From IMG/VR virus record IMGVR_UViG_3300042564_001445: a stretch of 64,000 bases of DNA. One strand, given 5' to 3'. The stretch comes from an uncultured virus (IMG/VR IMGVR_UViG_3300042564_001445) (lineage: Duplodnaviria; Heunggongvirae; Uroviricota; Caudoviricetes). Position numbers and translations under genes: made by a program. Below, in pieces: positions 1 through 64,000 of this stretch. Numbering within the stretch: position 1 is the first letter of the stretch; each line of letters starts with the position of its first letter. The notes below the pieces were generated by a model. It saw only the letters and a program-made list of their open reading frames with translations, searched no databases and was not told the DNA's origin.

Positions 1-3000
1 CGAATCTTTTTTATATTCCTCTCCACCCGGCAATGCACTTACAATTTCATCTAAAATTCCTGAATCGGTTGGCATTAAAGCTTGCCCTTGTCCTAAACCG
101 CGAACTTCCGCAATTTTATCTTTACCGCTATACCGTACAGCAACCCTTGCGTCTCCAGTTTTATCGTCTACAAATATGTAAAAATCCCCTCCTCTAACAT
201 GAGACTTAGCTGTACTTATTGCTCCTCCAGTACACCATTGTGCTGGGTATTTATGAGAAGTGTTTGCAATTTTATATAGTTTTTCGGCTACTTCAACATC
301 GCTAGTTTGTGGAAATTTCAACCAATATCCCTCTCCGGTATCACTAACCTTGTGTATATATGGCTTAAATTCAGAGTCTTCTACATCAATCTTAGGCATA
401 TTAAGCATAGCAAACGCATATGCTCTGCCGGGCTCTGTATTCAATTCTGCATAATCAGCGTATGCCGAAGAAAGAATTCCCGGTTGCATTGTAGTAATAG
501 GCTTCTCAGTATTGTTTAACTGACTAGGCTTAATTGCGTCACGCTGAATTTGAGTTTCACCGCCCTCTTCAGTACTTGGAACAACAGTATATCTACTAGC
601 AATACTATCCTTAATCATTGCATACTGGAATGGAACACTATAAGTGTCATTGCCTTTTAAGTATGCAATATTTGCAGTTAAAGAACCTTTTTGCTCTTTA
701 GCCTTCTCTGTAATATAAGTATTTCTTTGATACTCATCGTCGCGAATCATCTTCCATTCGGTAAGATTATCTGTAAACGCAGGATCACTTTCGTATTTCT
801 TAACCTGAGCAGCAATGTACCCCGGCTTTAATTCAGTAAGATAGTATTTGTTTGAGTTATTTGCATCCGCCTCAATCTCATCCATCTCTTTCTTCATCTG
901 CTCAATGATAGCGTCTTTGTCGCCAATAGCAAATAGTTTGTTGCCGCGATTCTCTTCCATCGCTAAAGCGCGCCCCAACCATAAATCTTCAGGAGTCATC
1001 CCCTTGACAACTTTCAAATACTTCTTAAATTGATCTGAGTCGCCAAAATTGCCTTGTGAAATTTGAGATCTTGTAACAACGTCTTCAGGAGTAGAAGCGA
1101 TTGACTGATCCGCCTCCATTGTAGGGCGAACAGCATCTATATTCTCGGCAGCATTTAACATAGCCGCTTGATGATACGCATCTGTTCCCGGAGTTAATCC
1201 TTCTAAGCGAGCTTCTTGCGTAGGAGTAGGAGGGATAAAGTCTCTTAAATAGGAAACATCTACATTTCCTCCAACTTTTAATGCAGCAGCTAATCCTTCA
1301 AAGTATTTAGCTAATTGCTCACCAGAAGTTGTTTCTGCAAAAGCCTTATTAACTAAGTCTTCTAAAGTCTTGCTGTTGATCGATCTTGATGCTTGTAATA
1401 AGAAATCTCTTATGATTCTTGCTAGTTGATCTAGTACAGTTCTTTCAATCTTTCCGTCGCCAGAAGTCAATACTCCAATCATCTGAGTCAAAAACTCTTC
1501 TGCACGCTCTTGCTTTGCCTCAGCTGTTTCTAATAAATTACCCTGCCTATCTGTACCATATTTATTAGCAAAGTCAACTAAAGGTTGAGATTGGCTATTT
1601 TTCATTATACGCAAAACATTATCGCGCATGGAAATAAATGCTTCCGGATTTTCGTTAGCCAATTCAATTAATGCAAGGTGTCCAACTTCGTGGGCCGCGG
1701 AAGTAACAGCGTCATCTGTGTTAGCTAAGTTGACGTGAACAATAGGGTTTGTACCAGTTCCATCATAAGATAACTGAGCTGAAGTTCCATAAGCAAGCTT
1801 AGCAGCTTTATCCTTAGAAACATTTGCTTCAATTAATCCTTTACGCATCTGCTCAGAATTCTCATACAACTTAACATTCCCGTCAGGGTTGATAGTTTGC
1901 ATTGCATTCTGAATATTAACTAAAGTTCTTTTTTGCTCAGGAGTAAGATTTTTTAATAAGTCAAAGTCTCCGTCAATCATTGACTCATCAACTTCCATTG
2001 ATTCGGCAGCCTGTGATACTTCTTCTCCTTTAGAGGTAGTTACCTTTGGCGCTTCTTCTTGGCGCTTAGCCTTAGCAATCTTATCATTAGTAGCAGTTTC
2101 CATTGCGTGCCCAACAATAAGCTTACTCCAGTCTTGCTTTAACTTATCAATGTCTTTATCAATTGTTGCTTCAGCATCAACGTCCTTAAGCTTAGCTTTG
2201 CCATTCTCTAGCGCTTGTATTTTGCCAGCAATATCAATAGCCGCCTTTCTCTTTTCTAACGGAAGAGCAGCCATTACTGTATATTTTCTGGCAACTTGAT
2301 CTGCGTTAAATTTAATGATATCATCAGCGTGTTTTTGTGCCGACTCGCGAATCTCTTTGCTTGCTGTAGGATCGTTAGCCACCTGACGGAAACTACCAAT
2401 CTTACGCTTTTGCTCCATAGTCAACGGAGTAACTGACGCCTTTATCAAAGGAGCTGATACGCCAAATCCTGTAGCAAAACCAATCGTAGCAGACTCTTTA
2501 ATGTTACTTAATAACTTATCGTATTCTTCTTGATTCCAGTTACCGTCTTCAACTCTATCAACAATAAAGCTTCCAATAGCAGAAACAACTTCTTCTCCGC
2601 CTTCTCCTAAAGAGTTTTTTAAGATACCACCTAATGCTTTAAAGTATGTTCTGTTAATCTCTTCTTTAAGAGCCTTCTTTCCCTTTTGATCAAGGAACGT
2701 TTTCATTGTTTTCTTTGCGCCACTCATGTCTAACTTAATGACATTTCCTCCCATAGCTCTTAAAGCTCTAATATCCCCAAGGAATATAGCTTCAGTAGCT
2801 CCTTCAATGATACCTTTTGTTATAGACTGAATTGCGTCTACAGATGATATATCTTTATCCTTTCTGTATTCTTCCGTCAGAGCGTTACCTGTACCAAGCA
2901 TAGCCGATCCAGCAAATACCGCTCCTGAGCTTCCGCCAGTTGTAGCAAGTGCAATAAGCTGTGGAATTTGTTGCGTAACAGATAATCCGAGTTTAGTTAA

Positions 3001-3909
3001 TCCGTCCCAAGTATCTCCCGGTTTAGAAGAGAACATTAAGTCCGTAGCATTCTTGCCTACATTCTCATCTTTAATTCCAGAATTTATCTCAGCAGCAATC
3101 ATATAATCTTCGCTTCTTTTAGCAAGTTTAGCTCCGATTTCGTATATGTTTTGATAAGCAGGTTTCTCTCCCGGAGCCAATGGCTTAGGAGCTTCAGGTT
3201 CAATACCAAGAGCTCTAGAGGCTCCTGACGGATTTTGTTTTGCCTTTTCAAATTCTTGCATAACAAGCCCAGCCATCGTTGTCAATCCAGCTTCCATTGA
3301 AGTTACGCCAGACTTAATTGCATTAGGAGTTATTCTGCTAATAAATGTCAAAACTCCAGAATAATCTTGATTGGGATCCACATCATTTTGAACCGCAATT
3401 GCTGCGGCCCTACGAATCTCTTCTTGTTTAGATTTATCGTACGCATCCCAATTGATAGAGCTTGGGCTTCCACCTAAGAATCTTTCTAATTCGAATTTAA
3501 TATCAACTGGAGCAGAAGGTTTCTTGCCAGTTAGTAATGCAGCAACTTCATTCTCTTGGTATTTCTTTTTATATTCAGCAGCATCATCTTGAGTATCCGG
3601 CTTAAGCAAATCTCCTTCTTTAACCTCTTTAGGCTTTTGAGCTACGGGCTTAGTAATCTCAGTAGTTGCTTTTTTAACAACAGTTGGAGTAGGCTCTTTA
3701 ATTTCACCTAGGTTAGAAATTATAGTCTTTTTAGGAATAAATTTCTTGGCTAACTCTTTTTTAGCTTCCTCGGTAGCCATTTGAATTTTGCCGCCAGACT
3801 TTGGCTTCTCTTGCTCCTCTTGATCGACTACCTCTAACTCTGGTGTATCAACTATTACTTCCTTAGAAAAAATATCCTCAGGCATTTGTGTTGCATCTAA
3901 TTCAGCCAT
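1..3909 (-). CDS. Giant virion cargo/polyvalent protein, N-terminal part (>1303 aa, open at window start; absent from ORF track). Contains a zincin metallopeptidase and a 'WCT' domain
   Basis: Manual translation: ATG at 3909 (MAELDATQMPED...), and the segments translated stay in one frame down to base 1 (...LPGGEEYKKDS). HEVGH at ~1678-1692 with downstream EEF. GYWLKFPQ...QWCTGG...GDFYIF...RVAVRY...IAEVRGLG at ~90-330. Third gene after the muzzle, the usual cargo position. Confidence 0.85.
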   Translation of the reverse strand, partial: MAELDATQMPEDIFSKEVIVDTPELEVVDQEEQEKPKSGGKIQMATEEAKKELAKKFIPKKTIISNLGEIKEPTPTVVKKATTEITKPVAQKPKEVKEGDLLKPDTQDDAAEYKKKYQENEVAALLTGKKPSAPVDIKFELERFLGGSPSSINWDAYDKSKQEEIRRAAAIAVQNDVDPNQDYSGVLTFISRITPNAIKSGVTSMEAGLTTMAGLVMQEFEKAKQNPSGASRALGIEPEAPKPLAPGEKPAYQNIYEIGAKLAKRSEDYMIAAEINSGIKDENVGKNATDLMFSSKPGDTWDGLTKLGLSVTQQIPQLIALATTGGSSGAVFAGSAMLGTGNALTEEYRKDKDISSVDAIQSITKGIIEGATEAIFLGDIRALRAMGGNVIKLDMSGAKKTMKTFLDQKGKKALKEEINRTYFKALGGILKNSLGEGGEEVVSAIGSFIVDRVEDGNWNQEEYDKLLSNIKESATIGFATGFGVSAPLIKASVTPLTMEQKRKIGSFRQVANDPTASKEIRESAQKHADDIIKFNADQVARKYTVMAALPLEKRKAAIDIAGKIQALENGKAKLKDVDAEATIDKDIDKLKQDWSKLIVGHAMETATNDKIAKAKRQEEAPKVTTSKGEEVSQAAESMEVDESMIDGDFDLLKNLTPEQKRTLVNIQNAMQTINPDGNVKLYENSEQMRKGLIEANVSKDKAAKLAYGTSAQLSYDGTGTNPIVHVNLANTDDAVTSAAHEVGHLALIELANENPEAFISMRDNVLRIMKNSQSQPLVDFANKYGTDRQGNLLETAEAKQERAEEFLTQMIGVLTSGDGKIERTVLDQLARIIRDFLLQASRSINSKTLEDLVNKAFAETTSGEQLAKYFEGLAAALKVGGNVDVSYLRDFIPPTPTQEARLEGLTPGTDAYHQAAMLNAAENIDAVRPTMEADQSIASTPEDVVTRSQISQGNFGDSDQFKKYLKVVKGMTPEDLWLGRALAMEENRGNKLFAIGDKDAIIEQMKKEMDEIEADANNSNKYYLTELKPGYIAAQVKKYESDPAFTDNLTEWKMIRDDEYQRNTYITEKAKEQKGSLTANIAYLKGNDTYSVPFQYAMIKDSIASRYTVVPSTEEGGETQIQRDAIKPSQLNNTEKPITTMQPGILSSAYADYAELNTEPGRAYAFAMLNMPKIDVEDSEFKPYIHKVSDTGEGYWLKFPQTSDVEVAEKLYKIANTSHKYPAQWCTGGAISTAKSHVRGGDFYIFVDDKTGDARVAVRYSGKDKIAEVRGLGQGQALMPTDSGILDEIVSALPGGEEYKKDS

Positions 3910-3926
3910 TATAATGGGGTTTTTAA

Positions 3927-5390
3927 TTATTTACTAAGTCTACGAATAACCTGCTCTCTAGTTTCCTTGAAACCACCCGCTTTCATTGTCTGATAAACCA
4001 TATTCTCTGTCCAATTTTTCCCAGCCTTTGTTTTAAATGCTATAGCTGTTGGGTTTTTAGGTGGTGCAGGTACTTTATTAGGTGTTTTAGGTGGCGCAGG
4101 AGGGGTAACACCTTTAGGAGGAAGTAATTTATTAAACAAGTCAAGGGCAGCTCCTTTTAACTTACCGCTATAAGAATTAGCTGCTGTAGCAGCAAAGATA
4201 GACTTTAATTGATCTGGGCGCAAACCTACTTTTTTGTAAGTAGTTGTTGCTCCTTGGATGTTATTTTCATCTTGCCACGGATCCCCTTTGTCGTCAACTA
4301 ATATTGTTGCCCAATAAGAACCATCAGATGCTCTACTCAATTCAGATGTAATAGCTTGAGTAGTTGCTCCAATCTTTATTTTAAGATTTTTACCTAGCGA
4401 AAATGTGTTTACGTCGCCTGCACCCGGAATGGTATTTTTATATAAAGATCCTTTAAATTCTTCTGCTCCGCCGCCTGATCCGCTTGCACCTTTTTTAACC
4501 GCAGGAGGCTTAACATATGTTTCTTTAACAGTAAATGGAAGTTGTTCCGCAGCCATATTGAAAATTGCTTTTCTTCTTTGGTTCTCAGGAATCATTTGTC
4601 CAGCAGCCCCTGCGCGTTCTACTAATAAATCTATAGTCTCCGGGCTTGCTGCTTCCATTTTTTCATATTCAACATCAGCTGTAGGGCGCGTAACGATAGC
4701 TCCTGTCATAGGATCTACAACTTGCGTCATTTCAGGGCGAATACGTTTTTTTGTTATAGGATCATATGAATCCCCTAAATATCCTTTTCCAGAAAAAGTA
4801 ATAGCGCTTTTATCTTCATTTTTAACTATTCCATTAATAGACCCTTCTGAACGAACGTGTGCTAAATATGATTTTTGAAATAATTGTTTTTCGTTTAAGT
4901 TATCTCTAAATGCTTTATCAAAATACTTAGAAGCGTCTTGTGGATTTAAAACATTTGAATCCATTGTGACTTTATCTAAGTCCATCATAGCTTTACTCAT
5001 ATCGGATATAAGATCTTTTTGAGACAAGAGTCTAGTTTGGTATTCTTTGCGCATATCAGCTTTATCTTCCCAAGCTTGCTTCTCTTGTTTGATTCGGGAT
5101 ATTCGAGATGTCACCGCAGCAATTGCCGCGTGATTTACTTTTCCATCAGGCCCAATTGCATCAGCCAAGCCACCAACAAGCTGATTAGCTTTATTGGTTA
5201 TATCTTGGCGCCCATACATATTAACCTTATCTTTCAGCCCTTCAATGTTGGTATATAAATCTGTAGCCAACTTGTAATCTCGCTGCTTTTGATCGATTGC
5301 CTGCTTAAATATATCTCCTAAGCCAGAGCTTATGTCACCAAACTCTTGCTTGATGTTTTGTGCTGGATTATATATAAATTCGTTTGCCAT
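3927..5390 (-). CDS. Putative internal virion/ejection (cargo) protein 2
   Basis: 487 aa, helical N-terminus; lies between the small pilot-like protein and the giant protein. Confidence 0.6.
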   Translation of the reverse strand: MANEFIYNPAQNIKQEFGDISSGLGDIFKQAIDQKQRDYKLATDLYTNIEGLKDKVNMYGRQDITNKANQLVGGLADAIGPDGKVNHAAIAAVTSRISRIKQEKQAWEDKADMRKEYQTRLLSQKDLISDMSKAMMDLDKVTMDSNVLNPQDASKYFDKAFRDNLNEKQLFQKSYLAHVRSEGSINGIVKNEDKSAITFSGKGYLGDSYDPITKKRIRPEMTQVVDPMTGAIVTRPTADVEYEKMEAASPETIDLLVERAGAAGQMIPENQRRKAIFNMAAEQLPFTVKETYVKPPAVKKGASGSGGGAEEFKGSLYKNTIPGAGDVNTFSLGKNLKIKIGATTQAITSELSRASDGSYWATILVDDKGDPWQDENNIQGATTTYKKVGLRPDQLKSIFAATAANSYSGKLKGAALDLFNKLLPPKGVTPPAPPKTPNKVPAPPKNPTAIAFKTKAGKNWTENMVYQTMKAGGFKETREQVIRRLSK

Positions 5391-6292
5391 TATTCATTTT
5401 TAAATATAGTGGAGTAAAGATTAATTCCTGTTCTTGACATTTTATCAGAAGCTCTTCTAAATTCTTCTAACGAATTATTCATTGGTGCTGTGCCAATATC
5501 ACCTCTTGACAACCTCATCATTTCAAGTTGTTTATCAAATGCTTTAGTTTGGGCATCAACACCTCCCATAGCCATTAACGACTTACCGATATCCATTCCA
5601 ACATTTCCTATTCCACTCCAAATAGCAGCTCTAGTATCAGCTAAAGCAGCTTTTTTAGCCATTTCTTGGTTAAACAATTGCGCTTCCAAAGCCATATCCG
5701 CTTGGAATCCACTCTTAGTCAAATCTAATAAAGCGTTTTCTTTTGCTGAAATTGAACTAAATTGCAATCCTCTTTCTCTAGCAGATGCCGCAGCAGTATT
5801 AGCAATTTGAGATATGTATTGTTGTTGCGCATTCTGAAGCATTGATTGACGTTGCCCTTGTATTAATGCATCAATGTTTTGCATCTGAGCTCCCTCTTGT
5901 TGTTGCCCCATTAAAGCAGCAGTTAGCAAGTCTGTACCTGAGCCTGCCCCTCTTTGCGCAGCAGCTAATGTGTTAGCCGTTGTTTGGCGAGCTTGTTCAC
6001 GCAGAATACCTTCGCCAGCAACCTGTCCTCCAGACGCCATACGCTTAGCCATTTCTGCTTCAGATTGAGCTTGTTCAAAGCGAGAAATATCTCCTTGATA
6101 GGTAGATAGTTTTTCTGCTTCTGCTCTTGTCGCAGCAAGTCCAGTCTTTAATTTATTACGTTGTTCAGCAGCAAATCCGCCAAAAGAACGAAGTTGTTCA
6201 ATTGCTTGATTCTTTTGTCCAATAACTCCCGGAAGTTTAAGTAATGAACCAACACCTGATGCAACAGCACCTGCTATTAACAATGGCCCCAT
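5390..6292 (-). CDS. Putative ejection/pilot (cargo) protein 1
   Basis: 300 aa, Ala/Gln/Gly-rich, hydrophobic MGPLLIAGAVASGVGSLL N-terminus typical of podovirus ejection proteins. Confidence 0.65.
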   Translation of the reverse strand: MGPLLIAGAVASGVGSLLKLPGVIGQKNQAIEQLRSFGGFAAEQRNKLKTGLAATRAEAEKLSTYQGDISRFEQAQSEAEMAKRMASGGQVAGEGILREQARQTTANTLAAAQRGAGSGTDLLTAALMGQQQEGAQMQNIDALIQGQRQSMLQNAQQQYISQIANTAAASARERGLQFSSISAKENALLDLTKSGFQADMALEAQLFNQEMAKKAALADTRAAIWSGIGNVGMDIGKSLMAMGGVDAQTKAFDKQLEMMRLSRGDIGTAPMNNSLEEFRRASDKMSRTGINLYSTIFKNE

Positions 6293-6312
6293 ATTATTTT
6301 ATATTTAAATTT

Positions 6313-9300
6313 TTAACTATGTCCTGATGAAGCTTCAACGTCTACTTCTAAGGCATTGATTCTCATGTTCTGAGTTTTATCCTTTAAAGTTAACGAAAAA
6401 ACATTTAACGCCCCAACAATTGCATTACCTTCTATAAGGTTTCTTTCAACTATTGTGCCCGTTGTATTTTTATCTCTTAAAATATGTGCATATAATCGTC
6501 CGTCCTGCATTAAGAAGTTAGCCTCCACTAATTTAGAAACTTGATTATTTTCATTTGTTATATCTATTGTTAATAGATTACTCTTAACATAATTGCTTTG
6601 AGTCCAATCTACAACATTCATATCATGAAAAACAGACAATCTTGTAGGGAATACTGTGCTTCGGCTGTTTAATACAAATGATATTGTGCCGTCATTTGAT
6701 CCGCCAAAGAAAGTATTATATCCTGTTTGCAAAGATTTAAATATTGTACTTCCGCTTATCAATATCATTTTGTCTCCATAACTTTCAGCAAAAGTAGGTA
6801 CAAATGAGTATTCCGCAATCCATCTTTTAAGATTATCAGAGTATCCCATCGACGTAGATTCTCCTAAGAATCCAATAAACGCCATATTGTAAAATGGATC
6901 GTAAGAGAATCTTGCAATGCCAGACTTATTTAAGAAATGAGATCTCATAAAAACATCGCTAGGCATCTCAATACCTCTGTCTGTATATTTAACAACTTTC
7001 TTTGTGAAGTTATCCCACCACCAAATAGTACCCTTATAGTTCATTACAGATAACTTATTCTGTAATCCTAGCCCAGAACCCATATTGCGGATAGTTCCAA
7101 TCATATTAGCTGTAAGGGCTCTAATAGCAGAGTTATTCCCTTGTGTAAGCTCCTGCTCTCCTAGGAATACATAAGCCGATTCTCTAGGGCATAATGCAAG
7201 TAGCATCGCTCCATTACCTTGTAGTCTTGAAGCGCGCTGTAATGATACAATCTCTCCATTTTCAATAGGTACTTCATTGCTATCTAAAGCAAAGAATGAG
7301 TTGATATTATTGATACTAGTACCTGCAATAAAATTACCTGAGTAACGAATAGCATTTGTCCGACGTGGATATGCTACGTTAGCCGCTATCACAGATGGCT
7401 TACCAGCAGATGTATTCCATTGCTGATTAGCAACGGCATTTGAAATTGAGCGAATAATATATTTTTCGTTTGTAGTAGCTAGAGTTACATCAGGACTATA
7501 AGACGTAACTAACTTAGGGGTTGTTCTATCTCCGTTAAGCGTAATTGTCATACCATAAGTAGAACCTCCTGCCTTAGCAATTGAAACAGAGCCAGCAACT
7601 ACGCTTCCATTTAAGTAGAAGTCTAATGTAATCTTTGCTGAAAATTTATCGTTTGCAACAATATCTTTAGCAATATCTGTGCTAAGATTAATGTCCTTAG
7701 TAGAAGTAATCGGGATAACTGTTCCAGCAGTAGCATCCGTAAACGTTTTTTCATCTACAATAAATTCAGAGCCAAACTTTTCGGTTGTCCCGTATTTGTT
7801 GTCCGCATTATTGTAAGGCGTCTTATATATCTGGCATTTTATTTTCCAGTTCATATCGCCATAAGATGGGAATGCTGGGTCAGCTGGAGTTGTAAGCGTC
7901 AATACGCTAGTAGATGTCAAGTTAAACTGAACAGACATCTTATTCACACTAGGGTCTTGGTTGCCTATATCATAGAATCCTTTTACCACAAATGCGTCCG
8001 CTGTAGTCGTTAGCGTAGCAGTATCCCCGTTAGTCCCTGAAGGAATAACAAAAGTTGGCTCAAAAATTTGCTGAGCAGTCCCTGGGTTTGTTAACGAGCG
8101 AAATAACGTTTGACTAGTAATAGCATTCACTACGGTAACTACGTCCTCAACAATAACGTTAGGTAACGTCTTAACTGCATTGTACTTAAATGGAGCTGTC
8201 TGGTAAACAGGTATTTCTATTTTTTTGAAAACCGTATCTCCAATCAACTTAGTGCTATTAAGTAATCCTGTGCCAGTTAATGTGACAGTACCTAATCCAG
8301 CAGAAATATCAATTAAGCTTCCATACTCGTAGAACAATAATGATTCGTCCTCCTGCGCTTGTTTAGGCGAGTATATCTCAAAGAACAAGTCTTTAGGTAT
8401 TGGTATAACAGGATTAGTTAAAGCTCCGCCTGAGTAGTCGCAATAAAGTAAGTTACTATTTTGTTGAACAATTCGTAAGTCAACAATATTTCTAGCCGCA
8501 CTAGTCCCAATGTTTATTGAGATTCTATCTCCTTCTTGTAAGGTGTATATCTGTCCTGCTAAAAACATTCCCATCAAGTCAACCACAAAGTAAGTCACAT
8601 CTTTCAAGTCGTCATTTGTAACTGACTGACTTATGCTCTTAACCCGAGTAACAACTTTTGTTGACGGATTCTCTTCTAGCTTACTTAATTCAAAGAATAT
8701 ATTGCTGGCAAATCCTTCGTAGATATATGACTTAGATATATTCTTAGAATATACTAATTGTATATACTTTGCCCAAGATGGCTTAGCGTATCCAGTTCCA
8801 GCTGAAATAGTAATGTTGGGAACAACAGGATATGCAAACTTGCCTGTGCTAAATTTCCTAACTGTATTAGCCTCTACCCCGCGAGTTTTTAATGCTGCGT
8901 CATAATAAGCTATACCAACTGCGTATGTTGAATTATTTGCAAATGGTTTTACATATCCAGAACCATCGTAAGAAGCTTCGGTACTAACAACCTCAATATC
9001 AGACGCTCCAGAATTTAAGTATGTTTTATAAGTGCCTCCTGCAATTGGTGTCTCAGTCGTTTCTATTGCTACATTTATTTTAGTATTAGCCTCTGTTAAG
9101 CTATAGTCGTCTTGAATATTTGCTAAGAACAATCTATTCTTTGCAATTTCAATACTCTTTACATTTTCAGGTATAGCGTCAAATGGCTTGCCGACTGTAA
9201 CTAAGTCTAGGCTTTCATTCATCTGTCCAGTAAATGTAACAGCAGCGCCAGTATAGTCTGCTATCTTTTGAACATCAGCTTTTCTCCAGTTACCGTTGTT

Positions 9301-10014
9301 TCCCATTCGAACATAAAGTTCGATATCTGTCGCAAATGCTGGTTTCCCTGTAAAGTCGTATTGAATATCATATTGCTGCACACCCTTTTCTGCCTTAAAC
9401 ATCTGAGAGTAATTCCCTAATACGGAATATTCTTTTGACGCGTATTGATATCTAGCAGCAAACTGGAAGTCAGTATTTTCTAATAAAGCTAAGGGAGAAG
9501 TGCTTATAAATTTCTTAATCTTAACAACATTGTTAGGAGTCTTCTTTTGTAGCTTTAAGTCTTCAATAGAAGAAAACGTTAAGTTTATATCTAGCGTAAG
9601 ATTGTATGCCAATACAGTCCCTCCCTCAGCATAATTCCAAACAATTGTATTACCGATAACTTTTAAGTCAGGAACCATTTCTACATCCGTAGCATTGTGT
9701 GGGTATGTTAATATTGCGCTCGCGTTGAACGAATCGCCTGATGGGATAATCTTGTGTATAGTAGCCGTTCCGCCAGCATTATTGCAAAGTACATATATAA
9801 TATTGTCTACATTTTGAAACGTCGCACGAGGCGTGCCGGCTAAAGTAATTCCTGTAGAAGCAAAAGACTCCATTAGTCGAACTGCTCCGGCCCCACCAGT
9901 TTTACCAGCATCAAAAACAATATTAGATGCCGCGATGTAATCCCCTTCCGGTAAATTATTCGGATCAATATCTTTATTCAAACCTCCTGATGCTCTGAGA
10001 CTTATCTTAGCCAT
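6313..10014 (-). CDS. Tail stabilization/muzzle (nozzle) protein
   Basis: 1233 aa; N-terminal GGLNKDIDP..LPEGDY..A.N and the KSIEIAKNRLFLAN motif resemble crAss-like muzzle/P22 gp10-like proteins; follows the ring proteins. Confidence 0.75.
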   Translation of the reverse strand: MAKISLRASGGLNKDIDPNNLPEGDYIAASNIVFDAGKTGGAGAVRLMESFASTGITLAGTPRATFQNVDNIIYVLCNNAGGTATIHKIIPSGDSFNASAILTYPHNATDVEMVPDLKVIGNTIVWNYAEGGTVLAYNLTLDINLTFSSIEDLKLQKKTPNNVVKIKKFISTSPLALLENTDFQFAARYQYASKEYSVLGNYSQMFKAEKGVQQYDIQYDFTGKPAFATDIELYVRMGNNGNWRKADVQKIADYTGAAVTFTGQMNESLDLVTVGKPFDAIPENVKSIEIAKNRLFLANIQDDYSLTEANTKINVAIETTETPIAGGTYKTYLNSGASDIEVVSTEASYDGSGYVKPFANNSTYAVGIAYYDAALKTRGVEANTVRKFSTGKFAYPVVPNITISAGTGYAKPSWAKYIQLVYSKNISKSYIYEGFASNIFFELSKLEENPSTKVVTRVKSISQSVTNDDLKDVTYFVVDLMGMFLAGQIYTLQEGDRISINIGTSAARNIVDLRIVQQNSNLLYCDYSGGALTNPVIPIPKDLFFEIYSPKQAQEDESLLFYEYGSLIDISAGLGTVTLTGTGLLNSTKLIGDTVFKKIEIPVYQTAPFKYNAVKTLPNVIVEDVVTVVNAITSQTLFRSLTNPGTAQQIFEPTFVIPSGTNGDTATLTTTADAFVVKGFYDIGNQDPSVNKMSVQFNLTSTSVLTLTTPADPAFPSYGDMNWKIKCQIYKTPYNNADNKYGTTEKFGSEFIVDEKTFTDATAGTVIPITSTKDINLSTDIAKDIVANDKFSAKITLDFYLNGSVVAGSVSIAKAGGSTYGMTITLNGDRTTPKLVTSYSPDVTLATTNEKYIIRSISNAVANQQWNTSAGKPSVIAANVAYPRRTNAIRYSGNFIAGTSINNINSFFALDSNEVPIENGEIVSLQRASRLQGNGAMLLALCPRESAYVFLGEQELTQGNNSAIRALTANMIGTIRNMGSGLGLQNKLSVMNYKGTIWWWDNFTKKVVKYTDRGIEMPSDVFMRSHFLNKSGIARFSYDPFYNMAFIGFLGESTSMGYSDNLKRWIAEYSFVPTFAESYGDKMILISGSTIFKSLQTGYNTFFGGSNDGTISFVLNSRSTVFPTRLSVFHDMNVVDWTQSNYVKSNLLTIDITNENNQVSKLVEANFLMQDGRLYAHILRDKNTTGTIVERNLIEGNAIVGALNVFSLTLKDKTQNMRINALEVDVEASSGHS

Positions 10015-10043
10015 TTGTTAAATGTTAAAAATGATGAGTTAAA

Positions 10044-10799
10044 TTAATTCTTAACACCAGCGTGAATACCGCGACGTAATGCGCCAATAATCTCCGCGTA
10101 GTCCATTGAATTAAGTCTAGCTCTTAATACTCTTCTTGCGTTCTCAAACTCCATTTTAGCACCTTGTGCCTCACCTAATCTTGCGCCACTTGCCTTAGCA
10201 GCCATCATTACCATATACTTTGAAATTGTATCAACAGCGTATGGAGTAACAACATTTGCTGATGACTTAGATACCGCAGAAGTAACATATGTTAAAACAA
10301 TTTTCTCGAATGTAGTCTTGTTACTAAATACAATTTCTTGGTTTACTTTATCAATATCAAAAGTAAATAATGCACGACGCTCTCTGCCGTAATATCTTCC
10401 AACAAACTGCCCGTTGCTATTAAGCATTGATGAACCTCTGTTCAAGAAGTAATTTAAATTCTCGATGTATTCGTTAGCCTCATTCTCGAATGGAATCTTA
10501 TTCCCTGCATCGTCATAATTATACATCTTATTTAAGCGAGATTCTCTTTCTAAAGGAAGCAAACGCTCACCACTCTTAGATGATACATCTATGTAATCAA
10601 CAAAGTCAGACGGCAATATTGCGCGTCCATAAGAAGTAATATCAAGCTCAATAGTTTTAACGCTACCTAAGTCGTAGTCCAAAGACAATTCATCTAAGAT
10701 GCGCAACCCATGCTGTAAGTATCTAGTATAGTAATGTAATGGTAAACCCGAGTCTAACAATACATCTCTAACAATCATATTTAATGACTTAGTCTTCAT
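10044..10799 (-). CDS. Tail ring/tubular (adaptor) protein
   Basis: 251 aa, LPSDFVDY motif; one of three consecutive 216-251 aa genes before the muzzle. Confidence 0.65.
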   Translation of the reverse strand: MKTKSLNMIVRDVLLDSGLPLHYYTRYLQHGLRILDELSLDYDLGSVKTIELDITSYGRAILPSDFVDYIDVSSKSGERLLPLERESRLNKMYNYDDAGNKIPFENEANEYIENLNYFLNRGSSMLNSNGQFVGRYYGRERRALFTFDIDKVNQEIVFSNKTTFEKIVLTYVTSAVSKSSANVVTPYAVDTISKYMVMMAAKASGARLGEAQGAKMEFENARRVLRARLNSMDYAEIIGALRRGIHAGVKN

Positions 10800-11449
10800 T
10801 ATTTTTCCTGTTTAGCGGCTAACTCTAATTGCGAAATTTTACCATTGCTAATTGTCGTTAACACATCTTCAATAATAGTAGATTCAACTTCTGGGCTAAT
10901 AGGCAACAGTTCGTTGTCACCAATTTGACTAAAGTCCATTACAAGAAGATTAACCACAACAGATGTAATAGATCCGTTTCCCACAGTTGTAATATCTTTC
11001 GTAAAATAAATCTTTTTACCCTGAACATAATATCCTACCTGTCCTTCTAAATAACTTAAATTTGTTCCATTAGCAATAGTGCCAAATACTAAAACATCTT
11101 GCGCTGGAATCGGTATGTAAGGCGTCAGCGCCGCGGCAGAAGCTGCAATGCTCCATATTCCCATATCCATAGGTAGTGTTAATGGAATAACAGGCAGATT
11201 AATGAACGCGCGAGAATTTGAAGGTTCAGATGTTACAGCGCAAGTGTATTGAATTAAATTGCACTTTGGCACATCGTACATTCCAGCTTTAAATGAATCA
11301 GCAACCTGAATCTTTAAAACCTTGTTGATAGATTGTTCCACTATCAACTTTATCTCACGAAGATCTATAACGTCGGACGGATTATCCTTGTCTACAAATC
11401 TTGCATAGATGCGTTGGATTTGTTCCGATAATTTATTTTTAGTTATCAT
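10799..11449 (-). CDS. Tail ring/tubular protein
   Basis: 216 aa, synteny and size. Confidence 0.6.
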   Translation of the reverse strand: MITKNKLSEQIQRIYARFVDKDNPSDVIDLREIKLIVEQSINKVLKIQVADSFKAGMYDVPKCNLIQYTCAVTSEPSNSRAFINLPVIPLTLPMDMGIWSIAASAAALTPYIPIPAQDVLVFGTIANGTNLSYLEGQVGYYVQGKKIYFTKDITTVGNGSITSVVVNLLVMDFSQIGDNELLPISPEVESTIIEDVLTTISNGKISQLELAAKQEK

Positions 11450-12147
11450 TTCTCATCTTGGTTTTGATTCGCATCCATTAATCCTTCAATACCAACAATA
11501 TCAGCATCACGAAGGGTGACACCAAGGTACATTAACGCGCGAGTAACAATGTCAGTAAAGTATCTATCAGATATATCTATATCTACACTACCTGTTGGGT
11601 TAAAAGCTGTCTCGCCGGTAGAAGAATTAAAGGTGTAAGCGTATACCGCAGGAGCAGGTTTTCTTAAATATACTAATGTATAAGTATAATTTCCAGAAGG
11701 AGGCACAGGCGAAAATTGTATCTTAGGGACATCAACTCCACTTTCGCTTACAATGTAAATTGTCGCCGCCGGGAAAGACGTATCCGGAGCAAGAATATTA
11801 GAGTTTAAGATTTCTAAGAATTGATCCCAAGAATAAATGGTTCCCTCAACCTGATTGCCTCCGCTTACTGTTAAATAAACAGTTAATGCCTCAATGTAAT
11901 CACTTGCAGTAGGCAATAACGATTGCGTTCCTGTCGAAGGTGATACCGTAAAGTTTGCTCTTTTTACTAATAGGTGATCATATTCAAAGACACCTGTTCT
12001 GTGATACTTATTTATAACAGCGCTTAACCAATCAGAAACACCCCTATTGATAGCTCTATCGATATCAGCAGGAGGAACGAATCCACCTTTATTCTTTTTA
12101 AGAAGCTGACGGATAAATTGATGAGCGTCATTTATGGAAATAGCCAT
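11446..12147 (-). CDS. Tail ring/tubular protein
   Basis: 233 aa; LLKKNKGGFVPP..ID..IN and YLRKP motifs typical of crAss-like ring proteins. Confidence 0.7.
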   Translation of the reverse strand: MAISINDAHQFIRQLLKKNKGGFVPPADIDRAINRGVSDWLSAVINKYHRTGVFEYDHLLVKRANFTVSPSTGTQSLLPTASDYIEALTVYLTVSGGNQVEGTIYSWDQFLEILNSNILAPDTSFPAATIYIVSESGVDVPKIQFSPVPPSGNYTYTLVYLRKPAPAVYAYTFNSSTGETAFNPTGSVDIDISDRYFTDIVTRALMYLGVTLRDADIVGIEGLMDANQNQDEK

Positions 12148-12169
12148 TTCAATGATTTTTAATTTGCAC

Positions 12170-12177
12170 CAAAGTTA
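12170..12177 (-). promoter_or_regulatory. Bacteroidota-type -7 promoter box (TAACTTTG)
   Basis: Matches TAnnTTTG, 22 bp upstream of the ring-protein start. Confidence 0.7.
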
Positions 12178-12201
12178 TGAATTTTTTTTATTATATATGA
12201 C

Positions 12202-12230
12202 AATGCCCCGGCTTATTAAACCGAGGCATT
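12202..12230 (-). terminator. Stem-loop after the lysis cassette
   Basis: AATGCCCCGG...CCGAGGCATT inverted repeat; weak U-tract. Confidence 0.45.
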
Positions 12231-12254
12231 TCAATTAATCACTCAAACCTAAAA

Positions 12255-12443
12255 CTAAATATCGTCTACTATTGAATCTATTTTTGCTATAACCTTAGCC
12301 TCTAAAGAAAAGGTTGACATTTCGCAATCTTTAATTACTTCTAAAATTTCCATCAAAGAATTTAGTCTTGCGTTATTGAGATTAAATTCTTTTAATCTTT
12401 GTAACTCATCTTTGCTGTAATTAACTTCTAGAGTTTGTTCCAT
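12255..12443 (-). CDS. Hypothetical protein
   Basis: 62-aa ORF coupled to the upstream gene by an overlapping stop/start. Confidence 0.6.
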   Translation of the reverse strand: MEQTLEVNYSKDELQRLKEFNLNNARLNSLMEILEVIKDCEMSTFSLEAKVIAKIDSIVDDI

Positions 12444-12580
12444 TATTTTCCTTGCCCTTGATAGGGCTTTTTATAGTTTTTGGAGTTCTTTGATGACGAT
12501 GACTTTGTCTTAGCGTGAACCCCTTTATTGTTCTTTTTCGTCCGTGGTTTAAAACTTGACGTTGCAATTGCTTTTGCCAT
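12443..12580 (-). CDS. Small basic protein (45 aa, not in ORF track)
   Basis: MAKAIATSSFKPRTKKNNKGVHAKTKSSSSKNSKNYKKPYQGQGK; TAATG coupling on both sides. Confidence 0.7.
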   Translation of the reverse strand: MAKAIATSSFKPRTKKNNKGVHAKTKSSSSKNSKNYKKPYQGQGK

Positions 12581-13038
12581 TACTTAGGAAAGATGAATTT
12601 GAAATACAAATATAAAAGAATAATCATACTTTCAAAGAATACCACCATAATTATCCAAACTGGTATTACATTTTTTACGACTAACTTTTCTTTGTTTTGC
12701 ACATTTTTTCCGACGAATGAGCGATATCTTGCTTCATAGACTTGTTTCATTGAGTCTAAGGAAACTGTTGCTTGAATTTTACCCTTATAAGAGCGAATGA
12801 TTACCGTACCCTGCGGAGCAGATAGCTTGCTGTAAAAGGTTGTTAATAGCCCTACCGAGTCACACGGATTCTCAATCACAAGTGTATCCTGTATGTACTT
12901 AAACTTTTCAACTGTTCGTATATCGCGAATGGTATCATGAACCGTAGTCGTTAAAGTTTGAGTAACAATTTGCTTTGTTCTGCAAGAATTGATAAATATG
13001 ATAAACAAAATGCCGAATAGATAAATTAAATTTTTCAT
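12580..13038 (-). CDS. Putative unimolecular spanin (lipoprotein with C-terminal TM helix)
   Basis: Lipoprotein-type signal ending FINS-C, C-terminal hydrophobic helix, directly downstream of the endolysin. Confidence 0.6.
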   Translation of the reverse strand: MKNLIYLFGILFIIFINSCRTKQIVTQTLTTTVHDTIRDIRTVEKFKYIQDTLVIENPCDSVGLLTTFYSKLSAPQGTVIIRSYKGKIQATVSLDSMKQVYEARYRSFVGKNVQNKEKLVVKNVIPVWIIMVVFFESMIILLYLYFKFIFPK

Positions 13039-13481
13039 TTATGTGGAATATATTTGGTTGCTCCTTTTTCTTTAATAGCATCTATTACACTTTTTCTCTG
13101 CTTCCCACTTGTATTGTAAGAGACGTGTACCCAGTCATAATCGAACTCGTTAATCAATTGATCAAATTCTAAGTTGTTTTTAATAAAGTCAAAGATTTCT
13201 TTATTATCTTTTTTGTTTCCTTGATCTATATCAAGAGCCTCTCCCTTCATATGCTGGGAAGTTCTAGATCCGCCAATACCCGTGTTTAATGCCTTGCACC
13301 TATATCCACTTGATATGTAAATAGGCTTATCAAAATGTACTCTGATGGGCTCAAATATCTTTTTAGCAAGTTCAATTAGATTCTCCGTATGTTCTGCATT
13401 TGGCATATTATTAATGCCATTTCTTTTAGCATACTCAGATCTCGTCACCTCTACTAGACTCAAATGTTCTGTCAGTTTCAT
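13035..13481 (-). CDS. Endolysin, peptidase M15A family (Zn peptidase)
   Basis: SSGYRC..LN..IGGS..SQH..GEALD and WVHVSY motifs; likely start MKLTEHLSL at 13481. Confidence 0.9.
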   Translation of the reverse strand: MKLTEHLSLVEVTRSEYAKRNGINNMPNAEHTENLIELAKKIFEPIRVHFDKPIYISSGYRCKALNTGIGGSRTSQHMKGEALDIDQGNKKDNKEIFDFIKNNLEFDQLINEFDYDWVHVSYNTSGKQRKSVIDAIKEKGATKYIPHK

Positions 13482-13686
13482 ATTTGGAAAATTTAGATAC
13501 AGTTGTTGCGGCAGCAGCATATCCCATTATAGCCATAACAAGATTTTGTACTCCCATACTTTCTGGATTAGCAATAAATTCTGATAATATAACGAAAGAG
13601 CCTATTAGAAAAACAAGCCTGCTGCTTGAATACTCTCCCTTGTGTGATATAAAGTCTTTAAGACTTCTTTCTTTTTGAGACTTCAT
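13435..13686 (-). CDS. Putative holin
   Basis: Two TM segments, G.YSSSRL motif, adjacent to endolysin. Confidence 0.55.
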   Translation of the reverse strand: MKSQKERSLKDFISHKGEYSSSRLVFLIGSFVILSEFIANPESMGVQNLVMAIMGYAAAATTVSKFSKYETDRTFESSRGDEI

Positions 13687-13849
13687 TACCTTTTAGGTAG
13701 TAATATCTTATGGCAAAAATACCTGATACGATTGCAACGCAACCCGCACCAATCTGTACATAAATTAACAAGCTCGTAAGAGATAATGCCCACATTAAAA
13801 TGCTTGTTATCACCGCTAAAACGCCATTTTCTGAACTTGTATCGTGCAT
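13658..13849 (-). CDS. Putative holin/antiholin
   Basis: 63 aa, two TM segments, basic C-terminus. Confidence 0.55.
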   Translation of the reverse strand: MHDTSSENGVLAVITSILMWALSLTSLLIYVQIGAGCVAIVSGIFAIRYYYLKGNEVSKRKKS

Positions 13850-13953
13850 TGTATAAATATTACATAGTAAAGATAATGGATAAATAATTTATCGCAAAAG
13901 CTTTTTATAGGTAATATTCAGTCTTTGTCTGTTTCTCCAAATAATATAAGTAC

Positions 13954-13985
13954 AAAGGGCGATAAAACTTAATTCTACCGCCCCC
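13954..13985 (-). terminator. Probable intrinsic terminator
   Basis: GGGCGGTAGAA..TTTTATCGCCC stem followed by TTT on the minus strand. Confidence 0.5.
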
Positions 13986-14009
13986 AATACTACACCAAAG
14001 AGAATTAAA

Positions 14010-14450
14010 TTATTCTCCGTCATCTTCTTTGATCAACTTAAATATGATAGAATAATTCTCTTCGCTATCGATAGACTCTAAGTCAGATAGAGTAATTGGC
14101 TTATATTCTAATTCTTTCTTCTCGCTAAGTAAAGTCATATACTCTCCCTGGAACTCAATGTAGCTAGGGTTAATCTGAGTACGCTCTTCGTCTAAAAAAG
14201 TCTTTACCTCAATTTTGTCATCCTTTTGCTCGCCAAACTTTTTGACTAGTTCGTCACGAAGTCCGTCAACAACTTTCTTTTCAGATTGACATTTATCAGC
14301 AAGTTTTGTTAGCCAATACTTTTTAGCAAGATTAAGTTTGTGGCTTAGTAATCCTGATACAACTTTCTCCCCTGTTTCTGGGTGAATAAAGCCATTTAAT
14401 TCAGCTTCTAGCGTGATAATTTCGCCTAGTGTTAATGTTATTTTCTCCAT
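14010..14450 (-). CDS. Conserved phage protein (DUF1617-like)
   Basis: 146 aa helical protein with KYWL.KL...R.ELVKKFG pattern. Confidence 0.5.
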   Translation of the reverse strand: MEKITLTLGEIITLEAELNGFIHPETGEKVVSGLLSHKLNLAKKYWLTKLADKCQSEKKVVDGLRDELVKKFGEQKDDKIEVKTFLDEERTQINPSYIEFQGEYMTLLSEKKELEYKPITLSDLESIDSEENYSIIFKLIKEDDGE

Positions 14451-14473
14451 TGGATGTTTGGTTTAATCTTATG

Positions 14474-14481
14474 CAAATATA
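14474..14481 (-). promoter_or_regulatory. Bacteroidota-type -7 box (TATATTTG)
   Basis: TAnnTTTG 23 bp upstream of the 14450 start. Confidence 0.65.
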
Positions 14482-14498
14482 GTAAATAAATTAATATG

Positions 14499-15860
14499 CT
14501 ACACGCAGTCTGTGTCAACTTCTAAAAACGAAGTTGAACCTTCTTTTAATTTTACAATTCTCTTATTATTGTATCCAACTAAAGATGGAAATTCCCCCAC
14601 TACAAATAATCGTGCTGGGTTAGTCGAAATTCTAATTGCCTGCTTAAAAGCTCTTGGGTAATCGGAAGAAGAAGCAACAATTTCTCTGTTTCCAGAGAGC
14701 CCTGGCCTAAATGTATGTAATGTTAATTCTGAGCAAACTATATATAAAAAAGCTGCGGTAACATTTTCAATCCTATCATCTTTAACTCGCGCAACGCTAA
14801 GATACGGATTGTTTGCATTTGGTATTTGAAGCGAATCGATATCTGGCTCATTTTGCCCTACTACTCCTTCGAGATTTGTGATAAGAACCCCTTCTCGCCC
14901 CCTAGATGTATCAAACATCCCGTGAAGCAAAAGTCTATTAGGGCCGCCCGGGAAAAGTGGGAGTTCGGTGTAACCTCCATATCCATTAGCATTAACTGGG
15001 TTAACGCCGTCATAGCTAACAAACCAATCAGGGAAAAATTGCCCATTACCGGATATTTTGGCAAATCCAGTATAAGTTTTACCATTAAAAAAAAAGCCAA
15101 AATCTCCAGCTACAATAAATTCTGTTGCAGAACCATTGAAAGAAAATACTTTTCTAGCAGATTTACCAGCCAAATAACTACTTATTACAAATGTAGTGTC
15201 TTCGCTTAATGTCGAATCATAAAAGTATCTCTTCATAAAATGAGAGTTATCTGAGAATGTTACATAAAGTATTCCTCCCCCAATATTTGCAACGTGGCAA
15301 TCTGATGGCTCATTTGTTATACCTAAGTTTGTTCTAGCAAGTGCGCCATCTGGATTAAGCACAACAATTTTTCCTACGGGTTGCCCGTTATAAGTAGTAA
15401 AGCTGCCCCCAACTAATACTACGTTTCCATAAAGTCCGCCTAAGCTTTTAATAAATTTAACTTCTCCGTTGAAGCCAGAGCCAATGTTAAATGATGTATC
15501 AACTCTCCCTGTGTTAAATAATCTTACAATTCTATTGCAAGGGTAAGAGTCAGCATACATAGTAAAGTTTCCGCCAACGTAAACAGTTGACCCATATTGA
15601 GTTACGCAGTTAGCTGTGTTATTAAACCATTTTGTTCTAAAGCATCCTTCTATCTTAGACTTTACTACAAGTTGATTGTTAGCAGTTGATTCCAAAGGAG
15701 CTGTTTTTAAGTCATACCTTTCTAGCGCAAGCTGCTTTGTCAAAGCCCTGTTTGTCTGAGGGAATGAGCCATCTTTTTTATTTAGAATAAACTCAGCGAC
15801 AGCGCCGTCAAGATTAACGTCCGTTACGACTTTGTTATTTGGTATATCTGCGTAAGCCAT
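14499..15860 (-). CDS. Tail-associated beta-propeller protein with delta-60-like repeats
   Basis: VYVGGNFT...RIVRL..G.VDTSFNIGSGFNG, VLVGGSFTTYNG repeats. Confidence 0.65.
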   Translation of the reverse strand: MAYADIPNNKVVTDVNLDGAVAEFILNKKDGSFPQTNRALTKQLALERYDLKTAPLESTANNQLVVKSKIEGCFRTKWFNNTANCVTQYGSTVYVGGNFTMYADSYPCNRIVRLFNTGRVDTSFNIGSGFNGEVKFIKSLGGLYGNVVLVGGSFTTYNGQPVGKIVVLNPDGALARTNLGITNEPSDCHVANIGGGILYVTFSDNSHFMKRYFYDSTLSEDTTFVISSYLAGKSARKVFSFNGSATEFIVAGDFGFFFNGKTYTGFAKISGNGQFFPDWFVSYDGVNPVNANGYGGYTELPLFPGGPNRLLLHGMFDTSRGREGVLITNLEGVVGQNEPDIDSLQIPNANNPYLSVARVKDDRIENVTAAFLYIVCSELTLHTFRPGLSGNREIVASSSDYPRAFKQAIRISTNPARLFVVGEFPSLVGYNNKRIVKLKEGSTSFLEVDTDCV

Positions 15861-18010
15861 TATATCCCTAGTTTAGCTTTTAGCATTTTAACTTCTTCTT
15901 GCAATTGATGAATCATTGCACTATGTACATTTGCGTAGTTTAAGCTTAAATAATCGTCACTACTATTAACTAAGTCTGGACAAACCTCTTGAACTTGTTG
16001 TGCAGAATATCCGTAATGAACATTTTCCTGTTTGTCGTCTTTTAAAGTGTACTTGATAAGATTAATTTGAGTTAAGTCAATTTTTGGATTGACAGATAAT
16101 ACATTCTTTAATCTAATATCTGAAGTCTCAAAGTATCCTCCACTTGCTCCAACAGAACCAATTACTTCTAGCTTGTTAGAAGAAGATGTGTTTCCCCCAA
16201 TAGCTACTTTGGGTGAGTAGAAAATACCATCTCCAGCGCCATTTAAAGCCCAAAATGAATCACCGCTACCACCACCGCCTCCGCCTGTTATTAGAGAGCC
16301 GTTTACATATAATTGCCCCGATATAGATAGGACTCCTGCAATACTAACTGTGCTTCCGTTATCTGAAATGATAGAGTTTGTCAGAGAAGTTCCGCCACTC
16401 CACTTGGCAATAAAGTTGGTTGTACCCCCACCTGAAAGTCCTCCAGATCCACCACCAATAGCGACTCCATTAACAAAGAATCCTGCACCTGAGCCAACAA
16501 CGTTTACGCCCCCACCTACTGTTAGGTAATTTGAGCTACCTCCATCAGGTGCTGTATTAATACCAATTCTACCAAAAGCTTCTCTAATATTAGAATCAAT
16601 AATATTTGTAGCGGTATTAAACAAAGGTAAATTATAGGCAGTTCCTCCGCCAGTAATATTTCCACCACCGCCACCACCGCTAATAGTAACTCCATTTACT
16701 TGGAAACTTCCAGTAATATTTACATTGCCATTTACCTGTAGTCTGCCGCCACCCGTAACTCCTGATGTTGTGCCAATAAGCAGATTGTTTGAACCATTTA
16801 GTCGCATTGCCTCGCCAGTACCTATGTAGAACAAATACGTTGAAGATACAAAAGCAAATGGCACAACATCCACAATACCTCCACCTGCGTGAGCAACAAT
16901 CGCCGCAGTATCCCCTGAAGCAAATGTGTCACCAAATCCAAATCCAATTTGTACGCTACTTTTTATTTTCCAATCTACTTGATAAAATGGAGTTGTTGTC
17001 CCAAAAGATAATTTACCAGCATTTTCGTAAAGCACAGAGTTTCCAATGGAAGTTTCACCCGTAAACTTTGTGAGATAATTAGCTGTACCTGAGCCTGTAA
17101 TAGCTCCTGTTCCAATATCAAACGTAGCGGTTAACGTAGTAGAATCTTTCTTTGTAATCGTAATTGTTTTTGTAATTGAACCAGTTACAGTTACAGAGCT
17201 AACGTCATTATCGTCCGTATATTTCTTACTCGTAATATGAGTATTACTTGTTGGTAACAAAGGAACGTTTGCATTTAAACTAAACGTCCAAGTGTCCGCC
17301 GCAGTAACTCCTGAAGCATATCCAATTGTTGGCGCATTTAATTTGAACGTAGTGTTGTTCCAGAATAACTTGGTATTGTTTTCCGTCAGCTGAGTCTGCG
17401 AACTAAAGATAATTGAGCCTTCCGTAAATGCCGCGTAAGCGTCTACTAATCCTGTATCATCTACATACAAAGGGCGCTTATAGATAATGGCTGGAGTGGG
17501 CGTTATTGCAGTCTTAGAGATATTTAAATAAGGAACTACAATCGTTTGTAAAGTCAAGTCTCCGAGATAGATATTCCCGTACTTGTCTGACGTTACGTCG
17601 CCAATTGTATAAGCAAAGTTTTTTCCATTTAACTTATAGCCAAAGCTTGACTTTAAGTTGGTTATGTTAATGCTATTAAGATTAACGTCAAACGCAAACT
17701 GAGGCGACTTAGTGTTTAATCCAATTCTGTTTGCAGAACTTTGATATAATATAGAATTGTCAAAATTATCTCTTGTAGAGTTAACCTTTACAAGGTAATT
17801 CTCGTCCGCGTCTATTGTTAAAGCAACCGTCTCCGTTGTAGCATTTGTAATAATATTTGTTGTCGTAGGACGGGCTGTTGGAGCAGCTGTTATAGCAGCG
17901 GCTTGTGTAACAATAGTTTGCGAAGTAGCAAGAGCATCAGCGGGTATTGTAACAACGTTTCCGCTATTATCAATACCCATTAATCCCACTACGTTAGATG
18001 GTAAAGCCAT
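15860..18010 (-). CDS. Tail fibre/spike with C-terminal S74 intramolecular chaperone
   Basis: Gly/Thr-rich fibre repeats (GT.N..KF..G.T.IGNS); C-terminal TSDIRLKNV...GYSAQQVQEVCPDLV...LNY plus coiled coil. Confidence 0.85.
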   Translation of the reverse strand: MALPSNVVGLMGIDNSGNVVTIPADALATSQTIVTQAAAITAAPTARPTTTNIITNATTETVALTIDADENYLVKVNSTRDNFDNSILYQSSANRIGLNTKSPQFAFDVNLNSINITNLKSSFGYKLNGKNFAYTIGDVTSDKYGNIYLGDLTLQTIVVPYLNISKTAITPTPAIIYKRPLYVDDTGLVDAYAAFTEGSIIFSSQTQLTENNTKLFWNNTTFKLNAPTIGYASGVTAADTWTFSLNANVPLLPTSNTHITSKKYTDDNDVSSVTVTGSITKTITITKKDSTTLTATFDIGTGAITGSGTANYLTKFTGETSIGNSVLYENAGKLSFGTTTPFYQVDWKIKSSVQIGFGFGDTFASGDTAAIVAHAGGGIVDVVPFAFVSSTYLFYIGTGEAMRLNGSNNLLIGTTSGVTGGGRLQVNGNVNITGSFQVNGVTISGGGGGGNITGGGTAYNLPLFNTATNIIDSNIREAFGRIGINTAPDGGSSNYLTVGGGVNVVGSGAGFFVNGVAIGGGSGGLSGGGTTNFIAKWSGGTSLTNSIISDNGSTVSIAGVLSISGQLYVNGSLITGGGGGGSGDSFWALNGAGDGIFYSPKVAIGGNTSSSNKLEVIGSVGASGGYFETSDIRLKNVLSVNPKIDLTQINLIKYTLKDDKQENVHYGYSAQQVQEVCPDLVNSSDDYLSLNYANVHSAMIHQLQEEVKMLKAKLGI

Positions 18011-18031
18011 TAATAAATTATTTATACATTA

Positions 18032-18039
18032 CAAATGTA
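18032..18039 (-). promoter_or_regulatory. Bacteroidota-type -7 box (TACATTTG)
   Basis: TAnnTTTG upstream of the 18010 start. Confidence 0.65.
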
Positions 18040-18093
18040 CAACTTATTATCTACGTAATAAATTATAGAACTCTCAATACTTTATAAAACAAT

Positions 18094-18612
18094 CTAGCAA
18101 TCTACAACATTATCGGCTCCAAAAAGTTGAGCCAACTTGTCTCTTAGATTATCATATGCGTACTTGAAAATATTTGCTCCTTCTAATGTAGAAATATCAG
18201 CTACTTTTATTGTAGTTAATTCTTCTACCGTTTCAGTCTGAACTTGCGTTTCCATCACAGTAATAGTTTTAAGAGTCAAAATATTCCCTTGCTCATCCTT
18301 TGTATCTGGAACTTCTTTTTCCACAGGAACCTCTACTATTGAAGAGCGAACAGATGGAACCATAACCTGCTTATCAACCATTAAAGAAACATTAACAACT
18401 TCTCCAATTTGACTATTGCGAGAAGCAAGTGATTCTTTAAAAGTTGGCGTCATAGCGGAAGATGCAAGTTTAGCGTCTTCTTGAGATTGAAAAATCTGCA
18501 AGCGGAATGAAGCATTCCCAGATTTTGAAATATTGTAATCCGTAATACGCACATAAGCCTCTGAGGTAATGCCGCGATCTGTACCAATAGGTACTGTAAT
18601 TTTTAAAGCCAT
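18094..18612 (-). CDS. Hypothetical protein, tail region
   Basis: 172-aa ORF in operon. Confidence 0.7.
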   Translation of the reverse strand: MALKITVPIGTDRGITSEAYVRITDYNISKSGNASFRLQIFQSQEDAKLASSAMTPTFKESLASRNSQIGEVVNVSLMVDKQVMVPSVRSSIVEVPVEKEVPDTKDEQGNILTLKTITVMETQVQTETVEELTTIKVADISTLEGANIFKYAYDNLRDKLAQLFGADNVVDC

Positions 18613-18947
18613 TTTGCTAAGTGTTTAAGAATAATAGTTAAAGATATACATATCCAAATAGAATTAAATAATATAAGAGTTGGTAAGCTCTTCTTCATAC
18701 TAGCCCATATTAGCAAAGATGAAGTAATTAGTGTTATAAAGTGCATATACCACAATTCAATACCAAATACTAGCCCAGGAATAATTATGATAGCTTTTGC
18801 CATCCAACTTGCAAACTCAATAATATTGTAGTTTGTCCAGTAGTCCCTGTTTAGATACATTTGAAATTTGTTTAATATCAGTATATGGCCTACTATAATA
18901 TACATTATAGCAAGGTAGACAATAAATACAATTGGGTATATCATCAT
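18603..18947 (-). CDS. Hypothetical membrane protein
   Basis: 114 aa, about 4 hydrophobic segments; overlaps the halogenase stop. Confidence 0.6.
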   Translation of the reverse strand: MMIYPIVFIVYLAIMYIIVGHILILNKFQMYLNRDYWTNYNIIEFASWMAKAIIIIPGLVFGIELWYMHFITLITSSLLIWASMKKSLPTLILFNSIWICISLTIILKHLAKWL

Positions 18948-20506
18948 CCTATAGCAGCTAAGTAATCTAAAAAGAATCTATGTTTCATAAATGTATCTTT
19001 ATTCAGCAGTAAATTTACTCTAAATTTTGTACGATGCGTCAATAGCTCTTCTCTGCGAAAGTCAGATGTTGCCGCGTCTATTACCTCTCTAGCAATAATG
19101 GGGTCAAATAGTTTTACTCCTGCCATTACGGAATACCAACTAGGTATAGAATAAAGCACCTGCTTTCTTCTGGAAGTAAAGAACATTTCATCAGGCATAG
19201 TGTATTTACATTCTTCCAATAGCTCTACAACCCGCTCAGGAGTTTTGTTCTTTTCTTTAAACTCTTTCCAAAAAGCCGTGTCTTCCCGTTTTCCTAAATA
19301 GTGTGCGTAAATAAATTCCATATTTTCCGAGTTCACAGCACTCATTCGCTCGTTATATCGGTTAATATAGAAGGGGTCTTTCTTTATAACTCCCAGATTA
19401 TTGTCCAAGTAAGAGTCTAAGCCAATTATCTGAATCATAATAGAAGTAGCTTCTAACGGCTCAATAAACCCTGATGACAACCCTATGGCTATACAGTTTT
19501 TTACCCAAGGTGTTTTATAGTTGCCTGGCTCAAAGTTAAATGTTTTACCAAAAGTTACATCAGCGCCAAATTTGGCAATGATTTCCTCTTTAGCTTGCTC
19601 TTCAGTAATATAATCTGTATCAAAAGCATATCCGCATCCAAACCTGTCTTGTCCAGGAATCTTCCACACCCACCCATTATTCATAGCAATAGCTTCTGTA
19701 TATGATGGAAGTTCATCGTAATCACCTTGAGGCATAAAAAAGCCTATAGCTTTTTTCATAGGAAGGTGCTCCTTGTAGGATACCCATTCAGACTGATATA
19801 GTTTCCCAATAACTAACCTGTGAAATCCGCTACAGTCAAATAAAAAGCTTGTTGCGTAAGTCTTATCTTTAGTAACTACACCAGTAATATAGCCTTCTGC
19901 GTCCTGCTCGAACCCAGTAACCTCTTGATCAATATGCCGTACTCCCCGTTCGATAGCTACAGTCTTTAAATATTCAGCCAGCTTTGCTGCATTAAAATGG
20001 ATAGAGTCGCTTCCCATCTGATCAAAGTGACTAAAAGCATTTTCCATCTTGTTTTGTAGGCCCTGGTTAGCCAAATACTTAACTCGGTTTGTTTCCGCCA
20101 GATGTGCATCTATTAAAATGCTATCCAAGTTATTGCCTTCTAATATTTGCTCTAGTGGCAATATCGGCAGAGCGTTACCTGTTTCGTTATTGAACTTAAA
20201 TGGGTTAAAACTACTCTGATTAGCAAATCCGTGAAAATAAGAAGTGTCATCGCCATTCCAGTTGGTAAATTTAATGCCATTTTTTATGGTAGCAGAAGCG
20301 TGCTTAACTAACCCTTCTAGTGGAATATTTAGCTTTCTTAGCGCTGCTAGTACATTTGGTGTAGTGCCTTCTCCTGCTCCAAGAATACCAATATCAGAAC
20401 TTGCAATTACTTCTATTCTAGCAAAAGGATAGTAATGTTGTAAATATAGCGCAGTAAGCCATCCAGCGGTGCCTGAGCCTACTACTGTGTATTTAAAAGG
20501 TGACAT
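18944..20506 (-). CDS. Flavin-dependent (tryptophan) halogenase family protein
   Basis: GSGTAG FAD motif, GAGEGT, ATIKNGIKF (catalytic Lys position), DCSGF, GWVWKIP (WxWxIP), GLSSGFIEPLEATSI. Confidence 0.9.
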   Translation of the reverse strand: MSPFKYTVVGSGTAGWLTALYLQHYYPFARIEVIASSDIGILGAGEGTTPNVLAALRKLNIPLEGLVKHASATIKNGIKFTNWNGDDTSYFHGFANQSSFNPFKFNNETGNALPILPLEQILEGNNLDSILIDAHLAETNRVKYLANQGLQNKMENAFSHFDQMGSDSIHFNAAKLAEYLKTVAIERGVRHIDQEVTGFEQDAEGYITGVVTKDKTYATSFLFDCSGFHRLVIGKLYQSEWVSYKEHLPMKKAIGFFMPQGDYDELPSYTEAIAMNNGWVWKIPGQDRFGCGYAFDTDYITEEQAKEEIIAKFGADVTFGKTFNFEPGNYKTPWVKNCIAIGLSSGFIEPLEATSIMIQIIGLDSYLDNNLGVIKKDPFYINRYNERMSAVNSENMEFIYAHYLGKREDTAFWKEFKEKNKTPERVVELLEECKYTMPDEMFFTSRRKQVLYSIPSWYSVMAGVKLFDPIIAREVIDAATSDFRREELLTHRTKFRVNLLLNKDTFMKHRFFLDYLAAIG

Positions 20507-20527
20507 AGATTGTTGGTTTGTTTATTA

Positions 20528-20935
20528 TTAAAGTCCCCTGATATGATTGGGGACATTTGGTACTTCTTTAATGTCCCAATTCTTTGTTTCAGTATTCCAT
20601 TTTGCGTACTGATAAATTAACAACCCCGTTGGATAAGGAATAGGATATTCCCATTGAAAGGTAGTCAAGTTAAGTATTGCGTCCTCATTAGGCTTTTGGC
20701 GGTAAAAAACATCTAATTCAGGATCATATACATATCCAATGCCAGCATAATTTCCTCTTAATGGAGTTTCTCCAAAAAGGTGCTCGTTAGCAAATGTGTT
20801 ATAAGATGTCTGAATATATCTGCCAGGAAAGCCTATTTCGTGCATAAATGCCTCTCCACGATGCTCTTGCTCATCAGGAACCCTAACCACATCAATAACA
20901 ATGTTGTTCTCGTCTATTTTTGCAAAATGTGCCAT
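20528..20935 (-). CDS. Conserved phage protein (MAHFA...QTSYN...R.NYAGIGY family)
   Basis: Likely start MAHFAKID at 20935; this family commonly follows Gly-rich tail proteins. Confidence 0.7.
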   Translation of the reverse strand: MAHFAKIDENNIVIDVVRVPDEQEHRGEAFMHEIGFPGRYIQTSYNTFANEHLFGETPLRGNYAGIGYVYDPELDVFYRQKPNEDAILNLTTFQWEYPIPYPTGLLIYQYAKWNTETKNWDIKEVPNVPNHIRGL

Positions 20936-20936
20936 A

Positions 20937-21908
20937 CTATGTATATAAAGTTCCTCCAGCTGTAAAAACATGATAAGTGTAACCGCCACTACCATAAATA
21001 CTATTACCTCCAGATAATACTTGGCCTCCAGCATATCGGAGTCGCACAGAACCAGAGCCCCCGCTACCGTTTCTGTTAGGGGCGTTTACGTGGCCAATTC
21101 CTCCGCCACCGCCACCATATTGTGCTGCTCCAGCAACCGAGGCAATCGACATTCCTCCGCCACCATTACCACCTCCGCCTAATCCTCCTCCGGTTGACCA
21201 GTCCCACGTCCAAGTGCCACCAGCTCCGCCACCGCCAAAGTAATCTCCGAATTCACCCACATATCTACCGTTTCCGCCACCACCACCTTTTTCGCTATCG
21301 CTACTGGCTCCTGCGGCAGAAGTTCCTCCGCCACCACCACCGCCTGCTTGGGTAGCTCCATTGCCTCCGTTATTGCCATATCCGCCATTAGGCACAGCAG
21401 CATTGCCATTGTTACCTTGATTGCCATTAATACCACCTCCGCCGCCACAGCCTCCTGAGGCACCATAACCAAAGTCAACAGCACCAAAGTCTCCATAACC
21501 TGAGCCGCCACCGCCACCGCCAAACATAGTTATTCCTCCAAATGTCGAGTTACCCCCATTGCTTCCTCTAAAATTATCATCGACACTTTGACTTCCTGCA
21601 AAAGCACCACCTCCTCCTACGGATATACCGTACGATGTCCCCCTATTGATAGTATAAGATGAATTATGATAATGAGCACCAGCTCCTCCTCCACCTCCAC
21701 CGCCAGGAGAACCTCCGCCACCTCCACCACCAGCAGCTTGAACAAGTAGAGAGATTGTAATAGTATTAGCAAATCCATAAAATTCACTCATAGAATCTGG
21801 TGTAACCTTCCCTGCTGCCGCACTAAGTGTACGCAGAGAATAAGACCCTGAGCTTAGTTCAACTCGAATCTGGTTAATAGTTATAGGCCCTGAAGTCTGT
21901 AATGGCAT
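20937..21908 (-). CDS. Glycine-rich tail-associated protein
   Basis: MPLQTSGPIT..IR.EL N-terminus, poly-Gly repeats, GGSGSVRLRY and YTYHVFT C-terminus. Confidence 0.8.
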   Translation of the reverse strand: MPLQTSGPITINQIRVELSSGSYSLRTLSAAAGKVTPDSMSEFYGFANTITISLLVQAAGGGGGGGSPGGGGGGGAGAHYHNSSYTINRGTSYGISVGGGGAFAGSQSVDDNFRGSNGGNSTFGGITMFGGGGGGSGYGDFGAVDFGYGASGGCGGGGGINGNQGNNGNAAVPNGGYGNNGGNGATQAGGGGGGGTSAAGASSDSEKGGGGGNGRYVGEFGDYFGGGGAGGTWTWDWSTGGGLGGGGNGGGGMSIASVAGAAQYGGGGGGIGHVNAPNRNGSGGSGSVRLRYAGGQVLSGGNSIYGSGGYTYHVFTAGGTLYT

Positions 21909-21909
21909 A

Positions 21910-24900
21910 CTATAGTCCTTTTAGCGTTTTTACTATTTCCACAAGTTCGTCAATCTGCGCTTTTTGTTGCATCAACTGAACTTGCTGTTCCTTGAATGCT
22001 TCAATGAATAATCCAGCCATGTTGCCATAAGCAACTGAATACGTGCCATCTTTACTCTCCGTAACCACCTCAGGGAATACGGGTAATACTTCTTGTGCGA
22101 TAACTCCTGCAAACCGAGTATCAGTGTCTTCTCGATCATTTCTTGTAAAGGTTACTCCACGGATAGCATGAATTTTTTCTAAGGCGTTTTCGATTACCTG
22201 TACATTTTCTTTAACACGAGCATCCGAATAAGCGGTAACATCACCTCTAGTCCAAATGCCATTTGCTAAAGCTGCATTGGTTACGCCGTTCTCCATTACC
22301 AAAAGTCCATGCGTTGAAAGAAATCCTGCTTGGCCACCAGCATTTGGATGCGACCACGCTAATCCGTAAAGATTTCCAGGGCCAGTTCCATCTACAGGCA
22401 ACATATAAGCCCCTCCCATTGCAAACACGCCTTGATATCTACTAGCAGAATATACCCCTACAGTAGTACAGCCGTAATTATAGTCAAGATAAAGATGATT
22501 ATTACTATTTACCCTTAGGTAATTAAACTCTCGCTGCGAGGTGGTAGCCGAATTTCCAGAAACACTTATACTCCAAGTGCCACTAGCGCCAGTTCCATTT
22601 GTAGGAACATAAGTACTATTGTCATAAGAAATAGTAGTACCAGAAGCTTTTACAAAACCAGTTCCATTAAGAGTTGTACCAGCAGAAATAGTCCAGCTTC
22701 TATTAGCAGACAGGTCATACGCTGTCCCATTAATTGTTAATGTGCGAGCATTTGTTACAGGAGTGTAACCTAAAGCAGTTGTTACGTCCCCAGATGTAAT
22801 GCTGGTTAAATAAGTGCTAGTATCTAAACTCCAAGTATTTGCTGCTGTCTTTTTTAGCAATCCACTTGTACCAGAAATGGCTGCAATAGCAGTTAAGTCT
22901 GCATCTAATGGTTGATAAGTAGACGCAGCAGATGAAGTTGTTAAATATCCAGCTGAAGCGTGATTGCCCCAACCGTAAGCAGTATCCCAGTTTGAAGCGG
23001 AACTTGTTGTTGGAATAACATATCCAGAAGTCAAGCTGAACACACCCGTTGTATTAGTGTATGTTAAGCCAGTTGCTGTTGATGATAATGCTGTTAATGC
23101 AATGTAGTTATTAGGGTTAGTTGCGTTGTACGGAGTGTAACCTAATACAGATGTTAACTGAGCGTTCTTCCAAAGGCTAGTTGCGTTATCGTAGTACATT
23201 ACATCTTTGTCAGCCTTAGATGTAAACAATACGTTATGAAGCTCTTCTATTTCAAAACCATTCTGAACCTTAACAAATATCTCTCCATTGTTAGATTGTA
23301 CTCTTGTTACAATACCAATGAATACTAAGTGTGCAGGAGCAACAGGCTTGTTAGCTAAACCAAATATTAAATCCCCGCTTGTTCCTAACCAAACTGGGTC
23401 TCCAGCAGTTGCTGTAGAAGTATCAAGTCCAGCAAGTAAGCCTTCTGTGATAACCTTTACAATATCATTTGTTACACCACCTGTTTCTAACAATCCAAGT
23501 GTTTTAGAAGATGTAGCCTCAGATGCATTAGATGCGGCAGAAACAATCATATTTGTTCCGTCAGCACTTGACACATAAACTGCCTTACCCTTGGCAATCG
23601 TAGCACCTAATTTAACTTCGTGCTTTAATTGAGTCGCGTAATTATCAATCCATTGTGTATTATAATTAGTAGCGTCAATTTTAGACAATATCTGTCCAGC
23701 AGTTCCTCCAGCAGCCAATGTACCAGAAACTGTCCAGCTTCTATTTGCTGTTAAGTCGTATGTCGTTCCGTTAATTGTTAACGTGCGAGCATTTGTTACA
23801 GGAGTGTATCCTAACGCAGTAGTTACATCTGAAGATGATAATGTGATATCACCTGTTCTTGTGTTGAAGCTAGTAACTCCAGCCGCAGCGGAAGATGCCC
23901 AGCTTAATACCGAGCCGTCCGTTGTTAAGAATTTACCTGTATTGCCAGTCTGAGACGGGAACGCCGCTACAAAAGTGTAAGCGTCATCCCAGTTACTCTG
24001 CTTAATAGTAGTAGGAATAGCATATCCAGTTGTAAGGCTAAATACACCTGTTGTATTAGTGTATGTTAAGCCAGTAGCCGTAGAAGAAAGAGCCGTTAAG
24101 GCGATGTAACTGTTAGGATTAGTTGCGTCATACGGGGTAAATCCTAATGCACCTGTAACATCGCCAGATGATAATGTAATAGCACCTGTTCTAGTATTAA
24201 AGCTAGTAACTCCACCTTGGTATTCAGGAATATTTAAAACTCCTGTGGTAGAATTATAAGTCGCAGCACCACTTGTTCCTGTGGTAGTTAATGATATAGC
24301 AGCTCTTGCTAGAGCATCCGTATACTGAGTAATTGTATTAGTAATTACACCAGTAGTATTATTATAAGATATACCAGTTCCCGCAGATAATGCTGTTAAA
24401 GCAATATATGCATTAGGGTTAGTAGCGTTATATGGAGTAAATGTTAAAGCAGTAGTTACATCAGAAGATGTTAAAGTAATAGCCCCTGTTCTAGTGTTAA
24501 AGCTAGTAACTCCTCCTTCATATTGTGGAATATTTAATGTATTGCCAACGAATGTTGCAGCACCACTTGTTCCTGTAGTAGTTAAGGTAATATCATCCTG
24601 CTTAGCATCTAACGCTGACTGCAAATCTGTTTGATTAGCAAGCGTTCCCGTAATACCACCCCAGATAGTTCCAACCGTAGGAGAAACTTCAATATAAGCA
24701 GAACCGCTCCAGCGGTATATCTTATTGTTATCTAATGCAACATAGATCTTTCCAGTTGTTCCTGTTGCAGGGAAACCAGCTAAGTTGGTATATTCTAATA
24801 CATCGTCCACATAAGAAGGAAGCTGCGTAGAAGGAACTAATCCAGCACCGTCTAGGCTTGCATATCCGCCCGCTACGCCCTTATTTAATGTTGATTCAGG

Positions 24901-26754
24901 CGTGTATCCCAACGCAGTAGTTACGTTGCTTGACGTTAAAGATAAAGCACCTCCTAGCGTTAAGTTTCCGCTAGTTGTAACCGAACCTGTTAAAGTTAAT
25001 CCGCTAACAGTTCCTGTTCCACCAACAGATGTAACAGTACCTACGTTATTAGTATATCCAGCAGGATTGGTAGCGTTATAAGGAGTATATCCTAGAGCAC
25101 CAGTCACATCGCCAGATGTTAATGTAATAGCACCTGTTCTTGTATTGAAGCTTGTAACTCCGCCCTCATAAGCAGGTATGTTTAAAACACCTGTTGTTGA
25201 GTTATATGTTGCAGCGCCTGATACTCCAGTAGTTGTTAAACTAATAGCTTGTCTAGCGCGTAAATTTGTAAAGTATAAGTTAGTCCCTTCTGCTAGGTTA
25301 GTTGTACTCTTAGCAGCAAGTGCTGTGTCAAATCTTCCTTGAGTATAGTATAAATTATCTCCTTCAGTAACAACCGTTGTATTTAATGTTGCAACTGTAC
25401 CGTCGCCTCGCATATACTGAAGAGTAGTTCCTGTAGCTGTAATTGCAATCGTACCACTTGTTGTCACAGGGGAATTGTTAACCGTAAACGCAGCAGGCAT
25501 ACTTACCCCAACGCTAGTAACCGTACCAGGCTGTGCTCCAGCGGCAACACTATCTAACTTAGTTTTGTCGGAAGCGCTCATTGCTCCAGCAGAACTTGTC
25601 GTTGCGCTAGATAAAGAAAGCACCTGCGTAGATAAACTTAATCCGTTGCCAGTTCCAACAGTAACAGGGCTGTGAAAACGAGAATCATTACCCTGTGCAA
25701 TAGTACCACTAGTTGTTCCATAAGTAGGTGACGTTGTGACTGTGTTGTTTGTAACAGCTGTTGTGATACCATTACTCCCTAGAAAATTTAATGTTGACTT
25801 AAGTGGTACTGAATCGGTATTTGTTCCATCTGAAATACTGAAAAAGTCAGCTTCTATCGAAAATCCTACTAGAGGAGCAGATGTGTAAGTATGCGTATTG
25901 TAAGGACGCAAGATATCTAGCAACTGCGCTAAGATAGGTTCTGAGCCATCTAATGTTGAAGACTCAAATCTTGCAATCAAGTGAGAGTACAACGCCATCA
26001 CCAAGTCGTACTCTTCATTTAGAATATCAAACTGAGTATCATTTGTTGTTTCGTACGCTTCAATTGCAGCGTGGTAGGTATTAATATATCCAATTAATTG
26101 ATATTGCGTAGGAGCTCTTCGAACATCAATAACTTGCTGTAATAAGTCAATGTATAATGCGCTTGTCCAAGTATCTGTCGAATGAGTATATGCCACCGAG
26201 ACATCTGCTCTAGCGGTGTACACCCCTTCGTAATAGTTTCCTGAGAATATTGGACTAATTACGTTGCCCGTTCCCGTAACAGTAGTTCCCGACTGTGGCG
26301 TATTACTAGGCATAACTGTAGTAAAAGTACGCGTCAACGTACCTGTGTAACTACCAATAGTCAAGTAAGAAGTGTTATCAAAGAACTTAACCTCTGGTAG
26401 TAGTACATCCGACCCATCAACAATATTCTTCGTAGGTTTAATCCAGTTAAAGTTAGTTGTTCTTGAAAGGTTATATCCCCCCAAAGAAGTGTCCAACGCA
26501 ACAAAGTCAATCTTATAGTTTCCTGTGATTACAGCACCTGTGCTGTCCGTAACAAGCAATATGTCAACAAAGCCTCCCGCAGCAGAAATATCAGGACTTA
26601 AGAAGTCTGTTTTGATTCGAGTAGAACCATCTGGGAAAGTTACCGAGAAGTTACCTTTTGCTAAAGTAAACCCAGTTGAAGTATCTGTAAGGCGTAAAAC
26701 TCGTGACTGAGTTTTCTCATTTATCCTGAATTGAGCGCTAAAGTTAACTGCCAT
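21910..26754 (-). CDS. Long tail fibre with internal repeats and C-terminal S74 chaperone
   Basis: GVTSFNTRTG.ITL.S.DVT.ALG.TP x4; YSDARVKENV...GVIAQEV..VFPEVV...SVAYGN. Start probably MAVNF at 26754 because a promoter box overlaps the tracked start. Confidence 0.88.
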   Translation of the reverse strand: MAVNFSAQFRINEKTQSRVLRLTDTSTGFTLAKGNFSVTFPDGSTRIKTDFLSPDISAAGGFVDILLVTDSTGAVITGNYKIDFVALDTSLGGYNLSRTTNFNWIKPTKNIVDGSDVLLPEVKFFDNTSYLTIGSYTGTLTRTFTTVMPSNTPQSGTTVTGTGNVISPIFSGNYYEGVYTARADVSVAYTHSTDTWTSALYIDLLQQVIDVRRAPTQYQLIGYINTYHAAIEAYETTNDTQFDILNEEYDLVMALYSHLIARFESSTLDGSEPILAQLLDILRPYNTHTYTSAPLVGFSIEADFFSISDGTNTDSVPLKSTLNFLGSNGITTAVTNNTVTTSPTYGTTSGTIAQGNDSRFHSPVTVGTGNGLSLSTQVLSLSSATTSSAGAMSASDKTKLDSVAAGAQPGTVTSVGVSMPAAFTVNNSPVTTSGTIAITATGTTLQYMRGDGTVATLNTTVVTEGDNLYYTQGRFDTALAAKSTTNLAEGTNLYFTNLRARQAISLTTTGVSGAATYNSTTGVLNIPAYEGGVTSFNTRTGAITLTSGDVTGALGYTPYNATNPAGYTNNVGTVTSVGGTGTVSGLTLTGSVTTSGNLTLGGALSLTSSNVTTALGYTPESTLNKGVAGGYASLDGAGLVPSTQLPSYVDDVLEYTNLAGFPATGTTGKIYVALDNNKIYRWSGSAYIEVSPTVGTIWGGITGTLANQTDLQSALDAKQDDITLTTTGTSGAATFVGNTLNIPQYEGGVTSFNTRTGAITLTSSDVTTALTFTPYNATNPNAYIALTALSAGTGISYNNTTGVITNTITQYTDALARAAISLTTTGTSGAATYNSTTGVLNIPEYQGGVTSFNTRTGAITLSSGDVTGALGFTPYDATNPNSYIALTALSSTATGLTYTNTTGVFSLTTGYAIPTTIKQSNWDDAYTFVAAFPSQTGNTGKFLTTDGSVLSWASSAAAGVTSFNTRTGDITLSSSDVTTALGYTPVTNARTLTINGTTYDLTANRSWTVSGTLAAGGTAGQILSKIDATNYNTQWIDNYATQLKHEVKLGATIAKGKAVYVSSADGTNMIVSAASNASEATSSKTLGLLETGGVTNDIVKVITEGLLAGLDTSTATAGDPVWLGTSGDLIFGLANKPVAPAHLVFIGIVTRVQSNNGEIFVKVQNGFEIEELHNVLFTSKADKDVMYYDNATSLWKNAQLTSVLGYTPYNATNPNNYIALTALSSTATGLTYTNTTGVFSLTSGYVIPTTSSASNWDTAYGWGNHASAGYLTTSSAASTYQPLDADLTAIAAISGTSGLLKKTAANTWSLDTSTYLTSITSGDVTTALGYTPVTNARTLTINGTAYDLSANRSWTISAGTTLNGTGFVKASGTTISYDNSTYVPTNGTGASGTWSISVSGNSATTSQREFNYLRVNSNNHLYLDYNYGCTTVGVYSASRYQGVFAMGGAYMLPVDGTGPGNLYGLAWSHPNAGGQAGFLSTHGLLVMENGVTNAALANGIWTRGDVTAYSDARVKENVQVIENALEKIHAIRGVTFTRNDREDTDTRFAGVIAQEVLPVFPEVVTESKDGTYSVAYGNMAGLFIEAFKEQQVQLMQQKAQIDELVEIVKTLKGL
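22680..25260 (-). repeat. Dispersed intragenic repeat modules in the tail fibre gene
   Basis: Repeated blocks near 23800-23885, 24140-24300, 24440-24590 and 25090-25250; blocks 22690-22790/23730-23820 and 23030-23130/24030-24130 are also near-duplicates. Confidence 0.8.
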
Positions 26755-26778
26755 TTTAAAGCGAGAATAGTTTTGCCT

Positions 26779-26786
26779 CAAAGATA
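26779..26786 (-). promoter_or_regulatory. Bacteroidota-type -7 box (TATCTTTG)
   Basis: TAnnTTTG 24 bp upstream of the 26754 start. Confidence 0.7.
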
Positions 26787-26800
26787 ACTATTTTTCTGAT

Positions 26801-26836
26801 AAAAAAAGAAAGGAGAACAATATGCTCTCCTTCTTT
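26801..26836 (-). terminator. Intrinsic terminator
   Basis: AAGGAGAG..TTCTCCTT stem followed by a T-run on the minus strand. Confidence 0.7.
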
Positions 26837-26871
26837 ACAACCTCAACCAAACAATCAATCCTGTGACGGAT

Positions 26872-27687
26872 CTAGTCTAGACGACTCTTGATGGCAATAA
26901 GCTCATCTTGATTGTTTTCCTCGAGGTATTCCGACATCTCCTTAAAGTAATTTTTATTAGGAGCCTTCTTATACTTATAGATTTCCTTTGCAGTTTCTGC
27001 CCATTCAAATCTGCTTTCAGTAATATTATTCTTAATAATACCTTTCTTTACGGCGTCTTTTAGCATGGTTTCGTTTGCCAAAGATGATCTTTCTAACACT
27101 TCCAAGAATTCCTCTGGATTCTCTTCAGCATAATCTTCTAAAGCATTACGCGTCTCATCAATGCTTGCGGCTTCAATACCTAACGCCATTGCTGCTTCGC
27201 GAGCCTTTTTGTCATCTAACTCAATCGCTAAATTAACTGCTTTAACAATTAACTTACGAGTAGAACGTTCAACTTGAGCCTCTTTCTTGCTATCTACGCG
27301 ATAAAAAATTGCTTCGTGATCATCATTTCTATCTTTGTTAGATTGATTGAAATTAGATAACTCTAAATATTGATATATCTTTTGATGAAGAGGGTTTTTC
27401 CCATCCAAAAACATATAACCAAGATTACTTGCCGTAAATACAACGTTTAAGAAAACTGCGTTACCTTCGTTGTCTTGGCGTTCAATCGCTGCAATTGTAA
27501 CAAAATCTCCTTTTTCTTTATCGTAAACAATATCTGTAGAAGGGATTTGATATGCTGCCGGCATTAAGAATTTACCGTAATTATCCGGATCAGGGCGTAC
27601 ATTTAAAATCCGGTAGGTTGCTCGCTCATCTGGTTTTAATTTCTTTTCCATTGATGGCGAAAGCTTATTATACTCTGATGCTTTCAT
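26872..27687 (-). CDS. Conserved hypothetical protein downstream of the capsid gene
   Basis: 271 aa, own promoter box, synteny. Confidence 0.7.
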   Translation of the reverse strand: MKASEYNKLSPSMEKKLKPDERATYRILNVRPDPDNYGKFLMPAAYQIPSTDIVYDKEKGDFVTIAAIERQDNEGNAVFLNVVFTASNLGYMFLDGKNPLHQKIYQYLELSNFNQSNKDRNDDHEAIFYRVDSKKEAQVERSTRKLIVKAVNLAIELDDKKAREAAMALGIEAASIDETRNALEDYAEENPEEFLEVLERSSLANETMLKDAVKKGIIKNNITESRFEWAETAKEIYKYKKAPNKNYFKEMSEYLEENNQDELIAIKSRLD

Positions 27688-27707
27688 TTTATTTTTGTTT
27701 GGTTACG

Positions 27708-27715
27708 CAAATGTA
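27708..27715 (-). promoter_or_regulatory. Bacteroidota-type -7 box (TACATTTG)
   Basis: TAnnTTTG upstream of the 27687 start. Confidence 0.65.
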
Positions 27716-27732
27716 TGTAAAAAATATTAAAC

Positions 27733-27760
27733 AAAAAAAGGGGAGAATTTCTCCTCCCCC
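27733..27760 (-). terminator. Intrinsic terminator after the major capsid gene
   Basis: GGGGAG..CTCCCC stem plus T7 on the minus strand. Confidence 0.75.
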
Positions 27761-27778
27761 AATTTTTAATCAACCTAA

Positions 27779-29107
27779 TTAGATAGAATACTTAACGAAG
27801 TGCTCGTTACCTACAGTCTCTAATCCTTCGATTGAGCTGTAAACGATATCCAAAGTATCAGTATCTGAAGTTGGAGTTGGAGCAAGTCCACCCAAAAGCT
27901 TCTCGCGGAAACGGCTATTTAAGCCATCTGGCATTTCTAAGTAACGCAACATCATGCGATCTACTTGTCCACCACCTTGCTCAACCTTGATCTTTCCAGC
28001 AGGTACTAAGTAAGCTTCTTTAGTGTAGTTTACGTTAGTAGCAGTAGAAGTGATTTGTGGATGAGACAATGCGTTAAGACGCTTCTTGTGGAAAGTACGT
28101 CCAAATGCAGCTAAAGATTGAACACCTAAAGCAATAGCAACGTCTTTCTTACCACCGTAAGAAGCATAGTTTACAGCACCATTGATGAATTGAGTAGCTC
28201 CTGTGATTTGAGTATCAAAAGAGTTATCAAAGTCAGCACCAGCCCACAATTGGTATTCTGAAGGGCAACGGTTAGCGTCCATCAAACGAGATAATGCAGC
28301 TAAGTCAGATAACAATAAAGTACCTGAAGTTGCTGTGTTAGAAGTAATACCACCTGCGTTGATGATTGTATCACGCAAACCACGAGTTGTGTTGATAGCA
28401 TTACCAGAAGCATCAGTCAAACCAGCTGACTCACGTCCGAACAATACAGCGTAAAGGATGTCCATACGGTGCTTCAAATACGCATCATGCTGCTGCTTTA
28501 AGAAGTAGTAAGGCTTGCCTTTGAATTCAACCTCAATCTTAGAACCGTAAGCGATATCTGTAACAGAAGTCTTAGTTTTGAAGATTTGAAGTTTGTTAGA
28601 ACGCTTAACTAAGTCAGACTTACGCATAGTTTGAGATCCTGTTCCTTCAGCATAAGCATTAGAGAAGAAAGATAACTTAGCGTTAGCTGCAACCGCTGGG
28701 ATAATGTCAGCAGAGTTAACAGGCTTAACTGTCAAAACGAAGTCAGTATCAGAAGAGATAGCTGAAACGTAACCTACAACACCGTTAGCGAACAACATCA
28801 ATTCACCGATAACTGGCTTAACTGAAGAAGCACCGATACAAGTGATAGATGCAGAAGCACCAGCAGAACCAGCTGTAGTTAAAGTCTTGTTAGTAGCCGT
28901 AGCATACAAGAAGTTGTTTTGTACTGTGAAATATTCAGTTTGAGCTGTAGCCTTTGACTTACCAGTCCAATCTAAAATATCAAGCATAGAAGCCTCTTCA
29001 TCATAGATGTCAAGAACGTCTTTTAAGATTTCACGCTGCTCTAGCGTGTTTGTGAAAGATACCGTCGATAAAAAGGTACGATCGATATTACCTGCTGCAA
29101 TAGCCAT
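27779..29107 (-). CDS. Major capsid protein (HK97 fold)
   Basis: 442 aa after portal and scaffold; N.LQIFK, E/D..LFG, TTRGL patterns; biased codon usage; strong terminator. Confidence 0.85.
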   Translation of the reverse strand: MAIAAGNIDRTFLSTVSFTNTLEQREILKDVLDIYDEEASMLDILDWTGKSKATAQTEYFTVQNNFLYATATNKTLTTAGSAGASASITCIGASSVKPVIGELMLFANGVVGYVSAISSDTDFVLTVKPVNSADIIPAVAANAKLSFFSNAYAEGTGSQTMRKSDLVKRSNKLQIFKTKTSVTDIAYGSKIEVEFKGKPYYFLKQQHDAYLKHRMDILYAVLFGRESAGLTDASGNAINTTRGLRDTIINAGGITSNTATSGTLLLSDLAALSRLMDANRCPSEYQLWAGADFDNSFDTQITGATQFINGAVNYASYGGKKDVAIALGVQSLAAFGRTFHKKRLNALSHPQITSTATNVNYTKEAYLVPAGKIKVEQGGGQVDRMMLRYLEMPDGLNSRFREKLLGGLAPTPTSDTDTLDIVYSSIEGLETVGNEHFVKYSI

Positions 29108-29135
29108 GTTTAATAAAATTTAATTTGTGAATAAC

Positions 29136-30215
29136 TTATTTTCTTACAGTCATTCCCCTTAAAAAGTCTACTGGATTATCGAAAGGACTATCAGATCCCG
29201 GTGTATCGATTATATCTTTTGACTTTGCCATAGGGGCTACGTTTTTCAACTCAGCCTCCATCGTTTTTCTGCCTAGCGATTTGCCATGCTTAATTAGTTC
29301 ACTTATAAATAAAGTTGGATTCTCAGCGAATGCAACTACTTTTGTCCATTTATCCCAATTAATCTGTCCATCTGCGCCAGCAAATGTCGATAAAAACTTT
29401 GTTGAGTCTAATGCATAATCAACTACTTTGTTAGGATCGCCAATCTGGTAATTTATACCTTCACCATTTGCCTCCACCTTGATCAAGTTGTTTTTTAAAA
29501 CACCAGATACTCCATTTTCCACAATTTTGCGACTGACTTCCATTTCGGCTTCCAGTTCTTCTTGCGAATATTGTGATTCTTGCGATGCTGTTTGCGCCGG
29601 CTGAATGCTTTGTAAGAATTGCTTTTGCTCTTCTTTTAGACTAGATCTAAGCTTGTTTGCATCTCGCTTTAACAATGCTTGCCCCATCTCTACATCATCC
29701 TCATCAAATGCATCAAGGTTGTACTTCTCGACTTGCTTATCAAAAAGACGTTGTTTTACTTTTTCGCTTAAATCAGAATTTTCTTTATCGAAATTCATCT
29801 TTAAGACAGTCAAGTCATCAACTTCGTCGTAATTGATCTTAGTCGCTTCTAAATATGGCTGCAATGTACCGTACGTCTCGTAATAGTCTACAGCCTTCTT
29901 AATGAAGTCATCCTTAAATTTATATTCAGTCGGCTCAGGCGTTGACTTTTCTTCAGGAGCAACAAGTTCTTCCTCATCTGGGTAAGTTTCTTCTGCAACC
30001 TCGGTAGTATCACCTAAGCCTTCTGTAATATCCTCATCTATAATGGACTCCTCGTTAGGAATCGCATCTTCAACAGTATCATCAACTCCTTCGTCTTCAG
30101 TCGCAACATCTTCGTTAGCAACTTGTTCTGACGGCGGCGTGATATCTCTTGGCTCGTTTTGTTCAACGTTATTATCTGGTAATAATTCGTCTAAATTTAT
30201 ACTGTTCTCTTCCAT
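29136..30215 (-). CDS. Capsid scaffolding protein
   Basis: Very acidic N-terminus, helical C-terminus, between portal and capsid gene. Confidence 0.7.
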   Translation of the reverse strand: MEENSINLDELLPDNNVEQNEPRDITPPSEQVANEDVATEDEGVDDTVEDAIPNEESIIDEDITEGLGDTTEVAEETYPDEEELVAPEEKSTPEPTEYKFKDDFIKKAVDYYETYGTLQPYLEATKINYDEVDDLTVLKMNFDKENSDLSEKVKQRLFDKQVEKYNLDAFDEDDVEMGQALLKRDANKLRSSLKEEQKQFLQSIQPAQTASQESQYSQEELEAEMEVSRKIVENGVSGVLKNNLIKVEANGEGINYQIGDPNKVVDYALDSTKFLSTFAGADGQINWDKWTKVVAFAENPTLFISELIKHGKSLGRKTMEAELKNVAPMAKSKDIIDTPGSDSPFDNPVDFLRGMTVRK

Positions 30216-30235
30216 TGTTAATTGTTTGGTTACTG

Positions 30236-30243
30236 CAAAGCTA
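30236..30243 (-). promoter_or_regulatory. Bacteroidota-type -7 box (TAGCTTTG)
   Basis: TAnnTTTG upstream of scaffold and capsid genes. Confidence 0.65.
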
Positions 30244-30262
30244 TAAAGTATTTCTCAGATTG

Positions 30263-32548
30263 TTATTTTTTCTGATCGGATTTTTTAATCTGAGCTATAT
30301 ATTCACGGCTTGCCGCTTCAATTTGACTCATATTAATTTTACCTTCTACTTTCATTTGTTCAATTTGCGCTTCAAGTTGTAATTTTGTTGTAATTAGCTG
30401 AGCATCAAGCTCTTTCTCTAACTGAATTGCTTGCATCTTAGCTTGCGACTCCATCTGAATTGTTTGCTGCTTAGCTTGCTCGGCAACCATTGCTGATTGT
30501 TGTTGTACTTGAGCATTCATCTGCTGCTGCATCATTGATCTCTTATCAGCCTCTTCAAGATTCTTCTTGATTTTGTGGCCCAAAAGAACTTCAGCATACT
30601 TAACATTGTCAACGTTCTCAATCATCATAGCGTCGGCTAAGGTGATCTGATTAGATTGAATTGCTAAGTCAATACGTCTTGCAAGTTTTTCTCTTTCAAA
30701 TTCATTAGGTTTTTGAGTAACAACCAATCCACATTCGTAAGCCGATACATTTGGATCTAACTTAAAGAAGTTTACTGAGTTGCTTCCAAGTGCGCGAGTA
30801 AACCCTTCGATCTTTCCGTTAATCGCAGCATCCTGAATACGAAGAGTCAAGTTGTAAGATAAACGCTCGATCAAGTTTCTTTGCGCACGTTTGATATAGT
30901 CTAATGAGTTGTTTGTTGACTCAGAGGCTAATTTAGCTACTCCATTCAACATACGAGGATCTGGTGTAGACCCATCAGTTACTTCGTTGAATCCTAGAAT
31001 CTCACGAAGCATCTGTATATTTTGATTAATGATATTAAAGTATTGAGTTGCCTCATTACCAATACCATTGTCTAATTCTTCAATTGGTTTGTAATTACTT
31101 GCTTGTCCTGCATCATCTAGACGGCGGTAAACCAAGTTACCAGTCTGATTGTACAAGTCGATAATATCCATTGGCTTAAGTGCCTTTCCGCCTCGCCCTA
31201 AAGGTACGTTTTCTAAAGCGCCAAGCTCAATCATAATACCTCTTGGACGTGCGCGCAACATAACGTTTTGCAACTTGTACCAAGCTAATTGAATTTGATC
31301 TGCAATAGGTTTCATCTGCTCACCAATAGAGTATGTGCTCATTTGGTAAACGTTAGGGGCAACAATATGGTAGCTTAACTTAGTATCTGTCAAAGAGGAC
31401 TTCGCGCGCTTCATATTTGTTTGCAATTTGCAATCAAAGAATATATCGCTGTCAACAACCCATTTGCCTTGATAAACTACTTTGTAATCAGTTTTAGAAT
31501 ATTCTTTGCCCGTACGGTTAGATTTCATTTTGCCGGCACGCCCTACGACTTTGTTGCCTTTCGAGTTAACTCTCTCTTCGAGAATCATGCTATTGATCGA
31601 ATAGAACTCTAAATCTAATACACGGATACGGAACCCATCAACATTTCTATTCTGATTAGAATTGTCCATCTTAACGGAAGCGGGGTTGCTTAATTTTGTC
31701 GTGTACTTTTCGGCAATCATTTCGTACTGCGCTTGAGAGATTTCTCCGCCGGCGATTTCTTTTAAATCAGCAATCGTCATCTCTAATACCTCCCCAACAT
31801 ATTGAACATCATCAAATGTAGGTGAGTTAGAATAAGACGAGACTAAGTTATTAACATTTACTCTACGAATCTTAATGTTGCCATTTGCGTCAAAGTATTC
31901 CTTAAATCCGGCAATACCATGATCATGCAAATCTTCAATAGTAAGAGCAGCTTCTTGTTCAAATTGATTAACATTCATAATCAACTTTAAAGCCTGCTCC
32001 ATCTCGACAGCCATTCTATGCTTATAGGAATATTCCATGTACATATCAAGCTCTTTAAGTGTTTCCACTTCAACTTCCGGTTGTGGAACCATTTCTGGAT
32101 CCAATCCTTGCTTTGCAAGTTCTTCGCGAACAATTAATCTTGCCGCGTTTTCTTTGTAAAAAGATGCTTTGTCATCTTGCGCTAAAGGATCAATAGCGTC
32201 AATAGATATATTATAATCAGCCTTTGCTAACGTAGCAATAGCTATACGTCTAAACTTAGGGATAATCGGTAAGATGTCCCAAGATATGTTAGCCCAAGAA
32301 GAGTCTGCGTTAGCTGTATCTCTTGGATGTAATAACTTACGATATGGCGTTACAGATTGCTTGCCAAGCATATAAAGCTTAACCTCATGGTAATTATCAC
32401 GCCCGTTGTATAATTGATTAGGATAGTACTTATTGTAATCTTGCCAAGCAGACTTTATATACTGGGAAATCCAAGCTTTGTTTTTTAGCGAGTTGTCAAT
32501 AGTGTGGCTAGGAAAGCCGTGAAGCAAATCTACATTGTTAGTATCCAT
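30263..32548 (-). CDS. Portal protein
   Basis: 761 aa after terL; NISWDILPIIPKF, GFNEVTDGSTPD motifs; Gln-rich C-terminal coiled coil (barrel). Confidence 0.88.
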   Translation of the reverse strand: MDTNNVDLLHGFPSHTIDNSLKNKAWISQYIKSAWQDYNKYYPNQLYNGRDNYHEVKLYMLGKQSVTPYRKLLHPRDTANADSSWANISWDILPIIPKFRRIAIATLAKADYNISIDAIDPLAQDDKASFYKENAARLIVREELAKQGLDPEMVPQPEVEVETLKELDMYMEYSYKHRMAVEMEQALKLIMNVNQFEQEAALTIEDLHDHGIAGFKEYFDANGNIKIRRVNVNNLVSSYSNSPTFDDVQYVGEVLEMTIADLKEIAGGEISQAQYEMIAEKYTTKLSNPASVKMDNSNQNRNVDGFRIRVLDLEFYSINSMILEERVNSKGNKVVGRAGKMKSNRTGKEYSKTDYKVVYQGKWVVDSDIFFDCKLQTNMKRAKSSLTDTKLSYHIVAPNVYQMSTYSIGEQMKPIADQIQLAWYKLQNVMLRARPRGIMIELGALENVPLGRGGKALKPMDIIDLYNQTGNLVYRRLDDAGQASNYKPIEELDNGIGNEATQYFNIINQNIQMLREILGFNEVTDGSTPDPRMLNGVAKLASESTNNSLDYIKRAQRNLIERLSYNLTLRIQDAAINGKIEGFTRALGSNSVNFFKLDPNVSAYECGLVVTQKPNEFEREKLARRIDLAIQSNQITLADAMMIENVDNVKYAEVLLGHKIKKNLEEADKRSMMQQQMNAQVQQQSAMVAEQAKQQTIQMESQAKMQAIQLEKELDAQLITTKLQLEAQIEQMKVEGKINMSQIEAASREYIAQIKKSDQKK

Positions 32549-32551
32549 ATC

Positions 32552-34561
32552 TTAAAAAGGAAATACGTCTCGTATTTCATATAAGTTTGTTTTTTGTTCG
32601 ACTTTCTGTGCAAACTTTGAATTACTTGCTGCTATCAAAGTGTAACCACTTGCCATCGCCGCATCAAATTTAGTGGTTTTATTTATATCAAACAGCAACC
32701 AGTCCTGTAAAAGATTTTTAAAAATTACTTTATGTATGTTTTCCTCTATATAAGTCTCTGTTTGCTCAGCTATTTGTTGGTGTGTTTTTGTCGTCGCAGA
32801 GATCCCATACTTGGTTGCTCCCGGCATTCTACTTAAAAATCTATCGTATCCGCGATACTCAAAATATTTAATTAATCCAACCTTGTTATCCTCAGATAAT
32901 ATTTCGCATCCAAAGAAATGCACAAGCTTAATCATATCCTCATAGAATATCTCCGCTTTGTCCGGGCGATTAATATATTCTACTAAGAATGTTTCACTCA
33001 TCGGATCCATCGCATCATACCTTCTATACACATATGCCGCCCCGTCAGAACGTTCTTTAGAAGAAGTAATGCTATGATCAAATGGATCGACAGCTATTGC
33101 GTATTTTTTATTAGCATCTGGTATTTTTTTAGTTCCATAATCTTTGACTTGATTATAAAAACCAGTATCATGCACGTTACATTTTGCATGAACTAAAAAC
33201 TTACCGTTAGACGTCTCTTTGAAAACTACTTTGCTGTCGCGTTCTCCATTCTCCCAAACGAATTCACCGCGCAAATATAACTCTTTTTGATCAATCCAAG
33301 TAATGGTTTCCATTTGCTTGTTAATTTTCATCGCATCATACAAACAAGTCTCACCCTCAGAGAAGAATGCTTCTTCAATAGTGAAAGGGTTCTTGCGTAT
33401 ATAAGAAGCTAATGCGCGCGGATCATCTTCCAACGCAGAACGCTCTGCTAAATAAAACTCCTTCGCTTTATCCTCATCGGGATAACCATACTTATCATAG
33501 AAAAGCGTTTTATACGCCGGAGTAAAGTACTGATACAAACCAGTTTTTGTACGTCCGTTAGCATTTTTTTTCTTCTGATCTGACGCAAGCCATAACTCTT
33601 TAAAGTGCTCCCCACCATTTTCCATTTCTTCAACGGTTGTTGTGTAGAGCGCTTTACCAATAATGTTTTCTTCCTGTTGTAAACAGAACTGTACGACTTG
33701 ATGTCTTTCATATACGTTAACGTTAATCGTTTTACCAACCTCATCACCTACATATCGGTGCAACTTTAATCCGTCATAAGAGAATTTATCAGAGCCCCTG
33801 AAACCAATAGAACTCTCTAGCTCTATCTTGTTTTCAAATATGTCATCTATAGCACCCCTCTTATTAGTTTTAAAAAAACGCAATTCTGACTTGGGGGTGA
33901 GTCCCTTTTCCGTATCGTAAATCGGAACAAAAAAATCGGGTAGGTACTTAAATGGCATAATGACTCCCTTGGCAAATACGTTATCCTTCGCATCAGACTC
34001 TGTCTTCGATTGGATACCCGCATTCTTATTCTTGCTTCTAGAAGGTAAGTCGTACAAGAAACATCCCGCCCGCATTGTCTTTCCTTGGCGACGCTTAGTC
34101 ACTTCAACCATTCCTAGGCAGCTAGGATCCTGAACAACATATTCTAGGAAATAAAAGAAATCCCTGTCAGTTGCTCTAAACTCAGGATATCCAACATCTA
34201 GCTTCCAATGAGTTAAATAAAAATAATGAAGTCCGGTGATGTACACCCCACTATTGTTATTCATAAACCAGAATCCATTAAGACGCCTGTCCCATTCTTG
34301 ATTCCTGTAAGCTTGCAACTCAGGATTATAATATTCGGGATTTGTTTTTTGCGCCGCAATTTCTTTCTTGCGCTTTGTTTCATAATCCGGCGGCGGAGTA
34401 GGACGCTCCCAATAGCAATACGCTGGCTTAGCACTACGCTTAGCAATCTCTCTATTCTCCCATTGATTAGTCATTACATTCCACACCACACCATTTGGCG
34501 GCAGGTTAACTGTAATATTATTAATCTCTATCTCCCTATTTCTTTTATGCTTTCTGTACAT
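32552..34561 (-). CDS. terL: Terminase large subunit
   Basis: YITGLHYFYL, KRRQGKT (Walker A), YVGDEVGK (Walker B), AVDPFD nuclease Asp, KFDAAMASG. Confidence 0.93.
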   Translation of the reverse strand: MYRKHKRNREIEINNITVNLPPNGVVWNVMTNQWENREIAKRSAKPAYCYWERPTPPPDYETKRKKEIAAQKTNPEYYNPELQAYRNQEWDRRLNGFWFMNNNSGVYITGLHYFYLTHWKLDVGYPEFRATDRDFFYFLEYVVQDPSCLGMVEVTKRRQGKTMRAGCFLYDLPSRSKNKNAGIQSKTESDAKDNVFAKGVIMPFKYLPDFFVPIYDTEKGLTPKSELRFFKTNKRGAIDDIFENKIELESSIGFRGSDKFSYDGLKLHRYVGDEVGKTINVNVYERHQVVQFCLQQEENIIGKALYTTTVEEMENGGEHFKELWLASDQKKKNANGRTKTGLYQYFTPAYKTLFYDKYGYPDEDKAKEFYLAERSALEDDPRALASYIRKNPFTIEEAFFSEGETCLYDAMKINKQMETITWIDQKELYLRGEFVWENGERDSKVVFKETSNGKFLVHAKCNVHDTGFYNQVKDYGTKKIPDANKKYAIAVDPFDHSITSSKERSDGAAYVYRRYDAMDPMSETFLVEYINRPDKAEIFYEDMIKLVHFFGCEILSEDNKVGLIKYFEYRGYDRFLSRMPGATKYGISATTKTHQQIAEQTETYIEENIHKVIFKNLLQDWLLFDINKTTKFDAAMASGYTLIAASNSKFAQKVEQKTNLYEIRDVFPF

Positions 34562-34564
34562 AAC

Positions 34565-35125
34565 CTATATATTAGCAATTGTTTCAGGGGTGAAGTTTAT
34601 AATCTTCTCCTTCTCCTGTTTGTTGTCCCCAAATAACTTCTCCTCGTACGCGTCAATTCTTTTAATGATTGCGTCACATTCATTCATCAACTTACTTTTC
34701 ATATCTAAAGCCTGCAACTTATCCTTATCATTCTTGTAATTAACAATAGGAGTTAACAACTCTTGCTGATATTGCCATAACACTTCCTCGTTAGCGGCTA
34801 ATACTGCCCACACCTTGGACGATTGATACTTGAGATAAGCATTGATATACCCCAAGACTTTTTCGTGGCTTAGATCAAAGATTAATTCAATGTTGTCTTT
34901 TAACTCAGCCATCTCAGCACACTCCTCCTTACGCATCGCTACATCAGGAATCTTTAGTCGCATCGGACTCTTTACATCATATAACAAAGCAACATACTTT
35001 ATAATCGGTATGTCACTAATAGTAATTGCCCCAAAGATATGTTTCACAGTAGGATGCTTATGAAGATCCTTCTCTCTAATGGGTAATGCTAAGTTATCAA
35101 ACTCGCTATCTGAAAATATTGCCAT
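34565..35125 (-). CDS. Putative terminase small subunit
   Basis: Helical protein immediately upstream of terL; likely start MAIFSD at 35125. Confidence 0.55.
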   Translation of the reverse strand: MAIFSDSEFDNLALPIREKDLHKHPTVKHIFGAITISDIPIIKYVALLYDVKSPMRLKIPDVAMRKEECAEMAELKDNIELIFDLSHEKVLGYINAYLKYQSSKVWAVLAANEEVLWQYQQELLTPIVNYKNDKDKLQALDMKSKLMNECDAIIKRIDAYEEKLFGDNKQEKEKIINFTPETIANI

Positions 35126-35300
35126 AGTATTAATTGTTTGGCGGGAAGTGGCGCGCGGCGTCCTACCCATTTTTTTCTTTTTTGGCTACTAGCAGAAACT
35201 TCGTTTCTACTTTTTTACACGTTGAAATTTTTTTTGAAAAAAAGTTGCAATATATTTTTTTATATTAACTCTTATTATATATTTAATTATATGTGACAGG

Positions 35301-35455
35301 AATCTGACGGAGGGGGGTCACAAATCTGACAGAGGGGGGTCATAAATCTGACGGAGGGGGGTGGGTCACAAACGTAGCATACCCCTCCCCCACAAATCTG
35401 ACGGAGGGGGGTCACAAATATAGCATACCCCCGCTATGAATCTGACGGAGGGGGT
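35301..35455 (+). repeat. Iteron-like array, 5 x AATCTGAC(G/A)GAGGGGG, next to an AT-rich tract (35221-35292)
   Basis: Copies start at 35301, 35323, 35345, 35395 and 35439 (spacings 22, 22, 50, 44); interleaved CACAAA.(A/G)TAGCATACCCC x2. Confidence 0.9.
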
Positions 35456-36099
35456 ACCTCTGACTTGCCCAATATATCCTCTTGTCTTACCGTATAATAA
35501 TCGATTCCTTCAATATTATTCACAAAATTAGAATTCTTAGCAAGGATAACTTTGTCGCCAGATTTTACCCCAAGTTCATCCATCCCAACAAATGGTTTTC
35601 CAATATGGGCTAACACAGCTTCTTTTGTCGAAGGAATTTTGTTCAATTTAGTTACAATTCCCGACGCACTAATAACCGCATCAATTGAATGACCCCCAAC
35701 ATCAACTTTGTTAAATTTGTCTTCAATAATCTTTTCACATAAAGTCCAGCCACCAACAGGTAAAATAAAGCCGTCCCTAATAGTACAAAAAATCCAACAA
35801 TAAGGAACTCGATAATAATTCCCATAAATGCAATTGCTCTCATCTGAAGTCGTTAAATAATGAAAGTAAACTAAGTCTCCAATACGAACTTCTTCGTGGA
35901 TCTGGTTGCCATTAAAGTCGTATATATTTCCCGCAGGTATTGCCACCACTCTGCCGTATATCCTAGCGTGATGGGTGGGGTTGAATTCGGGATCAATGTG
36001 AAGAGTCATTCCGTTAAAAGTAACTGTATCCTCGAGGGACTTACCTACCTCTACAATGACTGTATTAGGCGCTGCCTGACTGATGTCGTAACTAAGCAT
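35434..36099 (-). CDS. Tandem GroES (Cpn10)-like co-chaperonin
   Basis: Two GroES-like units: P.TVIVE...GRVVAIP...VRIGDLVYF and P.GG..L....SGIV...GVKSGDKVI...IEGIDYY.VRQEDILG. Confidence 0.75.
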   Translation of the reverse strand: MLSYDISQAAPNTVIVEVGKSLEDTVTFNGMTLHIDPEFNPTHHARIYGRVVAIPAGNIYDFNGNQIHEEVRIGDLVYFHYLTTSDESNCIYGNYYRVPYCWIFCTIRDGFILPVGGWTLCEKIIEDKFNKVDVGGHSIDAVISASGIVTKLNKIPSTKEAVLAHIGKPFVGMDELGVKSGDKVILAKNSNFVNNIEGIDYYTVRQEDILGKSEVPPPSDS

Positions 36100-36605
36100 A
36101 TTTAATTGTTGTCTGGTTTGTTAACATAAAGTTATACTAAAAATACCCAATTAACAAAAAAATGTTGCGTGCGGTTGTGTAAAGAAGGTTATAGATTTTC
36201 TGCCGGCCCCGGAAAACCAAACAGCGAAACGCAAATTTCAAACCGGGTAGTCTTCCCTTTTCAAAACCAAATTCCAAAAATCAAGCCGGCTAAATAGATA
36301 CGTTTAAACATAATTTTCTAAAAAAGTTAAGGGATCTATAAACATATATTTTTTCCGGCACCATATCCCAAAAAAGAAAATCCGTTTTCACTTTTCATGC
36401 AGGAAAATAATACCGGAAGCGGACGACGTCGCGTTAACGATTCTCCGGCACAATTATAAACCATTCCTAAAAATATTCAAAAAAGTAAAACCCTATTTAA
36501 ATAACATAGGCAAAGATTCAATAAAAAAAACTTACCGTTTAATAATTTTCTTTATCAAATCTCTTGCATAATATAAACTAATTGTTTTACTTCGCTTCTG
36601 TATTT

Positions 36606-36924
36606 AATCAATCAAATAAACTCAATCAAATCAATTATGGAAAATTTATTTAGTACAGCCGAAAAATTAATGCATAAGTTAAACACGAATAAAATAAACA
36701 TTTATACAACTAGCATTGATATAGAAAAAAATGAAATAACTCTTTACGGGTATTTTAGTTTCGATTTATCATGCCAATTATTCCAAGAAAAATTTGAATT
36801 GCTAGAAATTGGATATTATGGCTGTAATGTAAACCTGGCAAAGTACAGAAAAGGTAATATAAAAATTCAAGCGAAACATTAATAAAATCAATCAATCAAA
36901 TAAAACTCAATCAAATCAATCATG
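36606..36924 (+). repeat. Direct-repeat leaders AATCAATCAAATAAA(A)CTCAATCAAATCAAT flanking the first early gene
   Basis: Near-identical ~30-bp copies at ~36607-36635 and ~36891-36920, each just before an ATG. Confidence 0.85.
36637..36882 (+). CDS. Hypothetical early protein
   Basis: 81-aa AT-rich ORF, first of the plus-strand arm. Confidence 0.65.
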   Translation: MENLFSTAEKLMHKLNTNKINIYTTSIDIEKNEITLYGYFSFDLSCQLFQEKFELLEIGYYGCNVNLAKYRKGNIKIQAKH

Positions 36925-37662
36925 AAAACAATTCAAGCACCAAACGGACAAATTTTAGAAATAGCAAAAACGCTATTAAGCAAAGGAGACTCAAACGCCA
37001 AACTAGCTAAAAACTTTCTAGAGTCTTACATTTTGTATTTAAATCCATTTAATCAAAACAGCCTAGGCAAAAATTTGTGTCCTAAGGCATCCATTGAATG
37101 TACTAAATTATGCTTGTATACTTCCGGACGCGGAGTAATGGCACCCGTCCAAGCCGGACGCACGCGCCGGACTGAATTTTACCTACAGGATAGAAACGGA
37201 TTTTTGAATATGTTAATGAATGAACTTGCACGCCTAGACAAAAAAGCGAAGCGCCAAAATTCCAAGATAGCTGTACGTTTAAATGGTACGTCGGATTTGG
37301 ATTTTATTGCCATACTAAAAAACCGGTTTAACGTCGACGTTTTGGAAGCGTTTACAAGTCTTGAATTTTACGACTACACGAAGATTTTAGGCAAAGTAAA
37401 AAAGTACGCCGGCACCCGTTACAAATTGACGTTTTCACGTTCAGAGGATAACGAAGCGGATTGCATAGAAGCGCTTAAATATGGCCCGATATCTGTAGTT
37501 TTTGACGAATCAAAACCATTCCCGGAAACATACCTAGGCGCGCCGGTAATTAATGGAGACGAAGCCGACGACATTATGCTAACATTGGAAGCCGGCAAAA
37601 TCCTAGGCTTAAAAGCAAAAGGTAAAGCGAAGAAAAGCGCCAGCAAATTTGTAGTAAAATAA
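36922..37662 (+). CDS. GP88-like protein (radical-SAM-related fold)
   Basis: NLCPKAS..C...CL..SGRG, AVRLNGTSD, FYDYTK, Y.LTFS.SE, VINGD..D, GLKAKGKA. Confidence 0.8.
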   Translation: MKTIQAPNGQILEIAKTLLSKGDSNAKLAKNFLESYILYLNPFNQNSLGKNLCPKASIECTKLCLYTSGRGVMAPVQAGRTRRTEFYLQDRNGFLNMLMNELARLDKKAKRQNSKIAVRLNGTSDLDFIAILKNRFNVDVLEAFTSLEFYDYTKILGKVKKYAGTRYKLTFSRSEDNEADCIEALKYGPISVVFDESKPFPETYLGAPVINGDEADDIMLTLEAGKILGLKAKGKAKKSASKFVVK

Positions 37663-37707
37663 TTTAATCAAGCCGGGTGAAATTCCCGGCGCTAAACTTT
37701 ACATAAA

Positions 37708-38010
37708 ATGGAAAATTTACAGCAATTAAAAGACGAATTAAACGCGTACAAATTACGCGAAGAAAAACTAAAAGTATTAATAGGTGAGCTAGTAGAAAAT
37801 ACAGATTTCGGGAACTATTGGTATGAAGACGAAGACGAAGCGTGGAAGATAGGCGACGTGTACTACAATCGTTCTGTATTGGCGCAACTTGATATAGACG
37901 AAGCCGGCGAAGATGTATCCGACGAATTAAGCGCGCCAACAGACGTACTTTTTACCCTACAGGAATACATCGCACCAATTTTAAACGAACTAAACTACCT
38001 AGTAAAATGA
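37708..38010 (+). CDS. Hypothetical early protein (acidic)
   Basis: 100-aa ORF. Confidence 0.7.
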   Translation: MENLQQLKDELNAYKLREEKLKVLIGELVENTDFGNYWYEDEDEAWKIGDVYYNRSVLAQLDIDEAGEDVSDELSAPTDVLFTLQEYIAPILNELNYLVK

Positions 38011-38264
38011 TACATAAAAGCATTACGACGCGCGGATATCTTAACAAATATAAGACGTTCACAAAATCATTCGAAGACGAAAGGCATTTTTCGAATTGGT
38101 ATAAGAAGGTAACAGCCGGCGACGCATACGGCACGAAGATAATAGGCGTCGAAGACTTGGAGATTATGACGGACGAAGACTATCGTACGGAATTAGTCGC
38201 CAAAGGATGGAGCGAAGCGGATATATTACAAGCAATAGAACGCAAACGCGAAGACGGATTTTAA
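38007..38264 (+). CDS. Hypothetical early protein
   Basis: 85-aa ORF. Confidence 0.65.
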   Translation: MIHKSITTRGYLNKYKTFTKSFEDERHFSNWYKKVTAGDAYGTKIIGVEDLEIMTDEDYRTELVAKGWSEADILQAIERKREDGF

Positions 38265-38309
38265 AACAAACTGCCATAACGGCGCTAACTTTTTTAAATA
38301 ATCAATCAA

Positions 38310-38702
38310 ATGGAAATCTCAATTAAAAAAACAATCAAGAAACAAATTTTAGAAAACGTAATAATCGGCGCCCTTGAAGGCGGGTCAAATTACTGGTATT
38401 GCATTGGAGACATAGACAAAACAAACTTCCGTAAAGGAATTTCAATGGCGGAAAACATAGCCGAACAGCTGTACACGAATACAGAATTTAAGCTACCTAT
38501 TTACGACATAGAAAGCGCTGAAGATCCGGATGAAATGGACTTCCTAGGAGACGTCACAAACGCATCAGTCGTAAAGGCGTTCGAGTTAATGGCGGACAAA
38601 TACCCTGAATTTTTGGAGCGTATACTAGACGAATCCGGAGACGCGGACGACGACGACGTATTTTTCCAACTGGCTACCATGGGCGAAGTTATCTACGGGT
38701 AA
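38310..38702 (+). CDS. Conserved phage early protein
   Basis: ALEGGSNYW...DADDDDVFFQ....GEVIYG, a recurring phage family of unknown function. Confidence 0.75.
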   Translation: MEISIKKTIKKQILENVIIGALEGGSNYWYCIGDIDKTNFRKGISMAENIAEQLYTNTEFKLPIYDIESAEDPDEMDFLGDVTNASVVKAFELMADKYPEFLERILDESGDADDDDVFFQLATMGEVIYG

Positions 38703-38720
38703 TTTCGTCTACAAATTCGG

Positions 38721-38739
38721 GCGATTCGTCGCACTTTTT
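38721..38739 (+). terminator. Short UUCG-loop hairpin plus U-tract
   Basis: GCGA-TTCG-TCGC followed by ACTTTTT. Confidence 0.45.
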
Positions 38740-38761
38740 CAATCGCATAAACTTAAAGTAT

Positions 38762-38769
38762 TACATTTG
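38762..38769 (+). promoter_or_regulatory. Bacteroidota-type -7 box (TACATTTG)
   Basis: TAnnTTTG 24 bp upstream of ATG 38794. Confidence 0.65.
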
Positions 38770-38793
38770 TTTAAATCAATCAATCAAAAAAAA

Positions 38794-39150
38794 ATGGAAA
38801 ATTCACAGCAAGTTTCAGAAATTTTAAGAGCCATTCAAGGCAAATTTGACGCCATAGATTCATACTTATGCGCGTGGTTTTACAAGCTACCATTAGAAGC
38901 AATGGAAGACGTCATGGGAAATTATAATTCGCCGGAGCGCGAAGATTACACCGCCAATGAAGAAGGCGAAGATGAATACCAGTACGATTTAGCTCAATAC
39001 ATTGACTCTCTTTACAGCGATTTCGCAGAAGTCAGTTTGGATATTAAACTAAATGACTTTAGAACGTACGCCGGCAGGTATGCGGACGAAATGCAAGAGG
39101 GCTGGAGTTTTGTAGGGCAGGCAGATTTTTTAGGTGAATCAATCATATAA
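38794..39150 (+). CDS. Hypothetical early protein (acidic)
   Basis: Start MENSQQ at 38794 after an A-rich leader. Confidence 0.7.
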   Translation: MENSQQVSEILRAIQGKFDAIDSYLCAWFYKLPLEAMEDVMGNYNSPEREDYTANEEGEDEYQYDLAQYIDSLYSDFAEVSLDIKLNDFRTYAGRYADEMQEGWSFVGQADFLGESII

Positions 39151-39161
39151 ATTATATTATC

Positions 39162-39311
39162 ATGGCAAAGCAAGAAAAAATTATCGAAATGATCGAATTG
39201 CAAATCGAAAGATTGCGAGCAAAGTTAGAAGAAAGAAAGATGACTCCAGAAGATTTTACAGAAGAGTCAATGTTAATTAACGGGATTGAAAGCCTATTAA
39301 GATTATTGTAA
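39162..39311 (+). CDS. Hypothetical protein (49 aa, not in ORF track)
   Basis: MAKQEKIIEMIELQIERL...; fills a gap, TAATG coupling to the next gene. Confidence 0.6.
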   Translation: MAKQEKIIEMIELQIERLRAKLEERKMTPEDFTEESMLINGIESLLRLL

Positions 39312-39541
39312 TGACTGGACTAGACTACCTAAACAATTATCTAAGCGACGTGGAGCAGGATCGATTCATTAACAACGTTATCGAATTTAATCCGGACGGA
39401 TTTTTATCTGATACGTTAGATTCTACTCATGGTTCCCTGTTGGAATTTCTAGGCTACGCATTCTGTTGGCGAGACACACCGGAGGGACATGATTTTTGGG
39501 AAGAAATTGCAACATCAAATTTAAAAACCAAGCAATTATAA
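39311..39541 (+). CDS. Hypothetical early protein
   Basis: AF.W..TPEGHDFW motif. Confidence 0.7.
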   Translation: MTGLDYLNNYLSDVEQDRFINNVIEFNPDGFLSDTLDSTHGSLLEFLGYAFCWRDTPEGHDFWEEIATSNLKTKQL

Positions 39542-39542
39542 A

Positions 39543-39746
39543 ATGAATACAAGACAGAAAATACTAAACGCAATTAAGGAATGTTCGTTATCGCCCATTG
39601 ATTACGAACAGATGGAAGCCTACGCTACCATGGAAGAATGGGAATTACGCGACGAATTGATAGGTGAAATCTATGCTTTGCGCGACGCACTTGACGAATT
39701 AAATGGTATCGAACAATTAAAAATTAAATCAAATGATCAAATTTAA
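39543..39746 (+). CDS. Hypothetical protein
   Basis: 67-aa ORF in operon. Confidence 0.6.
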   Translation: MNTRQKILNAIKECSLSPIDYEQMEAYATMEEWELRDELIGEIYALRDALDELNGIEQLKIKSNDQI

Positions 39747-40008
39747 TGTAGTAATAAATCCCTTTTCGAATAAGATTTTAGTGTCGGCAAGGGTTAACAA
39801 GATGTCTTGTGAGGAGATATTGCAATGGAACGGAGACGGCGACTGGTGGCATTCATTTGAAATGAACGGAAGCTTATTTGATTTCAATTTATCTTATGAT
39901 GAAGAGCTATCAGTAACTATTTATCCCGCCCCGCCGGAAGGAGAGAACTCTCTTTACATTGAACATTATAAAACAACATTTAAAGTTATCCATAAAGATG
40001 AGTTTTAA
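39733..40008 (+). CDS. Hypothetical protein
   Basis: 91-aa ORF in operon. Confidence 0.6.
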   Translation: MIKFNVVINPFSNKILVSARVNKMSCEEILQWNGDGDWWHSFEMNGSLFDFNLSYDEELSVTIYPAPPEGENSLYIEHYKTTFKVIHKDEF

Positions 40009-40096
40009 TCAAAAACCTACCATTAGCGAGTGGATTGAATGTTTTTTTTACATAGCATTCACCGCCCTAGCATATTATCTAATCGTTATATATTAA
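39998..40096 (+). CDS. Small membrane peptide (32 aa, not in ORF track)
   Basis: MSFNQKPTISEWIECFFYIAFTALAYYLIVIY. Confidence 0.5.
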   Translation: MSFNQKPTISEWIECFFYIAFTALAYYLIVIY

Positions 40097-40107
40097 ACCA
40101 AACAAAA

Positions 40108-40293
40108 ATGAAAACATTACAAGCTATTACTGGAATTACTTCCATCGTCTGTATGATTTTAATGCAGATTGTAGACTACAACTTAAGCGAAGATTTATTC
40201 TGCTTAGTTATTATTTGTCTCCCAGTTTTCCTTTACGCGTCTCACATTGTAGGCATGGAAAACCAAGATAGAAAGGAGGCTGGCAATGAATAG
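40108..40293 (+). CDS. Small membrane protein (2 TM)
   Basis: Likely start MKTLQ at 40108. Confidence 0.6.
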   Translation: MKTLQAITGITSIVCMILMQIVDYNLSEDLFCLVIICLPVFLYASHIVGMENQDRKEAGNE

Positions 40294-40522
40294 TCGAGAA
40301 TTAAATCTAATCAAGATCGGATTATTAATCTTAGCCCTAATTTGTACCGCGTCTATACTTTTTAACATAGTCGCCAAAGAAAATTCCAAGCCGGCAAAAC
40401 ATGAGCCATTCAGGAAGTTTTCCATGACTATATCTGAAGACAAATGGGATGAGTCAACGATGCCGAAAGGAAGACGTAGTCCAAGCGGAGTATTGTATAC
40501 GCCGGAAGGTTCAAGTAAATAA
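40286..40522 (+). CDS. Small membrane-anchored protein
   Basis: N-terminal TM helix. Confidence 0.6.
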   Translation: MNSRELNLIKIGLLILALICTASILFNIVAKENSKPAKHEPFRKFSMTISEDKWDESTMPKGRRSPSGVLYTPEGSSK

Positions 40523-40579
40523 ATTTTAAACTTTTAAATATAAAAAATAAATAAATTTTAAACTTTTAAATATAAAAAA
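40516..40579 (+). repeat. Perfect 32-bp tandem duplication
   Basis: TAAATAAATTTTAAACTTTTAAATATAAAAAA x2. Confidence 0.9.
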
Positions 40580-40580
40580 A

Positions 40581-40868
40581 ATGAAAAACGGAAGAACGGT
40601 ATTAAGAACAATGGAGTCAAGAAAAAACAGAGAGGCTATCCTAATTTATAAAGTTGAAGACTTATGCTTTAACCCGGACAATCTCCGAGAGGGGCACCGC
40701 TACGAAGTTACCTATAGATTTGGGCGCTCAAGCGATACCATTATCGGAAGGTACTTTGGTTGCACCGAAGATGCTAGGACATTGATCCTCAGCAGGTTAG
40801 GTGACGATGGAATTTCGATAGGGATCCCGTCGATGAATATTTATTCTATTGACAGACTCGGATTGTAA
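40581..40868 (+). CDS. Hypothetical protein
   Basis: 95-aa ORF. Confidence 0.65.
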   Translation: MKNGRTVLRTMESRKNREAILIYKVEDLCFNPDNLREGHRYEVTYRFGRSSDTIIGRYFGCTEDARTLILSRLGDDGISIGIPSMNIYSIDRLGL

Positions 40869-40879
40869 ACAAAAAGAGT

Positions 40880-40887
40880 TATCTTTG
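40880..40887 (+). promoter_or_regulatory. Bacteroidota-type -7 box (TATCTTTG) for the replication operon
   Basis: TAnnTTTG followed by a structured ~120-nt leader. Confidence 0.65.
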
Positions 40888-40947
40888 TGAGTAATGTTAT
40901 GAGTTCTATTGAGGGATAGGATTCAAAACAATAGGCTAAAACCTATC

Positions 40948-40985
40948 GCCCAAGTGTCTTCCCTCAAGCGCTTGGGCATTTTTTT
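40948..40985 (+). terminator. Leader terminator/attenuator
   Basis: GCCCAAGTG..CGCTTGGGC stem plus A-T7. Confidence 0.75.
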
Positions 40986-41013
40986 GCACAATGAATAAGC
41001 ATTTTTTTGCACA

Positions 41014-41208
41014 ATGAATTTAGAAGAAGAAGCCCACCGGGCAATATTAAACGTGCGCAAGGTACATTTTGAGATAGACTTAGCAGACTACCAGCGCGCA
41101 ATGAAATTTGCCGAACCTGATATGGAGGCATTTGATAAGTTGTTAGTTATCATTCAAGATTTAGTGCGCAAGATCAAAAACATAGATAAAGAGTTAAGAA
41201 GCATATGA
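41014..41208 (+). CDS. Hypothetical protein
   Basis: 64 aa, overlaps the initiator start. Confidence 0.6.
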   Translation: MNLEEEAHRAILNVRKVHFEIDLADYQRAMKFAEPDMEAFDKLLVIIQDLVRKIKNIDKELRSI

Positions 41209-41900
41209 GTTGGTACGCAATTATTCCGGGAGAAGTTTTATCTAGAAAGGATATTTCCGCTAATGAGAAATTGTTAGTAGGGTTAATTGCTAGTTTGTCT
41301 CATAAAGAGGGTCATTGTTTTGCGAGTAACCAGTACATGGGTGATTGTTTAGGAGTTTCACAAAGTGCAGTACGTTCGTACCTAAGAAACCTTGAAGAGT
41401 TGGACATTGTTAGTCGCATTATTAAGAAAAAACCTAGCGGAGAGGTTGAAACAAGGGAAATTAGGGTGACTACCCCCCTGTCAGATTTGACACCCCCCTC
41501 CCCCACAAATATAGCATACCCTCCGTCAGATTCTAGACCCCCCTCCCCCACAGATCTGTCACATATAATAAGAGATAATAATAAAGGGAATAATAAACAA
41601 ATAAATATTGAGGAAAAATTTGAAAAGTTTTGGGAAGAGTACGGAAAGAAGGTAGGGAAGGAGAAGACTAGACAAAAATGGATAAAGCTAAAAGAAAACG
41701 AAAAGGACGAAGTCTTATTATCCATACCTAGATACAAAATTGCGCGTCCCGATCCAGTCTACCGGAAAGATCCCGAGAGATACCTAAGTAACCGAGTGTG
41801 GGAGGATGAGCTTCCACTATCAGCAAATGAAACCAAACAATCAACCGAACCTATCAACCAAGAGCAGTTCGAATTAACGATACCAAAGGAATGGCAGTAG
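41205..41900 (+). CDS. Replication initiator (N-terminal wHTH, Pro-rich iteron-encoded linker, C-terminal FEKFW..Y.KK.GK domain)
   Basis: YAIIP..V...KDIS..EKLL..LI.SL....G.CFASN..; FEKFWEEY; P..YL....WEDE; immediately upstream of DnaB. Confidence 0.85.
   Translation: MSWYAIIPGEVLSRKDISANEKLLVGLIASLSHKEGHCFASNQYMGDCLGVSQSAVRSYLRNLEELDIVSRIIKKKPSGEVETREIRVTTPLSDLTPPSPTNIAYPPSDSRPPSPTDLSHIIRDNNKGNNKQINIEEKFEKFWEEYGKKVGKEKTRQKWIKLKENEKDEVLLSIPRYKIARPDPVYRKDPERYLSNRVWEDELPLSANETKQSTEPINQEQFELTIPKEWQ
41470..41630 (+). other. Putative replication origin within the initiator gene (iterons plus AT-rich tract)
   Basis: GTCAGATT and CCCCCTCCCCCACA repeats followed by A-rich DNA, as in lambda O-type genes. 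Confidence 0.7.
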
Positions 41901-43327
41901 AAAGAATAAAAAATGGAGTTATTGATTATCTACTAGAAGAAGATATCATATCTTACTTACTAGAGAATTCGCATACGGTTCCGGAGGCATCTAAGATTAT
42001 CACACCATCAGCCTTTACTGATAGTCTGTTGTCTGCATCATATTCAGCCTGTGTTGAATTATCTATTGACGGCAAGGTATTCAATCGTTATGATGTATTT
42101 AGATTGCTTAAATCAAAAGAAAAAGACTTAGGCATTGACGCTTCAAAGATCTTAACATTACTACCTAAGCGTTCCCTAGAGATTACTAAGGTTTGTTTAG
42201 AGTTAAAAGAAGTTGAGAATAAGCGAATCATATCTGATATATCACTACGGATTCAACAAGGAATCTTAGATGATGAGTCTTCATCTCAGTTGGCTTCCGT
42301 AATCGAAGGAGGTTTAGGACAGATTTCTACCGGCGCGAGCGCTACTGAGATAATGAACATTTCAGATATCTACGATAGGGTAGTTGATAAGATGACTGCT
42401 TCCGCCGGCGTACTAAAATTCTCCGGAATTGAGACTGGTAGCCGGAAGTTAAATTACGCCTTAGGTGGCTGGCAAGAGGGAATGATCGTCATTGCGGCCC
42501 GCCCCGGGATGGGTAAAACTATCGTCGGATTGGAGCACGCAAAGGAGGCCGCCAAGGCAAAAGCACGCGTGTTGTTTCTATCTTTGGAAATGCCTACTGA
42601 TTCATTAATGTACCGCTACATTTCGTCTGAGGTTATCGAATATAACTATTCAGATTTAAAGGCTAATCGCATCACACAGGAAGACGTAGCAAAGATCGTT
42701 AAGTCTAACGCTAAGTTGCTTAAGCAATTGCCTATCTATTTTTACGATTCAGATAACCGGGACATCAACTACCTGTCAATGGTGCTTACGTCGGAAGTTC
42801 GCAAAAACAAAATAGATATTGTGGTAATTGATTATATGCAATTGATTAGAGACAATCAGATTAAAGATCAATCAGACTTCGCGCAGGTATCTTCGGTGAG
42901 TAATAAGATTCAGAAGTTAACCAAGAAGTTGCACATCCCAATCATTTGCTTATCGCAGTTATCGCGAGACATTGAGAAGAGAACGAATCGTCAGCCCCAG
43001 CTGGCAGACTTACGCTCAAGCGGTAACATTGAGCAGGATGCTATTGTCGTAATAGGTTTATATCGCGATGACTATTACAAGTATACTGATGCGAAGACTA
43101 ATGGCCAAGCGATCCCTCCAATGGACAATACGTTAAAGTATTGCATCCTTAAGAACAGAGACGGAGAAGTTGGTGACGTAGGCAGATTCGTAGACGTAAA
43201 GACTAATCGTGTGGCGGATTCTGAGGACGAATTGTTCCGCTTTGAAACGCCTGAGTTAGTATATCAGTCTAGTAAAATAGACACAATCAAACATAATTTT
43301 GACAACGTAACAATCCAACCATTCTAA
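41891..43327 (+). CDS. dnaB: Replicative DNA helicase DnaB
   Basis: AARPGMGKT, SLEM, VVIDYMQL, LSQLSR, DLRSSGNIEQDA, KNRDG. Confidence 0.95.
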   Translation: MAVERIKNGVIDYLLEEDIISYLLENSHTVPEASKIITPSAFTDSLLSASYSACVELSIDGKVFNRYDVFRLLKSKEKDLGIDASKILTLLPKRSLEITKVCLELKEVENKRIISDISLRIQQGILDDESSSQLASVIEGGLGQISTGASATEIMNISDIYDRVVDKMTASAGVLKFSGIETGSRKLNYALGGWQEGMIVIAARPGMGKTIVGLEHAKEAAKAKARVLFLSLEMPTDSLMYRYISSEVIEYNYSDLKANRITQEDVAKIVKSNAKLLKQLPIYFYDSDNRDINYLSMVLTSEVRKNKIDIVVIDYMQLIRDNQIKDQSDFAQVSSVSNKIQKLTKKLHIPIICLSQLSRDIEKRTNRQPQLADLRSSGNIEQDAIVVIGLYRDDYYKYTDAKTNGQAIPPMDNTLKYCILKNRDGEVGDVGRFVDVKTNRVADSEDELFRFETPELVYQSSKIDTIKHNFDNVTIQPF

Positions 43328-43863
43328 TGAGAACAATATTAAAAGAGCACAAATTAAATTGCAAGTGGTGTAACCATCACATTGGATTAGAGAATGTATC
43401 TGAGAAAATGAAAGATCGCGGAGGCAAGAAGACTAATATACGATGCCCACAATGCAATATGTCTTCAATGATTAATCAAACTAAGCTAGGGTATTTTTCG
43501 GTATATCGCTCTGATGGCGCCAGATTTGATCGCAACGTTCAAGCTAAGGTTAATCGTAAGGTATTTGATCCTACTACGAAATCTTTTAAAAAGAAAAGAG
43601 AGAGAACTAATCGTAAGTCGGCGATGCAATTGCTACTTGACTACCTAGATGAGCGACGTGGGCTACGAATTGAGCCACGCACATTACTTGCTAAGGTAAA
43701 TGAACTGCAACGATTAGAGAAGGTTCAGTTTATAGAAGTATTTGAATTATCAAAAATAAAAACAACAAATGCTTACGAAAATAATCCGGAAGATTTCTAT
43801 AAAACTTATTTCGGAGGCAACAGAGGTGGCATCAAAAAGATCCAATACGATGAATGTATTTAA
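43327..43863 (+). CDS. Zinc-ribbon protein
   Basis: CKWC...CPQC. Confidence 0.6.
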   Translation: MRTILKEHKLNCKWCNHHIGLENVSEKMKDRGGKKTNIRCPQCNMSSMINQTKLGYFSVYRSDGARFDRNVQAKVNRKVFDPTTKSFKKKRERTNRKSAMQLLLDYLDERRGLRIEPRTLLAKVNELQRLEKVQFIEVFELSKIKTTNAYENNPEDFYKTYFGGNRGGIKKIQYDECI

Positions 43864-44629
43864 AGAGTTATCTAAATTCAAGAAGGTTAAGTATCACGAC
43901 GAGCCTCATAAGTATTTTATAGGCGAGCAGGAATTGATCTCCGGAACGGCATTTATCGGCAAATTTAAGGAGAAGTTTGACTCTAAGGCTATGGCAGAGA
44001 AGACTGCTAAGAAGAAGGGACTCTCTACCGAAGAAGTTCTGGCGGACTGGGATTACCGAGGTGATATCTCCCGGACAAAGGGTACGCTACTACATAACTT
44101 TGCAGAAAATTATTGGCAAAACAAAATATTCCCTATTGATTATTCTCAGTACGACGAAAGATTTGGCGCAGGGGTAATGGAAGAAAGATTAGAGGCTTGC
44201 AAGAAGATGTTTATAGACTTCTATACAGACTCTAGTAACACGTTAGTCCCTGTTGCAATGGAATTAGTTGTCGGCGACGAAGATCTTGGCATAGGAGGTA
44301 TGGTGGACTGCTTGTTCTGGAATCAGAAGCATGGAGAGTTGCAGATCTGGGATTATAAGACTAACAAAGAGATTGCCGAGTTCAGCAAGTATAAGAAGAA
44401 GATGCTGATGCCGATTAATTTCCTACAGGAATGCGAATTAAACGCATATAGTATTCAGTTGAATTTATACAAGTATATCATTGAAAGGAATACAAATTTG
44501 AAGATCGGGCAATGCTACCTAGTTCACATTCACGAAGATCAAGAGCAGTATAATGTGATCCAATGCAAGGAATATCAAGACATAATCGAATTACTAATAA
44601 AACATCATAAGTCCACTATCAACAATTAG
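43850..44629 (+). CDS. PD-(D/E)XK exonuclease (Cas4/RecB-like)
   Basis: KGTLLH..AE, E..V.D, GG.VDCL, IWDYKTN, YSIQL.LY; start MNVFK at 43850. Confidence 0.85.
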   Translation: MNVFKELSKFKKVKYHDEPHKYFIGEQELISGTAFIGKFKEKFDSKAMAEKTAKKKGLSTEEVLADWDYRGDISRTKGTLLHNFAENYWQNKIFPIDYSQYDERFGAGVMEERLEACKKMFIDFYTDSSNTLVPVAMELVVGDEDLGIGGMVDCLFWNQKHGELQIWDYKTNKEIAEFSKYKKKMLMPINFLQECELNAYSIQLNLYKYIIERNTNLKIGQCYLVHIHEDQEQYNVIQCKEYQDIIELLIKHHKSTINN

Positions 44630-44631
44630 CA

Positions 44632-44919
44632 ATGGAAAATTACAAAGAAGTGCTAGAGGATCTGCTGGGAGAGGCAGAGATAACAATTAGAGACGCATAT
44701 CAAAGAGGCGTAGAGAAAGGCGGTAGAACAAACCGCGCGATCTTAGAAGGGAAAAAGGATATGCTAAGAAAATTTGTTGACTATAAAAATAGGTTCAACG
44801 AATTTAAGGCTGAAGACGAATACTATTTTGTATCAAGAAGCCCACAAGTCGAATCACCAATTAACCTAGAACAATTAATCAAAACATTCTTACTTACTTA
44901 CGACAATGGAGAAGAGTAA
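44632..44919 (+). CDS. Hypothetical protein
   Basis: 95-aa ORF in operon. Confidence 0.65.
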   Translation: MENYKEVLEDLLGEAEITIRDAYQRGVEKGGRTNRAILEGKKDMLRKFVDYKNRFNEFKAEDEYYFVSRSPQVESPINLEQLIKTFLLTYDNGEE

Positions 44920-45166
44920 ACAATCATTCATCACCCGGGTAAAGACGTACTTAAAGAAGTCAGAGTTACCCTTCACGCGTATCCCCAATACAGAGAATCT
45001 GCTAGTAATGCGCTCAGTCGGAAGCCACCACTATCTGCTGATTCAATTCTACGATATGCCAGATAACTGGTTTGAGGATAGAAAATATTTCGATATCAAA
45101 GTCGCTTACGGAAACGATATCAAGCAAGTAAAAGGAGCAATAGAACGATACATCAGAGGAGAATAA
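44906..45166 (+). CDS. Hypothetical protein
   Basis: 86-aa ORF in operon. Confidence 0.6.
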   Translation: MEKSKQSFITRVKTYLKKSELPFTRIPNTENLLVMRSVGSHHYLLIQFYDMPDNWFEDRKYFDIKVAYGNDIKQVKGAIERYIRGE

Positions 45167-45167
45167 T

Positions 45168-45794
45168 ATGCCATATTTAAACCATAACATACCAACAATC
45201 ACTTGCCTAATTAAGAATGAGTTTTTGTTTAACAACACCAAAGGGCACGGAGAATTCACGCTATGTGACGTACACTCGGTAGCATCTATTGAGAAGCGAG
45301 TTCCCTTGTTTGAAGCGTTCCTTGAGAACGGAGTCAATTGGACACGTCGCCCTATCCACGCATTCTGTTGGAAGAAAGATGCTGAAGAATTACCACTGAC
45401 TGAGTACATATATTGGGACTGCTTTAGTTCTTATATAGACGTTCAGGTGCGAGCTCGGATGTCGGGACTTCGCGCTGACTTAATATCCATCACAGGAGTT
45501 AAGAGGCAGGGTACCTATATGTTTACATTAGATTGGGCATTTGAGAACAGAGGTATGTTAGACACCAACTTTTCTGAGACTCCCGAGCATAAGTGCGGAC
45601 ACGTCTTTAAGATGGACAACGGTAACTTCTTTATCTATCCTAACAACAGAATCATTTGGATGGATAACGCTTGGACATACAATCGCATAGACAAGAACCC
45701 TAACTACAAGATTGATATGACGGTTTATTCCATAGAGAATAAGACAAACTACGAAACTGATTATAATTATTTTACAGAATTTAAAAAGAAGTAA
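45168..45794 (+). CDS. Conserved aquatic-phage protein of unknown function
   Basis: YLNHNIP...R.PIHAF...WDCFS...Y.FTLDW...FSETPEHKCGH...GN...YPNNR. Confidence 0.75.
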   Translation: MPYLNHNIPTITCLIKNEFLFNNTKGHGEFTLCDVHSVASIEKRVPLFEAFLENGVNWTRRPIHAFCWKKDAEELPLTEYIYWDCFSSYIDVQVRARMSGLRADLISITGVKRQGTYMFTLDWAFENRGMLDTNFSETPEHKCGHVFKMDNGNFFIYPNNRIIWMDNAWTYNRIDKNPNYKIDMTVYSIENKTNYETDYNYFTEFKKK

Positions 45795-46442
45795 ATGGAA
45801 ACTAAACAAATGACATTTAAGGAAGCATTAAAAATTCTTGACATTGAAGAATATCAAGAAAGAATATTTAATAGCAATTCAAGCGGAGAGCTATATCATC
45901 TACAAGATTATATTGGATTAGCGAAATTTTTCAAAGATTATCCCACAGCAGTTCCAGTATTCAAAAAATATTTTGAGCAAGCGGTAGAGGATGCGTATAA
46001 AAACTGGGAAAGACCCCAGTCGATATTTCAACATATAAGAGAAATTTTCTAAACAACAAGACAATGGCTGATATAACATTTAGAAGAGGTGATAGAGTTT
46101 ATGACAAAAGATATGGTAATGGAGTAATAGATTATTTAGAAAACCATATAATAGTTGAATTTAGAATGGGTCAATACATTACCTATGACTTAAAAGGTTA
46201 TAGACATTTCCCAGAAGAAAAACAACCAGCTTTATTCAAACGATAAAACAATGGGAATACTTAGAAAACTTATTCGCAAGCAGAAAGCCAATCAATACAC
46301 TCAAGAGGAAAGGTGGAATGAATTTATGCTTAATTGTAGTGGCTTACTATCTGAAAGGCAGACTATAGAAAGAAAAAAAAGTATAGAAGAATTAATTAAA
46401 ACAGTAGACGAACTTAAAAAATGGGCAGACAATGGAAACTAA
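45795..46442 (+). CDS. Three small hypothetical genes (45795-46052, 46064-46246, 46251-46442)
   Basis: Tightly packed AT-rich ORFs. Confidence 0.55.
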
Positions 46443-46599
46443 ACTAATCGCCCTTGCAATCATCTTATCCTCGTGTAGTGCACCTGAGATACCAGAGCCA
46501 GCCAAGACTCCTGATTATGTAAAGAGTTACACCATTCAGGTACAGCCTAATGGTATCACAAATTATCCAAAGTATATACCATTTTTAAAAGGGAAATAA
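46432..46599 (+). CDS. Small lipoprotein (55 aa, not in ORF track)
   Basis: METKLIALAIILSS-CSAPEIP... with lipobox LSSC. Confidence 0.65.
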   Translation: METKLIALAIILSSCSAPEIPEPAKTPDYVKSYTIQVQPNGITNYPKYIPFLKGK

Positions 46600-46600
46600 T

Positions 46601-47532
46601 ATGACACCGAAAGAAAAAGCAGATGAGTTGTTTGGTAAATTTTATAGTGCTATTCCAAGTGATGAAATGGGAGAAAACTATCAATCAGCTAAGCAATGTG
46701 CATTAATTGCAGTAGATGAGATACTTTATGTAATTGAAAATCCAGATGACAGATATAGCTCACACGGATTACAATTAGTTAGAAATTGGAGAGAAGTCAA
46801 AAAAGAAATAGAAAAGCTATGAGCGACATACGATACAGAGACTTCGAGCTATTTGACTTAGAAAAAAGAATACACGACTTGAATCTGCCATTTGGAACTA
46901 ATAACGATGTTATAGCAAAATTTGTTTGCGATGAGATTAAGCGTGAGCTATATTATAATAAGGACAGGATGGATAGTTATAGATTCTGGGATGAGATGAA
47001 AACTCATATAATACAGGAAGAAATTAAACTACAAGAAAGATTAGATAAACTAAAAGAAAAATGAAAAAGAAAATATCGCTAAAATACTACCGTAACGCGT
47101 CATCATCTGAAATAGCTGAGATTGATTACAACGAACTGCATACGTTCCACTACACAAAGGATGGTAAATTCACTAGACTACTAGGTTCTATGGAGGACAG
47201 AATTGAGGCATACCTTATCCGCAAGGAGTGGACTAAGATCAACGTTACAACATTCAACAAATTAAAAGATGGATTCGAGCAAGAACGAACAATATTACAA
47301 GATGGCAATAGCTTGGGGGGAGAATTACCTAAAGGAAAACAACGAGCCGAAACCATTTAATTATAAACAAGGTGTTACAATTTGTAACGACTTGCAATTT
47401 GTAGAAGTTAATATCGAAAGAATTAAGCATGGCAAGGGGGCAGAGTTACACGCCTCTTATGCTAGGCTTAGGGAATTTAAGCAGTTTTACGAAAAGATTA
47501 AAGAAAAAGGTTTGCTTAACAAAATAGTTTAA
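46601..47532 (+). CDS. Four small hypothetical genes (46601-46822, 46819-47064, 47061-47360, 47269-47532)
   Basis: Packed ORFs; the first has the MTPKEKA.EL...AKQCALIAVDEI motif common in Bacteroidota phages. Confidence 0.6.
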
Positions 47533-47541
47533 CTATCTTTG
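47511..47541 (+). promoter_or_regulatory. Canonical Bacteroidota promoter TTTG-N19-TATCTTTG
   Basis: -33 TTTG at 47511-47514, -7 box at 47534-47541. Confidence 0.8.
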
Positions 47542-47604
47542 ACATAACAGTAGGGGTGTACATACCATCAGAACTGTGCATCCCTCATTTTAACTTAATA
47601 TGTA

Positions 47605-49095
47605 ATGAAAAAATTTGTAAAGATTACCACAAGAGAAGACGACGCTATTATTAGAAGTTGGATTGACATTGAAGAAATTGATTATTTAAGCCAAAACTCA
47701 ATTACTCAAGATGGCGTAAATGAAGCTACTTGTGTGCTTAAAAACGGAGATGTCATTCAATTAATAGCTTTTAACGAAACATTAGATTCATTAAACTAAA
47801 ATCCAAACTAAACAATGAAAGCAAGAGTAGGTGAAATTAAAAAGGTTGTCAATAAAGACAAGCGCAAGGCGGCAAAAGACGAGTACTATGCTGTTATACT
47901 TAATCACAACGGACAATACAATACGTTATTGTTTACAGAACTAGAATTAAAGGTGGCGTTTAATCGCGCGGCTTCAAACGCTGAGGATACATTAGACAGA
48001 AGTCTTATATCTAAGATATTAGACTAATGAATAAGCTACTACAGATCCTAGAGAATTTCCCTGATGAGGAATTTGTAATCCTAGATGGATTAGACGATGC
48101 GGTAATTGGAGTTGATACAAATAATGATCCGATGCGATTAGTTTATTCGGCAAACGATATCGTCGATTGCTTTGTAAAGGAAGGAATGAGCGAGGATGAT
48201 GCGATCGATAATTATGAGTATAACGTAGCTAGATCGCTACCGCACATCCCTAACGCACCGATCGTTATCCATACAGATTTCTTTTAATGCCAGTTCTCAC
48301 AAAGGATAGACTTAATTGCTGGAATTGCGGACATACAATTGATAAGTCTGTGGCCCTAGATAACTTATACGCTAGGATAAATTGCGATCAATGTAATCTT
48401 CCTTTGTATGTAAGTATTTCGAAAACAAATAAGATCCACCTGAAGCGCACCTGTCAGAAGCTATTTGATAAAGACATTGCTTACAAGGAGTCAACCAAAT
48501 ATCTAATGGACATATCTAAGAAATATGTTGCGGAAGAATTTGGTAAATGCAACAAAGAATTGCTAGAGATGTTTTTCGTTCGCGGGAAAAACTTAAGGGT
48601 TAATTCCGCTCGAAAGAATATGTACCTAGAAGCAAAGATGATGGGCATAAGAAATGTCGACATCATACGCTTCTTTAAAGAAAATGGCGGAGTTATTACT
48701 AAGCCAACATTGTATACTTATTTAAGATAATCAAACAAAAAATGAAAAGACTTTTAACAGATGCCGAGTTACGCGATATGATTCGCTACTATGCTTATTG
48801 CCAATCCCTTAGAGACTTTATCGATGATAAGGTAGTTGCCTCAAACTTTCATTACCACAAGATCAAGCAATACACCAATATGTTAGTCAACGAACTTGAG
48901 AAACAAGTTGACGTATTAATGAAGGTGGAGAACGGCGAAAGCCAAGGGACGGTGTTAGAGCAATTTATAAACGCATCTATGCAAGCAGACTATCTATTTG
49001 ATATCGCTTTAAAGATGGAGACAATAGATAGAGATAAAAAAATTGAATGTGCAACAAAAGTATCTGAAATATTTAAAGAATATGGAATTGAATAG
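47605..49095 (+). CDS. Five hypothetical genes (47605-47799, 47815-48027, 48027-48287, 48287-48730 zinc ribbon, 48742-49095)
   Basis: Packed ORFs; DGLDDAVIGV family motif in 48027; CWNC/CDQC in 48287. Confidence 0.65.
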
Positions 49096-49486
49096 CGAGA
49101 CAACAACATTTACAGACAGTATAGTATTTGAGATCATCAAGGAGTTTGGTGAGCGCGCGCAGAAAGGATATGATAAGTACGGAACTGATATGGATCGCAC
49201 AGATTTATCGGTGGCAGACTGGGCACAGCATTTGCGTGAGGAGTTGATGGATGGATTGGTTTATCTTACTCGCTTGAAAAAAGATATCCTCTTGTTAGAA
49301 GAGGAACTTAGGGCATTCAAAACACAATCTATGATTCGGGCAAAAATTCAGGAAGACGCTATGAAAAAAAGCACCTTAACAACAACATCTGGCACAGGAG
49401 TTGTATATACTATTACGCCTCAACCAAACAAAGTTTATACCGATGAAGAGCCAATAATCCGCAAGAAGTATAATTGGCACAGATAG
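49082..49486 (+). CDS. MazG-like/all-alpha nucleotide pyrophosphohydrolase-like protein
   Basis: R...G..KYGT.MDR.DL...DW..HL.EELMD...YL. Confidence 0.55.
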   Translation: MELNSETTTFTDSIVFEIIKEFGERAQKGYDKYGTDMDRTDLSVADWAQHLREELMDGLVYLTRLKKDILLLEEELRAFKTQSMIRAKIQEDAMKKSTLTTTSGTGVVYTITPQPNKVYTDEEPIIRKKYNWHR

Positions 49487-49521
49487 TTTTCTAATTTGAT
49501 TTATTTGATTGTCTTTTTCTT

Positions 49522-49553
49522 AAAAGTATCCTGCCATGCGGGGTACTTTTTTT
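49522..49553 (+). terminator. Intrinsic terminator
   Basis: AAAGTATCCTGC..GCGGGGTACTTT plus T-run. Confidence 0.75.
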
Positions 49554-49583
49554 GTATTCAAATAAAATATTTCTCATAAATGT

Positions 49584-49614
49584 TTTGCATTACGAATACT
49601 TTTGCTTAACTTTG
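49584..49614 (+). promoter_or_regulatory. Canonical Bacteroidota promoter TTTG-N19-TAACTTTG
   Basis: -33 at 49584-49587, -7 at 49607-49614. Confidence 0.8.
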
Positions 49615-49633
49615 TTTCAACAAACAATCAAAT

Positions 49634-49801
49634 ATGAGAAAAACACGCTACAACGACGTTATCTGCAAGGCAGAGGAACTCGTAAACAACCCATTAAACA
49701 GAACACGCTCCGGCAGATTACGTTCTAGAGTACAAAAGAAAGTAAATAGATTGGTGCTTAAGGTTACATATCTTACCCAATTTGAAGAAACAATTTTTTA
49801 A
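49634..49801 (+). CDS. Small basic protein (55 aa, not in ORF track)
   Basis: MRKTRYNDVICKAEELVNN..., first ATG after the promoter. Confidence 0.55.
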   Translation: MRKTRYNDVICKAEELVNNPLNRTRSGRLRSRVQKKVNRLVLKVTYLTQFEETIF

Positions 49802-49826
49802 CAATTTCAACCAAACAATTATTATT

Positions 49827-50528
49827 ATGGCAAGAGCTGACGCGTACAAAACAACAACAGAATCTCCAGTTAAAAAGTATTTATCTTGGAGTTCAAATGA
49901 CAAGTGTTTCACTTATTGGGACAAGGCTGCTGAGAAGAATCAAAAGCTTCCATTACCAATTAAGTTAGTACACTTAGACGATATGTCCTGCATCAAGGGC
50001 TGGCACGATTCTTCTTCTTCTGGGATCTATTCTAATGAGATCAAGAACTCAGGTGCTGAGCCTTTAGTAGTTAAGGCATTCAAGGGCGGTACAATCGCTG
50101 AGGGTCTTTACAAGGATATTAAGTTAAAGGTAAATGGCCTTGGCGGAGATTACCATGCAAGTTTATATTTCTACCTCAATGGAGAAGTTGTTAACCTTGC
50201 AATTAAAGGCGCCGCATTGATGGTTTGGAGTGACTTCGCTAAAGAAAACAGAAAGTCTTTCTTAGATAATTACATTGAGGTTACAGGAGCATTAGATGCT
50301 AAGAAAGGATCTGTAAAGTATTCAACTCCGGTGATGGCTGTTGGTGGAATCATTGACAAGTCTGTTAACGAGAATGCTGAGGACTCATACGATACATTGC
50401 AGAAATATTTTGCATCAAGAAAGGCTTCGGCTAATGTTGCTGTAGAAGAGTTAGTTGCAGAAGAGGTTCCTGCTCGCAAGTTCGAAGAGGCTCCGGTAGA
50501 AGATCCATCAGATTTACTTCCTTTCTAA
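49827..50528 (+). CDS. Putative single-stranded DNA-binding protein
   Basis: Beta-rich, acidic tail ending DLLPF; start MARAD at 49827. Confidence 0.65.
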   Translation: MARADAYKTTTESPVKKYLSWSSNDKCFTYWDKAAEKNQKLPLPIKLVHLDDMSCIKGWHDSSSSGIYSNEIKNSGAEPLVVKAFKGGTIAEGLYKDIKLKVNGLGGDYHASLYFYLNGEVVNLAIKGAALMVWSDFAKENRKSFLDNYIEVTGALDAKKGSVKYSTPVMAVGGIIDKSVNENAEDSYDTLQKYFASRKASANVAVEELVAEEVPARKFEEAPVEDPSDLLPF

Positions 50529-50529
50529 A

Positions 50530-51000
50530 ATGCAAGAGTTAGCTAAACTAGATATAAGTCCAATAGTAGCTTCTAACAAGGAGGCTATTATTGGCATGGC
50601 TGACAAGTACATTGAGAACTTTGCCTTTAATGGCGGCGATGCCGCTAAAGATTGGGCAGCCTGCGAGAAACTAATCTTATTGCTATCTGAATTGCAAAAG
50701 GGATTAAAACCATATGTATTAAGTGAGCTACATAATTGTGATAAAGAAGAAACTCATTCGCTAGGAGTTACCGTTAAGGCGGTTAACACACCTACTAAGT
50801 ATGACTTCTCTCAATCAGAATCGTGGGCCAAGCAGAAGGCTAAAGTAGATGCTGAGTCGGCGCAATTAAAATCTATCGAGGCATTTATTAAGTCTATCGA
50901 TAAGACGACGACAACGGTTGATACAGAGACAGGTGAGACGATAACGTTCTATCCGCCGGCAAAGTCATCAGGAGAAACCGTTAGATGCTCAATACTATAA
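50530..51000 (+). CDS. Hypothetical protein (Bacteroidota phage family)
   Basis: KYDFS...VD.ETGE.....PP.KSS motif. Confidence 0.7.
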   Translation: MQELAKLDISPIVASNKEAIIGMADKYIENFAFNGGDAAKDWAACEKLILLLSELQKGLKPYVLSELHNCDKEETHSLGVTVKAVNTPTKYDFSQSESWAKQKAKVDAESAQLKSIEAFIKSIDKTTTTVDTETGETITFYPPAKSSGETVRCSIL

Positions 51001-51301
51001 TGGCAACCGTCGTAGGCAAAAAGATAATACTGATAGCAGAAATTGTATGCGATCAATCTTATTACGAAGAAAACAAGGAACAGATATATAGTGTATACCG
51101 GGAGATAGCTCAACAAGAACTTAATCCTAGAATATATTTATCCTCTTCCGCAATTTTAGAAGAAGACACTACAATCAATATTTAAAATGGATATTCAACC
51201 AACATTCACACAAGTTTTTGAAAACATACATTACCAATTACAATTGGCTCATAATAAAAAAATAGAAGACGCTAAACGCAAATTCGCTAAAGAAAAAGAA
51301 G

Positions 51302-51532
51302 ATGGTAAACATTATAAAAGAAATTAGGACTGAACTGGGTATGACTCAGAAGCAGTTTTCAGAAGCAGCAGGATTCGCAACAATCCAACAAATCTCTGGG
51401 CTTGAAAACAATCAACGTAGCATTGGCTTTAACCTGCTAGGAAAGATCGTTAGAAACTTAGCGGCAAACGGATTAGATGCATCACTTGACATTTCCTTGA
51501 CGGTAAATGAAAAGAAAATTAGAATCTATTAA
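51302..51532 (+). CDS. XRE-family helix-turn-helix protein
   Basis: IKEIR.ELGMTQKQF....G.....ISGLENNQR. Confidence 0.85.
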   Translation: MVNIIKEIRTELGMTQKQFSEAAGFATIQQISGLENNQRSIGFNLLGKIVRNLAANGLDASLDISLTVNEKKIRIY

Positions 51533-51712
51533 TAATGCACCCAAATCCATACACTCCTCAGGAGAAAGCTGCGCTAATTGCAACATTTAGCCAAGATATA
51601 TTTATCGTGGATTATTTTCTAAACGAGATCTGCGACAAGTTCAGGTTTAAGAATTTTGACGATAAGGCATATTGGCTAGATGTTCGCGCAGAATGGAATA
51701 AAATAAAAACAT

Positions 51713-52102
51713 ATGGTAATTGATGAGATTGTATTTGAGTGGGAGGGTATAGATGTTAGTCTCAATAAGTTTTTTGCCGGCAAACATTGGACGATTAGAA
51801 ACAAAATTAAAGATCAATTTCATTTATTATTTGGCAGACTATTAACCAAGAAGTATAAGATGGTAGATAAGTACGAAGTTGTCCTAGAGTACAACTCTCG
51901 CCTAGATCCTACGAATACCATAATCTTAATCAAGATCGGAGAAGACTTTCTTCGTCATATCAATGTACTAACAGACGATACTAAAAAGTTCTGCAAGAAA
52001 GTAACCATTATTCCGGTAAGCACAATGGGTGCTAAACATTACAAAATGACATTTCAAATAATTTCATATGCTACAAAAGAAACTAAAGCTAACCGCTCCT
52101 AG
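51713..52102 (+). CDS. RusA-like Holliday junction resolvase
   Basis: SLNK.F.GKHW..R, D..N...K..ED.L....L.DD. Confidence 0.7.
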   Translation: MVIDEIVFEWEGIDVSLNKFFAGKHWTIRNKIKDQFHLLFGRLLTKKYKMVDKYEVVLEYNSRLDPTNTIILIKIGEDFLRHINVLTDDTKKFCKKVTIIPVSTMGAKHYKMTFQIISYATKETKANRS

Positions 52103-52598
52103 CACATATCAAGAAGCGCTCGCTAATTTATTTTCAAAGGAAGTGTTCTATAATAGTTCTTCTGGGAATCTGTACAAAACTCGCACACGGAATAACGTTA
52201 AAGAAGAGAATCTAATAAGCGATATCTACCTAGGAAAAATGGCAGAGTTTGCTGTATGGAATTTCCTCCATAAGCAAAAGAAAAATGCTACATTCCCTGA
52301 CATCAACGTATACGAATCCTACAGAAAGAATTACGATGCAGATATAATGATCGGCGAAACTAAAGTTCACGTCAAGTCTTGCTCCGAAAATAGTTATGGC
52401 AACAGCTGGGTATTCCGCCCTTCAGATCCAATAGTATCAAATCCAGATGAGAATGACTTTGTCGCATTAGTTGTATTGACAAAACAATCCACCTTTGATG
52501 CTTATTTTCTTTCGGCAATAGAATTACTTGGGATGTATAAACCCCCAAGGAATCCAGATTATCACATGATGGTTATTTACGAGGAAGATTTGAAGTAA
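52068..52598 (+). CDS. Putative PD-(D/E)XK-fold protein
   Basis: GKMAEFAV...PD......YDAD......HVKS. Confidence 0.5.
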   Translation: MLQKKLKLTAPSTYQEALANLFSKEVFYNSSSGNLYKTRTRNNVKEENLISDIYLGKMAEFAVWNFLHKQKKNATFPDINVYESYRKNYDADIMIGETKVHVKSCSENSYGNSWVFRPSDPIVSNPDENDFVALVVLTKQSTFDAYFLSAIELLGMYKPPRNPDYHMMVIYEEDLK

Positions 52599-52865
52599 TT
52601 ACTTACCTCCTCTAGCGCGCTTGTCGCCGGCAGAATCTGATTTAGAGCCTCTATTAGCGGAGGCTTTTTTCATTACAATACCTTTGCTAGTATGTGAGGC
52701 GTCCTTACCATCTCCGTTGCCGTAGGTTCCGCGCTCGCGGTTAACCTTAACAAGTTCAGCTCTTTTAGCACGTTGCTCAGGCTTGCGATTAAACTCCTTA
52801 TTGTATGCGTCCTTCTTTGCTTTGGCTTCAGGATTAGCTTTATAGTATGCGGTGCTCTTTTTCAT
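52599..52865 (-). CDS. Small basic protein, degenerate HNH-like
   Basis: G.GDGKD.SH...G......S.NR motif. Confidence 0.55.
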   Translation of the reverse strand: MKKSTAYYKANPEAKAKKDAYNKEFNRKPEQRAKRAELVKVNRERGTYGNGDGKDASHTSKGIVMKKASANRGSKSDSAGDKRARGGK

Positions 52866-52871
52866 CCACTA

Positions 52872-53342
52872 TCAACATTTATGTTTTGAAGATACTAAGT
52901 TACAAATTTCTATGAACTCTTTTTGCGTATAGACGTACTTCATAAAGTTCACCTTCTTATGAAGTAGCTGTACGTTGCGTTTAACATATCCTTTATCGTT
53001 GTTGATGCGATCAATTGATACCATCCCTTGATCAGAATCCTTATCGAAGTCTAATGGTAAGCCAGATAATGCGCACACCTTACCTTGCTTAAGATATATT
53101 TTCCAAATGTATTCAATTGTAATATCCCACTCCTTTTCACGTTGTATTGAACGCCTTTTCTTCTCTTCAAACCAGCTGATTGGTATCTCCCTGTATTTAC
53201 CTTTGTTTCCCTTACCTAACTTATTATGACAAGAGCGACAAAGAGTATTGCTCCTTGCCGCCCTGTTGCGTTCACTTTTTGTTGTGTAAGACTGGATGCC
53301 TCCACACGATTGGCAATATTTAGTGAAAGACTTTACTTGCAT
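52872..53342 (-). CDS. HNH-like endonuclease with N-terminal zinc finger
   Basis: CQSC/CRSC; CALSG...SIDRI...GY...NVQ......N.MK. Confidence 0.75.
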   Translation of the reverse strand: MQVKSFTKYCQSCGGIQSYTTKSERNRAARSNTLCRSCHNKLGKGNKGKYREIPISWFEEKKRRSIQREKEWDITIEYIWKIYLKQGKVCALSGLPLDFDKDSDQGMVSIDRINNDKGYVKRNVQLLHKKVNFMKYVYTQKEFIEICNLVSSKHKC

Positions 53343-55042
53343 TACGCAGACGCTACATCCATTAAACTTTTGCCTTTATTTTTAGAATTGTTTTTGGCAA
53401 TAGTGTTGTTTAATTTAATAATATTATCTTTTCCATACCTAAAATAGAATCTTCTAAAAGCAGGATCATCTGTAATATTTTTATTAAGTATAGCCTTATT
53501 CATCTTATCTTCATCTAATTCTTCTCCAAACGAATTTGTTACACCTTCCCTTAATAATAATTGGCGAACTCCATTTAAGTCTCCATATTGCTCCTCAACA
53601 AACTGTGCTTTATTTTTAAAATCTTTATTGAAATGAAGAAAGCTAGAGAAAGCATCTCTAACTCTTTTGGAGTATTCATCTAATTCTTTATTGTATTTTA
53701 TTTTTGCCCGATCGCTAGGTGTCAATTCTCTATCTGTCTTAAATGTATCAACATATTCATGTTTCAGATTATCGGTAGTCAATTTTAATGGTTTAGCTAA
53801 ATTATAAAACATCTCAATCTCCCCCTTATTTAATGCTGGGTCAGTTCTATCTTTTAGAGAATCTAGAGTAGCTTCATTTTTTCTTTTAAAATTTATAGCA
53901 TTATATATATCTGATGAGTGCCCTGGGTATCCTAATTGATCATCCTCGCTTAACACTCCTCCACTCTCTTTCATTTTGGCTTTTTGCTCATCATTAAGGA
54001 GGGCTTTATATTCAAGTAAACTATGCCCCATTTCATGGGCAATTGCAGTGTCTGCCCAATATGGACTAAGGTGAATTGCGCTAGGGCCGACTTGATTATC
54101 GTTAAAATGTGCAACGTCTTTTCCTGAATTATCTAGATTAAATTTCAATTCATTTAACAAGTTTGCCCTTTTCTCTTTTTTCCATTCGGGAACTTTTTTG
54201 CCAAATTCATTAAAATAATCTTCAAACTTAGGATCGGGATTCTTATTTGGATATTCTTCTTGAAAATTAGCTTGTCTTTCTGAATATAAAGGAGAACCGA
54301 TATAATTGTTCATTTGTTGTTTAATAACCTCAAAGTTTTTATCAGTAATTTTCTCTCCCTTCTGTTTTCTTTTATCGTAAAAAATGTCATAATATGTATG
54401 CATCTGATCATCCCCTGCTTTGCTCATCCATTTTTCAAAGGCTTTCCCTGTCAATCCTGTTGGGATAGTGTCATCTTCCATTTTTGCAATCGATGCAGCA
54501 GAAGTCAGCTGCTTATTAACTTCTTGCTTTGCTGACATAGGAGTTTCATTTTCATTCAAGTCAGCGTCTGCCAAATTCTCATTCGCCAAAGGAGATAAAT
54601 TCATCAGATAGTTTTCGTCAGCATTCATCTTTTCAATCTCACTCTTATACTTGCCGTATAGACTATTATTCTTTATATTACCATCCTCGTCATATATTAA
54701 ATCAATCAACTTTGCACGAGTAGATTTTTGTCCTTCAGCATTGCTCATTTGGCGTCCATAATCTGGGCGTCTTTGCTCTCGAGGTTTACTCATCTGAGGG
54801 ATAAAGAATGGATTAGATGGCGCATTTATCATAGCCTCCTGCTGATTAATGTAATTAATATCAGGTAAGTCTAATACATTGCTATCGGAATTAATTGGAC
54901 GTTCTTGAATCTTCTTGGCGGCAATCGTAAAAGGATCAACGTATGTAGGATTCCCTTGGAATGCAGGCTCCTGTGTTGGATCTTTATACAAAGGCGTTTC
55001 GTCAACTATATTGTCTCCTGAAAAATCTAGTATACTAGCCAT
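53342..55042 (-). CDS. Zincin (HEMGH) protein with conserved terminal tags; paralog of 55091-57550
   Basis: MASILDFS start, shared ~140-aa block, HEMGH, KGKSLMDVASA end. Confidence 0.75.
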   Translation of the reverse strand: MASILDFSGDNIVDETPLYKDPTQEPAFQGNPTYVDPFTIAAKKIQERPINSDSNVLDLPDINYINQQEAMINAPSNPFFIPQMSKPREQRRPDYGRQMSNAEGQKSTRAKLIDLIYDEDGNIKNNSLYGKYKSEIEKMNADENYLMNLSPLANENLADADLNENETPMSAKQEVNKQLTSAASIAKMEDDTIPTGLTGKAFEKWMSKAGDDQMHTYYDIFYDKRKQKGEKITDKNFEVIKQQMNNYIGSPLYSERQANFQEEYPNKNPDPKFEDYFNEFGKKVPEWKKEKRANLLNELKFNLDNSGKDVAHFNDNQVGPSAIHLSPYWADTAIAHEMGHSLLEYKALLNDEQKAKMKESGGVLSEDDQLGYPGHSSDIYNAINFKRKNEATLDSLKDRTDPALNKGEIEMFYNLAKPLKLTTDNLKHEYVDTFKTDRELTPSDRAKIKYNKELDEYSKRVRDAFSSFLHFNKDFKNKAQFVEEQYGDLNGVRQLLLREGVTNSFGEELDEDKMNKAILNKNITDDPAFRRFYFRYGKDNIIKLNNTIAKNNSKNKGKSLMDVASA

Positions 55043-55090
55043 ATTATTTTTTAATAAAAATCAACTTCAACTCATTATTATCTGCTTGCA

Positions 55091-57550
55091 TTACGCAGAC
55101 GCTGCATCCATTAAACTTTTGCCGCCTTTAGGTTTAACAGCCGAAACCTTATTCATTATTTTCAATATTTGCTCATCTTTCAATCCCATAGCTTTCAATT
55201 CAAAATATGCTGCGCCCGGCACATTAGGGCTGGCGGTTTCGAAATCTGTTTTATCATTAGTCTCTTCTTTCTTTTTTGCGAAGAGCTTTCTAATCTGATC
55301 AATTCTTGCCATTACTTCAAGTGGATCACTAAGGTAACTAACTTCATCTGGATCGAACTTGACATCTTTTGGATCTATTTCGCTGAGTATTTTCTGTATA
55401 AATTGTCTATCAGATTTTGGCATAAAAGCATCTGCTAAATGACGAACTTCGTGTCTAATAACTTGCGGCTGAGATGCACCTGCAATATATAATTCTTTAG
55501 TTTTTCGAGCCATATCCGCATCACTTATTTTGCCAGCATAAAAATCATTTGCCATTTTTCCGTAAGATGGATCCTCTAACCATTTAGATTTCAAAACAGA
55601 CTCAGGAATATTTAAAATAGGAGTTTTTAATTTATTAGAAGTTGGGCTAGGGGCATCTTCGTATTCAATAGGTTTGTGATAATACGGAGATAGTATTTGT
55701 TTTCTTTTATCTAACGGTAGAGATTTAGCCGATTCCCCTAATCTATCTAATTCATTTCCTTTAAAATAGTTTTGTACAAAAGCCAATGGCGTATCGCCTT
55801 TTACTGATTCGGTTTCATTAAACTCAAGTTTTGCATTTTGAAATCTAGATGTCCTATTTGCAATATTTTGCATTGTTGCGTCATATATTTCTTTTTCAGG
55901 AACATCTTTGACATCAATACCTTTTTCCCAAGCTAAATCCTCGGCAACAGATTTTTTAAGCATATCAAATCCTTTTCCTCGGCTAAACCAATCTCTTAGT
56001 TCGTCCGCAGATACATCTGCTGTATTTAGTACTCTTTTAGCTGCTATTCTTAATTTCTCTGCTTCTGGAGTAGATGGTGCTCCATATCTAGAAGTTACTT
56101 CATTTTTAGAAAACCAAGTAGGCTTATATTTATCTAAATTTTCTGATAATTTTATATCTCCCCATTCGGCATTTTCCTCATCTGTTAACTTTTGAAACTT
56201 ATCTTTTTTTGCTTTTTCCTCCGCTTCTCTTTTCTTTTTAAGTTGAATCCAATATGGTTTTTTAGCTTCTGCGTTGTCATTTAATTTTTTAATTGTATTT
56301 AATGCTTCAGAGACTTTTTCAATTGTAGTAATATCATTTCTACTTTTTGCCTCCGCTAAAACTTTTTTAAGGGAAATTACTCTTTTATTTTCCTCATCCT
56401 TATACTTCTTTGCTCTTTTTATATACTGGCTTCTTTCGCTATCATCTGCAAATGCTCCATCTGCATCCATTTCTTCTACTAGAGGCTCTGGCTTTGATAT
56501 CTCTAGAAGAAGATCCAGCTCGGTAATTGGTTCTAGATCCTTAAACTTGGAACCAATAGAAGTTTTCGGCGCAATATCTTGTTTTTTCTCAATGACTTCA
56601 GGAGCAGATTTTGTAGGAACAATTTGCTCAGGTTGTTTTTCGACGGCAACTTCTTGCTTTGCTGGCATAGGAGCTTCATTTTTATTCCAATCAGCATCTG
56701 TCAAGTTACCATCCGGCAAAGGAGCCAAGTTCATCAAGTAATTCTCGTCCGCATTCATCTTGGCAATCTCATTCTTGTACTTGCCATACATCTTCTTGTC
56801 TCTTACATTTCCTTGCTCATCGTATACCAAGTCAATCAACTTTGCACGAGTAGATTTCTCCCCCGCGGCATTGCGTATTTGACGTCCGTAATCGGGGCGT
56901 CTTTGCCCTTGAATAGCAGCACCCGAAGGTTTACTCATCTGAGGAATAGAAACAGGTTTAGGAGGCTGATTCATTGCAATCTCCTGCTGATTAATATAAT
57001 TAATATCCGGCAAGTCTAATACCCTGCTTTTTGCATCAATAGGAATCTCTTGAATCTTTTTGGCAGCAATCGTAAAAGGATCAACGTATTCGGGCTTCTC
57101 TTGAAATACAGGCACCTGTGTTGGATCTTTGTACCAAGGTGGCTCTGCCGTACGGCCTTCATTAGAATAAAATGATGTATTTAAGTTTTTACGCCAGTTT
57201 CTTTTATCTGCTTGTGAATCATACAGCATTACCTCAACAGGAGCAATACCCTTATATCCAGCACCGTATTTTAATAATTCATCTTTATCTGAGTCTGTTA
57301 ATTTTTTAGGTTTTTTGTAGGGAACTTCAGCTCCATATACTTGAGCGTTCTTTATATTTTTGTAAGTTTCATCTGGAGACAAATCTGTAGAAAAGTTATT
57401 GAATGCATAGCTGCTATCAGCGTATGCTTGATTTCTTAGCTTAAACTCCTTAGGGTCAGCTATAAATATAGTATCCTTTTTGGCAACAGCTCCGTACCTC
57501 TGAGCAAGTTTTTTCTTAGGATCTTCTGAAAAATCTAGTATACTAGCCAT
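55091..57550 (-). CDS. Zincin (HEVRH) protein with conserved terminal tags; paralog of 53342-55042
   Basis: MASILDFS start, shared block, HEVRH...YL.DP.E.MAR..Q.R, KGGKSLMDAASA end. Confidence 0.75.
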   Translation of the reverse strand: MASILDFSEDPKKKLAQRYGAVAKKDTIFIADPKEFKLRNQAYADSSYAFNNFSTDLSPDETYKNIKNAQVYGAEVPYKKPKKLTDSDKDELLKYGAGYKGIAPVEVMLYDSQADKRNWRKNLNTSFYSNEGRTAEPPWYKDPTQVPVFQEKPEYVDPFTIAAKKIQEIPIDAKSRVLDLPDINYINQQEIAMNQPPKPVSIPQMSKPSGAAIQGQRRPDYGRQIRNAAGEKSTRAKLIDLVYDEQGNVRDKKMYGKYKNEIAKMNADENYLMNLAPLPDGNLTDADWNKNEAPMPAKQEVAVEKQPEQIVPTKSAPEVIEKKQDIAPKTSIGSKFKDLEPITELDLLLEISKPEPLVEEMDADGAFADDSERSQYIKRAKKYKDEENKRVISLKKVLAEAKSRNDITTIEKVSEALNTIKKLNDNAEAKKPYWIQLKKKREAEEKAKKDKFQKLTDEENAEWGDIKLSENLDKYKPTWFSKNEVTSRYGAPSTPEAEKLRIAAKRVLNTADVSADELRDWFSRGKGFDMLKKSVAEDLAWEKGIDVKDVPEKEIYDATMQNIANRTSRFQNAKLEFNETESVKGDTPLAFVQNYFKGNELDRLGESAKSLPLDKRKQILSPYYHKPIEYEDAPSPTSNKLKTPILNIPESVLKSKWLEDPSYGKMANDFYAGKISDADMARKTKELYIAGASQPQVIRHEVRHLADAFMPKSDRQFIQKILSEIDPKDVKFDPDEVSYLSDPLEVMARIDQIRKLFAKKKEETNDKTDFETASPNVPGAAYFELKAMGLKDEQILKIMNKVSAVKPKGGKSLMDAASA

Positions 57551-57552
57551 AT

Positions 57553-57867
57553 TTAACTTCCTTTAACCCACTTTTTAGATGATGATGCTGTTTTAGATGG
57601 AGCCCACTTAACTTTATTGGCCCAATATGCCGCCGACATTTTTCCTTTGGAAATGTTTTTTGCGTGGCGAGACTTAAATGCCTCACGCTGCCCAACGGTT
57701 TGATTCGTCTTAACGCCTGCTTGCCCAAAGCGAATAAGTTTTACCTTATCCCCCTCTTTAGCTAACACGACGTGAGACTTCCCGTTATGGGTGTCTCTCT
57801 TAGGTTTGTTTACGCCTTGCAAGTTATACTTGTCAAGTTTTGCTGCGATAGAATCTCTAATTGACAT
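57553..57867 (-). CDS. Basic conserved phage protein (DUF6321-like)
   Basis: KSHVVLAKEGDKVKLIRFGQ...FKSRH...SAAYWA.K..W. Confidence 0.75.
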   Translation of the reverse strand: MSIRDSIAAKLDKYNLQGVNKPKRDTHNGKSHVVLAKEGDKVKLIRFGQAGVKTNQTVGQREAFKSRHAKNISKGKMSAAYWANKVKWAPSKTASSSKKWVKGS

Positions 57868-58013
57868 TACTTTTTCTTGGCAGTTTTAGCCGCTTGCTTA
57901 AATTGTTTCGCAGTAGGAGCTCCCTTGCTACCTACCTTTCTCATTGTTTCACCAGAACCAGCTTTAATTCGTTCGCGCTTAGCGTGAATATTAGCGTATA
58001 AGCCATTTTTCAT
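57867..58013 (-). CDS. Small basic protein (48 aa, not in ORF track)
   Basis: MKNGLYANIHAKRERIKAGSGETMRKVGSKGAPTAKQFKQAAKTAKKK, a widespread phage peptide. Confidence 0.75.
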   Translation of the reverse strand: MKNGLYANIHAKRERIKAGSGETMRKVGSKGAPTAKQFKQAAKTAKKK

Positions 58014-58014
58014 A

Positions 58015-58485
58015 TTACTTAAAAGTTAATCTGTATAATGTTTGTCCTACTAATCCATTAATCTCGTCCAATATATTTGACAAAGCAGAGTTGCCTAAAA
58101 CTAACATTCTAGCGTCGCCTGAGATATAATCTTTGAGCTCAGTTAAGAACGCTACAGGAGCTTCCATAGTATATGGCTTAACCTCCATTTCGCATCCTAC
58201 CATAATACGTCCATAGCAACCTTGGTATGCTTCGATAAACTTATCCATCAAACCATTGAAGTCATTATAGAATTCCCCCATTGCCTCGTGCTCTGCGAAA
58301 GAGCTTGTCTGCCAATGAAATACTTTAGCTTGTGCTGATGCCTCAAGCATCTCGCATAATAACTCTTCTTGAGGAGATTCTTCTGACTCATCTTCGCCAG
58401 CAGGCTGAGAATAGTCGCTTGACATTAAAGTTCCGAAAGCCTGAGAAACTCTCTTCATCTTTTGCATTTCAATTAAATTTGCCAT
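58015..58485 (-). CDS. Ferritin/Dps-like protein (DUF5856-like)
   Basis: HWQT.SFAEH.A...FY......D..IE.YQG.YGR; N..DEI.....T.YRL. Confidence 0.8.
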   Translation of the reverse strand: MANLIEMQKMKRVSQAFGTLMSSDYSQPAGEDESEESPQEELLCEMLEASAQAKVFHWQTSSFAEHEAMGEFYNDFNGLMDKFIEAYQGCYGRIMVGCEMEVKPYTMEAPVAFLTELKDYISGDARMLVLGNSALSNILDEINGLVGQTLYRLTFK

Positions 58486-58501
58486 AATAATATTATTTTC
58501 T

Positions 58502-58509
58502 CAAAGTTA
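58502..58509 (-). promoter_or_regulatory. Bacteroidota-type -7 box (TAACTTTG)
   Basis: TAnnTTTG upstream of the Dps-like gene. Confidence 0.65.
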
Positions 58510-58520
58510 CAATTTATTTC

Positions 58521-61500
58521 TTATTTAGGCTGATAGTCTGCTGGATTAAATCCTTCAGGCAATCCTGCTTGTGAATCTACTTTAGGCGCCGGCTTCTTAG
58601 CTTCTTCCATCTCTACTATCTTTTTGTATTGCTTAACAACCTCGTCGCTAAAACCAATTGAGCCTAGATCTTTTTGCAAAACTTTATCTTTCATTGGATC
58701 TTGTCCATTCTTAGTAAATATTTCATAGATAGCCATTGCTTTTACCTTTGCAGATTTAGCTTGATAAGCAATCAATAAATACTTAGGAATATTCGCTGTT
58801 CTTTGAACTTTAGATTTCCCAATAGACATTTCAATGTAATTCTTTGCATACTCCTTGTCTTCTTTGTTAGTTAAAGACTTATAGTATTCCATAATCTCTG
58901 GCTTTGCAGCAGTATAAGGCAAGTCTGCGTCTTTGTAATTCTTAAAGATAGTTTTAATCTTATTAGAAACATTTTGGCGCGCACTATTCTCTTTACGCTG
59001 TAATCTTTCGATAAATTTAGCGTCTTCTTTTGAATCGTAGAATAACTCGTTTTTAGTTTTATCTGTTGATCCAACAATACGTTTGCCGAATGTTTTCAAT
59101 AAAGCTTGCCCTGCCTCAGTAAAGTCTCCATCTTCAATGTACTTAGATCGAGTATTTTCATCTACGCCACCTACATACAAATCTGTCATTTGATCTGTAA
59201 TAGTATATAAGCCGCTCAATAAAGCTTGGTTTTCTGGGCTTGTCAAAAACGCATCTTCTGAAGATTTCTGGAATCTTTCTGGAGATATTTCTATCGAGCC
59301 ATCTGTTATTTTAGATGCCCCCTTAGCCATTGTTTTGTAGAAAGACAATATATCTTTATTCTCTTCGCCTTCTTCGCTGATTGTAATATTGCGAAGATTA
59401 TCTTGGCTTAATGAACGCTGATTCCAAAGCGATTGATTTGTAGCATACTCATAAAAGAATTTAGCTGTAGAAGGTATTTGTGAAGTAGCTACTGGCATAA
59501 ACATCTTTAATGATTCCATCATTTCCTTATTATAATCTTTATCTACAGGAGGAATCTTAGTACCTAGCATAGGGGCATATCCTTTATAGTATGCTGCCTC
59601 CGCCATAGTTTGGAATACATTCCAGAATGCTTTAATAGGAGTTGGAACTTGAATTTGCGTATAAGAATGTGTGCCGTCTGCATTTTTAAATGGAGACATT
59701 ATAATCAACTTACTACGCTTTGCTCTTTTCAAATCTTCGTTCTCCCAATCGTCTCCAGCCATCTTCATGTTATACAAAGTAAGGGCCATAACCGCACCTC
59801 CTGATTGCAGAACCTTCTTGCTAAATGCAGGGAAGTTATTCTTAATATAAGATGCAGAGATCTTTCCTACTTGAGTAGTTACATTAAAGAAAGGAATTAA
59901 CCCATTAAGCCACTTAGAAGTTCTACCGCCTCTATGATAATCCATTGCCGCGCGAGCTTCATATGCCGCTTGACTTTTTATCTTATCATAATCGACTCCA
60001 TTTGGATCTGATCCATTTTTCTTTTGGAATTCTCTAATCAAATCATTACGCTTATTTTCATATGCTGTCAACTTAGATGCCATCTCAGAGATATCTCCAA
60101 GCGCGCCTAATGCGTCGCCAACTTTACCTAAAACGTTTGTTTCGTAAGCAAGAGTATTCATCAATCCACCTGCTTCACCATACTCATTAATTAAATTTAA
60201 TAAATCAGAATTATCTCCCTTACCAGTTTTAGCTTTAGCTATTGACAATGACTTAGCTATAGCACCACTAAAGCCTTTTCCCATCTGCCCGAATACACCA
60301 AACTTGCTAGAGTATAAGTTATTGTAGTATACCTGAGATAAAATATCAATAGGGATGTTTGAGATAATAAAGGCTGGGTTTATACCAACCGCCATTGCAG
60401 AAGTAATGTTCGCTCCTAATGCTTTTACAGAAGTTCTGTACAACCAGTTTCGTGTATCCCACATCTCTTCATCTTGGAACTCGCGCGCAAAAGATTCTTT
60501 CAGTTGAACTGCGTAGCGCTTACCATCTTTCTTGTAGTACATATTTCTAAATCCAGCATCCGGATCTTGCAACTTAGGAGATCCATCTGGGTTTAATTTT
60601 TCTGTACCATTTGCATACTTATCTACGTTAGCCGGCTTCAACCAAGAAAGATTCTTGCCTTCCATTTCTTCAGCCATCCAAGATATTGCGCGATTAGCGA
60701 ACACCTTGTTGACAGCAGACACAAAGCCCATTTTAAGTAGCTTCTCTGAATCTGTCATCATATAACCAGTATCCCCTTCGCTAATTTTAGCAATTTCCTC
60801 CTTCGTAATTTGTACTCCACGAGTATTAAATGCAGACTGAGGCGTGTCTCCTAACAGGAATTTCAAGAATTTACGAGGCTGATAGTCGTAGTTTTTGTAC
60901 ATATCATACTCGCCTTGATCAATTAATCCATTATCAAGTTTGTATTTTAAGATGTCAGAGAACGCTTTAAAGTATCTTGTTGCGCGGGTTTCTAATTCTG
61001 CTAATTTAGCTGGATTATCTTCGTATACTTTTTCCTTAAGGGCGTCTAATTGCTTCTGAGCTTCTTCTTTTGATAAAGAAACCTCTTTTTTAGTTACATA
61101 ATCTGTAAATGAAGTATGTAACGGACGATCAACTTTTTCGCCTGCCGCTTTTCTGTTATCAAAGTTTTCATCAATAGCTATTGTACGACGAAGCAAAATG
61201 ATATCATCTAAGAAACCTTTGTCTCTTTTGTTTAATTTTTTGCCATCAATTGTACCGTATATTTCATTTCTAGCATCAGCAAACATTCTAGTAGCATAAG
61301 GGGTTCCTCCTGCCTTATTGTACATATTGTAAAAAGATTGCATCATATCTGCATTCTTCAATGCATCTGAAACATTTACATTACGCTCAGTCATTTCTTT
61401 TTGAGTAGCAATTAATGCGTCACTTAAAGAAACTTTTTCAGCGTTTTTCTGTGCTTGTTTTGCAGCAGAAGTTCCTGATTCATATTTTGGTTTGCCCATC

Positions 61501-64000
61501 AACTGAGACTTAGTATAAGTCTTGTCTCCAGCTGAATGTATTTGATCTGGGTTAAACACTACATACTGCTTAACATCATAACCTTCTTTGTCAGCTGTTC
61601 TTAGCACGACACCTTCTTTGTCAGTATTCTCAAGAACTTCATTCTCCTTCTTGCGTTCTGCTTCAAAAGAATTATTAAAGTCTGCTTCGTTATAATCAAA
61701 TGTTTTTGCATCTAAGAATACCGGCATCTGGATATCTCCGTAAGCCTTAGCACCAGTTAATGTAGGAGTAAAGAATATTCCCTTTTTATGTATGCTATAC
61801 CGCTTCTTGTCAGGATCTGTACTAAATCTATCAAACTCATTATAAGTTCCGTGATAGAACACTTGTGGCTCGCCGTTGTCGTCAACAAATTTTGATGCGT
61901 TTTCTGGATCGTTTTCCCAGTCTCCAAACCATTGCTTGAATTCTGGCGTGCGAACAGCATCGTATTGCTCTTTAGTCAAGTTAGAAGGCTTTCCGTTAGG
62001 AGCTAGTCTTACTTGTGATCTAGTAACAGTTGCATCAGGGAATGATGTATTGTTGTAACCTAGTTTAGGGGCGAAGATTTTAGCTCCAATTATAACTTCA
62101 GGTTGAGTACCAATATGACTCAATTCAGGGGCGTTAAAAGTAGACATCCCATCCATTGATAATCCGCCAAATCTATACCCATATTTATTTAATGAAGACA
62201 AATTATTAACTGATAATTTTGATTCATCTAAAGTAATCTTTTCAAAATCAATATCATTAGATATATTTAATTCTGAAAATGTTAACCTAAACTTATCAAT
62301 TGAAGCTATTGAAGGAATGTTTATTTTAGCGTCTCCACTTTCTTTAAAATCCCTTATTGTAAAATCTGCAATTCGATTTAATTTTTTTGCATCAAATATT
62401 GAATTTCCTTCTACATAAAAATTTACAATTTCTTCTGTATTCCCAAGATAAACTTTACCATTATCAACTTCTCCATCAAACATTTCTTTTGCAGACTCTG
62501 AATTAAATTCAGAGTTAGAAATTTTTAAATAATGAATTTTATCAAAAGAATCTGATATTATTTTAGATCCATTGCTTGCGTCAACGCTTACCCAAGATAA
62601 ATCTAACCCTTTAGGAATTTCAATTTTAGAGTTATCAGATGCATTAAGATCATTTATTCCTCCTAAAAAATTATATTCAGATCGAACTTGTTCTTTTATA
62701 GATATATTGCTCCCTTTGCTTGCAGATATATTTACTGAGCTTCTTGATCCATCTGAAATATTAATTTTATCGATTGAAATACTTGATCCAGTATTAGCGA
62801 CAACAGCCAATGCTCTGCTTCCTTCAAGCATTTCAATATTATTTAACTTCAAATTAGAATCCAATTCTGATATTATAGTTTCTACATACTTTAAACTAGG
62901 TGCATTTATGTTCGATTGCGCAATACTAATTTTGGAGATTTCTTCTAATTTATCAATATTAACATCTTCCTCATTTACTTCATTTATTATTAAAGTACCT
63001 TTGCCAGATTTAAGATTAGGGGCATAAAATTTACCTCCATCTATGGTTAGATCAAATTTAGTAGAAGATCTTTTGCTTAAGAGCTGCTCCACTAATGGTA
63101 TATTTAATGAGCTTTTACGTCCGACATTTGTGCCTATATAAGCATCAAAAGTAAGAGATTTGATTTTTCCAAAAGTAAAGTTTACGGAAGTAGATGACTG
63201 CGGAATAAAAAATCCATCATTTCCCATAAATTCTAGCGAAGGAAAATCTAAGGTAGCATCATTATTATCAGCAACAGATATCCCTTTAGTTATTGATTTT
63301 AATAATGGGGCTTTAACATTGGCTCCATCAAAACCTTTTAATCTGCCTAATATTCTTTCCAACTTAGGTAAATTATACTCTTTATTTAAAAGTCCTAAGA
63401 AATTTACTTTTCCAATAATTAAACGCAATTGATCATAGTTATTATTTTCAAAATCAATATTAATTGCGTCATCACCTGTAGTACCTAATATTTCATTTGG
63501 CTTATAACCAAACTGCTCGAATACCTCTTGGGAATTTTTTAATATTGTCTCTTTTGCAACTCTTAATGCATTGTTTTTTTCTCCATAAGATTTATCTTTC
63601 ATTTCCAATAAATCCAAAATTTCATTTTCAGATTTTGCCTCAGAGTAATATTTCAAGACAGTATCTTTAATTAATTTATGGGTTTGTGCAAACCTGCTAT
63701 CAAATAATTCTTTATCAAAATTGTCAGATTTGGCGTAAACATTTCTTGCCCAATCGTCAAATTCAGTAGGGTATAATGCAAATAATTTTTTAGAAACCTC
63801 GTCTGGCAATAAATCAATTATGTCTTTTAATTGATTTTGAATATCCACATCTTTTTTGTACTCTTCTCCTCCCGGCAATGTATTTACTATTTCATCTAAT
63901 ATCTCATTATCTTGAGGAAACAACGATTGCCCATCTCCTAAGCCGCGAACTTCCGAGATTCTATCTTTGCCATTATATCGTACCGCAATTCTAGCATCGC
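58521..64000 (-). CDS. Giant polyvalent protein, C-terminal part (open at window end): end of a second 'WCT' domain, beta-solenoid, ADP-ribosyltransferase (ART-PolyVal-like), LPD38-like C-terminus
   Basis: Frame stays open past 63923 to 64000 (DARIAVRYNGKDRISEVRGLG...). APNGKPSNL...VRTPEFK.WFGDW...VD.NGEP...YHGT...GIFFT...A..YG...PVFL at ~61530-62010. DYHRGG...N..IPFFN at ~59880-59945. Confidence 0.85.
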   Translation of the reverse strand, partial: DARIAVRYNGKDRISEVRGLGDGQSLFPQDNEILDEIVNTLPGGEEYKKDVDIQNQLKDIIDLLPDEVSKKLFALYPTEFDDWARNVYAKSDNFDKELFDSRFAQTHKLIKDTVLKYYSEAKSENEILDLLEMKDKSYGEKNNALRVAKETILKNSQEVFEQFGYKPNEILGTTGDDAINIDFENNNYDQLRLIIGKVNFLGLLNKEYNLPKLERILGRLKGFDGANVKAPLLKSITKGISVADNNDATLDFPSLEFMGNDGFFIPQSSTSVNFTFGKIKSLTFDAYIGTNVGRKSSLNIPLVEQLLSKRSSTKFDLTIDGGKFYAPNLKSGKGTLIINEVNEEDVNIDKLEEISKISIAQSNINAPSLKYVETIISELDSNLKLNNIEMLEGSRALAVVANTGSSISIDKINISDGSRSSVNISASKGSNISIKEQVRSEYNFLGGINDLNASDNSKIEIPKGLDLSWVSVDASNGSKIISDSFDKIHYLKISNSEFNSESAKEMFDGEVDNGKVYLGNTEEIVNFYVEGNSIFDAKKLNRIADFTIRDFKESGDAKINIPSIASIDKFRLTFSELNISNDIDFEKITLDESKLSVNNLSSLNKYGYRFGGLSMDGMSTFNAPELSHIGTQPEVIIGAKIFAPKLGYNNTSFPDATVTRSQVRLAPNGKPSNLTKEQYDAVRTPEFKQWFGDWENDPENASKFVDDNGEPQVFYHGTYNEFDRFSTDPDKKRYSIHKKGIFFTPTLTGAKAYGDIQMPVFLDAKTFDYNEADFNNSFEAERKKENEVLENTDKEGVVLRTADKEGYDVKQYVVFNPDQIHSAGDKTYTKSQLMGKPKYESGTSAAKQAQKNAEKVSLSDALIATQKEMTERNVNVSDALKNADMMQSFYNMYNKAGGTPYATRMFADARNEIYGTIDGKKLNKRDKGFLDDIILLRRTIAIDENFDNRKAAGEKVDRPLHTSFTDYVTKKEVSLSKEEAQKQLDALKEKVYEDNPAKLAELETRATRYFKAFSDILKYKLDNGLIDQGEYDMYKNYDYQPRKFLKFLLGDTPQSAFNTRGVQITKEEIAKISEGDTGYMMTDSEKLLKMGFVSAVNKVFANRAISWMAEEMEGKNLSWLKPANVDKYANGTEKLNPDGSPKLQDPDAGFRNMYYKKDGKRYAVQLKESFAREFQDEEMWDTRNWLYRTSVKALGANITSAMAVGINPAFIISNIPIDILSQVYYNNLYSSKFGVFGQMGKGFSGAIAKSLSIAKAKTGKGDNSDLLNLINEYGEAGGLMNTLAYETNVLGKVGDALGALGDISEMASKLTAYENKRNDLIREFQKKNGSDPNGVDYDKIKSQAAYEARAAMDYHRGGRTSKWLNGLIPFFNVTTQVGKISASYIKNNFPAFSKKVLQSGGAVMALTLYNMKMAGDDWENEDLKRAKRSKLIIMSPFKNADGTHSYTQIQVPTPIKAFWNVFQTMAEAAYYKGYAPMLGTKIPPVDKDYNKEMMESLKMFMPVATSQIPSTAKFFYEYATNQSLWNQRSLSQDNLRNITISEEGEENKDILSFYKTMAKGASKITDGSIEISPERFQKSSEDAFLTSPENQALLSGLYTITDQMTDLYVGGVDENTRSKYIEDGDFTEAGQALLKTFGKRIVGSTDKTKNELFYDSKEDAKFIERLQRKENSARQNVSNKIKTIFKNYKDADLPYTAAKPEIMEYYKSLTNKEDKEYAKNYIEMSIGKSKVQRTANIPKYLLIAYQAKSAKVKAMAIYEIFTKNGQDPMKDKVLQKDLGSIGFSDEVVKQYKKIVEMEEAKKPAPKVDSQAGLPEGFNPADYQPK

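Follow-up and report, generated by a model that had tools for sequence, protein, structure and literature searches.

Comparison of 26 related genomes shows that an iteron-like site in front of the packaging genes of this phage follows the predicted specificity of the replication initiator across divergent initiator classes, and does so against the genealogy of its own flanking genes. The element occupies 35221-35447 of the window (the whole 64,000-nucleotide stretch analysed, which covers all or the greater part of a phage genome of roughly 64 kb) and lies between a GroES-like gene and the gene preceding terL; it is real and slightly larger than first described. Our preferred reading, to which we give a probability of about 0.6, is that it constitutes a second initiator site with its own unwinding element, analogous to oriR of phage SPP1 and used as a late origin, as a fork barrier, or as both.

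Long open reading frames run leftward over 1-36.1 kb and 52.9-64 kb of the window and rightward over 36.6-52.6 kb. The five sequencing runs that contain at least 0.85 of the window's words are lake-water metagenomes, two of them possibly its source. The terminase large subunit (terL; 32552-34561, minus strand; phrog_6681, E 5e-82) is 24-31% identical to those of flavobacterial podophages of the Elemovirus, Pachyviridae and Pervagoviridae type, for example elemo, Calle and phi18:3, with 31% to the Flavobacterium elemo phages. This is too distant for membership, and we infer a Bacteroidota host from the resemblance. The portal gene follows terL (30263-32548, minus strand; phrog_6547, E 7e-94). 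Directly before terL, in the terS position, lies a gene for a conserved, all-helical protein of 186 aa (34565-35125, minus strand; 17-row alignment; model pLDDT 78.5), whose longest reading frame starts at 35170 and whose conserved start is at 35125. It gave no family match and no fold match at E<=0.001, its weak best rows being uncharacterised crAss-like proteins, and we name it terS by its position before terL. The first gene of the leftward arm is the GroES-like (Cpn10) gene (35434-36099, minus strand; PF00166, E 2.6e-9; phrog_13932). Its product, at 221 aa, is about twice the usual length; it occurs in 111 database clusters and always heads the packaging arm. The Flavobacterium phage elemoE likewise has a GroES-annotated gene before terL, but there the two genes abut, with no spacer between them.

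Several other features of the window were recorded along the way. Of its 96 CCGG sites, 42 fall within 36100-44100, at the start of the rightward arm, including seven in the non-coding stretch 36100-36636. Near-identical AT-rich repeats stand upstream of early genes at 36606-36643, 36890-36928 and 40513-40576 and are candidate early promoters or leaders. The regions 58521-63923 and 53342-57550 encode an 1800-aa protein with an ART-PolyVal domain and contain two paralogous genes that share a 490-bp stretch of 77% identity. The turns in GC skew, near 36-37 kb and 52 kb, coincide with changes of coding strand, so the skew is uninformative for origin position.

The initiator gene (41205-41900, plus strand) matches phrog_270 (E 3e-30) and PF13730 (E 5.5e-10), with weak PHROG matches to 'replication initiation O-like' families. 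In the predicted structure, an N-terminal winged helix and a helical C-terminal domain are joined by a linker of low confidence, which the iteron DNA encodes; a fold search gave no match at E<=0.001, and its weak best rows were plasmid initiator/DnaD N-domains (E 2e-3 to 4e-3). The gene end is overlapped by the gene for a DnaB-like replicative helicase (41891-43327, plus strand; PF03796, E 5e-65), and no separate helicase loader gene lies between them. Inside the initiator gene is an origin-like element (41479-41620, plus strand) made of four units, starting at 41479, 41503, 41524 and 41548 with a spacing of 21-24 bp, followed by an AT-rich tract. Thus dyad repeats in near-helical phase sit beside an AT-rich tract within the initiator gene, as in lambdoid iteron origins, and the dyads are clearer in relatives.

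The second array (35296-35447, minus strand) consists of seven imperfect 14-bp dyad units separated by C/G runs. Units at both sites were placed by hand, in the phase of the intragenic array; those of the second array start at 35296, 35318, 35340, 35366, 35390, 35412 and 35434, the last of these overlapping the 3' end of the GroES-like gene. The first-pass annotation had reported five copies of a word with a basic 22-bp period. Indeed, AATCTGACRGAGGGG has five exact copies (starts 35301, 35323, 35345, 35395 and 35439) and occurs nowhere else in the window. The period holds for four of the six steps (22, 22, 26, 24, 22 and 22), the other two being 26 and 24 bp, and the units number seven, not five. 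All are imperfect 5-4-5 dyads: the unit at 41479 is the only fully symmetric one at either site, and the others pair at 0-3 of five positions. An AT-rich tract, a candidate DNA unwinding element, adjoins the last unit (35221-35295, minus strand). Its AT content is 0.887 over 35221-35291, and that of the intragenic tract is 0.831 over 41562-41620, as compared to 0.624 window-wide; their best 50-nt stretches rank in the top 0.08% and top 0.35% of the window, respectively, although an AT-rich tract is expected in any spacer that bears a promoter. Relative to the units, the A-rich strand is the same at the two sites.

The two elements face opposite ways. In a self-comparison with blastn, 35250-35363 aligned with 41606-41491 (74% over 117 columns, E 5.9e-10), the longest inverted repeat within the window. 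The claim that both arrays end in a common 14-mer followed by an AT tract, in opposite orientations, was borne out: CTGTCACATATAAT has exactly two sites in the window, at 41556 on the plus strand and at 35286-35299 on the minus strand. The description of the arrays as mirror images applies to their overall polarity, units and then AT tract, and not to each unit. The companion words lie on the plus strand at both sites (35413/41504 and 35382/41495), because single units occur in either orientation. Similarly, the reverse complement of the repeat, said to occur inside the initiator gene, is present there as CTCCGTCAGATT, but as a single copy (41521) and not as a repeat.

The strongest evidence comes from relatives. 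An alignment of the GroES-like protein led to 37 viral and 69 metagenome loci, of which 81 carried a near-full GroES-like gene at >=50% identity. Both initiator and spacer were in reach in 41, which dereplication at 90% reduced to 26; L102 was dropped for its short spacer and 39 had no initiator in reach. In all 26 genomes the spacer shares 10-mers with the genome's own initiator gene, covering 31-142 nt, and this cover has a median of 64.5 nt for own genes versus 0 for off-diagonal pairs (permutation p<=1e-5, 26 genomes). The own initiator gene ranked top by 10-mer cover in 19 of the 26 genomes (18 strictly) and by local alignment score in 17 (15 strictly). The seven cover misses went to genomes with a similar word, and two of the alignment misses, L088 and L113, to the non-sister genome L108. 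Besides the main HTH_36 group, the match extends to two divergent HTH_36 groups (29-37% identity) and to a Lin1244_N group whose initiators are 16-18% identical to the one studied here. In the nearest relative (L001/L002; initiator 87% identical) the terminal 14-mer carries the same one-base change at both sites.

The array match is not plain linkage, since array distance follows the intragenic repeats more than the flanking genes: it correlates with intragenic-repeat distance at r 0.80, versus 0.50 for groES, 0.35 for the terS-position gene and 0.45 for terL. With the distances of these three genes removed, a partial Mantel r of 0.73 remained (Spearman 0.60; p 1e-4), and the automatic window for the intragenic repeats, which seems misplaced for L092, L110 and L130, lowers rather than raises the Mantel correlation. 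L092 and L098, for example, are sisters by terL (support 100/100) and by groES (99, on a quick version of that tree), yet their words differ at both sites. The divergent HTH group requires three changes on the terL tree, from which L085 is absent (partial gene), but the starred branches force only one, and for this reason we do not claim repeated switches of initiator class. The initiator gene of L092 (2428-3123) is a mosaic: its N-terminus resembles those of L091 and L098, and its middle part and repeat word resemble those of L130, which suggests that specificity in that initiator class maps after about residue 85.

The AT tract varies along with the units. It best matches a tract of its own initiator class in 25 of the 26 genomes; these classes were set by visual inspection, and for L091 and L098 the automatic boundary fell in the wrong place. 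The five complete genomes of one subgroup each contain exactly two clusters of the motif, one on either strand, and a reversed-pattern control gave 0. The sites are 6.1-9.9 kb apart in 20 measured loci. The second array has more units than the intragenic one in 13 of 17 genomes and as many in the other four, a rough count that the wider search window biases upward. All 26 genomes have thus retained a second array whose motif changes together with the repeats inside the initiator gene, the reverse of the outcome set beforehand as grounds for giving up the idea. This co-variation of units and tract supports, at the level of sequence, an origin-type module recognised by the initiator.

Outside the clade the layout was not recovered. 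When viral contigs were scanned for exact matches to the repeat pattern of this genome, 0 loci were returned: the repeat words are lineage-specific. Among 32 initiator loci, a second cluster within 10 kb was found in five, every one a contig of this clade; L014, the sixth from the clade, did not reach the cut-off, and the other 26 loci, which have partial flanks, had none. Whole records G001-G003 gave one match each, and G004-G005 a weak 22-nt hit only, with no array. No array precedes the terS-position gene in five distant loci (L169, L173, L178, L181 and L184). In L184 the initiator gene itself (3686-4435, with three 23-bp repeats) lies between the GroES-like and terS-position genes on the same strand, along with a primase-helicase-like reading frame, a possible ancestral position seen in one long-branch record. 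The search returned no cultured close relative.

The closest experimental parallel is SPP1. In SPP1, oriL lies within gene 38 and oriR between genes, and both combine repeats with an AT-rich element (PMC6316719, PMC3485210, PMC5737612); gp38 binds both, and a roadblock role of oriR in the switch from theta replication to concatemers is put forward as an unproven proposal (PMC6316719, PMC3485210). The SPP1 record has words common to both sites in the same orientation, some 13 kb from each other, and the second comes after the terminase and portal genes. Like SPP1, the present phage has one element of repeats and AT-rich DNA within its initiator gene, ahead of the gene for a DnaB-family helicase, and another in a gap between genes close to the packaging genes; both elements are co-directional with local transcription, and genes for an exonuclease and a Holliday-junction resolvase are present. 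However, its sites are inverted, whereas those of SPP1 have the same orientation, and its second site precedes the packaging operon instead of following the terminase and portal genes. G38P shows no BLASTP similarity to the initiator (E 2.6, a comparison of sequences), and the loader gene found between initiator and helicase in SPP1 has no counterpart in that place here. The pair thus resembles that of SPP1 by layout, and we do not class the two as the same system; because the orientation differs, the collision geometry of SPP1 is not transferable. A two-site layout as such is already known. SPP1 oriR was the only experimentally mapped second site returned by the literature searched, which held no paper on the origins of this clade; subscription journals lay mostly outside its coverage.

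Other systems offer partial likenesses. The lambda origin also has dyad-type repeats inside the initiator gene beside an AT-rich region; it needs transcription, and O dimers bind inverted-repeat iterons (PMC5043065). The phage studied here resembles it in the intragenic element. To our knowledge lambda has one such element, without a second copy. P1 incA, F incC and phage P4 crr are extra initiator-binding repeats located away from the origin. P4 relies on its primase-helicase alpha protein, and incA and incC are not known to include an unwinding tract, in contrast to the present site, where the tract is kept and co-varies with the initiator.

This last difference bears on what we regard as a possible, if rather doubtful, alternative, namely that the second array does not fire and serves as a control site. 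It would titrate or handcuff the initiator, as is known from plasmids in the incA/incC style, or act as an operator or roadblock that ties packaging-gene expression to DNA copy number by acting on transcription that continues past the GroES-like gene into the terS-position, terL and portal genes. Such a site needs only the observed co-variation, and the array does stand in the transcription path into the packaging operon, often with more units than the intragenic array. However, a control site leaves the polarity of the AT tract, the junction with the last unit and the initiator-class-specific words unexplained, and a sigma-70 scan, which omits Bacteroidota promoters, found six sites versus 6.5 expected, none of them promoter-like in the spacer; the same scan found no terminator. 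A separate and unlikely alternative places the function at packaging: an initiator complex would mark, open or replicate anew the DNA next to the packaging start or to a terminal repeat, for example duplicating a terminal redundancy or delivering DNA to terminase. The spacer ahead of the terS-position gene contains, no more than about 130 nt from the AT tract, a perfect palindrome with a 6-bp stem and a 3-nt loop (35194-35208), located beyond the AT tract, and an A-tract followed by a GC-rich box (35138-35183, minus strand), which comes before the likely start at 35125 and was seen by eye in 26 spacers. Position-matched palindromes with differing stems occur in 17 of the 26 relatives, versus 4.2 expected from shuffles. 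The A-tract and GC box might be a packaging or terminase-binding site, and the whole of 35138-35208 is a candidate packaging site or single-strand priming signal. In addition, contig depth over roughly 35.5-38 kb is about 1.4-1.7x higher than on the terL side in four of four runs. This excess, also visible in single contigs, is weak and comes from contigs only, two of the runs possibly being the source of the window; it could mark terminal redundancy or strain sharing. Short terminal repeats have been predicted for Gundel (PMC8776804), a phage of a family matched by this terL at about 29%. Against a packaging role, depth measured on contigs does not equal copy number, the AT tract points in the direction opposite to the deeper stretch, and the terS identity of the 34565-35125 gene is taken from its position.

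The inverted arrays might instead be a by-product of, or a substrate for, recombination, with no initiator role or with a fork flip into double rolling-circle amplification, which we hold to be improbable. Exact runs of 32-39 nt are shared between the sites in L094, L106 and L114, and in L041 (the same as L126) positions 4657-5055 join groES and the array to the 3' half of the initiator gene and dnaB, forming either an inversion-type junction or an assembly crossover. That junction, however, occurs in one record as compared to 84 (redundant) rows with the normal one; it coincides with about 21 nt of shared sequence, at which an assembler may jump between the sites, and no reciprocal junction turned up. 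Moreover, unit number, order and orientation differ between the two sites in most genomes, the initiator gene would be cut in two by an inversion, and a neutral copy would not keep the same place in each of the 26 genomes. The contigs of four runs showed no joint with a switch of strand between the arrays; since contigs drop rare variants, this is compatible with a rare inversion. Finally, it had been suggested that the G runs could form a G-quadruplex, which as the functional element is highly improbable. Runs of 5-7 G do separate units in this genome, and a pattern with loops of <=20 nt occurs in 12 of the 26 second arrays, including that of this window. With loops of <=12 nt the pattern falls to four of 26 and with loops of <=7 nt to three, this window being in neither set, and the element persists in the Lin1244_N and divergent HTH_36 groups even though they lack such G runs.

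We therefore return to a second initiator site with an unwinding element. Dimers of the initiator would bind both arrays, and the intragenic copy would fire early, aided by early rightward transcription. The second copy stands where the leftward late arm begins and has at least as many units; it would be occupied later, and the fact that its AT tract is kept favours an ability to melt. It may then act as a late origin, sending a fork co-directionally with transcription through the leftward arm of roughly 47 kb. Alternatively, it may stall an incoming fork, so that the PD-(D/E)XK exonuclease (43769-44629, plus strand; phrog_298, PF12705) and the RusA-like Holliday-junction resolvase (51713-52102, plus strand; phrog_4632, E 1.4e-8), both candidate fork-restart functions, would convert theta replication into packaging concatemers. 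No annealing recombinase was named among the reading frames scanned, one of which (49782-50528) has no named function. The late-origin and fork-barrier uses are not mutually exclusive. Activation of the second copy by late read-through is suggested by the need of lambda-type origins for transcription and by the place of the element at the head of the leftward arm. We favour use of the two copies at different times because simultaneous unidirectional forks running outward would leave a 6-kb gap uncopied. Thus, of the earlier proposal of a duplicated or split origin, the second initiator-type module gains support from co-variation, and a simple split origin firing at once is unlikely.

A bolder form of this reading, which we put forward tentatively and think rather unlikely to hold in full, is that the clade carries an inverted pair of origins switched by transcription, in which the late one is rewritten from the intragenic one by recombination and is hence self-updating. 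The early origin would lie inside the initiator gene, and the late origin would be turned on by late read-through, sending a fork that copies the long late arm along transcription from a start beside the packaging site. Recombination between the inverted arrays would rewrite the late origin whenever initiator specificity changes, with L041 as a trapped intermediate.

More broadly, the clade provides comparative evidence that the second site is under selection to match the initiator and keeps a matched unwinding tract. Its members form a natural panel of initiator-iteron pairs that may serve as ready controls for specificity swaps, and their inverted geometry would separate a late origin from a rear-end roadblock.
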